This document shows, one piece after another, positions 1 to 35,038 of a stretch of 35,038 nucleotides of DNA. The position numbers and the translations under genes were made by a program. Origin of the DNA: Bacteroidota bacterium (GTDB lineage: Bacteria; Bacteroidota; Bacteroidia; Bacteroidales; VadinHA17). Where the stretch lies: assembly GCA_034659155.1 (NCBI GenBank), contig JAYEGO010000328.1:1-35038 (forward strand), read 5' to 3'. The notes under the pieces are model-generated. The model was given only the letters and a program-made list of their open reading frames with translations, did no database searches and was not told the origin of the DNA. Positions within the stretch are counted from its first letter, which is position 1; the number at the start of each line of letters is the position of its first letter.

Positions 1-1
1 A

Positions 2-316
2 GGGGGAATTTTTCTATTCCTTGGAGGCCTGGGAATTGTAAGAATGCCGGATGCCTATAATCGTTTGCAGGCAGGTACAAAAGCTACTACCCTTGGAGGT
101 ATGAGCCTGATACTCGGAGTTGGCCTGATGGAAACTTCCTGGCTGATAAAAGCTATGGTGATTATTATATTTATTGCTTTTTCCAACCCAATTAGCTCGC
201 ATGCTCTTGCCAGGGCAAATTATAAGCGCAAGAACTTTCCTTACCTGAAAAATGAAAAAGGAGTGGATGCTTATCAGGAGGCTTATTTAAATGAAAACAA
301 GGAGGAACAATCATGA
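2..316 (+). CDS. Mrp/Mnh antiporter subunit G-like membrane protein (MbxC/MbhC-type), 5' end outside the window
   Basis: The frame is open from the window edge (GGIFLFLGGLGIVRMPDAYNRLQAGTKATTLGGMSLILGVGL). This matches the MnhG/PhaG signature G-x-x-R-x-PD-x-Y-x-R-L-x-A...T-x-G. The stop overlaps the next start (ATGA at 313-316). Confidence 0.8.
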   Translation, partial: GGIFLFLGGLGIVRMPDAYNRLQAGTKATTLGGMSLILGVGLMETSWLIKAMVIIIFIAFSNPISSHALARANYKRKNFPYLKNEKGVDAYQEAYLNENKEEQS

Positions 317-585
317 TTATATACTTGATATTTCTATTTATACTGTTGGCCCTGATGGTTGGAGCTGCAGTTTATTCTATTCTACAAAAAGATCTTCTTT
401 ATGCAGTGATAGGAACCGGGGTTATTAGCCTTGTGCTTTCGGTTTTATTTTTCATACTTCAGGCACCAGATGTAGCACTTACTGAAGCAGCCATTGGGGT
501 AGCTCTTACAACCATTATCTTCATTATAACCATAAGAAATACGGTTAGATATGAAGATGAACGTGACCGGAAGGAAAATAAATAA
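313..585 (+). CDS. DUF4040 / MbhD-MbxD-type small membrane subunit (MrpB N-terminal-like)
   Basis: 90 aa with about 3 TM helices. The motif LQAPDVALTEAAIGVALTT is typical of DUF4040. The start is translationally coupled to the previous gene. Confidence 0.75.
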   Translation: MIIYLIFLFILLALMVGAAVYSILQKDLLYAVIGTGVISLVLSVLFFILQAPDVALTEAAIGVALTTIIFIITIRNTVRYEDERDRKENK

Positions 586-601
586 TTAAAAATCAGATAA
601 G

Positions 602-1297
602 GTGAAAAAAGTACTGGTTCTATTGCTTTTAGTTGTTTTTGGGGTTTATCTGGCAGATGTGTTGTTCAGCCTGGAATTTGGCAAACAGTTTTTTACAGAT
701 GGGGTAAAGGATTTTTATCTTACAAAAGGCCCTATGGATTTGAAAGTTTCCAACACTATTACAGCTATCATTGTAAACTTCAGAGGTTTTGACACCCTGG
801 GTGAGGTTACTGTTTTGTTTCTAGCTACCACCGCAATGGGGGGTATCTTATATAAGAAAAGACATAAAGTAGGGGCGCGCACGGTTTTATTTCCTTCCAG
901 CCAAATTGTAATGGCAGGTTCAAAAATTTTGTTTCCGGCCATCATACTTTTAGGAATATATGTATTTGTGCACGGCCATCTTACTCCCGGGGGTGGATTT
1001 CAGGGGGGAACTATAGTTGCCACAGGATTTTTATTGATGCTATTGGCATACCAGGATTATACTGTAAGTCACAAAGTTTTGACCATAGTAGAATCATTTG
1101 CCGGAATCACTTTTGTGGTAATTGGTTTAATGGGGCTGATAAAAGGAAGCACTTTTCTTGAAAATTTCATGCCGGTGGGAAGCTTGAATAATTTATTCAG
1201 CGGAGGCCTTATTCCTATTATTTATATTGTTGTTGGACTTAAAGTAGGTGCAGAGCTATCCGGCTTGATATATACTGCCTTGCACGAAAAAGATTAA
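602..1297 (+). CDS. MnhB/MrpB-domain membrane subunit (MbxF-type)
   Basis: GTG start. ITAIIVNFRGFDTLGEVTVLF is the hallmark of the MnhB domain. The protein is polytopic. Confidence 0.8.
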   Translation: MKKVLVLLLLVVFGVYLADVLFSLEFGKQFFTDGVKDFYLTKGPMDLKVSNTITAIIVNFRGFDTLGEVTVLFLATTAMGGILYKKRHKVGARTVLFPSSQIVMAGSKILFPAIILLGIYVFVHGHLTPGGGFQGGTIVATGFLLMLLAYQDYTVSHKVLTIVESFAGITFVVIGLMGLIKGSTFLENFMPVGSLNNLFSGGLIPIIYIVVGLKVGAELSGLIYTALHEKD

Positions 1298-1301
1298 GGA
1301 T

Positions 1302-1715
1302 ATGGATCAAATAAATTTTGATATTAGCATTGTAGAGTATGGCTTTTTTATCTCAGCTGTCCTGGTAATACTAATTGGACTGTATGGAGCGTTGGTAAAA
1401 AAATCCCTGATTAAAATTGTTATCGGACTCTCTATCCTTGAATCCGGGGTTAATCTTCTGTTAATAACAATTGGTTATATCCAGGGAGGTACTGCTCCTG
1501 TTTTTTCGCCACAACTACTTAAGGATATGCCCTTAACATTTGAAAATATTAGAAACCTTGGAAATGAAATGGTAGATCCTGTTCCTCAAGCCCTGGTATT
1601 GACAGCCATTGTAATTGGCTTTGGAGTAACAGCTGTTGCTCTTGCCCTGGTAATCAGGTTATACAGGCATCATCATACACTTGTTATTGACGAAATAAAG
1701 AATTTAAAATGGTAG
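1302..1715 (+). CDS. MnhC/NuoK-like membrane subunit (MbxG-type)
   Basis: 137 aa with 3 TM helices. LIGLYGALVKKSLIKIVIGLSILESGVNLLLITIGY resembles the MnhC/NuoK family, including the intramembrane Glu. Confidence 0.8.
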   Translation: MDQINFDISIVEYGFFISAVLVILIGLYGALVKKSLIKIVIGLSILESGVNLLLITIGYIQGGTAPVFSPQLLKDMPLTFENIRNLGNEMVDPVPQALVLTAIVIGFGVTAVALALVIRLYRHHHTLVIDEIKNLKW

Positions 1716-3202
1716 GAAGCCCTATTCTTTTTGTGGCCGTTCCCCTGTTGGCGGCATTTCTGATTCCCCTGCTCGGTTTTATCTGGAAAGAGCTGGTGCG
1801 AATAGTTCCCGGAATCGTGCTTTTGTATTTATTGATATTATCTGTTAGCCTTTACATCCAGGTACTTCAGGATGGGACTATTGTTGAACAAATTGGTGGC
1901 TGGGCTCCTCCCTGGGGAATAAACCTGGTTTTTAGTCCTTTTACAGGCTTGCTGACTACTTTAATGTTATTCCTTGCCTTTATCATCTGGATGTATAGCT
2001 ACCGTTTTAAGAATGTTGATTTTGAGCCATCAAAAAAATATTTTATTCTCCTGTTAATGCTGGTTACCGGTTCCATAGGAATTGTGCTTACCGGAGACAT
2101 TTTTAACCAGTTTGTGTTTATAGAAATTATGAGCATTTCGGGATATGCCCTTACGGCTTTTTATACAGGTCGTGACAGTGCAGAAGCATCTTTTAAATAC
2201 TTAATAATGGGTTCATTATCAGGTATGTTCTTACTCCTGGCCATTATTCTAATATACTCTCAACTTGGAACTTTAAATATGGCTGAAATTGCTTCTAAAG
2301 CACATTTAATGAAGCCGGAATTCAGAGTTCTTGCTTTAGTATTTTTTATCGTGGGCATGGGAATTGAAGCTGAAATATTTCCACTCAATGGCTGGGCTCC
2401 TGATGCGTATTCACAAGCTCCCGGACCAATTGGAGCCGCTTTTTCTGGGATTGTAGTCAAAGCTGGAATTTATTCCATTATCAGGGTAACTTTTACTCTT
2501 TTCGATGTTGAAGGTTCCATGCAATTCCTTGTACTGATGGGAATGATTACCCTGGTGGTAGCAGAAATAGCTGCCATAAAGCAGGATAAAATAAAAAGAA
2601 TGCTTGCTTATTCCAGCATTGGCCAGATGGGGCTGGTTCTTGTAGCCTTCGGCATTGGTACTGAAGAAGGTGTTTTTGCCGCTTTATTTTTAATGGTAAA
2701 TCATGCCCTCATTAAGCCTCTTCTGTTTCTTTCCGGTAGTTACCTTGTATTTAACTCTACGGAAAAAAACATACGTGAGCTTAGTGGCCTGGGGAAATAT
2801 TTGCCGCTTACATCTTTCTTGTTTGCCCTGGGAGCTATTGCCATTGTGGGGATGCCGCCATTGTCGGGTTTTTGGGCTAAATGGTCTATGCTTACAGCTG
2901 CAGCAAATTCAAATATGATCCTGGTCATTGGACTTGTATTGATGGTTAGTATCGTAGAAATTGTTTATTACTTCAGGGTGGTTAACCGCATCTATTTCTT
3001 CAAGAAGGAAGAAGATGTTGAACCAAAAAAACCCACTTTAAATGCAATGGCATCCATGATTGTACTGGGGATTCTTATTGTTGCCATTGGGTTTTATCCT
3101 GATCTCATTACCTCTTATCTGCATGAAGCTTCAGAAAGTTTAATGGATAAGGGAAAATATATTCAAGATGTTCTTTCTGCAGGACAGTCAATAATTCAAT
3201 AA
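1709..3202 (+). CDS. Antiporter-like proton/sodium-pumping subunit 1 (MnhD/NuoN/HyfB family; MbxH-like)
   Basis: 497 aa, polytopic. Family motifs: EAEIFPLNGWAPDAY, KRMLAYSSIGQMG, HALIKPLLFL, MPPLSGFWAKW. The start overlaps the previous stop by 7 nt. Confidence 0.85.
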   Translation: MVGSPILFVAVPLLAAFLIPLLGFIWKELVRIVPGIVLLYLLILSVSLYIQVLQDGTIVEQIGGWAPPWGINLVFSPFTGLLTTLMLFLAFIIWMYSYRFKNVDFEPSKKYFILLLMLVTGSIGIVLTGDIFNQFVFIEIMSISGYALTAFYTGRDSAEASFKYLIMGSLSGMFLLLAIILIYSQLGTLNMAEIASKAHLMKPEFRVLALVFFIVGMGIEAEIFPLNGWAPDAYSQAPGPIGAAFSGIVVKAGIYSIIRVTFTLFDVEGSMQFLVLMGMITLVVAEIAAIKQDKIKRMLAYSSIGQMGLVLVAFGIGTEEGVFAALFLMVNHALIKPLLFLSGSYLVFNSTEKNIRELSGLGKYLPLTSFLFALGAIAIVGMPPLSGFWAKWSMLTAAANSNMILVIGLVLMVSIVEIVYYFRVVNRIYFFKKEEDVEPKKPTLNAMASMIVLGILIVAIGFYPDLITSYLHEASESLMDKGKYIQDVLSAGQSIIQ

Positions 3203-3213
3203 GCCAATAGAAG

Positions 3214-5064
3214 ATGAACAGTATAGTTTTAATATTTGGTATATTTCTGGGTGGAGCAATCCTCACTTACCTTGCTCATAAGCTTTCGTATATTTTAAGC
3301 AGTGCATTTTTTGTTTTAACAATTTTTACGGCAGCTGCTCTATTTTTTTTGAAAGTGGAAATAGGAGATGTTTTTTCATTTTCCCTTAATGGTTTATACC
3401 TGGAATGGGGTATTACCCCTTTTAGCTGGATTTTCACTCTCATTGTACTTGGGTTGGGAACCATGGCTGCAGTGTATAGTGTTTCCTTTATGAAAGGGAA
3501 AGACCGGCTGGGATATTTTTATTTCAATTTTATTCTTGGCATTTTTTCCATGATGGGTATCCTGTTAAGCAGGGATCTGGTTTCTTTTTTCATTTTCTGG
3601 GAAATTATGACCTGGTCTTCATACATGATTGTTGTTTATGAAGGTAAATCGGTACAGAAGACTGGCATTAAATATATATTTTTCAGTGCTGTAGGTGCCT
3701 ATGCCATGCTAATGGCTATTGTTATAAGTTATGGCCAAATTCACAGTGTACTTATAGAAGACTTAATTTACTCGTTTTCATCATTTTCATTATCCTATCA
3801 AATCTGGCTACCTCTGTTATTCCTAACAGGGTTTGGTGTAAAAGCTGCCATGATGCCTTTACATGTTTGGGCTCCAGGAGCTTATAGTCACTCCCCAATG
3901 GCATATACATCAGTGTTTTCCGGAGCACTCTCAAAAATGGGCGTATATGGTATGGTACTGGTTTTCGCAAGCCTTCTTACGCAACTCCCCGAGCATACAT
4001 TAATTCGGGAAGTCGTAGCCTGGTTAGGTGCTATAACCACTGTTATGGGAACTTTGTGGGCAGTTGCGCAAGACGATGCAAAAAAATTACTGGCTTATTC
4101 TTCAGTTGCCCAGCTAGGTTATATTATTGTTGGGGTAGCAATTGGCACAGAGCTTTCAATGTTGGCAGCAATTTTTATGTCAGTGCTTCATGCATTATTT
4201 AAGGGAACCCTGTTTATGGTTGTTGGGGCTATTGAAAAACAAACCGGCACTACCAACTTAACTGAAGTAACCGGGCTGATAAGAAAAATGCCATGGACAT
4301 TTATTGCCGCCCTGATGTCTATCATTGCCCTGGCAGGAATTCCTCCTCTTGGTGGTTTTGTCGGCAAATGGATGCTTTACGAGTCATTGATAGGAAGTGA
4401 TCATTATATTCTGGTAATACTCATATTTTTTGCCAGTACTGCAGGGTTCCTTTATTGCTATAAATTCTTGTTTGGATTCTTCCTCGGACAGGAGGAAAAA
4501 GAATGGGATCATGTAAAAGAAGCTCCTGCCTCTATGGTAATACCCATGCTTATTCTTTCTTTCTTTTCTTTTTTATTGGGAACCTTCCCAGGCCTGATAT
4601 TAAAACCTATAGATCAGGGAATGCAAAGCCTGGGCTACGCTGCTACAGAAGGTCATTATTGGGATATGTCTGTTTTATTTAATGAATGGGGAAATGCTGT
4701 GATGCTTCAACCAATTCTCTATGCAATTATGGCCGTATTCCTTTTCTTTTTGATCTTTTTAACTCTTAAAAGTTTTAAAGGAACAAGGTATGTAACTACT
4801 AAAGATATCAGTAGTTCAGGTGAAGTTCCGGGAGAATTTGAAAATCTTTCTTTTAAAGAAAACTTTTTTCAGCCATTCTTACGTGCAGTGGAACCTGTAA
4901 TGAAAAAGCAAATTGACAAGTATTATACAGCTATTGGAAACGGAATTGAAGCCTTTTTTAACTATGCCAGGCGAGTTTATAGTGGCAATGGACAAACCTA
5001 TGCCATCTATGTTATTGTTTTCCTTGTGATCTTATTGTTATTTAAGAGCAATTTGTTTGGATAA
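3214..5064 (+). CDS. Antiporter-like pumping subunit 2 with C-terminal extension (NuoL/MnhA/MnhD family; MbxH'-like)
   Basis: 616 aa. Motifs: VKAAMMPLHVWAPGAY, KKLLAYSSVAQLGY, HALFKGTLFM, IPPLGGFVGKW. The C-terminus has one TM helix, then about 70 polar/amphipathic residues, then a final TM helix. Confidence 0.85.
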   Translation: MNSIVLIFGIFLGGAILTYLAHKLSYILSSAFFVLTIFTAAALFFLKVEIGDVFSFSLNGLYLEWGITPFSWIFTLIVLGLGTMAAVYSVSFMKGKDRLGYFYFNFILGIFSMMGILLSRDLVSFFIFWEIMTWSSYMIVVYEGKSVQKTGIKYIFFSAVGAYAMLMAIVISYGQIHSVLIEDLIYSFSSFSLSYQIWLPLLFLTGFGVKAAMMPLHVWAPGAYSHSPMAYTSVFSGALSKMGVYGMVLVFASLLTQLPEHTLIREVVAWLGAITTVMGTLWAVAQDDAKKLLAYSSVAQLGYIIVGVAIGTELSMLAAIFMSVLHALFKGTLFMVVGAIEKQTGTTNLTEVTGLIRKMPWTFIAALMSIIALAGIPPLGGFVGKWMLYESLIGSDHYILVILIFFASTAGFLYCYKFLFGFFLGQEEKEWDHVKEAPASMVIPMLILSFFSFLLGTFPGLILKPIDQGMQSLGYAATEGHYWDMSVLFNEWGNAVMLQPILYAIMAVFLFFLIFLTLKSFKGTRYVTTKDISSSGEVPGEFENLSFKENFFQPFLRAVEPVMKKQIDKYYTAIGNGIEAFFNYARRVYSGNGQTYAIYVIVFLVILLLFKSNLFG

Positions 5065-5079
5065 AAAAAATTAAAATAC

Positions 5080-5991
5080 ATGGAGTCTATGGTATATAAT
5101 ATTGCAGGAGCCCTTGTTACACTTATTCTTGCATTTGTAGTTGGAATGACCTACATGGGGCTTAGCCGGAAGATTACGGCAAGAATTCAAAACAGATATG
5201 GCCCTCCATTTTATCAAAATTTCATTGATGCTGTAAAACTCTTATCTAAGAGTACAGCAATTCATCATGGATTAATGCAACACATGGGACCGGCATTTAT
5301 TATGGTTACTTCAGTGTTATCCTTGATGATAATCCCGATTTTAAATGGGAATGCATTCTTTACCAATATGAATTTTCATGGGGACCTTATTTTTCTATTA
5401 TATATAATGACTTTTGGTCCACTGGGAATGGCTCTTGGTGCAGGTCAAACAGGGAATCCTAATTCTGCGATAGGTGTAACACGTGGCCTAAGCCAGATGG
5501 TTGGTTTTGAAATACCATGGGTTATGGCCATTATTGCTTTGATGATCCAGTTTGATACCAGCTCTATTGTGGATATTATGGACATTCAGGTTGCATCAGG
5601 GAAATGGATAATGTTTACTTCACCCTTCGCTTTTGTGGCAGCCCTGTTGGCGATGTTCGGGATGTTCCGTTATTCTCCGTTTGACATTGTTGGAGCACCA
5701 ACAGAGCTGGCTTCTGGTCCTGTATCTGAAAATGGAGGGAAGTACCTCTTTACCCTCATGTCAGCAAATTCAATCTTTGCTTTTGCAAAACTCACATTGT
5801 ATGTAAATCTTTTCATGGGAGGTGCTGACAACTTGGTTATACTACTAGTAAAAACATTTGCCCTGTATATGATTCCTTTACTTTATGGTACGGTAAATCC
5901 ACGATACAGAACAGAACAGGCAGTCAGATATTTTTGGGGATGGCCCAGTTTTTTTGGCTTGCTGGCAATTCTTTACGCTGTTTTTTTATAA
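5080..5991 (+). CDS. NuoH/HycD/MbhM-like membrane subunit (MbxM-type)
   Basis: RKITARIQNRYGPPFYQNFIDAVKLLSK is the conserved N-terminal NuoH/ND1 motif. About 8 TM helices. Confidence 0.85.
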   Translation: MESMVYNIAGALVTLILAFVVGMTYMGLSRKITARIQNRYGPPFYQNFIDAVKLLSKSTAIHHGLMQHMGPAFIMVTSVLSLMIIPILNGNAFFTNMNFHGDLIFLLYIMTFGPLGMALGAGQTGNPNSAIGVTRGLSQMVGFEIPWVMAIIALMIQFDTSSIVDIMDIQVASGKWIMFTSPFAFVAALLAMFGMFRYSPFDIVGAPTELASGPVSENGGKYLFTLMSANSIFAFAKLTLYVNLFMGGADNLVILLVKTFALYMIPLLYGTVNPRYRTEQAVRYFWGWPSFFGLLAILYAVFL

Positions 5992-6002
5992 AAAGTACAG
6001 AC

Positions 6003-6548
6003 ATGTTTAACGATAAGAATTCTCAAAAAATAGTTGATATCATCCAGAATCATGCCAGGAAACATTCCCTCTGGGTCTTGGCTTATGGTACAGGTTGTGG
6101 TGCTATTGAAATACCTCCTACCATGACTTCGAGGTATGATGCTGAACGATTGGGTGTGAGGGGAGCTGCCACACCAAGACAGGCTGATCTTTTGCTGATT
6201 ACAGGATATCTGACTACTAAAACTCTGAAAAGGGTTATTCGTGTTTATGAGCAAATGCAAGATCCCAAATATGTGATTGGATTCGGTTCCTGTACTATTA
6301 ATGGTGGTATGTATTATGATTCTTATAACACCATAAATGCATTGGATCGCTACCTTCCTGTAGATGTTTATATAAATGGTTGTATGCCGCGACCCGAAGC
6401 AGTGATTGCAGGTTTTGGCATGCTGCAGGAATTAATTGCTGCAGGAAAAGCCAATGGCGCCACGAAGTATAAAGAAAATCTTGACTGGTATCGTAAAAAC
6501 CAGCTGAAAGTGATCCCCAACTGGGTGATGCCTGAGTATAACTGGTAG
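6003..6548 (+). CDS. NuoB / [NiFe]-hydrogenase small-subunit-like Fe-S protein with only three Cys (MbxJ-type)
   Basis: Motifs GTGCGAIE (canonical GLACCAVE), GFGSCTINGG and INGCMPRPE. The start is taken at the ATG at 6003, just after the NuoH-like stop; the ORF-track start at 5934 overlaps that gene by 58 nt. Confidence 0.85.
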   Translation: MFNDKNSQKIVDIIQNHARKHSLWVLAYGTGCGAIEIPPTMTSRYDAERLGVRGAATPRQADLLLITGYLTTKTLKRVIRVYEQMQDPKYVIGFGSCTINGGMYYDSYNTINALDRYLPVDVYINGCMPRPEAVIAGFGMLQELIAAGKANGATKYKENLDWYRKNQLKVIPNWVMPEYNW

Positions 6549-6589
6549 GAAATATTATTAATAAGAACTTGTTCTAAAACAGACAAGGA

Positions 6590-7156
6590 ATGAAAGAGAA
6601 AAAAGCGAAACTAATTGAGCAGGTAAAAAGTCATTTTTCCGCAGCAAGCGAAAATAATTTTGATTATAACCGGCTCGATTTTACAATCAATAAGGAGGCC
6701 GTATCGTCTATTTTATTTTACTTAAAAGAAGAAATGGGATACGTCCATCTTTCTCATATTAGCTGTGTAGACTGGATTGAGGAAGAAGAATTTGAGTTGG
6801 TTTTTATCATCTGGTCACCTGTTGATAGAATAAAAGTATTCATTCATACCCGTATTGACAGGAATAATCCTGTAATGGATAATCTTGATATGATCTGGAG
6901 GCAGGCTAATACTTATGAACGGGAGATAAAAGAAATGTATGGCATTGAATTTCCCGGATTGGAGGCTCCGGCCGATTTTCTGCTTGAAGATTGGAATGGG
7001 ATGCCTCCAATGCGCAGGGATTTTGATTCGCTGGCTTATGCTAAAGACACATTTTATGATCGCCCCGGAAGGGAAGATGCCAGGGATGTCAGGGAAGAAA
7101 TTGCGCGTCGCTCCGGAGAAGAGATACCTGATTTTGCAAAAAAATATTCCAGATAA
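6590..7156 (+). CDS. NuoC/30-kDa-subunit-like protein (MbxK-type)
   Basis: WRQANTYEREIKEMYGIEFPGLEAP matches the NuoC signature ERE-x2-(D/E)M-x-GI-x-F. The stop abuts the next ATG. Confidence 0.85.
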   Translation: MKEKKAKLIEQVKSHFSAASENNFDYNRLDFTINKEAVSSILFYLKEEMGYVHLSHISCVDWIEEEEFELVFIIWSPVDRIKVFIHTRIDRNNPVMDNLDMIWRQANTYEREIKEMYGIEFPGLEAPADFLLEDWNGMPPMRRDFDSLAYAKDTFYDRPGREDARDVREEIARRSGEEIPDFAKKYSR

Positions 7157-8260
7157 ATGAGAGAAAAAGCAACAACCTTATATATCGGGCCACAGCACCC
7201 GGGGATTACTGGAAATATGATGGTTCGCCTGAAGGTGGAAGGAGATACTATTGTTAAAGCTACCACAGAAGTAGGTTATCTTCATCGTTCCTTTGAGAAA
7301 TTAGCTGAAAAGAGAAACTGGTTGCAAACCTTTACTTTAATGTGCAGGTTTTGCGTTCCTGAACCTGACCCGGTTGAAGAAACTTATTCGCGTGCCGTTG
7401 AACTGCTGGAAGGACGTTCTGTTCCTGAGAAGGCTAAATTTTTACGTGTACTGGTACTGGAATTAGCCAGGATTTCTTCCTATCTTCTTTGGTATGGTGG
7501 ACAGGGAGCCTCCCTGGGTCTGTATACTATCGGCCAGTGGAGTGTTGGAGATCGAAATTATATCCTGGATCTTTTTGAAGAACTTACAGGTGCCAGGATA
7601 TATCATATGTTTATCTGGCCGGGAGGCGTACGAAGAGATATGCCGGATGGATTTGAAAAAAGGGTATTGAAAACCATGGATTACCTGGAAAGCAGGCTTG
7701 ATGATTATGAAGCCCTTATGTTTGACAATGCCATTTTTAAGAAAAGAACACAGGGCGTAGCTATCATAGATAAAGAAAAGGCCATAGAATGGGGTGTGGT
7801 AGGTCCTCCTTTAAGAGGCTGTGGAATTAAAAGCGATATACGTATTGATGATCCTTATGAGGTGTATGATCAACTTGATTTTGATGTGCCAACTTATGAA
7901 GGAGGAGATATTTGGGCCCGGGCACTTGTACGAAGAGATGAATTAAGACAATCTATTCGAATTGTAAGGCAGGTTATTGCCAAAATGCCCGGAGGTTCTT
8001 ATTATAATAAAGTGCCTAATCCTCAAAAGTGGACAATGCCTAAAGGAGATGCATATGCCCGTACTGAGGCTGTTCGTGGCGAAATAGGTTTTTATGTGGC
8101 CAGTGATGGAGGAACCAATCCCAGGCGTGCTCATATGAGAGGAGCCGCTTATGTTCACGGAATTACCCTGCTTGAAGATATGCTCAAAGGAGCTAACATA
8201 GCAGATGTTTCATCAATAATGAATAGCCTGGGGACTTGTCCACCGGAAATAGAACGCTAA
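7157..8260 (+). CDS. NuoD / group-4 [NiFe]-hydrogenase large-subunit-like catalytic subunit (MbxL-type), incomplete Ni-Fe ligand set
   Basis: IGPQHPGITGN is the N-terminal beta-hairpin motif. LMCRFC (C63, C66; nt 7343-7354) lies where RxCGxC is expected. The C-terminal GTCPPEIER lies where DPCxxCxxR is expected: C361 (nt 8237-8239) is kept and the fourth Cys is replaced by Glu. Confidence 0.85.
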   Translation: MREKATTLYIGPQHPGITGNMMVRLKVEGDTIVKATTEVGYLHRSFEKLAEKRNWLQTFTLMCRFCVPEPDPVEETYSRAVELLEGRSVPEKAKFLRVLVLELARISSYLLWYGGQGASLGLYTIGQWSVGDRNYILDLFEELTGARIYHMFIWPGGVRRDMPDGFEKRVLKTMDYLESRLDDYEALMFDNAIFKKRTQGVAIIDKEKAIEWGVVGPPLRGCGIKSDIRIDDPYEVYDQLDFDVPTYEGGDIWARALVRRDELRQSIRIVRQVIAKMPGGSYYNKVPNPQKWTMPKGDAYARTEAVRGEIGFYVASDGGTNPRRAHMRGAAYVHGITLLEDMLKGANIADVSSIMNSLGTCPPEIER

Positions 8261-8273
8261 AGTTTGTTAAAAT

Positions 8274-10070
8274 ATGAGTTTTTTTGATTTAAAAGGAACA
8301 TTGAGCCCCTTAACTGCCCTGAAGCAGTTCGGGAAAAAGCCACATACAATTGAATATCCAAAAGTGGATAAAGAAGCTGCTGATCGTTACCGGGGTTTCC
8401 ATTATAATGAACTGGAGGAATGTATTGGTTGTGGTAATTGTTCAACAATATGTCAGAATGCAGCCATTGATATGATACAGGTTGAGGGACAGGAAGGCTC
8501 AAATGGAGACTCAGGTTTAAGGCCTCGTGTTGATAATGGAAGGTGTTGCTGGTGCGGATTATGTGTAGATGTATGTCCTACAGGAAGCTTGAGTCTCACC
8601 AAAGAGTATCTGTATGTAAGTGATGACCCTGATTCTTTTTTATTTACTCCAGGAGTAGATAATCCAAAAGGAAAAGACAAACTATCTTTCTTTAGTACAA
8701 AAGAAGCCAGTCTGAACGATTTTGCAAGAATTCCTATGCCGGAGCTAGAAGGAAAAGATAGAATAAAATCCTTTGCAGAAGTGGTACTTGGATACAATGA
8801 GGAGCAGGCACGGGCAGAAGCAAGCCGGTGTATAAGTTGTGGCCTGTGTAGTGAAGCATGCCCCGAGCATATGCATATCCCGGAATATATCAATGCTATA
8901 GCCAGTGGGAACGATAAAGATGCAGTACGGATTATATATGATAACAACCCCCTGCCTGAAATGTGCGGTAAAGTTTGTACCCGTAGGTGCGAGGATGTTT
9001 GTGCAATACAAACCCGTGGTGATGCACTGGCTATTCGCTGGTTGAAGAGATATGCAACGGAGACAGCTGAAAATGCTGATATTGTTAAAGAAATTGTTAA
9101 TCCCGAGATCAAAGAGGCCAATGGTTATAAGGTGGGAATTGTAGGAGCAGGACCTTCTGGCTTAACAGCTGCCTATTATCTTGCCCTTCGTGGGTTTGAT
9201 GTTAGCATTTACGAGTCAAATAAACAGGCGGGAGGTATGACCATGTATGGTATTCCAAAATACCGCTTCCCGGAAAATAGCCTGCAGAAACAAATTGATT
9301 ATATTACTTCTATTGGTGTGAAAATCCATTTCAGTACCCAGGTAGGAAAAGACATTAGCTTTGAGGAGATTTATAAGCAAAGTGATGCTGTATTTATGGG
9401 TGTTGGCTTCCTGAAACCATGGACACTTGGCATTGAGGGAGAGGAGTTGAAGGGCTCAGGACAGGCGGTGACATTCTTGCATGCTGTAAACAGTGGCTTG
9501 CAGGTAGATATTGGAAATAAAGTAGCGGTTATTGGTGGTGGTAATGTTGCAATTGATGCTGCTCGTGTATCTGCACGACTTGGAGCAGAAGTAAGTATCC
9601 TTTATCGTAGAAGGGTTGAAGACATGCCAGCTGACTGGGAGGAAATTGAAGGAGCCGAGGATGAGGGTATACACATTGAACCACAAGCCATTCCTATTAA
9701 GTTCCATAGTGATGAAAATGGCAGAATTATGTCAGTGGAATACCTGAAAGCGGAAATGGTGGTTGATGAAGCCGGTGGAAGACCAAAGCCAGTAGCCATT
9801 GAAGGCAGCAATACAATTATGGAAATAACTGCCATACTGGGAGCTATTGGTCAGCAAGGAGATTACAGCTTCCTGGAAGGCGAGTTTGCTGAAAAAATAA
9901 AAGTCGACAGGGGAAGAATTGTAGTAAATGATAATCAACAAACTACCGATCCTAAAGTCTTTGCCGGAGGTGATGCAGTGAATCGCACCGCAGATGCTAT
10001 CTCTGCCATTGCAGATGGATTTCGTGCTGTGAAAGGTATTGAAGAAATGCTGGTAAAGAAAAAGAAGTAA
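8274..10070 (+). CDS. Fusion protein: NuoI/MbhN-type 2x[4Fe-4S] ferredoxin subunit (aa ~1-115) joined to a GltD/SudA/NfnB-type Fe-S flavoprotein, an NAD(P)H oxidoreductase (aa ~150-598)
   Basis: N-terminal part: CIGCGNCSTIC and CCWCGLCVDVCP. C-terminal part: RCISCGLCSEACPEHMHIPEYI...LPEMCGKVCTRRCEDVC (GltD N-terminal Fe-S region), VGIVGAGPSGLTAAYYL (FAD), VAVIGGGNVAIDAAR (NAD(P)H) and VFAGGDA. It is one uninterrupted 598-codon ORF. Confidence 0.9.
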   Translation: MSFFDLKGTLSPLTALKQFGKKPHTIEYPKVDKEAADRYRGFHYNELEECIGCGNCSTICQNAAIDMIQVEGQEGSNGDSGLRPRVDNGRCCWCGLCVDVCPTGSLSLTKEYLYVSDDPDSFLFTPGVDNPKGKDKLSFFSTKEASLNDFARIPMPELEGKDRIKSFAEVVLGYNEEQARAEASRCISCGLCSEACPEHMHIPEYINAIASGNDKDAVRIIYDNNPLPEMCGKVCTRRCEDVCAIQTRGDALAIRWLKRYATETAENADIVKEIVNPEIKEANGYKVGIVGAGPSGLTAAYYLALRGFDVSIYESNKQAGGMTMYGIPKYRFPENSLQKQIDYITSIGVKIHFSTQVGKDISFEEIYKQSDAVFMGVGFLKPWTLGIEGEELKGSGQAVTFLHAVNSGLQVDIGNKVAVIGGGNVAIDAARVSARLGAEVSILYRRRVEDMPADWEEIEGAEDEGIHIEPQAIPIKFHSDENGRIMSVEYLKAEMVVDEAGGRPKPVAIEGSNTIMEITAILGAIGQQGDYSFLEGEFAEKIKVDRGRIVVNDNQQTTDPKVFAGGDAVNRTADAISAIADGFRAVKGIEEMLVKKKK

Positions 10071-10084
10071 AACAAGACTATATA

Positions 10085-10117
10085 ACTCACCGGGTGACTC
10101 GTAGTCACCCGGTGAGT
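10085..10117. terminator. Bidirectional stem-loop terminator between convergent genes
   Basis: Perfect 15-bp inverted repeat ACTCACCGGGTGACT / AGTCACCCGGTGAGT with a 3-nt loop, 15 nt after the + strand stop and 6 nt after the - strand stop. No strong T-tract. Confidence 0.6.
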
Positions 10118-10122
10118 GGATT

Positions 10123-10473
10123 CTATTCAAATTCTTTAGGAACCCCACAAATCAGCACCAATGATTTATCCCGGGATTTATTCCGGTACTGATGTTTCTC
10201 GTTTGGCTTAACAAGCGCAAAATCTCCTGCCTGAATCGGAGTTTCTTTTCCTGCCTCATTTACCAGTGCCCCTTCCCCTTCAATTATATAATTCATGTGC
10301 TCATAATTGTGCTGATGGTAGGGAGTATAACCTCCGGGATCAACGGTAAATACCCTGTATGAGTAAACAGGAGCACCATCATCCCTGGAAAGAGGAACCT
10401 GCTTCCATGCCTTATGTGCACCCTCCATGTTTACTTTATTCTTTTCAACTTTTTTTAGCGATATAACTTTCAT
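10123..10473 (-). CDS. Small cupin-domain protein
   Basis: 116 aa. The two cupin motifs are GGYTPYHQHNYEHMNYIIEGEG and GDFALVKPNEKHQYRN. Confidence 0.75.
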   Translation of the reverse strand: MKVISLKKVEKNKVNMEGAHKAWKQVPLSRDDGAPVYSYRVFTVDPGGYTPYHQHNYEHMNYIIEGEGALVNEAGKETPIQAGDFALVKPNEKHQYRNKSRDKSLVLICGVPKEFE

Positions 10474-10540
10474 GTGTTAATGTTTTATTTTCTAATAGCA
10501 AAATTAGTAACATTTGATAAAGGCGGTATATAGATAATAG

Positions 10541-10569
10541 AAAAAAAAGCAACCTGCTTCAGCAGGGTG
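10541..10569 (-). terminator. Candidate rho-independent terminator (- strand)
   Basis: On the - strand the hairpin CCTGC-TGAA-GCAGG is followed by TTGC and T8 (A8 at 10541-10548 on +). It lies about 220 nt downstream of the LacI-family stop. Confidence 0.4.
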
Positions 10570-10791
10570 TTGGAAGAAAATGAAATATGTATGATGAGTC
10601 AGCTTTAAGCTGACTTTTTATTATAGTATAAAGTACGCTGAAGCGTACTGAATACATTTGTTTGCTAACATTTTACACCATGCTGAAGCATGGTGCTGTT
10701 TTTATTTCTTACATTCATCGTCAAGGTTTTATAGTCCCATCAGTTTATTAAGGATTGGAAAAAAAACACAGCAAACTGGAATCTATCAGAA

Positions 10792-11805
10792 TTACCTCCG
10801 TGAAGAGCCTTTGACAATGAATTTGGTTTCAATTACCCTGGTTATGGCGGGATATTCTTCTTCTTTTTCAAGACGATCAATCAGTAATTGCGCAGCTTCT
10901 TTGCCAATTTCATATCCATGTTGCTCAACCGTGCTTAATGAAGGATCTGTCAGATCTGAAATTATCCCATTTGTAAATCCAATAATTGAAATATCTTCAG
11001 GAACATTTAAACCATTTTCTTTCACAATTTTAAGTGCCGCAGCTGCAGTTAGATCATTGACTGCAAAAAAGCCATCCGGGCGAGGACTTTGCTTTAAAAA
11101 TCCGGGAATAATATTGATGGTATCTTCTACGGAATCACATTTTACGATCAAGTCCAGGTCTACTTCCATTTGATTACTTTCAAGAGCCCTGATATATCCT
11201 TGTTTTCGGTTTTGAGAAATAAGCATATGCCCGGGAGCGCTCAAATGTACAATTCTCCGGCAACCCGTTTTGATCATGTGATTTACAGCCTGAAAAGCAC
11301 CTTCTTCATCATCAACAATTACACGATCTGTTTTAATTTCCTTGCAGATCCTGTCAAAAAAAACCAATGGAACTCCAACATCCATTATTTTCCTGAAATG
11401 GTCTGTATCCCTGGTATTTTTGGATGTGGAAACCAATATTCCTTCCACCCTGCTGGACAATAAAGCATCTACATTTTGAACTTCTCTTTCAAAAGATTCA
11501 TTCGATTCGCATACCATAACATTGTAGCCTGATTTATATGCCAGATCTTCAATCCCATGTATGACAGTTGAAAAAAAATAGTGAACAATTTCAGGAACAA
11601 TGATTCCGATAATCTTACTTTTGCGACTTTTTAAACTTAAAGCAATGGGATCTGGAGTATAGTTTAATTTTTCAGCCAGTTCATTTACAGCTTTTTTGGT
11701 ATCCGGACTTATATCTGGGTGATCTTTTAATGCCCTGGAAACTGTAGATGGAGATATTCCCAGTTCCTTTGCAATATCTTTTATGGTGACCCTTCCTTTG
11801 TGCAT
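10792..11805 (-). CDS. LacI-family transcriptional regulator (probable maltodextrin/starch locus regulator)
   Basis: N-terminal HTH VTIKDIAKELGISPSTVSRALKD followed by a periplasmic-binding-protein-like sugar-binding fold. It is divergent from susC. Confidence 0.9.
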   Translation of the reverse strand: MHKGRVTIKDIAKELGISPSTVSRALKDHPDISPDTKKAVNELAEKLNYTPDPIALSLKSRKSKIIGIIVPEIVHYFFSTVIHGIEDLAYKSGYNVMVCESNESFEREVQNVDALLSSRVEGILVSTSKNTRDTDHFRKIMDVGVPLVFFDRICKEIKTDRVIVDDEEGAFQAVNHMIKTGCRRIVHLSAPGHMLISQNRKQGYIRALESNQMEVDLDLIVKCDSVEDTINIIPGFLKQSPRPDGFFAVNDLTAAAALKIVKENGLNVPEDISIIGFTNGIISDLTDPSLSTVEQHGYEIGKEAAQLLIDRLEKEEEYPAITRVIETKFIVKGSSRR

Positions 11806-11857
11806 TTGAATACAAAAATACCAAAAAAAGTTTGTTTTTCAGCTTAAAACCTGATTT

Positions 11858-11881
11858 CAAACGTTTGCGGAGACGTTTGCG
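11858..11881. promoter_or_regulatory. Candidate LacI-family operator in the lacI/susC divergent promoter region
   Basis: CAAACGTTTG is a perfect 10-nt palindrome at 11858-11867. The half-site ACGTTTGCG is repeated at 11861-11869 and 11873-11881. The 12-mer CAAACGTTTGCG is identical to 32171-32182. Confidence 0.5.
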
Positions 11882-11923
11882 TTAAATTATTGAAAATTAG
11901 CATGATAATACCTTTATTCTCTT

Positions 11924-11931
11924 TAAATTTG
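11924..11931 (+). promoter_or_regulatory. Candidate Bacteroidota -7 promoter box (TAnnTTTG) upstream of susC
   Basis: TAAATTTG matches the TAnnTTTG consensus about 100 nt upstream of the susC ATG. No well-spaced -33 TTG was seen. Confidence 0.3.
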
Positions 11932-12034
11932 TGTGGAAATTAAAACTACCTAAACTTAATTTATTGGGTTTTATCATCAGATTCATTTAGCCTATTACCC
12001 AAAAGAAAAGTTACAAATTCATAATTCAGATAAT

Positions 12035-14998
12035 ATGAAAACAAGATTTAGTAAGGTACAATACCTGCTTTTTACACTTTTATTATTCGTGTCAATCCTG
12101 CAGGGCTATGCACAGGTAAGTATTTCAGGGGTAGTTACAGACAAAAAGGACGGTATGCCTCTACCGGGTGTTACTATTATGCTGAAAGGAACCCAGGCAG
12201 GAACCATTACCAACATTGACGGAGAATTCACCCTCAGTGCAGATGCCAATGCCACTTTGGTTTTTTCATATGTCGGTTTTGCCAGTGTAGAAGTGGCACT
12301 TGAAGGCAGAACAAGTTTAAATATTCAACTTGAGGAATCTTATTTGGAGATTGGAGAGGTAATAACAATTGGGTATGGAACACAGAAGAAAAGCGATAAG
12401 ACGGGAGCAGTAGCCAATATTGATGCTGATGAACTAAATTACGGGGTGGCTACTGATCCTATTCAGGGGATACAGGGGAAATCTGCCGGGGTTTCTGTTA
12501 CCAAAAAAGGTGGTGACCCAAATACTGGTTTTTCGGTTAAAATACGTGGTTCTTCAGGTTTGTATTCAGGAACAGATCCCCTTTATGTTGTTGATGGAGT
12601 TCCGGGTGTGGATCCTACAACAATAGCTGCTGATGACATTGAATCTTACAATATTCTTAAGGATGCTTCATCCACTGCAATTTATGGCTCAAGAGGGGCA
12701 AATGGTGTAATTATAATAACTACCAAGAAAGGAAGTTACAAAAGGCCAAATACTGTGGAATTTAATTCTTATGTCTCTATGGACCAGGTTGCCAACAGGC
12801 TTGATCTGCTGAGTGCAGATGAGTTAAGGCAATACGCCATTGATAACAGCCTTACATTCAATGATGGGGAAGCCGATACAGATTGGCAGGATGAAATTTT
12901 CAGGACAGGCTTATCCCAATCATATAATCTTGCTGCTTCAGGTGGAGGACAAAACTCAGCCTATCGTGTTTCTGTAACACATGTTGATTTTAAAGGGGTT
13001 GTTATTGGATCTCAAAAAGAAAGAACTGTAGGACGAATCAATATGAGCCAGAAAGCAATAAACGATAAACTCCAGATCCAGGCTTCCATTGCAGGGACTT
13101 TTGAACAGAATGAATATATACAATATAGCGGTAGTGGCCCTAATGATGTTTTATACCAGGCATACCAGCGTAATCCAACCGATCCTGTGAAAAATGAAGA
13201 TGGTTCCTATTATGAAATACAAAGGGACTTTAACTACTATAACCCTGTAGCCCTGGCAAATGATATTCAAAATGAAAGAGATGCGAAAAGATTTCTGGGG
13301 AATATGAGAATGGATTTTGAAATTATCAGTGGACTTACGGCCGGTGTGAATCTTGCTTATACCAGGGACGATTCCGAGAGTTTTTATTTTGAGCCAAGTT
13401 ATGTAAGGGGAAGCACTTCTACAGGCTATGGAAGAAGAGGTTATGGAAATTTTTCTCAGAAGATCCTGGAAACTACGCTTACGTATAATACCAGCATCAA
13501 TGAAGTTCATAACCTGAACCTTGTGGGAGGTTATTCATTTCAGCAGGATAATTATGATGGATTTTCAGCCCAGGGCACAGAGCCCCTTTCTGATTATGTA
13601 ATGTCGCATAACCTTGGTGTTTTAAATAATGTAAAAGTTGGGGACATTGCTTCATATAAAGGCTCTAACCGTCTTATTTCCTTTTTTGGACGGGCAGTTT
13701 ACAACTATGATTCAAGGTATTATTTTACCGCTACAGTACGTAGGGATGGTTCCTCAAGATTTGGTGACAATAATGAATGGGGCTGGTTCCCTTCAGCTTC
13801 ATTAGCCTGGAATTTAAAAAGAGAATCATTCCTGGAAAATGTTAGTGTACTTGAACAACTAAAGCTAAGGCTTGGATTTGGGCTATCCGGAAACCAGGAA
13901 ATAGGAAATTATAATGATATCGTTGCTGCTGTTCCTTCCGGACCTACAATTAATCCGGAAACGGGAGAGGATGCAATTTTATTCCAGATGTCTCATAACG
14001 CAAATCCTGATTTAAAATGGGAAGAAAATTCCGAGTTGAATATTGGAGTAGATTTTGGTTTTTTCTCAAACAGACTATCCGGCTCACTTGAATATTATAA
14101 TAAAACAACCTATGACCTGATTGCGCCATATGCAGTTCCTGTTCCACCTAACTCTGTTCCTACTACCTGGGCAAATGCAGGAAAAATAAGCAACCAGGGG
14201 TTTGAAGCCTTTATACAGGGATTTATTTTTAATGAACGAAATTTTGACTGGAAATCAAGTATAGTTTTTTCAACCAATAAACAAAAGGTAATTTCCCTTT
14301 CCAATGATGATTATGAATGGACTGAGGGTGACAAAAAGCAGGGGTGGCTTTCAGGAAGGGGCCTTGTTGGAGACGAGAACTGGACCCAGTTGGTGGAAGA
14401 GGGTTATGAGTTGGGAACCTATTATATGCCTGAATATGCAGGTCTTTCTTCCGATGGGAAATTCCTGTTCTATACAGAGGCTGGTGGTGTAACAAGAAAT
14501 GTGGCAGATGCTGAGAGAAGAGTTGTTGGACATGCACTTCCTGATTTTGAATTAGGCTGGTCAAACTATTTCACCCTTTACAAGAATTTTGATATTAGCT
14601 TTGTTTTGCGGGCTGTTGTAGGATCTGATGTTCTGAATGTAACACGCATGGTTTTTGCCAATCCTACTGTATTGCCCTCTTTGAACGGACTTGCCGAAGT
14701 GCTTGATGAGGTAGAAAGAGGAGTTGATGATTTTCCAAAAGTAAATTCATACTACCTGGAAGACGGTAGCTTTTTAAAACTGGATAACCTTACAGTTGGT
14801 TATAATTTTGACATAACAACTATTGATTGGCTTCAAAAATTACGTGTTTATGTGGTTGGAAACAATCTATTAACATTGACACGATATACAGGCATAGATC
14901 CTGAGATATCTTATAATGGCCTGTCTTTTGGTTTGGACCAATACAATACCTATCCAAAGGTTCGCAGTTTTACCATGGGTGTAAATGTTACATTTTAA
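12035..14998 (+). CDS. susC: SusC/RagA-family TonB-dependent outer-membrane transporter
   Basis: Signal peptide, then a CarboxypepD_reg-like domain (VSISGVVTDKKDGMPLPGVTIMLKGT). Plug motifs are ITIGYGTQKK and NILKDASSTAIYGSRGANGVIIITTKKG. The beta-barrel ends in VNVTF. A SusD gene follows immediately. Confidence 0.95.
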   Translation: MKTRFSKVQYLLFTLLLFVSILQGYAQVSISGVVTDKKDGMPLPGVTIMLKGTQAGTITNIDGEFTLSADANATLVFSYVGFASVEVALEGRTSLNIQLEESYLEIGEVITIGYGTQKKSDKTGAVANIDADELNYGVATDPIQGIQGKSAGVSVTKKGGDPNTGFSVKIRGSSGLYSGTDPLYVVDGVPGVDPTTIAADDIESYNILKDASSTAIYGSRGANGVIIITTKKGSYKRPNTVEFNSYVSMDQVANRLDLLSADELRQYAIDNSLTFNDGEADTDWQDEIFRTGLSQSYNLAASGGGQNSAYRVSVTHVDFKGVVIGSQKERTVGRINMSQKAINDKLQIQASIAGTFEQNEYIQYSGSGPNDVLYQAYQRNPTDPVKNEDGSYYEIQRDFNYYNPVALANDIQNERDAKRFLGNMRMDFEIISGLTAGVNLAYTRDDSESFYFEPSYVRGSTSTGYGRRGYGNFSQKILETTLTYNTSINEVHNLNLVGGYSFQQDNYDGFSAQGTEPLSDYVMSHNLGVLNNVKVGDIASYKGSNRLISFFGRAVYNYDSRYYFTATVRRDGSSRFGDNNEWGWFPSASLAWNLKRESFLENVSVLEQLKLRLGFGLSGNQEIGNYNDIVAAVPSGPTINPETGEDAILFQMSHNANPDLKWEENSELNIGVDFGFFSNRLSGSLEYYNKTTYDLIAPYAVPVPPNSVPTTWANAGKISNQGFEAFIQGFIFNERNFDWKSSIVFSTNKQKVISLSNDDYEWTEGDKKQGWLSGRGLVGDENWTQLVEEGYELGTYYMPEYAGLSSDGKFLFYTEAGGVTRNVADAERRVVGHALPDFELGWSNYFTLYKNFDISFVLRAVVGSDVLNVTRMVFANPTVLPSLNGLAEVLDEVERGVDDFPKVNSYYLEDGSFLKLDNLTVGYNFDITTIDWLQKLRVYVVGNNLLTLTRYTGIDPEISYNGLSFGLDQYNTYPKVRSFTMGVNVTF

Positions 14999-15037
14999 TA
15001 AGCAGGGATATCTGACCAGTAAAAATTTTATATACAG

Positions 15038-16528
15038 ATGAAAAAGAAAATATTATTAAGCATAGCAATTCTTGCCCTGATGGCTTCTTGTACAGATCTG
15101 GATGATGTTTTGTATGACAGGATTCCGGCTGATTTGTACCCGGAGAATGAAATACAGGGAGCAATTGAAACTATTCCGGTATATACTCCATTGAGAGATT
15201 TCATTGATTGGGGAGGATGGTGGTTCTGCCAGGAGCTTACTTCAGATGAAATGGTTGGCCCAACCAGGCATACCGATTGGGATGATGGTGGAAAATGGAG
15301 GGTTTTGCATCAGCACACATGGACCAATACAACCGAAGCAATTAACAGTATGTGGTCACGATATTATAATGGCATAGGTGAGGCAAACAGGTTAATTGAG
15401 AAGTTTGAACCCGGTGCCGATCAACCCGGACCTGCTGCCACAGTTGCAAAATTAAAGATTATGAGGGCATTCTACTATTATTTATTGATTGATAATTATG
15501 GTGATGTCCCTTATGTAATCGAGTTTGCAAATGCTGTGGAAAATCCAGAAATAACAGATAAGGCTGATATCTTTCAGGGGATTGTTGCGGATATTGAAAA
15601 TAGTATTCCTTTTTTAACTGAAAGTGCTTCCAAAACTGCAGTAACAAGGGGAATGGCATTTTCTTTACTGGCTAAGCTTTACCTGAATGCTGAAATTTAT
15701 ACCGGCACACCAGAATGGGTCGCAGCCGAGGCAGCCTGTGATAGTGTAATAAGCCTTGGATTATATGGCCTTGAAAGTGATCCTTTGGGTCCTTTCGTAA
15801 CGGCAAATGAATCTTCACTTGAAAATATATTTACCATCCCCTATGATGAGGACACTTATACAGGTTTTAATCTTCATATGCGTACTCTCCATTATATCAG
15901 TAACCAGACATTTGATATGACTGCCGGACCATGGAATGGATTCGCTGTTATGGAAGATCATTATGATAGTTTTGAGGATGATGACCTCAGGAAGCAGAAT
16001 GGGTTTTTAATAGGGCAACAGTATTCAAGTACAGGAGCGGCACTATTTGATCTAACTGCCGGATCCAACCTGATTTTTAAGAAGCATATCCCGGCATTAT
16101 TGATTGACGCCACACATACATTTGAGGAAATTCGTATGTCAGGAGCCAGGGTAGTGAAATTTGAAGTTGCAAAGGGAGCAAAGGCAGACCTGAGCAACGA
16201 TTTTCCGCTTTTCAGGTATGCTGATATTTTGTTGATGAAGGCGGAAGCCATCATTCGCCAGGCTGCAGGCCCAAATCCAGAAGCTGATGCCCTGGTTAAC
16301 CAGATCAGGGACAGGGCGGAAGTTGGAGATCTTACAAATGTTGACCTTCCTACAATGCTAGCGGTAAGAGGCAGGGAGATGTTTTATGAAGGGCATCGCA
16401 GGCAGGATCTTATTCGTTTTGGTGAATTCAATAAGGCATGGTGGGAGAAAGACACTTCTACTGCTGACAGAAATACATTTCCAATCCCGCAGTGGGCCAT
16501 TGATGCAAACCCAAACCTGGCAAAATAA
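15038..16528 (+). CDS. susD: SusD/RagB-family nutrient-binding outer-membrane lipoprotein
   Basis: Lipobox LALMASC. The conserved C-terminal motif is RGREMFYEGHRRQDLIRFGEF. The gene lies directly downstream of susC. Confidence 0.9.
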   Translation: MKKKILLSIAILALMASCTDLDDVLYDRIPADLYPENEIQGAIETIPVYTPLRDFIDWGGWWFCQELTSDEMVGPTRHTDWDDGGKWRVLHQHTWTNTTEAINSMWSRYYNGIGEANRLIEKFEPGADQPGPAATVAKLKIMRAFYYYLLIDNYGDVPYVIEFANAVENPEITDKADIFQGIVADIENSIPFLTESASKTAVTRGMAFSLLAKLYLNAEIYTGTPEWVAAEAACDSVISLGLYGLESDPLGPFVTANESSLENIFTIPYDEDTYTGFNLHMRTLHYISNQTFDMTAGPWNGFAVMEDHYDSFEDDDLRKQNGFLIGQQYSSTGAALFDLTAGSNLIFKKHIPALLIDATHTFEEIRMSGARVVKFEVAKGAKADLSNDFPLFRYADILLMKAEAIIRQAAGPNPEADALVNQIRDRAEVGDLTNVDLPTMLAVRGREMFYEGHRRQDLIRFGEFNKAWWEKDTSTADRNTFPIPQWAIDANPNLAK

Positions 16529-16638
16529 AAATTAATATAACTTTGCGCACGTTTTTACGTTTACACAAAGTTACATAGTAATATTTACTAATATGTTTAA
16601 TCTGAAACTGTTTATTAATTAACCAAATTTTAAAAAGT

Positions 16639-18108
16639 ATGAAAAACAAATTTCTAAAAAAAGTGCTGAACTGGTCAATGGTACTGGTTGCAGCAACGAT
16701 GATCCTTAGTTCATGTAACAAGGATGATGACAAAGATCCTCCAGTAGTTATTGAGGATGGTATTTATGTAAAAGGTTTAGGTACAGCCCTGACCGGTTAT
16801 GACGCTCAAGGTCTAATGACTGCTACTACTAATGAAGCAGATGATAATGCAGCACGTGCAGGTCTTTATGACCTTTATGTGGCGGTTGAGGGTGGTGCTG
16901 ATGGTTTCAATATTATTATTGTTACCGGCGGTGAGCCAACTATTTATGGGCCAGGTGCAGATTATGCTTTAGTAACGGAAGTTGATGGTGAGGAGCCTCA
17001 GAATGTTGATTTTTGGCGTGGATCTTATGCAGATGTTCAAACAAGTGTTAATCCTTTCACCGTTAATACAGATGGTTTGTATCATATTGTTCTTGATACT
17101 CAATTAGGGATTGTTGCAGTAGCAGAAGCTGAATGGGGTGTAATTGGTGGTGCAACACCTAATGGTTGGGGAGGTAGTACTGTTCTTGATGCCGGTGCTT
17201 TTGATCTGAATAAAATCTCTTTTGAAACAACAGATATTATTATGCTTGCCGGGGAATACAAATTCCGTTATTCAGATGGCTGGAAAATAATTCTTGATGG
17301 AGAAAATGTTCGTGCAAATACTAATTTTGGTGGAACTCTTGATGCATTAGTTGCTGGTGGTTCCAATATGAATAATGATGTAGTTGGTGTTTATACTGTT
17401 AATATGACATGGGAATTAGGAGTTGGTCATACCGCGACTCTGACTAAAACAGGTGATTATACACCTCCTGCCTTCCCTGATGCAATGTATATCGTAGGTG
17501 ATGCTACAGCATACGGATGGGATACTCCTGGATCTTCAGATTCTGCCCTATTCCACAAATGTGCAGGCGGAGCGCCAACTGAAGGGATCTTCTGGAAGAT
17601 ATGCTATATTGAAACAGGCAAGGGTTTCAAAATAGCAGCTGAAAACTGGGGCGATCCTGACATAGGCTTTACCAATGTTGACGAATATGATGCTAATGGT
17701 GTTACTATATCAGATAACGGTGGAAATATGTCAGTTGCCGCAAGCGGAATGTATATGGTTGTTTTGAACCTGCAAGATGACATGAAAAAGGTTTCTGTTA
17801 TAGCACCTGAGGTTTATGGTATTGGTGATGCATTTGGCGCTAATGATTGGGCTGAAGATGCTGCAAGTTGCCTCTTTACAGTTGATGATGTTACGAAAAC
17901 ATTAACTTCTCCTGCATTAACTGCAGATGGAAACATACGTATGTATGCAGATCACGCATGGATTCCAGCCTGGTGGAATGCAGAATTTAATGTTTACACT
18001 ACTACAATTGAATATCGTAATGATGGTGGTGATCAAGCTGCTGTTCCCGGAACTACCGGACAGGTTATTACTTTAACATTTGATGATAACACAGGAGTAA
18101 TTAACTAA
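16639..18108 (+). CDS. SusE/SusF-like surface starch-binding lipoprotein
   Basis: Lipobox MILSSCNKDDD. Repeated starch-binding-module-like motifs: WGVIGGATPNGWGG, YIVGDATAYGWDTPG and VYGIGDAFGANDW. It occupies the third position of the PUL. Confidence 0.7.
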   Translation: MKNKFLKKVLNWSMVLVAATMILSSCNKDDDKDPPVVIEDGIYVKGLGTALTGYDAQGLMTATTNEADDNAARAGLYDLYVAVEGGADGFNIIIVTGGEPTIYGPGADYALVTEVDGEEPQNVDFWRGSYADVQTSVNPFTVNTDGLYHIVLDTQLGIVAVAEAEWGVIGGATPNGWGGSTVLDAGAFDLNKISFETTDIIMLAGEYKFRYSDGWKIILDGENVRANTNFGGTLDALVAGGSNMNNDVVGVYTVNMTWELGVGHTATLTKTGDYTPPAFPDAMYIVGDATAYGWDTPGSSDSALFHKCAGGAPTEGIFWKICYIETGKGFKIAAENWGDPDIGFTNVDEYDANGVTISDNGGNMSVAASGMYMVVLNLQDDMKKVSVIAPEVYGIGDAFGANDWAEDAASCLFTVDDVTKTLTSPALTADGNIRMYADHAWIPAWWNAEFNVYTTTIEYRNDGGDQAAVPGTTGQVITLTFDDNTGVIN

Positions 18109-18124
18109 TTTTATTTGATATATT

Positions 18125-18157
18125 AAAAAAGGCTGTCCATGAGGCAGCCTTTTTTTT
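18125..18157 (+). terminator. Rho-independent terminator after the SusE/F-like gene
   Basis: A6, then GGCTG(T)CC-ATGA-GGCAGCC, then T8. It overlaps the ORF-track start at 18139, which supports ATG 18181 as the true start of the next gene. Confidence 0.7.
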
Positions 18158-18180
18158 CGATTTTTTTAAATTGGCTTATT

Positions 18181-20991
18181 ATGAATAAAAAAATCATTTC
18201 TCTACTAATCGTAATACTTGTTTATTTTTCCGTTATAAATGCCCAGCTTGTAACAACAGACCCTTCTGTACCCACAGATACCAACCCGGTAACTATATAT
18301 TTTGATGCCAGCCAGGGTAGCCAGGGTCTTATGAATTATTCAGGAGATATCTATGCCCATGCTGGGGTTATTACTAACCTGAGCAGCAGTGGAAGTGATT
18401 GGAAATATGTAATTGCAGGATGGTCTGAAAATACTACAAAGGCAAAAATGACCAGGGTGTCCACCAATTTATATTCCCTTGAGATAACACCTTCTATCAG
18501 GGACTTTTATGGCGTTCCGGTCTCAGAACAAATCTTGCAAATGGCATTTGTATTCAGAAATGAAGATGGATCAAAAACCGGAAAAACTGAAACCGGGGGA
18601 GATATTTTTATTGATGTATTTGAAGAGGGCCTGAACGTTAAGCTCGTAAATCCAACAGAATCTTCACTTGTTGTAGAACTTAATGACCAAATTGTAGTTG
18701 AAGCTTCTGCAACCCTATCAACTTCAATTTCTCTCTACATAAACAATAGTTTTGTAGTTTCAGGGGCTACCGCTACCGAACTGGATTATACAATTACAGC
18801 GGATACAGATGGTGAATTCTGGGTAAGGGTAGAGGCAACAGATGGACTGGAAACTGTTGCCGATTCCTTTTTTTATTTTGTACGTCCTTCTGTAGTTGTA
18901 GAAGATTTGCCAATGGGAATAGAGCCGGGAATCAATTATATAGATGATAATACGGTGATACTGGCACTGTATGCCCCCAATAAAAATTATGTATTTGCAC
19001 TCGGCGATTTCTCAGATTGGGTAGCCCGGGCCGATAATTATATGAAAAACACTATTGATGGAAATACCTGGTGGATAGAGTTGACCGGACTGACAGCAGG
19101 CAAGGAATATATTTACCAGTATTTTGTAGACGGGATACTCAGGATTGGAGATCCCTATGCAGATAAAACATCAGACCCAAACGACAAATGGATACCGAAT
19201 GAAACCTATCCTGGTTTAATCGAATACCCTTGGGAAAAAACCACCGGGGTGGCAACGGTAATTCAAACTGCCCAGCAAGACTATGTTTGGGCAAATACTT
19301 CCTTTATACCACCTTCCAAAGAAGACCTTGTGATTTATGAATTGCATATCCGCGACTTTATTGCAAAGCATGATTATAAAACACTTATTGATACTATTGA
19401 TTATCTTGACAGGCTGGGAATCAATGCAATAGAACTGATGCCTGTAAACGAATTTGAAGGAAATGAAAGCTGGGGTTATAATCCCTCCTATTATTTTGCC
19501 CCGGATAAATACTATGGTCCGAAAAATAAACTGAAAACCTTTATTGATAGTTGCCATTCGCAGGGGATTGCGGTAATACTCGATATGGTTCTGAACCATT
19601 CCTATGGTCAATCTCCTCTTACAATGCTGTACTGGGATGCAAATGCAGGTGACTGGGGACAGCCCTCAGCAGAGAATCCATGGTATAACCAGGTTTCACC
19701 AAATCCAGTTTATGCATGGGGTTCAGATTTTGATCATGAAAGTGATGATACAAAAGCTTTTGTTGACCGGGTAAATAAGTACTGGTTATCGGAGTATAAA
19801 TTTGATGGTTTCCGCTTTGATTTTACAAAGGGATTTACCAATACTCCCGGAGATGGTGGTGCATATGATGCGGCCAGGATAAATATTTTGAAAAGAATGG
19901 CTCTTAAGATATGGGAAACAAATAGTAATGCCTATGTAATTCTTGAACATTTTGCTGAGAATTCAGAAGAAAAAAGCCTGGCTGACTTCGGAATGATGAT
20001 CTGGGGAAATATGAACCATGATTATCTTGAAGCAAGCATGGGTTATACATCTAATTTATCATGGGGTTCCTACCAGAGCAGGGGCTGGAATGATCCTCAC
20101 CTGGTTACTTATATGGAAAGTCATGACGAGGAGAGAATGATGTTCAAGAATATTAGTTATGGAAATTCAAATGATACCTACAATGTAAAACAGCTTTGGA
20201 TTGCTCTGCAAAGAGCTGAACTGACTGCCACTTTTTTCTTTACTATTCCAGGTCCAAAAATGATATGGCAATTTGGTGAACTGGGTTATGATGTATCTAT
20301 AGATGTTCCCTGCAGGGTTTGCAATAAGCCTATTCTATGGGACTATTATGAAGTGAATGACCGGTTGAGGTTGTACCAGGTTTATTCTTCCCTTGCCGAC
20401 CTGAAAGTAAATGAACCGGCATTTGGCACTGATAATTTCCAATTGAATACATCAGGCATGCAAAAAAGAATCAACCTGTATCATGCTGATATGGATGTAG
20501 TGGTACTTGGAAATTTTGATATTGTACCAGGAAATATAGATCCAAATTTTAGTGTGACCGGCAGATGGTATGAATATTTTACAGGAGATTCCGTAGATGT
20601 AACAGGGACAAGTGATTTGATTGATCTGGAAGCGGGAGAATACAGAATATATACAACAAAGAGATTGACAACTCCCGATATTATTACTGATGTGAAGGAT
20701 CTTCCTATCAGTAAATTTGAAAATTCGGGTTCTATAAAGATTTATCCAAATCCTAGTTCATCAGGGTTTCAAGTGGCATTAAATACAAAAGAACAAAAAA
20801 GCCTTAGTCTTGAAATATTTAATCTTTCAGGTAAAAAGGTGAACAGCTTATATACCGGGGAGCACTTTGGCCTTCTTGAATTATATTGGGACGGATCAAA
20901 TAATGCCGGATTAGAAATATCTTCAGGCATGTATTTTCTGCATGCCAGGATTGGTGATGAGCATGAGGTTTATAAACTGATCAAACAATAA
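18181..20991 (+). CDS. GH13 alpha-glucan hydrolase (pullulanase/amylase-like) with N-terminal accessory domains and a T9SS C-terminal sorting domain
   Basis: Signal peptide MNKKIISLLIVILVYFSVINAQ with no lipobox. GH13 regions: VIYELHIRDF, AVILDMVLNHS, GFRFDFTKG, ILEHF, YMESHDEE. The C-terminal tail KIYPNPSSSGFQV...GMYFLHARIGDEHEVYKLIKQ is T9SS-CTD-like. Confidence 0.9.
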   Translation: MNKKIISLLIVILVYFSVINAQLVTTDPSVPTDTNPVTIYFDASQGSQGLMNYSGDIYAHAGVITNLSSSGSDWKYVIAGWSENTTKAKMTRVSTNLYSLEITPSIRDFYGVPVSEQILQMAFVFRNEDGSKTGKTETGGDIFIDVFEEGLNVKLVNPTESSLVVELNDQIVVEASATLSTSISLYINNSFVVSGATATELDYTITADTDGEFWVRVEATDGLETVADSFFYFVRPSVVVEDLPMGIEPGINYIDDNTVILALYAPNKNYVFALGDFSDWVARADNYMKNTIDGNTWWIELTGLTAGKEYIYQYFVDGILRIGDPYADKTSDPNDKWIPNETYPGLIEYPWEKTTGVATVIQTAQQDYVWANTSFIPPSKEDLVIYELHIRDFIAKHDYKTLIDTIDYLDRLGINAIELMPVNEFEGNESWGYNPSYYFAPDKYYGPKNKLKTFIDSCHSQGIAVILDMVLNHSYGQSPLTMLYWDANAGDWGQPSAENPWYNQVSPNPVYAWGSDFDHESDDTKAFVDRVNKYWLSEYKFDGFRFDFTKGFTNTPGDGGAYDAARINILKRMALKIWETNSNAYVILEHFAENSEEKSLADFGMMIWGNMNHDYLEASMGYTSNLSWGSYQSRGWNDPHLVTYMESHDEERMMFKNISYGNSNDTYNVKQLWIALQRAELTATFFFTIPGPKMIWQFGELGYDVSIDVPCRVCNKPILWDYYEVNDRLRLYQVYSSLADLKVNEPAFGTDNFQLNTSGMQKRINLYHADMDVVVLGNFDIVPGNIDPNFSVTGRWYEYFTGDSVDVTGTSDLIDLEAGEYRIYTTKRLTTPDIITDVKDLPISKFENSGSIKIYPNPSSSGFQVALNTKEQKSLSLEIFNLSGKKVNSLYTGEHFGLLELYWDGSNNAGLEISSGMYFLHARIGDEHEVYKLIKQ

Positions 20992-21048
20992 CCATCTCCC
21001 CCCATTCTGGAGCCTTCACTCATAACCCAGCCCAATCAGAATGTGGGA

Positions 21049-21133
21049 CTCCTCCTTGCAAGGAGGAGAATTTATACAAAGATTAAAAGATAGTCTTAAT
21101 TCCCCTCCTTTTTCTTCAAGGAGGGGTGTCCCG
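21049..21133. repeat. Palindromic intergenic repeat, copy 1 (CTCCTCCTTG/CAAGGAGGAG followed by CCCCTCCTT-N7-AAGGAGGGG-TGTCCCGA)
   Basis: Perfect 20-nt palindrome at 21049-21068 and a 9-bp stem hairpin at 21102-21126. It is similar to 23445-23527. Confidence 0.55.
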
Positions 21134-21373
21134 AACTATTTTAACAGCCTATTAATAAATCAACCACAATTCCTCATGTACAAAATCTATATAAGGATCC
21201 TGGGTAAGGGACGGGGTGGTATGAGTACTGTGGTCATAACATACTCGCAAATAATCATTAAGCACCCTAATTTAGAACAGAGCAAGTATACTACGTAGTT
21301 ATTTTATTTCCAGAATTAATCTTTTTTAAATATTCGTGCGTACCTACAGACAGGAATTCGTGGCTTCTTTTTA

Positions 21374-22483
21374 TTAGCCAATTAGTTTGCGAAGGGCAGA
21401 GAGCAGCATATTCACGTGATTGGCATCGCTGCTGTGTCCCATTAATCCTATCCGCCAAACTTTTCCTGCAAAGGGCCCCAGTCCGGCACCAATCTCAATA
21501 TTATATTCATCAAGCAACTTCCCCCGAATAAGTGCATCATCAACACCTTCAGGTATTTTTACTGAATTAAGCATGGGAAGACGGTATTGTTTGTCAACCA
21601 GGAATTCAAGACCCAGCTCTTCCAATCCGTCTTTAAGTAATTCATAATTTTGACGGTGCCTGTTAAACCGGTTTTCCAGGCCTTCTTCAAAGATAAGACG
21701 CAAAGCTTCATGTATTGAATACATCATGCTAATGGGAGCAGTATGGTGATAGGCCCTTTTTGCCCCTGCCCAGTAATCTCTTACCATACTCAGGTCCAGG
21801 TACCAGCTTTGTACTTTACTTTTTCTTTGCTCCATAACTTTTACCGCATCCTGACTAAAGGAAACCGGTGACAATCCGGGAGGCGCACTGATGCATTTTT
21901 GGGTACCGCTATAAATCGCATCTATTCCCCAATTATCCATTTTTACTTCAATTCCTCCAAGTGAAGTCACAGCATCAACAAGGAACAAGGCCCCTTCATC
22001 ATGCACCATTTTGCTAATTTCTTCCAGGGGTTGCAATACTCCTGTTGAAGTTTCAGCATGGACAATAGCCAGCAGTTTGGGCTTAGTGGTACTTAACACT
22101 TTCTTAACCTGAGCCGGATCAACAGGCTGTCCCCATTCAGCATCAATACGATACAATTTGGCGCCACAGCGCTCCACAATATCGCACATACGGTTTCCAA
22201 ATACACCACTTACACAGACTACAGCTTCATCTCCTGGTTCCAGGAGGTTCACAAAAGTGGCTTCCATTCCGGCACTTCCTGTTGCAGAAATTGGAATGGT
22301 AAGCTGGTTTTTTGTTTGAAAAAGATCTCTCAACATTTCCATTACTTCATCCATAATGCCAATGAATTGAGGATCAAGATGCCCGATCAGGGGTGTTGCC
22401 ATGGCTTTCAGTACACGTGGATGAACATCACTGGGTCCGGGGCCCATTAGAATACGGGTGGCTGGGTTTAGCTCGTTGATCAT
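21374..22483 (-). CDS. Class V PLP-dependent aminotransferase (serine-pyruvate / alanine-glyoxylate aminotransferase-like)
   Basis: N-terminal RILMGPGPSDVHPRVL. The PLP-lysine motif is IYSGTQKCISAPPG. The start is taken at ATG 22483 (MINELNP...); the upstream 37 codons of the ORF-track call are hydrophobic read-through. Confidence 0.9.
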   Translation of the reverse strand: MINELNPATRILMGPGPSDVHPRVLKAMATPLIGHLDPQFIGIMDEVMEMLRDLFQTKNQLTIPISATGSAGMEATFVNLLEPGDEAVVCVSGVFGNRMCDIVERCGAKLYRIDAEWGQPVDPAQVKKVLSTTKPKLLAIVHAETSTGVLQPLEEISKMVHDEGALFLVDAVTSLGGIEVKMDNWGIDAIYSGTQKCISAPPGLSPVSFSQDAVKVMEQRKSKVQSWYLDLSMVRDYWAGAKRAYHHTAPISMMYSIHEALRLIFEEGLENRFNRHRQNYELLKDGLEELGLEFLVDKQYRLPMLNSVKIPEGVDDALIRGKLLDEYNIEIGAGLGPFAGKVWRIGLMGHSSDANHVNMLLSALRKLIG

Positions 22484-22720
22484 TTTGTTTATATGTTTTA
22501 GCTTGTTGAAACTCAAAAATGCGAGTTTTAAAATTAGCTGAAATACTGGGATAAGCCAAATAATAATACAATAACTCCAGATAATTTTAACCATTTAGTT
22601 TGACTTTTATTAGTCAATCAGCATATGCTACGAATTAGCCTATTTCCACTATTAATCCTGTTTTAGCCACTTTTCAAAATAATAGGTTTATTCGTGAAAC
22701 TCAAATTTCAAAAGTAGCCT

Positions 22721-22875
22721 GTCCCGATTTTTCGGGATAATGAATTGAAATTTGTAAGTTGAACGAATCCCGATAGTGTAGCGTATCGGGATAAATGAGT
22801 ATAATACTCCGATGCTTGCATCGTTTTGAAAACAAATTCCTATTTTGATACCTCGTTAGCTCTGCTACGAGGTAG
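22721..22875. repeat. Cluster of four short intergenic hairpins
   Basis: Hairpins at 22721-22740 (TCCCGA-TTTT-TCGGGA), 22768-22793 (ATCCCGATA-N8-TATCGGGAT), 22811-22824 (CGATG-CTTG-CATCG) and 22850-22875 (TACCTCGT-N10-ACGAGGTA). Confidence 0.6.
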
Positions 22876-22959
22876 TTCATTTAGACAAAATGATTGCTAT
22901 TTTTCGGGTTTGTTTTCTCAAGTGGACAAAATGGTTAAATCTGGCACAAAATGAAAAAA

Positions 22960-23269
22960 ACATACCGTTCCTATGGAACTTCCCTTTCCCTTATCCATGA
23001 AAAAGGGACTCACCTGCCTACCAGGCAGGCTGGAGTCCCTTCCAACAACATTTTATCCCGATGGGATAATCACTTGTAAACTCACCTGGTAGCTACGAGT
23101 CATTCAGTGAGTAATAAGATGAAACTGTCGTAGGCAGAGTAAATTATTACCAGAGTCGCCGTGCCTGTCGGCAGACAGGTAAAACTCTGGATTTGAAGCC
23201 TGGTAAAAGCATGAGTTCCATCCACGTGTTGCCGTAGCTTTAAGTGGAGGCACAAGGAACGGTATGTTC
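22960..23269. ncRNA. Candidate structured RNA or palindromic element of unknown class (~310 nt)
   Basis: 13-bp perfect closing stem AACATACCGTTCC (22960-22972) / GGAACGGTATGTT (23257-23269). It encloses at least 5 hairpins at 23004-23042, 23054-23070, 23081-23113, 23151-23191 and 23219-23251. No ORF of 60 aa or more is present in any frame. Confidence 0.3.
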
Positions 23270-23444
23270 TTCAACTTGAATGGGGTGTCTCAATGCTGAA
23301 AACAGGAGCCATTCGTGCATTTGTCTTCCATTTGTGAATTAGTGGTTTTCTTTCAGTTTACAATATTGAATTTTAGTTCAGGTGACCCAAATGGCTATAG
23401 ATTTATATAAGCTAAAAGATGTGTATAAAGAGTAGCTTAAAAAA

Positions 23445-23527
23445 AGGAGGAGAAATTAAGAATATGAAAAGCAATAAAATATGAAATACATTCCCCTCCT
23501 TAATTCTTTCAAGGAGGGGTGACCCGA
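23445..23527. repeat. Palindromic intergenic repeat, copy 2 (AAGGAGGAGAA...CCCCTCCTT-N9-AAGGAGGGG-TGACCCGA)
   Basis: Same orientation as 21060-21133. The hairpin is at 23494-23520. It is followed by GGGTCGGGGTGG, compared with GGGACGGGGTGG at 21208-21219. Confidence 0.55.
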
Positions 23528-23634
23528 GTACCCGAGGGTCGGGGTGGTTAAAAGTATGGCCCTTATGTTTGGTTCTTTATACACCTAATCTGGAATTAAG
23601 TGCTTCACTATACTTTTACAATAAATAAAACAAG

Positions 23635-25035
23635 CTATAATTTTATAAGAACCCTATAATTCCAGGCATCCAGTTCCAGCTTTACAGATTCATTAAATAT
23701 GAAATCATCACCAGTGAAAGTATCCCGGTAATTTCCCTTTTTTCCCCCGGCATTAATAATAAATTCCTGTTTCACATCACTCAAATTGAGAATTACTAAT
23801 ATGCTATTGTTGTTTTTTTCTCTGTAGTAAGCTATAACCTTATCATTATCGCTTTGCAGGAATTCTAAATCTCCCCCAAATTCGCCATTCCACAGGGCTT
23901 CATTTTCTTTTTTCAAGGCTATCAGGTGTTTATAGAACCCGGCCATTTCACATTCTTTCCATTCAATGGGATCTCTCACAAATTCTTTCAGCGCTTTATC
24001 CAGGCATGCTTCCTGTCCACTATATAGTAAAGGGAATCCTGGAATTGTAAACATCATCACAGCAAATGAACAGGTTGCATCACCCATACGTTCAGGTAAA
24101 GGCCCCTGGTGGGTGTTTTCATCATGGTTAGAAATAAAACGGGTACGATAAACATTTGGAGGAAAAGTTTGATAGTCTTTTTCAAGTAAATGAATAATAT
24201 TCCTGACTGAGTCTTTGCCCTGTGCAACGCGGTTCATCAAGTGATGTAGCTCCCATGAATAATTCATATCAAAACCCTTCTCCATGAGATAATATTTATC
24301 TTCATTTTCCGCAAGTAGCAAAACAGGCCTGATTTTTTCCAGCTCTGTCCTGGCATTTTCCCAGAATTCTTTGGGGGTATTCTGTGGCTGGTCTACCCTG
24401 AACCCATCAACTCCCAGCTTAACCCAGAATGTAAGGGCCTCAAGCATATAATCTTGCAAACCTGTATAGCTCCAATCCAATTGAGCTACATCGGTCCAGT
24501 CGAAATCATCTGGTCTTTTCGGACTTCCGCTTTCATCTGTTACGTACCATTCAGGGTGTTCTTCTATCAGATGATTATCCCAGGCCGTATGATTCGGAAC
24601 CCAGTCCATCAAAACATGAAATCCCATTTCATGGGCTTTGTGAAGTAGCGCCATGAAATCATCCATACTTCCATAATTAGGATTAATGGCTTTGAAGTCT
24701 TTTACAGCATAAACGCTTCCAAGTTGCCCCTTTTTGTTTTTTTCCCCCACGGGATAAACAGGCATCAGCCATAAAATATCAACCCCCAACTCTTTCAGCC
24801 TCGGAAGGTGTTCCTGAACTGCCTTTAAAGTTCCTTCTTCAGTATATTGCCTGACATTAATTTCATATAGTGTAGCATTCTTTGACCAATCGGGATGCTT
24901 TACTTCGCTTACAAATGAATAAGATGTTTTTTCCATGGATTCTTTCTTTTTCTTCTGGTTTGTATCCTTACATGATGCAAGTAATATCAAAGCTGCCAGA
25001 ATTAAACTGCTAGTTGAATAAAATGTTTTTCTCAT
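23635..25035 (-). CDS. GH13 alpha-amylase-family lipoprotein
   Basis: Lipobox LILLASCKD. GH13 regions: FHVLMDWVPNHTA, GVDGFRVDQP, LLLAENED, FISNHDEN. Confidence 0.9.
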   Translation of the reverse strand: MRKTFYSTSSLILAALILLASCKDTNQKKKKESMEKTSYSFVSEVKHPDWSKNATLYEINVRQYTEEGTLKAVQEHLPRLKELGVDILWLMPVYPVGEKNKKGQLGSVYAVKDFKAINPNYGSMDDFMALLHKAHEMGFHVLMDWVPNHTAWDNHLIEEHPEWYVTDESGSPKRPDDFDWTDVAQLDWSYTGLQDYMLEALTFWVKLGVDGFRVDQPQNTPKEFWENARTELEKIRPVLLLAENEDKYYLMEKGFDMNYSWELHHLMNRVAQGKDSVRNIIHLLEKDYQTFPPNVYRTRFISNHDENTHQGPLPERMGDATCSFAVMMFTIPGFPLLYSGQEACLDKALKEFVRDPIEWKECEMAGFYKHLIALKKENEALWNGEFGGDLEFLQSDNDKVIAYYREKNNNSILVILNLSDVKQEFIINAGGKKGNYRDTFTGDDFIFNESVKLELDAWNYRVLIKL

Positions 25036-25061
25036 GTTTTTATAAAGATAATTTCTTCGGC

Positions 25062-26747
25062 TTATGGAACCTCCAGTTTTCCAAGTAATATTATATTATC
25101 ATCAGAATTCAAAATTATTTTTCCTTGTTTCACCTGGCTTATTTTTCCTGAATAGTAGTCGAGCACCTGTATTCCATCTTGGAATATATCCTTAACATCA
25201 ATTTCCTTCAATCCGGGTTTAAGACCCAATCCAACCAAGACGACATCTTTATAATTTTCCGATTTATATTTTCGTTGGAAGTAATATGGATCCCGGGATA
25301 TCATTTTATGTTGTCCTGCTCCTACTGCTGGGTGATTACGCCTGAATGCTCCAAGTTTCTGCCAATGTATAAGGACATCCTGAATATTATAGCCATTCTT
25401 CGTGATGTTTTTTTCAAGCTCATCCCAGTTCATAAATGAACGAAGTTCCGCATCACCTTTTGTTCCTCCTGCATTTAATGAGCGTGCCGACTCATCTCCA
25501 TAATAAACCTGGGAGGCCCCGGGGCAGAGAAGCAACTTTGTTCCCGCTTCAAACGGATTATCTCTTAATTTGTCAAAAGGTACGCTATCATCGTGTGAGC
25601 TTATATAGTTTAATACAGACTTTCCTTTTAGTTCATTGTTTAGAAGGGAGGAATATTTAGAGAAAATTTCCTCATAGGAATTGTGTGCATCATATTTAAA
25701 TTCAAAATTGATCAGGCTCTTAAATCCATAATCGAAAAAATTAACAATAGAATCGCCAAAATTATATCCATCAACAGCCGAAATATTATATCCATAAACC
25801 TCACCGACCATAAAAAACCTGTTTTCGTCAAGTACTTTTTCCGGATTCTGTTCCTTCCATTCCTGAAAAGCCAGTTGGGCTTCATTATACAGATCAGACC
25901 AAACAGATTCTTCTGTGTGTTTGGCGGTATCTATCCTGAATCCGTCAACTCCGAATTTTCGGATCATGTCGGTAAGCCATTTCATTATATAATAGCGTGG
26001 AGCTTCAGGGTAGGAAGTTCGATCAAAAAAATCTTGTAGTTCCTTTAGTTCCTGTTCAAGCCTGTTTTCTTTGGCCCATTTTTCTTTCAATTGATCAGGC
26101 AGGTCCACAGTTTCATTACTTTCTGTTTTAATATCAGGTAAATTTTCTACCAGGGTGCAGCTTATTGTTGATTCATAACCCTGATAAGTGCAGGCAGGGC
26201 TTGTACGAACCCATGAATCTGGCCATTGAGGGTCTATTTCTGTTACCGGTCCGGTATGATTTAAAACTACATCTATAATAACCCTGATTCCATGTTTGTG
26301 GGCTGTTTCCACGAAGTTTAGGAAATCTTCTTCTGTGCCAAAATTTGGTTCAAAAGCAGTCCAGTCTTTTGCCCAATATCCATGATATCCATAAGTATCT
26401 CCTGTTCCTTCATTTACCAGACCATGAATTTGCTCAACTACCGGAGATAGCCAGATAGCATTAATCCCCAGCTTATCAAAATACCCATCTTCTATTTTCA
26501 TGGTAATTCCGGCAATATCTCCTCCCATAAAACCCCTCAATTTTGCGGTTTGCTGATCTCTCTGGAAGTTAAGATCATTTTCAGGTTTACTATTATTAAA
26601 GCGATCGGTAAGAAGGAAATATATATTTGCCCCTTCCCATACAAATGGAGCATCATAGGATATATTTGGCGCATAATTATCCCGGTTCGTATTTGAACAA
26701 GCCATTAGAACCAGGAATCCAAGAAAAAGAAGATGTTTACTATTCAT
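25062..26747 (-). CDS. GH13 alpha-amylase lipoprotein
   Basis: The start is taken at ATG 26747 (MNSKHLLFLGFLVLMACSN, lipobox). GH13 regions: RVIIDVVLNHTG, GVDGFRIDTAKH, FMVGEVYG, YISSHDD. Confidence 0.9.
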   Translation of the reverse strand: MNSKHLLFLGFLVLMACSNTNRDNYAPNISYDAPFVWEGANIYFLLTDRFNNSKPENDLNFQRDQQTAKLRGFMGGDIAGITMKIEDGYFDKLGINAIWLSPVVEQIHGLVNEGTGDTYGYHGYWAKDWTAFEPNFGTEEDFLNFVETAHKHGIRVIIDVVLNHTGPVTEIDPQWPDSWVRTSPACTYQGYESTISCTLVENLPDIKTESNETVDLPDQLKEKWAKENRLEQELKELQDFFDRTSYPEAPRYYIMKWLTDMIRKFGVDGFRIDTAKHTEESVWSDLYNEAQLAFQEWKEQNPEKVLDENRFFMVGEVYGYNISAVDGYNFGDSIVNFFDYGFKSLINFEFKYDAHNSYEEIFSKYSSLLNNELKGKSVLNYISSHDDSVPFDKLRDNPFEAGTKLLLCPGASQVYYGDESARSLNAGGTKGDAELRSFMNWDELEKNITKNGYNIQDVLIHWQKLGAFRRNHPAVGAGQHKMISRDPYYFQRKYKSENYKDVVLVGLGLKPGLKEIDVKDIFQDGIQVLDYYSGKISQVKQGKIILNSDDNIILLGKLEVP

Positions 26748-26888
26748 GTTTTGCTTATTAGTGTTTAATAAGTTTAGTTCGAAATATAAACTTGTTATTA
26801 TAGTAACAATTGCCCCAGAGTTCATCCAGGAGTTCAGCAATCCTGTCGATTGAAGACAGGCCTTTGTGTATATATATTAGCAATGATA

Positions 26889-27140
26889 TTTATATATTAC
26901 GTCCCTACGGGACTTGGCAAACAGGTTCAAGGTTCTTTCTATAAATATGTCATACCTACGGGATTCCAAAACCATAGATGATATAAGAATACGATATTGA
27001 ATTAATCATTCAGAAGTTCTAATAATAGTAGTTTCCAACAAATAGTTTGCATGAATCAAATGTCCCGTAGGGACAAAATATTTATAGTAAAGTTGTTATA
27101 ATCAATGTTCTAAGTCCCGTTAGGGACGAAATATAAGTTA
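26889..27140. repeat. Dyad-symmetric cluster of four ~30-nt motifs with core GTCCC-N3/4-GGGAC
   Basis: Cores at 26901-26913 (GTCCCTACGGGAC), 26952-26964 (ATACCTACGGGAT), 27062-27074 (GTCCCGTAGGGAC) and 27114-27127 (GTCCCGTTAGGGAC). The AT-rich flank CTATAAATAT is shared in inverted orientation (26939-26948 and 27078-27087). Centre-to-centre spacing is about 51, 110 and 53 nt. Confidence 0.6.
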
Positions 27141-27187
27141 GTTTAATAAATGATACACAAATTAGAAAAGAGCCAAAAAACAGGATG

Positions 27188-28261
27188 TTATTCGTTTCTA
27201 TTCATGGCATTGAGGTCTTCAAAAGCTTCGGTCAGCCTTTCAATGAAGCTAAGTTCACCTTTCCGTAACCAGGCCCGGGGGTCATAGAATTTTTTGTTTG
27301 GTTTATCTTCTCCTTCCGGGTTTCCAATCTGGGTTTGCAAGAAATCTTTTGCATCTTTATAATATTTATTAACCCCATCCCAGAAAGCCCACTGCATATC
27401 AGTATCCAGGTTCATTTTGATGACCCCATAATCAATGGCTTCTTTAATATGGTGCTTTTCAGAACCAGATCCGCCATGAAAAACAAAATTGACAGGATTG
27501 GTTTCAGTATTGTATTTGTTTTGGATGAATTCCTGAGAATTTTTCAGGATTTCAGGTCTCAATTCAACATTTCCGGGCTTGTAAACCCCATGAACATTTC
27601 CAAAGGAAGCGGCAATTGTAAAGGCATCACTTATTTTCAGTAATTCCTCATAAGCCTGTGCAACCTCTTCTGGCTGTGTATAAAGGCGGGAGCTATCCAC
27701 ATCTGTATTATCTACACCATCTTCTTCTCCACCGGTAATTCCAAGTTCAATTTCCAGGGACATCCCCATTTTACTCATTCTTTCAAGATATTTCTTGCTG
27801 ATGGAAATATTCTCGCTAAGAGATTCCTCTGACAGATCTAACATATGAGAACTGTAAAGAGGTTTGCCTGTTTGTTGAAAGTACTTTTCTCCGGCATCCA
27901 ACAATCCGTCAATCCATGGAAGAAGCTTTTTTGCAGCATGATCGGTATGAAGCACAACAGGAACTCCGTAATATTCAGCCATTGTATGTACATGATAGGC
28001 ACCAGAAATACCGCCCGCAATAGCAGCCTTCTGGTCTTCATTTGAAATGCCTTTTCCTCCAAAAAAAACAGCACCTCCATTTGAAAACTGGATGATCACA
28101 GGAGAATTTACCTTTGCAGCTGTTTCCAAAACTGCATTAACTGAATTTGTTCCTATGACATTTATTGCAGGGATGGCAAAATTGTTCTCATTTGCATAAT
28201 CAAATAATTCTTTCACTTCATCACCAAATAAAACACCTGATCTGAATTTTTTTGTAGCCAT
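27188..28261 (-). CDS. fbaA: Class II fructose-1,6-bisphosphate aldolase
   Basis: Start at ATG 28261 (MATKKFRSGVLFGDEV). Motifs: PVVLHTDHAAK, SLEIELGITGGEEDG, FVFHGGSGS. Confidence 0.92.
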   Translation of the reverse strand: MATKKFRSGVLFGDEVKELFDYANENNFAIPAINVIGTNSVNAVLETAAKVNSPVIIQFSNGGAVFFGGKGISNEDQKAAIAGGISGAYHVHTMAEYYGVPVVLHTDHAAKKLLPWIDGLLDAGEKYFQQTGKPLYSSHMLDLSEESLSENISISKKYLERMSKMGMSLEIELGITGGEEDGVDNTDVDSSRLYTQPEEVAQAYEELLKISDAFTIAASFGNVHGVYKPGNVELRPEILKNSQEFIQNKYNTETNPVNFVFHGGSGSEKHHIKEAIDYGVIKMNLDTDMQWAFWDGVNKYYKDAKDFLQTQIGNPEGEDKPNKKFYDPRAWLRKGELSFIERLTEAFEDLNAMNRNE

Positions 28262-28355
28262 TATTATATGATTTAGTAAGTTTAATATTTCTTTAACCAA
28301 AAGATAACTTTAGATATTGTAAAGATAATACAATGGAAATTGGATTTCCTTCCAA

Positions 28356-30668
28356 TTATTGAATTCTTTCAATTTTGATCTTAGTTCCTTTTTCAAGGTG
28401 ATACTTTTTGTTGTAAACAACCACATCTGTACTTTCTCCTGAAATGTTAGACAGGCTTAAATCAATTTCATTTATATACAAATTCAGGATATTCTTACGG
28501 AATCTTACATTAAATGAATAGGAAGTCCAGTTTTGCGGAATCAATGGAGAGAAATTTAATAGATTATTTCTAACTCTCATGCCTCCAAAACCTTCTACTA
28601 CCGACATCCATGTCCCTGCCATACTGGTAATGTGTAAACCTTCTTCTACTTCTTTATTGTAATCATCCAGGTCGAGTCTTGCAGTTTGAAGATAAAAGTC
28701 ATAAGCTCTGTCGATGTCTCCAGTTTTTGACGCAAGTATCGAATGCAAACAGGCAGAAAGAGAAGATTCATGAACTGTTCTGGGTTCATAATAATTAAAA
28801 TTCCTTTTTATACAATCCTGGTCAAATCTTTCTTCCAGCATATAAATACCCTGCAAGACATCTGCTTGTTTGATAAAAGGAGAGCGCAAGATCCTGTCCC
28901 AGGACCAATATTGATTTATAGGTCTTTCATTCGTATCAATATCAGAAACCAATAATTGTTCTTTGTCGAGATAGCCATCCTGTTGAAGAAACACTTTCTC
29001 ATTTTCATGGTATGGATAATGCATGTTTTGAATGATCCTTTTCCAAAGCACAGTTTCTTCAGCTTCTTTGAAGTTTAGTTTTTGAATTTTGTCTGCAAAT
29101 TTTTCAGGATGATCTTTTTTTAGCTGGTCAAGGCTTTGGATGGTATATTCCAGGGTCCAGGTAGCAATAGTATTGGTGTACCAATTATTATTTACATTGT
29201 TTTCATATTCATTCGGTCCGGTTACACCCAGGATAACATATTGCCCTTTTTCAGGAGAGAAATTTACTCTTTGTGACCAAAATCTTGAAAGGGCAATCAG
29301 AACATCGACTCCATAATTATTTATGTATTTATTATCTCCGGTATAACGGGTATAGTTATAAATAGCAAAAGCAATGGCTCCGTTTCTGTGTATTTCTTCA
29401 AAGGTAATTTCCCATTCATTATGGCACTCTTCCCCATTCATTGTGACCATAGGATACAAAGCGGCACCATTGATAAACCCCAGCTTCTCTGCATTTTCAA
29501 TTGCCTTTTTCAGATGCTTATACCTGTACATAAGAAGCTTTCTGGCTACTTCTGGTTTTGCAGTACTTAAATAAAAGGGCAGGGCATATGCTTCGGTGTC
29601 CCAATATGTACTTCCTCCATATTTTTCTCCTGTAAATCCCTTGGGACCAATATTTAACCTTTCGTCTTCTCCGGTGTAAGTTTGATTCATCTGGAAGATA
29701 TTAAACCTGATTCCCTGTTGTGCAGCTACATCTCCTTTAATAACAATATCACTTTCCTCCCATTTTTTTACCCAGGCATTTTTTTGCTGACTAAGCATTT
29801 CAAAAAAGCCTTTCGAAACTGCACTCTCAAGCAATTTCATAGTAATTGATGTTAAATTGCTTACAGAATGATCTTCTGATGTTATGTTGACTGCATACTT
29901 ATAGATTACAAGTTCATCATTTTGTTGAACAGGAATACTGGTGGTATTTGCAATGAATTTTTGCCTTGAAATTTTCTCAAGTTCTGGTTGAATAATATTT
30001 TGATTTTTCTCAAAAACCAGTTTCATTCCTGTGGACACATAAAAATTTGATTTTTTAGTTTTTCCAATAATATGTCCTGCTCCTGTATCAATATTACTTG
30101 AAATTTCATCCCAGAACTTTTCATTATAGTTAGAGTCTTCGTTTTTGACATCCAGGTCAATATAAGGTGTAAAGCGAATATTGCCAGAGAAATTCAAAGC
30201 TTTTATTTTTAAACGAATTACTCCGGTTTCAGTATCTACAATGCTTAAAAATCGTTTTGTTTCAACTTCAATTTTCCTGTTTCCTGATTCTGCAGTAAAG
30301 GTTCTTTCCAGGAAACCTTCTTTCATATTCAGGACTCTCCGAAAGTTAATTACCTTCCATTTTGCCAGGTCAAGTACCTCTCCATTAATTTCTATATTAA
30401 TTCCAATCCAGTTTGCTGCATTTAAGACTTTGGCAAAGTACTCGGGATATCCGTTTTTCCACCAACCAACCCTTGTTTTGTCAGGATAATAAATTCCAGC
30501 CACATAGCTTCCCTGCAATGAGTCTCCACTATATTGCTCTTCAAAATTGGCCCTTTGTCCAATTTTGCCATTTCCTATTGAGAAGATACTTTCTGATGCC
30601 CGGTTCTTTTCGGGGAAAAACCCTTCCTCAATGATTAACCATTCATTATATATTAGTTCAGGACTCAT
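28356..30668 (-). CDS. GH65 disaccharide phosphorylase, most likely maltose phosphorylase
   Basis: 770 aa. GH65 motifs: GEKYGGSTYWDTE, GVTGPNEYENNVNNNWYTN, HITSMAGTWMSVVEGFGGMR. The starch-locus context favours maltose over trehalose or kojibiose. Confidence 0.88.
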   Translation of the reverse strand: MSPELIYNEWLIIEEGFFPEKNRASESIFSIGNGKIGQRANFEEQYSGDSLQGSYVAGIYYPDKTRVGWWKNGYPEYFAKVLNAANWIGINIEINGEVLDLAKWKVINFRRVLNMKEGFLERTFTAESGNRKIEVETKRFLSIVDTETGVIRLKIKALNFSGNIRFTPYIDLDVKNEDSNYNEKFWDEISSNIDTGAGHIIGKTKKSNFYVSTGMKLVFEKNQNIIQPELEKISRQKFIANTTSIPVQQNDELVIYKYAVNITSEDHSVSNLTSITMKLLESAVSKGFFEMLSQQKNAWVKKWEESDIVIKGDVAAQQGIRFNIFQMNQTYTGEDERLNIGPKGFTGEKYGGSTYWDTEAYALPFYLSTAKPEVARKLLMYRYKHLKKAIENAEKLGFINGAALYPMVTMNGEECHNEWEITFEEIHRNGAIAFAIYNYTRYTGDNKYINNYGVDVLIALSRFWSQRVNFSPEKGQYVILGVTGPNEYENNVNNNWYTNTIATWTLEYTIQSLDQLKKDHPEKFADKIQKLNFKEAEETVLWKRIIQNMHYPYHENEKVFLQQDGYLDKEQLLVSDIDTNERPINQYWSWDRILRSPFIKQADVLQGIYMLEERFDQDCIKRNFNYYEPRTVHESSLSACLHSILASKTGDIDRAYDFYLQTARLDLDDYNKEVEEGLHITSMAGTWMSVVEGFGGMRVRNNLLNFSPLIPQNWTSYSFNVRFRKNILNLYINEIDLSLSNISGESTDVVVYNKKYHLEKGTKIKIERIQ

Positions 30669-30673
30669 ATTTA

Positions 30674-32023
30674 CTATATTGTTTTTTCGTCAACATCTAT
30701 AACTCTTGAAACCATGATTGCTGCAATAAGAAATGAAACACCACTTGCAACCAGGGCAAAAACCGGATTACCTCCGTATACATATTTTACAATTGGTCCA
30801 CCGATAATTGCATTGATAATCTGCGGAAGGACAATAAAGAAATTAAATATGCCCATATAAACTCCCATTTTATGCCCGGGGATTGATCCGGCCAATATAG
30901 CATATGGCATAGCCAGGATACTGGCCCAGGAAATTCCAATAGCAACCATAGAAAGGATCAGCCAATATTCGTTTGGAGCAAAATAGATTGAAATCAATCC
31001 CAACCCTCCAATGCTTAATGAAAAAGCATGAGTTCTTTTTCTTCCGAATATCTTTGCAATTGCAGGTAAAAAGAAAGCATAAATAGCAGATACTGCATTA
31101 TAAATTCCAAATAATATACCTACCCAATCTCCGGCATTTTGGTAGGCACTGCTGTGAGTGTCGTCAAGAGAAAGACCATATGTGTGATGAGCAATTGCAG
31201 GAGTAGTGAAGACCCACATTCCAAAAAGGCCGAACCATGAGAAAAATTGAACCAGACTTAACTGCCTCATGGTAAGGGGCATGTTTCTAAAGTCTGAAAA
31301 AATGTTTAGAAGTCCAAGAGATTTTTCATCCTCATTCCCTTTTTCTCTGCCCTGGTTATTGTATTCAGCTAATTCTTCAGGAGGATATTCTTTAGTTGTA
31401 AATATTGTAACAAGAATGCTACTAACAAGGACAACAGCTCCGGTAATAAAAGAAAGTAAGAGATTTAAGGGGACGACGCCCGGATCTGCTTCGTTGCTAA
31501 TACCTACCCAGTTTGTTAATGCATAGGGAAGCCAGGATCCAATCACAGCCCCTATTCCAATGAGAATTGTTTGTACACTGAAGCCCAGGGTTCTCTGGTC
31601 AGATGGAAGCAGGTCGGCAACAAGTGCCCGGAATGGTTCCATTGCAATATTAAAAGAGGCATCCATCACCATAAGCATTCCTGCACCAACCCAAAGGGAG
31701 GGAAGAAAAGCGGTAAACATATCTGCATTGGGCATTAATATCAAGCCTACCGATGCCAACAGGGCTCCGGTTAAAAAGTAAGGCCTTCTTCTTCCCAGGC
31801 GTGTCCACGTTCTGTCACTGTAATAGCCAATGATTGGCTGAACAATCATTCCGGTTAAAGGAGCAATAATCCAAAACCATGAAAGTTCGTGAACATCAGC
31901 TCCAAAAATTTGTAAAATCCTACTTGCATTTGCATTTTGCAAGGCAAAACCCATTTGAATTCCCAGGAACCCAAAGCTCATATTCCATATCTGCCAAAAT
32001 GTTAAACGGGGTTTTATTTTCAT
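30674..32023 (-). CDS. MFS/GPH-type sugar:cation symporter (probable maltose/maltodextrin importer)
   Basis: About 12 TM helices. GYYSDRTWTRLGRRRPY is the MFS loop 2-3 motif, as in SLC45/sucrose-maltose symporter-like proteins. The gene lies 5 nt upstream of the GH65 gene. Confidence 0.85.
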   Translation of the reverse strand: MKIKPRLTFWQIWNMSFGFLGIQMGFALQNANASRILQIFGADVHELSWFWIIAPLTGMIVQPIIGYYSDRTWTRLGRRRPYFLTGALLASVGLILMPNADMFTAFLPSLWVGAGMLMVMDASFNIAMEPFRALVADLLPSDQRTLGFSVQTILIGIGAVIGSWLPYALTNWVGISNEADPGVVPLNLLLSFITGAVVLVSSILVTIFTTKEYPPEELAEYNNQGREKGNEDEKSLGLLNIFSDFRNMPLTMRQLSLVQFFSWFGLFGMWVFTTPAIAHHTYGLSLDDTHSSAYQNAGDWVGILFGIYNAVSAIYAFFLPAIAKIFGRKRTHAFSLSIGGLGLISIYFAPNEYWLILSMVAIGISWASILAMPYAILAGSIPGHKMGVYMGIFNFFIVLPQIINAIIGGPIVKYVYGGNPVFALVASGVSFLIAAIMVSRVIDVDEKTI

Positions 32024-32073
32024 ACTGAAAGCTTAAAAATTCGCACACACAAAAAGAGGGGAATTCAGACTTC

Positions 32074-32081
32074 CAAATGTA
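32074..32081 (-). promoter_or_regulatory. Candidate -7 promoter box (TAnnTTTG on the - strand) for the MFS-GH65 operon
   Basis: The + strand reads CAAATGTA, which is TACATTTG on the - strand, about 50 nt upstream of ATG 32023. Confidence 0.3.
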
Positions 32082-32169
32082 AAGATAAAAATCGAATAGA
32101 AAAGCCTTATTTAATTAAAATACAGGTAGATGGAGTCTTGGGTTTAATGGTTTTCATAAAGCTCATATT

Positions 32170-32182
32170 GCAAACGTTTGCG
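32170..32182. promoter_or_regulatory. Candidate LacI-family operator upstream of the MFS-GH65 operon
   Basis: GCAAACGTTTGC is a perfect 12-nt palindrome. CAAACGTTTGCG (32171-32182) is identical to 11858-11869. Confidence 0.5.
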
Positions 32183-32286
32183 AGAGTTGAAAGCTGTTTA
32201 TTGCCAGGAGTGTTTTTTTGATTTTATTATGGCTTTTTTGAGAAATCCAGCCACAAAAGCAGACAAGAATGGCTTAAGAGAGGAAA

Positions 32287-34125
32287 TTAATGGACTTTAA
32301 CAATTTTTTGGAGGTGATAGAAATCTTCACAACTGAGTTTTAAAAAATAAATGCCGGGAGGCAAATCCAGGGTAGAAAGTTGCACAACTGAACCCTTAAA
32401 GTGAAGTTTCTTAATAACAGTTCCCGTAATATTCAGTATTTCAGCATTAAAAGAAGGTGAATGGAGTGGTGTTATTTTAATAAATATTTCATCCCGAAAA
32501 GGGTTAGGAAATACAAGAACCTCGTCTGAATTGTATTGAGCAGGAATACCGACCTGACCTATATGAACATTCAATACCACCGGATTGCTATAGCAATTTG
32601 AACTATCTGTCTCAACCAGGCTTATACTTCCTGTTCCGTATATTTTCCAGGTAACTTTGATTCTTGAAGTTCCCTGACCCGAGTGAATTTTGCCTCCGGT
32701 TACTTCCCAATAATAACTTGAGCCCACATGAGCTTGTACATAATATTCATGGCGACTTCCGTATTCCACAAGGCTGTCTCCAAATATATGTCCGGGATCA
32801 ACTAGAGGAGGTTCAGTTAGTATAATGCTGTCTTTAGCTGTATTTAAATCATTGTCTGTTACAATAACAAGGTAGTACCTTCCGGCTTCAAGAGAATCAA
32901 CATCATTCCCTATAGTCATTGCATCATCATCCCAGGAATAGGAGTAAGGAGGAGTTCCACCTGAAGCACTGGCAATTGCCCATCCGTCATTGTATCCGTA
33001 ACAGGAAATGTTCGAACTATCGCTTATGCTAACAGAAAGAGGGAAAGCACTTTGGGAATAATAATATTCAAGTCTATACAAATACTCCCATAAAGCGGAA
33101 GTAGAATTCCAGCTATGTCCTTCTTCCAGGGACAGTTCGCCGTATTCACCAAACTCATATATATAGCGATTATGCACGTCCCAACCGGAATAAGAACTAT
33201 TCCAAATGAAATACCGAATCATAGTATTTTGCAAAATTTCATTATAACTGTAATCATATAATACAAAATTTATCCATTCTGTTCCGGTCCATGATTGATA
33301 TTTCTTTTCAATTACCTGGTTTGCACCATTGTATTTAAAACTAATTAATGTAAAAAAATTCCAGTCAGACAGGTTTGTATCCCATATTTCCTGAAGTTCA
33401 CTTACAAATAAGCGAGATGAGTCATAATCATAAAAACTTTGATTTCCATTTACCCATGTATTGTTGTCAGGATCCCATTTCTGTCTTAGGAAATGGATTT
33501 TTCTATTGTCTTCAAATTCATAGATAAACTGATAGTCATTGATAAATCTGGAACTATCTGTATTCCAGTATTGCCTCAGGTAGTGAGTCCAGTTACCCAA
33601 TAAATCAAAATCGTATGAATATTTTGAGACTGTATCCCAATTCTGACTTGTTTCATTCCACGAAAATGCCAGGTAATGGTCCAGAAGTAATGAGGGCTTG
33701 TAGGTATATTCTCTTTTACTGGCTGGCAGCCATATGCCTGATTGCTGAGACCAGGAACTAACTAACTTATGTGTTAACAAGCCATTATCATCGTAAAATC
33801 TTTCATCAGAAGTCTGGTTTATCCAGTTTTCAGAGATAGAATTCCAGGATCTGATTATTTTGAGACTTATAAAGTTTTGTTCATTGTAGGAAAAAAGGGT
33901 GCTCTGGTTTTCTCCCCAGTCTGTTTGAATGACATCGTAAGTATAATAATATATTGAGTCGAGCCTTATATCTGGAGATTTCAAATTTTTTAATACGGCA
34001 ATGGAATATGGATTGTATATGGAATCAGGATAACTATTCGATAGGGAATAAAGATCGGAATGCATATTTTGCCCATATAAATGACTGGTAATAAACAATA
34101 ACAATATATGAATAATAAGCTTCAT
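32287..34125 (-). CDS. T9SS-secreted protein of unknown function with Trp-rich tandem repeats, a SprB-like repeat, a PKD-like domain and a C-terminal sorting domain
   Basis: Signal peptide MKLIIHILLLFITSHLYGQ. About 9-10 repeats of roughly 31 aa (W-[ND]-x5-W-x6-[YF]-x-[YF]-[DEN]) span aa ~94-357. ISCYGYNDGWAIASASGGTPPYSYSWDD is SprB-repeat-like. YYWEVTGGKIHSGQGTSRIKVTW is PKD-like. The CTD is VFPNPFRDEIFIKI...GIYFLKL. Confidence 0.8.
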   Translation of the reverse strand: MKLIIHILLLFITSHLYGQNMHSDLYSLSNSYPDSIYNPYSIAVLKNLKSPDIRLDSIYYYTYDVIQTDWGENQSTLFSYNEQNFISLKIIRSWNSISENWINQTSDERFYDDNGLLTHKLVSSWSQQSGIWLPASKREYTYKPSLLLDHYLAFSWNETSQNWDTVSKYSYDFDLLGNWTHYLRQYWNTDSSRFINDYQFIYEFEDNRKIHFLRQKWDPDNNTWVNGNQSFYDYDSSRLFVSELQEIWDTNLSDWNFFTLISFKYNGANQVIEKKYQSWTGTEWINFVLYDYSYNEILQNTMIRYFIWNSSYSGWDVHNRYIYEFGEYGELSLEEGHSWNSTSALWEYLYRLEYYYSQSAFPLSVSISDSSNISCYGYNDGWAIASASGGTPPYSYSWDDDAMTIGNDVDSLEAGRYYLVIVTDNDLNTAKDSIILTEPPLVDPGHIFGDSLVEYGSRHEYYVQAHVGSSYYWEVTGGKIHSGQGTSRIKVTWKIYGTGSISLVETDSSNCYSNPVVLNVHIGQVGIPAQYNSDEVLVFPNPFRDEIFIKITPLHSPSFNAEILNITGTVIKKLHFKGSVVQLSTLDLPPGIYFLKLSCEDFYHLQKIVKVH

Positions 34126-34232
34126 TCAATATTTAGTCTAAGTATGATAACTAAGCAGTGTCTATTTGATATTTTTATAAAAAAAGCTAATAAACAGATT
34201 CTGATTATACGTGTTTAAACCCTGTATGGTTA

Positions 34233-34958
34233 CTATGAAACAGGTTCCAGAAGCTGAATGCTGTAGTTTTTCAATTCCCTGGCCAGCTTTTTTGCATTAC
34301 CGGAATATAAATTTAGTGTATTCCAGAAATCGGGTCCATGATTTTTATGCTTAGTATGTACCAGTTCATGCAAAAGGACATAATCTATTAAATGTGAAGG
34401 AAGTCTCATTAGATTTACATTCAGACTGATGTTGTTCTTTGAGGAACAACTTCCCCATAAAGTTTTTTGATTTCTTAGAGATAGATTTTTATACTTTAGC
34501 TCAAATTTTTCAGATATGGTTTTTAATCTTTCCGGAATATACTCTTTCGCTTCTATTCGTAAGGTACTGATTATAGCTTCCCTGATAAAAGCCTGAATAT
34601 CACGATCTTCAATCTTGAGTTGTTCGGGAATTTTTATCTTAACCAGTTCGGGACTTATTCGAAAACTAATTTTTTGTTGACCTTCCCGGCTAATTATTAA
34701 CTCATGATTCCAGGTTTTAAACTTTGTATTTTCCGTAAAAATTATTATTCTCCCGGAAAAATCTCCAAATTTGCTAATATGTTTTAGAATCCATTTTTTT
34801 TTCTTTTGAGCAAAAATTTTTCCGGCACGGTAAGGAGCCCATTGAGGCAGGATTGTTTGTACCTCTCCCCCATGTTTTATTCGAATGCTTATTCTTTTGG
34901 CTTTCTTGCTTTTCCTGATAGTTATCTCACCTATATCTTCAATAAAAAGAGTTCTCAT
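34233..34958 (-). CDS. YgjP/DUF45-family (M48-like) zinc metalloprotease
   Basis: WGSCSSKNNISLNVNLMRLPSHLIDYVLLHELVHTKHKNHGPDFW carries the HExxH motif in the context typical of DUF45. Confidence 0.85.
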   Translation of the reverse strand: MRTLFIEDIGEITIRKSKKAKRISIRIKHGGEVQTILPQWAPYRAGKIFAQKKKKWILKHISKFGDFSGRIIIFTENTKFKTWNHELIISREGQQKISFRISPELVKIKIPEQLKIEDRDIQAFIREAIISTLRIEAKEYIPERLKTISEKFELKYKNLSLRNQKTLWGSCSSKNNISLNVNLMRLPSHLIDYVLLHELVHTKHKNHGPDFWNTLNLYSGNAKKLARELKNYSIQLLEPVS

Positions 34959-35038
34959 TATATGCGCAATTCGGTATATTTTCCAGTTTCAATAAACAAA
35001 TCTAAACAAATAAGCTACCAAAGATAATGTATTTAGCC

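Follow-up and report, generated by a model that had tools for sequence, protein, structure and literature searches.

What does a complex built from Mrp antiporter-like and complex I-like subunits do in a Bacteroidota sugar degrader? The question is raised by the operon at the start of the analysed stretch of DNA (the window, 35,038 nucleotides), where positions 2-10070 are filled by eleven plus-strand ORFs (ORF list) with gaps of -7 to +41 nt (-4, 16, 4, -7, 11, 15, 11, 41, 0 and 13 nt down the operon). As outlined in Table 1, Pfam assigns these genes in the order that the initial annotation had given, from an MnhG-like subunit to a NuoI fusion, and all E-values (1e-20 to 1e-80) are far beyond chance. 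The window edge cuts the first gene, mbsC, whose 5' end lies outside. In relatives the mbsC-like protein is 119-121 aa at full length, and the MnhE and MrpF genes (mbsA and mbsB) that the annotation had suggested looking for upstream do precede it in related loci. The reported absence of NuoA, NuoJ and NuoE/F/G also holds, with no Pfam match among the window ORFs run (most of those above ~85 aa). The sugar-degrading setting is borne out by the genes 3' of the operon, which encode LacI, SusC/SusD/SusE-F, GH13 amylases, GH65 and proteins with type IX secretion tails, and by the nearest relatives, all of them Bacteroidota MAGs.

Table 1. Features of the operon and its 3' boundary.
Feature	Position	Strand	Basis
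mbsC-like (MnhG/MrpG-like) membrane subunit, partial	1..316 (ORF 2-316)	+	Pfam PhaG_MnhG_YufB
mbsD-like (DUF4040/MbhD) membrane subunit	313..585	+	Pfam MbhD, 72 bits
mbsE-like, a single protein with both MbhE and MnhB domains, like MbsE	602..1297	+	Pfam MnhB + MbhE
mbsG-like (MrpC/NuoK-like; MnhC)	1302..1715	+	Pfam Oxidored_q2
mbsH-like antiporter-type pump (MrpD-like), 497 aa	1709..3202	+	Pfam Proton_antipo_M, 211 bits
mbsH'-like second pump (MrpA-like), 616 aa, C-terminal extension	3214..5064	+	Pfam Proton_antipo_M
mbsM-like (NuoH-like) anchor of the peripheral arm in the membrane	5080..5991	+	Pfam NADHdh, 178 bits
mbsJ-like (NuoB-like), proximal [4Fe-4S] subunit (mechanical ORF begins at TTG 5934; start taken at 6003)	6003..6548	+	Pfam Oxidored_q6; PDB 6U8Y_J
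mbsK-like (NuoC-like)	6590..7156	+	Pfam Complex1_30kDa, 86 bits
mbsL-like (NuoD/NiFe-large-subunit-like)	7157..8260	+	Pfam Complex1_49kDa; PDB 6U8Y_L
mbsN-like 2x[4Fe-4S] + NfnB/SudA/GltD-like fusion, 598 aa	8274..10070	+	Pfam, PDB, NCBIfam
15-bp GC-rich hairpin at the operon end, before a convergent cupin gene	10085..10117	+	

Comparison with solved structures places the operon within one family. The PDB search covered D, E, G, H, H', M, J and L as well as the fusion protein, and for nine of the sequences compared (these eight and the N domain of the fusion) the closest structure is the cognate chain of 6U8Y, the Pyrococcus furiosus MBS. The D subunit matches 6U8Y_D with 77 bits vs 53 bits for 6CFW_D, E matches 6U8Y_E over its full length (188 bits vs 50 for MbhF), and G matches 6U8Y_G (102 bits). 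The pumps H and H' score 363 and 308 bits against 6U8Y_H and 6U8Y_X (MbsH', 618 aa), vs 255 and 186 bits against MbhH, with residues 49-608 of H' aligned to 49-614 of 6U8Y_X; M scores 152 bits against 6U8Y_M vs 80 for MbhM. The mbsC-like fragment covers positions 5-80 of the 80 in its Pfam profile (83 bits) and matches Na+/H+ antiporter subunit G in NCBIfam, and the mbsK-like gene is collinear across all related loci. These comparisons show that each subunit tested corresponds to one in P. furiosus MBS. Both the wide margins of the cognate 6U8Y chains and the MnhE and MrpF genes upstream in relatives support the proposed Mbx/Mbs-type classification, as opposed to complex I, Mbh or an Mrp antiporter standing alone.

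Common ancestry and Pfam families could also be read as a group 4 [NiFe]-hydrogenase, or as a Mrp antiporter that merely neighbours an unrelated soluble Nuo-like module. A separate Mrp transcript had been named beforehand as an outcome that would count against the annotation, but the genes overlap or abut, and the scan of positions 1-12100 found no site at the Mrp-like/Nuo-like boundary comparable to the hairpin behind the operon, the strongest terminator-like site in that scan and likely a bidirectional terminator. The operon is tight, and its collinearity in 80 of 80 fetched loci, which counts for an MBS-type complex, is kept in a second architecture described below; in the MBS structure, moreover, the Mrp-like subunits form an integral part of the complex. 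A hydrogenase is contradicted by the L subunit. Its top PDB match is 6U8Y_L (365 bits, 47% identity), vs 244 bits for Nqo4 and 149 for MbhL, and it holds only the equivalents of MbsL C85 and C385 (RFCVPEPD; GTCPPEIER), two of the four NiFe cysteines. Even these two are missing in the cultured Prolixibacter. Both of these readings are highly improbable and, as far as sequence analysis allows, refuted by cysteine counts, bit scores and gene linkage.

The residues around the active site are equally telling about quinone. An alternative complex I, in which a GltD-like module stands in for NuoEFG and quinone binds at the L/J/M pocket, would be an NADPH:menaquinone oxidoreductase. Bacteroidota use menaquinone, and the step from NADPH to menaquinone would release ample energy to drive both pumps. 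In width, the MBS cavity equals the quinone cavity of complex I (PMC7684303). However, the equivalents of Nqo4 His38 and Tyr87 are T and V in L, the tandem Cys-Cys of NuoB is absent in J, and NuoA and NuoJ are missing. A neighbor-joining tree puts L and P. furiosus MbsL together in a clade of two-cysteine proteins, separate from NuoD, NdhH and FpoD and outside both the NuoD (D-Y...V-E) and NiFe (CCCC) classes, so that the nesting in complex I or group 4 hydrogenases, also named in advance as counting against the annotation, is not seen. This makes a menaquinone reductase quite improbable. An extra cysteine in L gives the motif CRFC in 79 of 81 relatives. J has its top match in 6U8Y_J (221 bits, vs 134; 62% identity) with an ungapped cluster loop, and its motif YGTGCGAIE, compared with FCTGCGGIE in MbsJ, keeps the three ligand cysteines without the non-ligand C25. 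The motif is invariant in 74 of 74 matches (loci and window) and occurs in the second architecture. With three cluster cysteines in J, two of four NiFe cysteines in L and no quinone ligands, the complex belongs neither to complex I nor to the hydrogenases; the comparison shows that the MBS-type active site is retained, a three-Cys proximal [4Fe-4S] cluster beside an L subunit with no NiFe site or quinone-binding His/Tyr.

The last gene departs most from this template. Of the fusion that the initial annotation had called NuoI-like, that part stands (residues ~10-120), and the partner it had left unnamed (~150-598, ~450 aa) is an NfnB/SudA/GltD-like flavoprotein with 2x[4Fe-4S], FAD and NADPH sites. 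Pfam finds Fer4_7/Fer4_21, Fer4_20 and Pyr_redox_2. MbsN is the top match among complex-I-type subunits for residues 10-116 (81 bits), while the NADPH-binding large subunit of P. furiosus NfnI, 5JCA_L, is the top PDB match of the whole protein (residues 152-597, 317 bits); GltD (198 bits) and DPD (130 bits) also match the flavoprotein domain. NCBIfam PRK13984 spans the entire protein (646 bits), which carries three CxxCxxCxxxC motifs, GAGPSG and LYRRR, and is full-length and 73-100% identical in >120 protein clusters. By these similarities, the flavoprotein would act as a functional stand-in for the N-module, shifting the likely donor or acceptor.

Taken together, the most likely function, to which we give a probability of roughly 45%, is that of an MBS/MBX-type, NADP(H)-linked, ion-translocating sulfane-sulfur reductase. 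The Mrp-derived membrane arm with two pumps would be joined to the NuoB/C/D/H/I-like arm, and electrons would move between NADP(H), FAD, 2x[4Fe-4S], the 2x[4Fe-4S] of N and the proximal cluster of J. A hydrophobic non-quinone acceptor, most likely sulfane sulfur (polysulfide), would be reduced in the J/L/M pocket, powering export of H+ or Na+ via the pumps H and H' and via the Mrp module. NADPH lies at about -320 mV and polysulfide at about -260 mV, and NADPH as sole donor is unlikely because this energy would be too small for two pumps plus the Mrp module. The same cluster chain is probably also fed by ferredoxin from sugar fermentation, with the fused module adding NADPH as a donor or siphoning electrons off to NADP+. 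In favor of sulfane reduction, the closest relatives are largely hydrothermal or sulfidic sediment MAGs and Ca. Sulfidibacterium hydrothermale, the polysulfide-reducing site of MBS is its three-Cys proximal cluster (PMC7684303), and S0 induces T. maritima mbxA 4.4-fold (PMC9431562). Against it, the genes flanking the operon, in the window as in the loci inspected, include none for sulfur metabolism, and the second architecture, in which Prolixibacter has lost both vestigial L cysteines, is carried by mesophilic, ordinary sediment fermenters. To our knowledge, Prolixibacter and similar cultured carriers are not known sulfur reducers.

The fused flavoprotein can also be read as the terminus of the pathway. 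In the original 'MBX' model, the main rival but an unlikely one in our view, the complex would be an ion-translocating ferredoxin:NADP+ oxidoreductase, functionally Rnf-like. Pyruvate oxidation would yield reduced ferredoxin, whose electrons would pass through the N and GltD-like clusters to NADP+ at the fused FAD, with ion export coupled to a drop of ~130-180 mV, suited to about 1-2 ions. Such an enzyme needs exactly the built-in NADP(H) site found here, its carriers are sugar fermenters with PULs, and a Crp/Fnr-type regulator adjoins the second architecture. In the mbx-like operons of Thermotoga and proteobacteria, the gltD-like subunit has been taken as the site of NADP+ reduction (Degli Esposti 2015, PMC4758237), and Mbx is annotated likewise in a Mesotoga preprint (bioRxiv 10.1101/322537). 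However, this path would bypass the J/L/M pocket, whose chemistry drives coupling in all characterised relatives (complex I, MBH and MBS), and would leave the strictly conserved three-Cys proximal cluster without a role; P. furiosus MBX itself was first assigned this activity and then turned out to be a sulfane reductase (PMC7684303).

Relatives of the locus add a further component. A dihydroorotate dehydrogenase (DHOD)-like FMN gene (PRK07565, 415 bits) joins the operon in most of them, adjoining it in 37 of 48 informative loci among those listed, and lies at the opposite operon end in the second Bacteroidota architecture, whose lineage shares just 48% identity in L. It is absent from lineages whose N subunit is plain. 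The catalytic Cys of DHOD/DPD is missing from this protein (LSCPH to LFIMP), which may conceivably serve the GltD-like module as an additional redox partner, the two forming a dihydropyrimidine dehydrogenase-like arrangement in most relatives. Flavin-based bifurcation or confurcation at the NfnB-like FAD could split or merge electrons among NADPH, the membrane-arm acceptor and a low-potential partner, either ferredoxin or the DHOD-like protein. The structures nearest to the flavoprotein domain are the large subunit of NfnI, which bifurcates, and NfnB-like modules of other bifurcating complexes (5JCA_L, 9N5U, 9BOV, 8OH5), the FMN protein co-occurs in two gene orders, and in one locus (L076) the operon is directly followed by a bona fide NfnA/NfnB pair and then the DHOD-like gene. 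We nevertheless consider bifurcation improbable: the window operon has no NfnA-like [2Fe-2S]/FAD partner, the first cluster motif is the canonical CxxCxxCxxxCP and not the gapped NfnB form, and GltD and DPD modules, which share this fold, do not bifurcate. Far from being rare, the complex occurs very commonly in Bacteroidota, including those of sediments and vents, with the operon present in hundreds of genomes of the phylum.

Among known systems, P. furiosus MBS (formerly MBX; 6U8Y; PMC7684303) has the same subunits and order, (A,B)C,D,E,G,H,H',M,J,K,L,N. Both have two pumps, a C-terminal extension on H', a single MbhE+MnhB protein as E, the same J loop length with three Cys ligands, and an L subunit with the C85/C385 equivalents but no quinone or NiFe residues. 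In contrast, MbsN is a 208-aa protein that takes ferredoxin, whereas N here is fused to the flavoprotein; C25 is absent from J, L has the extra CRFC cysteine, and relatives carry the DHOD-like gene in the operon. The host also differs from a hyperthermophilic archaeon, being a bacterium of 39% GC with mesophiles among its named relatives. Bioinformatic work had already found mbx-like operons that include a gltD-like subunit in Thermotoga and in proteobacteria (PMC4758237), and bacterial occurrence itself is therefore not new in kind. These operons (for T. maritima also PMC9431562), with those of Mesotoga (bioRxiv 10.1101/322537) and the Endoriftia 'Mrp-Mbx' (PMC11636981), likewise combine Mrp and Nuo-like genes, a gltD-related flavoprotein either taking the place of the NuoI-like subunit or being attached to it, and their predicted function is annotated as ferredoxin:NADP+ oxidoreductase or as sulfur reductase. 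Those of Thermotoga, Mesotoga and proteobacteria belong to a different phylum; in the literature searched, no paper linked Mbx to Bacteroidetes, nor were the DHOD-like partner gene and two operon architectures found in work on bacterial mbx-like operons. The C-terminal 450 aa share the Fer4_20, FAD and NADPH architecture of GltD and the NfnAB/SudAB large subunit, and relatives hold all domain types of DPD (PreT/PreA), namely the flavoprotein, the DHOD-like protein and an N-terminal 2x[4Fe-4S] domain. Unlike these systems, the operon has no NfnA/PyrK-like partner and its ferredoxin-like domain is an N-terminal MbsN homologue; unlike DPD and DHOD, the DHOD-like protein has no catalytic Cys. Lastly, complex I/NDH-1/Fpo and the group 4 [NiFe]-hydrogenases (MBH, Ech, Hyc) have a homologous NuoB/C/D/H/I-like arm and antiporter-like pumps, but here NuoA/J/E/F/G, quinone ligands and CxxC NiFe motifs are all lacking, and the mbh gene order differs in having one pump and M after L.

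Read from its sequence, the operon at window positions 1-10070 is a conserved one that would specify a complex with the architecture and active-site signature of the Pyrococcus furiosus MBS, to which a predicted NADP(H)/FAD module is fused. It consists of eleven plus-strand ORFs with a spacing of -7 to +41 nt, named here after the MBS chains of PDB 6U8Y, and the Pfam assignments agree exactly, for all eleven, with the gene listing of the initial annotation. The start of the NuoB-like gene is most likely the ATG at 6003, giving a protein of 181 aa like that of relatives; the mechanical ORF begins at TTG 5934. Genes C through N of the MBS order A-B-C-D-E-G-H-H'-M-J-K-L-N are found in the window, with M before J and two pumps, and the Mbx/Mbs gene order first proposed is borne out for this part. 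A (MnhE) and B (MrpF) of the window operon lie beyond the 5' end of the window; wherever a related locus reaches far enough upstream, both are there in collinear order, and the 80 closest loci are all collinear from A through to the fused N(GltD).

A stand-alone Mrp Na+/H+ antiporter is made up of seven mrp genes that form their own transcription unit, without redox subunits. Here the Mrp-like and Nuo-like genes overlap or directly adjoin, and the operon scan detected no terminator-like site between them comparable to the strongest hairpin of the region, which lies 3' of the last operon gene. The joint arrangement is also kept in the 80 loci, and a separate Mrp transcript is contradicted by all three observations. 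Several relatives have an extra, small and unrelated gene between mbsL and mbsN-GltD: four loci carry a member of the 23S-rRNA-intervening-sequence protein family there, and one has a KilA-N domain gene.

Features of the window operon, its surroundings and related loci (window coordinates unless prefixed with L, which marks a related locus fetched for comparison; bit scores are from the PDB sequence search)
Feature	Position	Strand	Basis	Cognate MBS chain (bits)	Next match (bits)
MnhG-like (mbsC), truncated by edge	window 5' edge	+	Pfam		
MbhD/DUF4040 (mbsD-like)	after mbsC-like	+	Pfam	77	53
MbhE and MnhB in one protein (mbsE-like)	after mbsD-like	+	Pfam	188	50
MnhC/NuoK-like (mbsG-like)	after mbsE-like	+	Pfam	102	78
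Proton_antipo_M pump H (497 aa)	after mbsG-like	+	Pfam	363	255 (MbhH)
Proton_antipo_M pump H' (616 aa)	after mbsG-like	+	Pfam	308	186
NuoH-like (M)	after H'	+	Pfam	152	80
NuoB-like (J)	after H'	+	Pfam	221	134
NuoC-like (K)	after H'	+	Pfam		
NuoD-like (L)	after H'	+	Pfam	365	244 (Nqo4), 149 (MbhL)
CRFC motif of L	7343-7354				
N-GltD, 598 aa, NuoI-like 2x[4Fe-4S] start	8274-10070, operon end	+	Pfam	81 (MbsN; N domain, aa 10-116)	49
Terminator-like hairpin	10085-10117				
Cupin-domain gene	10123-10473	-			
Inserted block: LacI-SusCDEF-GH13 and two more GH13	10792-26840				
Stretch with no ORF of at least 60 aa	22595-23634				
Structured element	22940-23290				
Inserted block: GH65 and MFS transporter	28356-32023				
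Cupin, then class II aldolase, DUF3836/T9SS and YgjP genes	L081:10417-14082				
Genes inserted between mbsL and mbsN-GltD	L010:11199-11594; L030:1968-2852				
NfnA-like/NfnB-like pair	L076:12275-14620				
DHOD-like gene	L001:1038-2039; L083:1-932; L084:13074-14054; L088:11987-12970; L076:14626-15618		PRK07565		

The identity of the subunits can be judged from a PDB sequence search that covered the window proteins D, E, G, H, H', M, J, L and N. For the first eight of these the top match is the cognate 6U8Y chain, with margins of 24-145 bits over the alternatives, and MbsN is the best match of the N domain among complex-I-type subunits. The L protein was also used as a query against 1.84 billion representative proteins, and 135 full-length matches were aligned with window L and P. 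furiosus MbsL. In the resulting neighbour-joining tree (no bootstrap), a second Bacteroidota lineage is the nearest neighbour of window L, and P. furiosus MbsL joins them next; this clade has a two-cysteine pattern, and the NuoD-type (D-Y/V-E) and NiFe-type (CCCC) sequences fall outside it. By PDB margins, motifs and tree, nesting within complex I or the group-4 hydrogenases is absent. A group 4 [NiFe]-hydrogenase can be rejected, as the L1 (RxCGxC) and L2 (DPCxxC) pairs each keep the first Cys only and window L scores only 149 bits with MbhL and 105 bits with HycE. Respiratory complex I is rejected too, the quinone-binding His/Tyr of NuoD and the tandem Cys-Cys of NuoB both being missing from the window proteins. 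None of the window ORFs tested belongs to the NuoA, NuoJ or NuoEFG Pfam families.

The MBS structure paper sets MBS apart by a shortened J loop, which leaves the proximal cluster with three Cys ligands, and by residue losses in L (PMC7684303). The window J loop aligns to MbsJ without gaps (YGTGCGAIE vs FCTGCGGIE), the equivalents of C28, C93 and C123 are kept, and the alignment reveals no fourth Cys in the loop. Because only three ligand cysteines are retained, the proximal [4Fe-4S] cluster of J is expected to have three Cys ligands and one non-cysteinyl iron. At the four NiFe positions window L reads C-E-C-E, with the equivalents of MbsL C85 and C385 kept, and T and V occupy the Nqo4 H38 and Y87 positions. 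An extra Cys lies three residues before the C85 equivalent (CRFC, L residues 63-66), and this CxxC is found in L of 79 of the 81 relatives. A new metal or disulfide site formed by three L cysteines (CRFC plus the C-terminal Cys) was considered. It is weakened by L of Prolixibacter, where of the three only the extra Cys survives and both vestigial NiFe cysteines are gone, which means that the trio is not universal; the activity of the P. furiosus C85A/C385A mutant also counts against such a site (PMC7684303).

The last operon gene had been called a NuoI fusion, a description that was right about the NuoI-like domain and missed the partner, which is a flavoprotein of NfnB/GltD type. Residues ~150-598 match the NfnB/SudA/GltD type, which combines a two-cluster Fer4_20 domain with Rossmann domains for FAD and NAD(P)H (Pfam Fer4_20, 100 bits; Pyr_redox_2, 95 bits), and the best PDB match, for the whole fusion protein as well, is not an MBS chain; it is the large subunit of P. 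furiosus NfnI (5JCA_L, 317 bits), followed by GltD (198) and dihydropyrimidine dehydrogenase (DPD, 130). The protein has a canonical CxxCxxCxxxCP motif, a GAGPSG FAD motif and LYRRR, and in the alignment with NfnB the stretch VIGGGNVAID...LYRRR falls on the NADPH site. The full-length NCBIfam model NF010590 (PRK13984, "putative oxidoreductase") matches over 9-610 of 611 at 646 bits, under its curated cut-off of 946. Since the last protein carries this domain, the window complex is without NuoEFG but has a predicted built-in NADP(H) module. The NfnA partner of NfnAB (PyrK-like FAD/[2Fe-2S]) was found neither in the window nor in most loci. A bona fide NfnA-like/NfnB-like (SudBA-type) pair does occur in L076, a Flavobacteriaceae MAG, between the N-GltD gene and a dihydroorotate dehydrogenase (DHOD)-like gene, all on one strand with gaps of 5-25 nt.

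Of 48 loci that extend far enough in the upstream direction, 37 carry, directly upstream of mbsA and on the same strand, a ~332-aa gene of NCBIfam PRK07565 ("dihydroorotate dehydrogenase-like protein", 415 bits, cut-off 303). Family clustering finds this DHOD-like gene in 39 loci, a 79-aa remnant is left in L003, and Ca. Sulfidibacterium has it as well. The protein shares the FMN-site motifs of DHOD/DPD but not their catalytic Cys (LSCPH to LFIMP). By analogy with the relatives, a copy belonging to the window operon would probably be ~2 kb upstream of position 1, beyond the 5' end. In most close relatives the gene is first in the operon, and it is last in a second Bacteroidota architecture, which has the same genes at 42-65% identity subunit by subunit (48% for L) and in which H and H' are fused in one ~1045-aa gene. 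This architecture is present in the cultured Prolixibacter bellariivorans (L088; BLAX01000001, 3627018-3648814) and in L084, and its N-GltD clusters are labelled Prolixibacteraceae, Marinilabiliales and Williamwhitmania. Both of these loci, the ones inspected, have a divergently transcribed Crp/Fnr-type regulator upstream, and in both N-GltD is immediately followed by the DHOD-like gene. In L076, the DHOD-like gene follows the separate NfnA/NfnB pair, itself 3' of the operon. Three neighbouring lineages with a plain N (156-197 aa) yielded neither a GltD domain nor a DHOD-like gene in the available DNA, of which two of the lineages offer only a short stretch. The DHOD-like protein and the GltD/NfnB-like module occur together in different gene orders, and this speaks for a possible redox partnership between them, of the kind known from DPD. 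No description of this partner was found in the literature searched; neither it nor the two architectures seem to have been reported before.

Bioinformatic searches can also reveal how far the complex has spread. The fusion protein is represented, among the matches listed, by more than 120 clusters of full length and 73-100% identity; those with names are all Bacteroidota (some labelled "Chlorobi") and include the complete genome of Ca. Sulfidibacterium hydrothermale. The best 120 of each of three homologue searches are likewise Bacteroidota-labelled or unnamed close relatives only. An N protein 100% identical to that of the window is encoded on a contig of 2.2 kb, window L and the genome it comes from are absent from the collections searched, and L081, the nearest long relative, likewise begins in the F/G region. 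A scan with L over one genome per GTDB species gave 211 matching stretches, of which the best 80, at 72-84% identity, were examined. All but one of these are labelled Bacteroidota or the neighbouring Chlorobiota (L049 is labelled Sulfurovum); they include Bacteroidales, Lentimicrobiaceae, Marinilabiliaceae, Saprospiraceae and Flavobacteriaceae, and the isolate names place many of them in hydrothermal or seep sediments. Among polysaccharide-degrading Bacteroidota of sulfidic sediments and vents, the complex is widespread. We found no literature tying Mbx to Bacteroidetes; the Ca. Sulfidibacterium cultivation paper may discuss it.

The remainder of the window is devoted to the utilisation of alpha-glucans (LacI, SusC/D/E-F, three GH13, GH65 and an MFS transporter), so that the host is, by its predicted gene content, a Bacteroidota polysaccharide degrader, in keeping with the sugar-degrader of the initial annotation. 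Proteins with type IX secretion tails are also encoded there. The two alpha-glucan blocks are inserted between neighbours conserved in the nearest relative, L081, whose N protein is 89% identical and in which these neighbours adjoin directly. The small cupin-domain gene converges on the operon end, a position kept in the nearest relatives, L081 and L082, and not in more distant loci. Between two minus-strand genes lies a 1-kb stretch that lacks ORFs of at least 60 aa and has several GC-rich hairpins. It holds a structured element of ~330 nt, closed by a 17-bp stem and with a folding z-score of about -6 on either strand. Rfam gave nothing for it even at E<=1, it contains no tRNA, and two metagenome scans turned up no copy.

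MBS carries out ferredoxin-dependent reduction of polysulfide or DMTS coupled to ion translocation. In the window complex, electrons could run along a wire NADP(H)-FAD-4x[4Fe-4S]-proximal cluster and reduce an acceptor in the J/L/M pocket that is hydrophobic and not a quinone; this reduction would drive ion export. That acceptor may be sulfane sulfur, a tentative reading to which we give a probability of roughly 0.45. Its weakness is energetic: by textbook potentials, NADPH to polysulfide yields only ~60 mV. The main electron donor is therefore probably ferredoxin; the fused module would then either supplement ferredoxin or drain electrons to NADP+. Sulfane sulfur is favoured because the catalytic three-Cys cluster is invariant, because the closest relatives come from sulfidic habitats and because mbxA of T. 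maritima is induced by S0 (PMC9431562). The main rival, a classical Fd:NADP+ oxidoreductase (PMC4758237; bioRxiv 10.1101/322537), accounts for the NADP(H) site but assigns no function to the conserved chemistry of the pocket, and we consider it rather unlikely. Less likely than this are a bifurcating or confurcating complex, which seems improbable, and an NADPH:menaquinone reductase, which is very improbable. Beyond a simple sulfur reductase, it is conceivable, as a long shot, that the complex represents a new enzyme class, in which a DPD/Nfn-like three-cofactor module (NfnB-type FAD, four [4Fe-4S], DHOD-like FMN) sits on the MBS membrane arm and couples ion pumping to NADPH, ferredoxin and a further FMN-site substrate; flavin-based electron bifurcation at a membrane complex might be the means.

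To our knowledge, MBS has been characterised only in P. furiosus, one hyperthermophilic archaeon, and it is considered a stepping stone that links hydrogenases and complex I. The finding overturns nothing; it points to a cultivable mesophile for the long-standing question of whether bacterial MBX is a sulfur reductase or a ferredoxin:NADP+ oxidoreductase, and P. bellariivorans as a carrier makes this testable without hyperthermophile biochemistry. If the complex, predicted to be hard-wired to NADP(H) and usually travelling with a DHOD-like flavoprotein, reduces sulfane sulfur, then Bacteroidota carbohydrate fermentation would be linked to sulfide production and energy conservation. Bacterial MBX complexes are still listed as of unknown function or direction in recent literature (PMC11636981), and mbx-like operons with a gltD-like subunit have already been noted in Thermotoga and proteobacteria (PMC4758237). 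In the Thermotoga-type operons described there, a gltD-related NAD(P)H flavoprotein takes the place of the NuoI-like subunit or is fused to it, and the window operon conforms to this. In DPD/PreTA the DHOD-like TIM-barrel partner has a catalytic Cys, whereas the partner gene of the relatives lacks it. The main departure from the archaeal MBS concerns N, which is a ferredoxin-accepting subunit of ~200 aa there, whereas the window N is a flavoprotein-fused protein of 598 aa.

Follow-up and report, generated by a model that had tools for sequence, protein, structure and literature searches.

Complexes of the Mbx/MBS type are taken to be intermediate between energy-converting hydrogenases and complex I. 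In the P. furiosus complex MBS (membrane-bound sulfane reductase, formerly Mbx, PDB 6U8Y), which contains two MrpD-like subunits, MbsH and MbsH', the features proposed as catalytic are a proximal cluster with three cysteine ligands and the residues C85 and C385 of MbsL, while the proximal cluster and its chamber are considered the coupling site in all complex I-like enzymes (Yu 2020). On the bacterial side, the replacement of NuoI by a gltD-like subunit in mbx-like operons was described for Thermotoga and proteobacteria by Degli Esposti in 2015 (PMC4758237), and the gltD-like subunit was already interpreted as a NAD(P) site, in a reading of the complex that involves NAD(P)+ (PMC4758237). The Thermotogae protein is moreover covered by a curated full-length NCBI model, NF010590/PRK13984, named 'putative oxidoreductase', which Thermosipho P0247 matches with 1195 bits. 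In T. maritima the expression of mbxA is 4.4-fold higher on S0 (PMC9431562), and the published models for T. maritima (PMC9431562) and Mesotoga (preprint) assume ferredoxin as the electron donor. Literature searches by the fusion names Mbx-NfnB and MbxN-GltD and by TM1217 locus tags returned nothing relevant. The fusion architecture studied here is not new, being known from Thermotoga-type bacteria, and the novelty implied for it in the first-pass annotation is not supported in view of the 2015 report and the curated model.

The window, that is, the whole stretch of 35,038 nucleotides analyzed, comes from a Bacteroidota bacterium and begins inside a gene of the Mrp module. The full order of the operon is MrpE-F-G-MbhD-MrpB-MrpC-H-H'-NuoH-NuoB-NuoC-NuoD-NuoI; 11 of these 13 genes are in the window, the first of them (MrpG) being cut by the window edge. 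The operon features are the following:

2..316, + strand: MrpG/MbxC-like antiporter subunit, 5' end cut by the window edge (NCBIfam MnhG models)
313..585, + strand: MbxD/MbhD-like (DUF4040) membrane subunit (NCBIfam PRK08378 / DUF4040)
602..1297, + strand: MrpB/MbhE-like membrane subunit (NCBIfam PRK12567, 203 bits)
1302..1715, + strand: MrpC/NuoK-like (MbxG) membrane subunit (NCBIfam MnhC models)
1709..3202, + strand: MrpD/NuoN-like antiporter subunit, MbxH (NCBIfam PRK08377, 464 bits)
3214..5064, + strand: second MrpD/NuoL/M-like antiporter subunit, MbxH' (NCBIfam PRK08668, 488 bits, full length)
5080..5991, + strand: NuoH/MbxM-like membrane anchor of the peripheral arm (NCBIfam NuoH models)
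6003..6548, + strand: NuoB/MbsJ-like subunit with the proximal [4Fe-4S] site (best solved match MbsJ, 6u8y_J, 221 bits)
6590..7156, + strand: NuoC/MbxK-like subunit (NCBIfam NuoC models)
7157..8260, + strand: NuoD/MbsL-like subunit (6u8y_L, full length)
8274..10070, + strand: MbxN-NfnB/GltD fusion protein of 598 aa, last gene of the Mbx/MBS-like operon
10085..10117, no strand: perfect 15-bp hairpin between the fusion gene and a convergent cupin gene

The MrpG frame is open from nt 2, in agreement with the N-terminally longer orthologue of locus L001, and the MbxD/MbhD-like gene is colinear in all related loci. MrpE and MrpF lie upstream in every relative with enough flank; an exact search with the MrpB product of the window for an upstream extension found no contig. 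For the NuoB/MbsJ-like gene a TTG at 5934 appears as the start in the ORF listing, but the orthologues have 181 aa. The two MrpD-like subunits are the Mbx/MBS pattern. The hairpin is the likely terminator of the operon, and no conserved gene was found downstream of the fusion across the related loci. The window also carries a starch/maltose utilisation locus.

The translation of the last gene is free of stops along its 598 codons, so that the single uninterrupted two-part frame described in the first-pass annotation is confirmed, with every motif named there. The NuoI part contains CIGCGNCSTIC and CWCGLCVDVCP, and the flavoprotein part contains CISCGLCSEACP and CGKVCTRRCEDVC, GAGPSG for FAD, GGGNVAID for NAD(P)H, and FAGGD. 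The Pfam scan proposed at that stage detected all the expected domains, namely a Fer4 dicluster, Fer4_20 and Pyr_redox_2 (the last with 1e-26), which are arranged along the gene as follows:

8415..8585, + strand: NuoI/MbsN-type 2x[4Fe-4S] dicluster domain, aa 48-104 (Pfam Fer4_7, Fer4_21)
8625..8753, + strand: family-specific linker, aa ~118-160, kept among homologues
8760..9077, + strand: Fer4_20 domain, aa 163-268, with two further [4Fe-4S] sites (Pfam PF14691, 1e-28)
9126..10019, + strand: FAD- and NAD(P)H-binding domains, aa 285-582 (Pfam Pyr_redox_2)

NCBIfam NuoI models cover aa 10-125 with 92-96 bits, and models of the glutamate-synthase small subunit and of NfnB type cover aa ~150-597. 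The dicluster domain offers C50, C53, C56 and C60 together with C91, C94, C97 and C101 as ligands; those of Fer4_20, aligned to NfnI-L and NfnB, are C186, C189, C192 and C196 together with C231, C235, C239 and C243. Hence the features of the NuoI/MbsN connecting subunit are present (two CxxCxxCxxxC(P) motifs, a gene placed after the NuoD-like one), as are all those of the GltD/NfnB/SudA family (Fer4_20 with eight cysteines, GxGxxG for FAD, GGGNxAxD for NAD(P)H). In an alignment of 28 homologues spanning Bacteroidota, Thermotogota (Thermosipho), Spirochaetota and Ca. Hydrothermae/WOR-3, all 16 cluster cysteines and the glycines of the FAD and NAD(P)H sites are invariant. The AF2 model of the fusion is a compact predicted fold (mean pLDDT 88.5, pTM 0.84), whose C-terminal part superposes on NfnI-L (5jca_L) in Foldseek with a target-normalised TM-score of 0.90 and an rmsd of 2.0 A. 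This sequence evidence supports a single polypeptide with an FAD site, a NAD(P)H site and four predicted [4Fe-4S] sites, in the place of MbxN at the end of an Mbx-type operon.

The junction between the two parts (aa ~117-160) is in frame, conserved among homologues and predicted to be ordered, with block pLDDT values of 73-90 in the AF2 model. Full-length homologues of ~596 aa form more than 120 protein clusters at 90% identity, and the full-length fusion occurs in 211 species-representative genomes, complete genomes among them, which excludes a frameshift or an assembly artefact. The fusion is spread over at least four bacterial phyla, with many carriers among Bacteroidota of sulfidic and hydrothermal sediments, the relatives being mostly MAGs from such places. 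It stands directly 3' of the NuoD-like gene of a colinear Mrp+Nuo-like operon in all 77 loci with enough flank, and it likewise follows the NuoD-like gene immediately in Thermosipho and in one spirochaete. Separate genes, which had been named as an observation against the fusion, were encountered only in distant relatives: in two metagenome contigs, at 46-49% identity, MbxN-like and GltD-like genes are adjacent, one pair with an ATGA overlap. This arrangement speaks for, not against, a partnership between the two parts. It is also the one observation that could favour an artefact or the merging of two neighbouring genes in a decaying pseudogene, an explanation already refuted by the number of clusters and genomes, the conserved linker and the invariant ligands, and whose probability is negligible. 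No PDB chain resembles the linker region (aa 105-165) in sequence, and this includes P. furiosus MbsN with its C-terminal extension; a view of archaeal MbsN as a remnant left by truncation of the fusion found no support.

The Thermotogae Mbx shares with this locus the order of the 13 genes, the domain order of the last gene and all cofactor ligands, differing in that its last protein is only 40-45% identical to that of the window. The window protein aligns to NF010590 over its full length (aa 7-597 on model positions 9-610 of 611) with 646 bits, below the cut-off of 946, indicating the same architecture in a divergent branch. A NADPH-type 'YRRR' follows the second Rossmann strand where the Thermosipho-type protein has 'LE', with a NADH-like acidic residue. 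Furthermore, the Bacteroidota NuoD-like subunit has an extra cysteine (CxxC), the NuoB-like subunit has lost a non-ligand one, and many Bacteroidota operons start with a gene for a DHOD-like protein, whereas Thermosipho has a rubrerythrin-like gene downstream instead.

As judged by sequence, the operon is a homologue of MBS/Mbx and is neither a complex I nor a hydrogenase. Among solved structures, MbsL, MbsJ and MbsN match the subunits of the catalytic arm far better than any other. The NuoI-like part scores 81 bits against P. furiosus MbsN (6u8y_N, its best PDB match) and at most 49 bits against any complex I NuoI; the operon context given in the first-pass annotation is narrowed here to the Mbx/MBS-like type. 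The NuoD-like subunit scores 365 bits with MbsL (6u8y_L), 244 with Nqo4 and 149 with MbhL. Subunit inventory and order, the pair of MrpD-like subunits, the three-cysteine proximal cluster and the equivalents of MbsL C85 and C385 are all shared with MBS. In the NuoB-like subunit the proximal cluster has three cysteine ligands only, located in GTGCG, GSCTING and INGCMPRPE; the segment 'AYGTGCGAIE' aligns with 'AFCTGCGGIE' of MbsJ, so that C28, C93 and C123 are kept and the non-ligand C25 of MbsJ is replaced by Gly. This single-cysteine motif is found in 74 of the 75 fusion-bearing operons. In the NuoD-like subunit Cys66 and Cys361 align with C85 and C385 of MbsL, and the extra cysteine gives Cys63-x-x-Cys66. 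Nevertheless, MBS is fed by free ferredoxin and its MbsN lacks a flavoprotein, whereas subunit N of the window adds FAD, a NAD(P)H site and two clusters.

Complex I resembles this system in that a NAD(P)H flavoprotein feeds an Fe-S chain through NuoI and NuoB to a membrane-coupled site, and the complex could accordingly be conceived as a compact complex I, a NAD(P)H:menaquinone oxidoreductase in which the fused flavoprotein replaces NuoEFG and a membrane quinone is the acceptor. By our own estimate the step from NADPH to menaquinone would release ample energy to drive two pumps, and the chamber of MBS is wide enough for hydrophobic substrates (Yu 2020). Nonetheless, this function is improbable: both canonical quinone head-group ligands of NuoD are missing (H38 of Nqo4 aligns to Thr18 and Y87 to Val67), the NuoB-like subunit lacks the tandem CC motif, and the catalytic arm is far closer to MBS. 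The flavoproteins are moreover unrelated, NuoF carrying FMN and the fused module FAD in a GltD fold, and the membrane arm is of Mrp type. Complex I/NDH-1 itself was rejected on the missing H38/Y87 equivalents, the single cysteine of the NuoB-like subunit and the absence of NuoEFG genes from the window.

A NADPH-dependent energy-converting [NiFe]-hydrogenase, evolving or taking up H2, is more improbable still. The Bacteroidota NuoD-like subunit does keep three of the four NiFe cysteine positions (C63-x-x-C66 and C361), but the fourth is Glu, in 'CPPEIER', and the Thermosipho and spirochaete versions lack the first as well; the proximal cluster motif is of the shortened MBS type, the match to MbhL is far below that to MbsL, and hyp maturation genes are absent from the window. 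With its L1 (RxCGxC)/L2 (DPCxxC) set incomplete, a Group 4 [NiFe]-hydrogenase was discarded.

The flavoprotein half was compared with soluble enzymes. NfnB/NfnI-L (SudA; 5JCA, 4YLF) is the best match for aa 152-597, with 317 bits and ~40% identity, and the two have the FAD site, the NADPH 'YRR' motif and a two-cluster Fer4_20 domain in common. It differs in that the first cluster motif of the window protein is a plain CxxCxxCxxxCP without the Nfn insertion, and in the covalent attachment of the module to a membrane complex. Nfn proper was dismissed given that its NfnA partner (PyrK-like, FAD plus [2Fe-2S]) is missing from the window and from the conserved part of the Bacteroidota loci; a separate NfnAB-like pair lies downstream of the operon in the spirochaete locus only. 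The adaptor logic of GltD and of DPD is the same, electrons from NAD(P)H reaching a cluster of the partner by way of FAD and two [4Fe-4S] clusters. GltD is a weaker match (198 bits), and glutamate synthase was rejected, with no GltB in the window and 199-286 bits for TIGR01317 and TIGR01318 against cut-offs of 448-483.

The gene product is best explained as subunit N of a membrane complex of bacterial Mbx/MBS type, built of a Mrp antiporter module and a peripheral arm of NuoH-, NuoB-, NuoC- and NuoD-like subunits, with a NAD(P)H flavoprotein of NfnB/GltD type fused to the C-terminus of subunit N. The leading reading of its role, with a confidence near one half, is a NAD(P)H-linked, ion-translocating sulfane-sulfur reductase. 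NADPH would reduce the FAD of the fused flavoprotein; this substrate is suggested by the 'YRR' motif, common to the NADPH-binding NfnB and NfnI-L. Electrons would then travel singly along four clusters, first the [4Fe-4S] pair of Fer4_20 and next that of the MbsN-like domain, and arrive at the proximal cluster that three cysteines of the MbsJ-like subunit ligate, inside a chamber which this subunit forms with the MbsL-like and NuoH-like ones. The most likely reaction at this site would be the reduction of a sulfane-sulfur compound, polysulfide, and it would power H+ or Na+ translocation through the Mrp module and both MrpD-like subunits; the redox poise might also allow the reverse direction. 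A link to sulfur is suggested by the S0 response of T. maritima mbxA and by the hydrothermal and sulfidic sediments from which most relatives come. Of the fused wire proposed in the first-pass annotation, the anatomy (ligands, position and domains) is supported, and the NAD(P)H-linked, ion-translocating oxidoreductase is a reasonable proposal; cofactor loading, the continuity of the wire, the preference for NADPH, the acceptor, the direction and the ion coupling are inferred.

Our own estimate from textbook potentials puts the drop from NAD(P)H to polysulfide under standard conditions at only about 50-60 mV, which is small for two MrpD-like pumps, so the real acceptor, the direction or the stoichiometry may differ. 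The proximity of the flavoprotein to the bifurcating NfnB, and not to a plain GltD adaptor, hints at a more complex electron routing. Ferredoxin, the donor assumed in the published models for T. maritima and Mesotoga, may yet dock on the complex. Here the main rival to the sulfane-sulfur reductase appears, an ion-translocating ferredoxin:NAD(P)+ oxidoreductase, Rnf-like in function, which corresponds to the original 'Mbx' idea. Reduced ferredoxin formed in fermentation would deliver electrons to the MbsN-like clusters, and from there they would reach the fused flavoprotein and NADP+, a drop of ~150 mV pumping the ions. The hosts ferment sugars, and the starch/maltose locus of the window agrees with it. 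In Nfn the ferredoxin-facing branch is the [4Fe-4S] pair of NfnB, another point in its favour. It is also the reading that the literature holds for bacterial Mbx (PMC4758237), and the Mesotoga preprint names the complex 'NADP:ferredoxin oxidoreductase complex'. Such a path would, however, bypass the proximal cluster and the chamber, although operons with the fusion strictly conserve both the three-cysteine cluster and the cysteines of MbsL type, and the fused module may cover the ferredoxin docking face of subunit N. Ferredoxin:NAD(P)+ oxidoreduction is kept as a possibility held with low confidence.

The DHOD-like FMN protein found in the operons of many relatives suggests a further redox site outside the leading scheme. 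Its gene lies ~20-60 nt upstream of MrpE on the same strand in ~31 of the 47 fusion loci with enough flank and is assigned by NF005741 (325 bits, cut-off 303); the window begins inside MrpG, short of the position expected for it. Conversely, among 48 metagenome loci defined by a DHOD-like protein that is at least 59% identical or Mbx-linked, 46 have the Mrp-Mbx operon immediately downstream, the two exceptions being very short contigs. The complete genome of Ca. Sulfidibacterium hydrothermale shows the same arrangement, with the DHOD-like gene first in the operon; a literature search for the physiology of Sulfidibacterium found no paper. The closest solved structure to the DHOD-like protein is domain IV of DPD, an enzyme that likewise combines a GltD-like module, a 2x[4Fe-4S] domain and a DHOD-like FMN barrel. 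All three modules of that set are encoded in the operons of the relatives, but with the module order permuted and the DHOD-like protein separate, devoid of an Fe-S domain and of the catalytic cysteine ('NLSCPH' becoming 'NLFVMP').

These observations raise a doubtful alternative, a three-site machine in which the DHOD-like FMN protein docks on the fusion and the module set of DPD (PreT/PreA) is reproduced. It would supply a third substrate site, or else a second outlet for the NfnB-like flavin, by which bifurcation or confurcation could be linked to the membrane arm. The linkage to the operon start in many Bacteroidota, the likeness to DPD domain IV and that of the fused flavoprotein to bifurcating NfnB are in accord with it. 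So is the pairing of DHOD-like relatives with NAD(P)H flavoproteins elsewhere, since some adjoin other GltD-like proteins (L142) and others an FNR-like flavoprotein (L079, L081); the L079-type pair also occurs without a Mbx operon and is weaker evidence. The downstream DHOD-like gene of L079 was considered as the same gene relocated and rejected, as it is of a different subtype, 46% identical and paired with the FNR-like gene. Against the alternative, the DHOD-like gene is missing from the Thermosipho and spirochaete operons and from about one third of the Bacteroidota loci and is thus not essential to the core role of the fusion, the protein lacks an Fe-S domain and the catalytic cysteine, and the linkage could be clade-specific synteny. 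In the Bacteroidota form, a 14-gene operon whose DHOD-like protein binds the NfnB-like module would, on this rather unlikely reading, have three redox ports. These would be NADPH at the FAD, a further substrate or pyridine nucleotide at the FMN and sulfane sulfur at the three-cysteine cluster, an assignment that we regard as speculative. With similarly limited confidence, the whole could be viewed as a membrane-bound relative of DPD or Nfn in which flavin-based bifurcation or confurcation is coupled to the ion-pumping Mrp arm. The linkage of DHOD-like genes to the Bacteroidota Mbx operon may be new, and it offers a starting point for a little-understood family whose only annotation is 'DHOD-like, possibly inactive'.

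Returning to the NAD(P)H-linked sulfane-sulfur reductase, a built-in NAD(P)H flavoprotein would be a second, independent port for pyridine nucleotides, distinct from NuoEFG, and would revive in a literal form the old idea of a communication between Mbx and NADP(H). Because the fusion is widespread and the features proposed as catalytic in MBS are conserved with it, the question of donor and acceptor can be tested in the cultivable Thermotoga and Thermosipho. Current models of energy yield take ferredoxin as the donor (PMC9431562); if the complex is indeed a NAD(P)H-driven, ion-pumping sulfur reductase, the energy-yield estimates for sulfur-reducing fermenters would change.

A NuoI-type ferredoxin and a GltD/NfnB-type flavoprotein are joined in a single uninterrupted ORF, as had been proposed in the first-pass annotation, whose quoted motifs are each found in the translation. 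The Pfam scan it suggested recovered the dicluster domain, the Fer4_20 domain and the pyridine-nucleotide-disulphide fold:

8274-10070, plus strand: fusion ORF, 598 codons without interruption (translation)
aa 48-104 of the fusion: 2x[4Fe-4S] dicluster domain (Pfam)
aa 163-268: Fer4_20, 'dihydropyrimidine dehydrogenase domain II' Fe-S domain (Pfam, E = 9e-29)
aa 285-582: pyridine-nucleotide-disulphide oxidoreductase fold (Pfam, E = 8e-27)

The NCBIfam NuoI models match aa 10-125 at 92-96 bits, and those of the glutamate-synthase small subunit and NfnB type cover aa ~150-597. The solved structure closest to the N-terminal part is MbsN of the P. furiosus membrane-bound sulfane reductase, MBS, formerly Mbx (6u8y_N, 81 bits), the NuoI chains of complex I scoring at most 49 bits. 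For the C-terminal part it is NfnI-L/SudA (5jca_L, 317 bits), followed by T. maritima NfnB (4ylf_B, 290 bits) and GltD proper (198 bits).

The junction is genuine and its origin in an assembly or frameshift artefact was ruled out. A search of 5.8 billion proteins gave more than 120 homologous clusters (73-100% identity), nearly all of 595-602 aa and covering the whole query. With one genome scanned per species, relatives turn up in 211 genomes, and each of the 80 loci kept from that scan matches residues 1 to ~596. Among 28 aligned full-length homologues, the most divergent at 40% identity, every one of the 16 cluster cysteines is invariant, as are the glycines that mark the FAD and NAD(P)H sites, and the linker is conserved in length. 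The AlphaFold2 model built on this alignment (mean pLDDT 88.5, pTM 0.84) has disorder limited to residues 1-36 and an ordered linker, and superposition of its last 470 residues on NfnI-L gives an rmsd of 2.0 Å and a target-normalised TM-score of 0.90.

In a separate search of 1.84 billion cluster representatives, full-length fusions are limited to some 13 clusters (50% identity), beyond which the matches span the GltD-like part only. Named carriers are Thermosipho melanesiensis, a Spirochaetaceae MAG and Ca. Hydrothermae/WOR-3. The partnership of both parts predates the fusion, because two distant contigs carry them as adjacent separate genes, encoding MbxN-like proteins of 131 or 176 aa and GltD-like proteins of 442 or 450 aa:

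L165, 59-1808 (distant metagenome contig): separate MbxN-like gene, then separate GltD-like gene
L166, 1-2497: MbxN-like then GltD-like gene, with an ATGA overlap within the pair and preceded by a NuoD-like gene

The novelty implied by the first-pass annotation was overstated. A gltD-like subunit taking the place of NuoI in the mbx-like operons of Thermotoga and proteobacteria had already been described and read as the NAD(P)+ reduction site (Degli Esposti 2015, PMC4758237). The NCBIfam model NF010590 (PRK13984, 'putative oxidoreductase', 611 positions) aligns end-to-end with the window protein at 646 bits, under its cut-off of 946 bits; the Thermosipho homologue reaches 1195 bits, and therefore NF010590 is a curated model of the Thermotogae fusion protein. 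Since the arrangement is published and this model covers the Thermotogae protein, the finding amounts to rediscovering a known architecture in a branch that is new at phylum level, and the window protein can be described, from its sequence, as a divergent and probably NADPH-type Bacteroidota member of that fusion type. No biochemical study of any fused member was found in the literature searched, and the structure search found no solved structure of one.

Ten genes precede the fusion on the same strand, and their order is that of the 13-gene Mbx/MBS layout:

plus strand, first upstream gene: MrpG, cut by the window edge
plus strand, next in order: MbhD/DUF4040 protein, MrpB, MrpC, two MrpD-like antiporter subunits
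plus strand, last in order: NuoH-, NuoB-, NuoC- and NuoD-like proteins
10085-10117: inverted repeat, its 15-bp arms perfect and its loop 3 nt long, separating the fusion and cupin genes
10123-10473, minus strand: cupin gene, convergent with the fusion gene
10792-32023: starch/maltose utilisation locus, in the remainder of the window

The hairpin, probably a bidirectional terminator, and the convergent cupin gene mark the operon end. Gene order is colinear throughout the related loci, where MrpE and MrpF lie further upstream. An Mbx-like operon accompanies the fusion, with the NuoD-like gene immediately 5', in 77 of the 77 loci with enough flank, and the Thermosipho and spirochaete fusion genes end the same 13-gene operon. 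The mechanical ORF of the NuoB-like gene (5934-6548) has a TTG start at 5934 and a 58-nt overlap with NuoH; since the orthologues are 181 aa long, translation probably begins at the ATG of position 6003. The Thermosipho melanesiensis operon (L163) has a rubrerythrin-like gene downstream and a divergent upstream gene with Put_DNA-bind_N and CoA_binding domains, which we read as Rex-type, and the Spirochaetaceae operon (L164) is followed by a separate NfnA-like and NfnB-like pair. The starch/maltose locus comprises a LacI regulator, SusC/SusD/SusE-F, an MFS transporter, three GH13 enzymes, one of them 950 aa long and bearing a type IX secretion tail, a glycoside hydrolase of family GH65, which includes maltose phosphorylase, and a class II fructose-bisphosphate aldolase, and points to a saccharolytic Bacteroidota host.

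The encoded membrane complex is of the MBS type. Aligned along its whole length, the NuoD-like protein scores 365 bits with MbsL, as against 244 bits for T. thermophilus Nqo4 and 149 bits for MbhL, and the NuoB-like protein matches MbsJ at 221 bits. In MBS the proximal [4Fe-4S] cluster has only three cysteines (MbsJ C28, C93 and C123, C25 being too distant), MbsL keeps two cysteines (C85 and C385), and the quinone ligands are lost (Yu et al. 2020, PMC7684303). All three special features are present in the alignment of the window complex. The NuoB-like motif 'AYGTGCGAIE' places Gly at the C25 position and the equivalents of C28, C93 and C123 are kept; Cys66 and Cys361 of the NuoD-like protein align with MbsL C85 and C385; and the Nqo4 quinone ligands H38 and Y87 are replaced by Thr18 and Val67. 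The single-Cys NuoB motif recurs in 74 of 75 fusion-bearing operons and the NuoD-like 'C-R-[FI]-C-VPE' motif in 74 of 76; Pro replaces the first Cys of CxxC in the two exceptions, probably the operons of Thermosipho and the spirochaete. The Bacteroidota proteins carry CxxC (Cys63-x-x-Cys66, window 7343-7354) where MbsL has LxxC, so that cysteines occupy three of the four NiFe ligand positions. The fourth is Glu, which makes a hydrogenase unlikely.

A further redox protein is linked to the operon. A gene for a dihydroorotate-dehydrogenase-like (DHOD-like) FMN-barrel protein, oriented like MrpE, stops 20-60 nt short of it in about 31 of the 47 related loci with enough upstream DNA (examples are L083:9151-10152, L167:1-932 and L005:64-894), and roughly two in three Bacteroidota fusion operons have it there; the operons of Thermosipho and the spirochaete lack it. 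The window starts inside MrpG, and the corresponding position lies beyond its edge. A metagenome scan with the DHOD-like protein gave 48 loci (at least 59% identity, or an Mbx link), and in all but two, on contigs of 6.4 and 1.3 kb ending just past the gene, the Mrp-Mbx operon starts immediately downstream. The complete genome of Ca. Sulfidibacterium hydrothermale has the gene and the operon as a 14-gene array. Where it precedes MrpE, the DHOD-like gene is probably co-transcribed with the operon.

The DHOD-like protein scores 325 bits against NF005741 ('dihydroorotate dehydrogenase-like protein', cut-off 303), and among solved structures domain IV of the pig dihydropyrimidine dehydrogenase (DPD) comes closest to it. 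On our reading of the alignment its FMN-binding positions appear conserved, but the DPD motif 'NLSCPH' with catalytic Cys671 aligns with 'NLFVMP', lacking that Cys. The GltD-like module, 2x[4Fe-4S] domain and DHOD-like barrel of the Bacteroidota operons are exactly the modules of DPD (PreT/PreA). This module set, all encoded in these operons, hints that the Bacteroidota complexes may have a third redox port. Distant DHOD-like genes adjoin other NAD(P)H flavoproteins. On a non-Bacteroidota contig (L142:5184-10792) one follows a gene for an 840-aa protein with 2Fe-2S, Nqo3-like 4Fe-4S, GltD-like and DUF7508 modules, ahead of which we read two BcrA/HgdC-like activator ATPases in the translations. 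A 266-aa FNR-like flavoprotein (PF00175) accompanies a second subtype that shares 46% identity with the first; this pair lies close behind the fusion gene in one locus (L079:11950-13774) and occurs without any Mbx operon in another (L081:10001-11797).

In the simplest reading, electrons would pass from NADPH to FAD, then along the cluster pair of Fer4_20 and that of the MbsN-like domain to the three-Cys proximal cluster, the substrate would be reduced in the MbsL/MbsJ/NuoH chamber, and ions would be translocated via the Mrp-type arm. The motif 'YRRR' (fusion aa 441-444, window 9594-9605), located after the second Rossmann strand and common to the NADPH-binding NfnB and NfnI-L, suggests NADPH. 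This position (alignment columns ~500-506) divides the family: YRRR is found in Bacteroidota and some other members, and LE or SLE in the Thermosipho-type branch, which by general Rossmann-fold rules may be an NADH-like signature. Sulfane sulfur is the likeliest acceptor, given that all proposed MBS catalytic features are conserved. The sole expression datum, tying the Thermotoga operon to S0, also favours it: S0 raises T. maritima mbxA expression 4.4-fold, in a study where the flavoprotein domain of Mbx goes unmentioned (PMC9431562). Bacterial Mbx is usually depicted as a ferredoxin:NADP+ oxidoreductase (Mesotoga preprint) and, since the MBS work, also as a ferredoxin-driven sulfur reductase (PMC9431562). 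The main rival, electron flow from ferredoxin to NADP+ through subunit N, agrees with the literature and suits fermentative hosts, but it leaves the strict retention of the proximal cluster and chamber residues unexplained. The weak point of NAD(P)H-driven sulfane reduction is energetic: by our estimate the drop from NAD(P)H to polysulfide is small, and therefore the direction, stoichiometry or acceptor may differ. The original proposal of an NAD(P)H-linked, ion-translocating oxidoreductase is supported in part: the anatomy holds in domains, operon and ligands, and the predicted function is plausible. The donor and role of bacterial Mbx, a question posed before this window, is a real and testable one.
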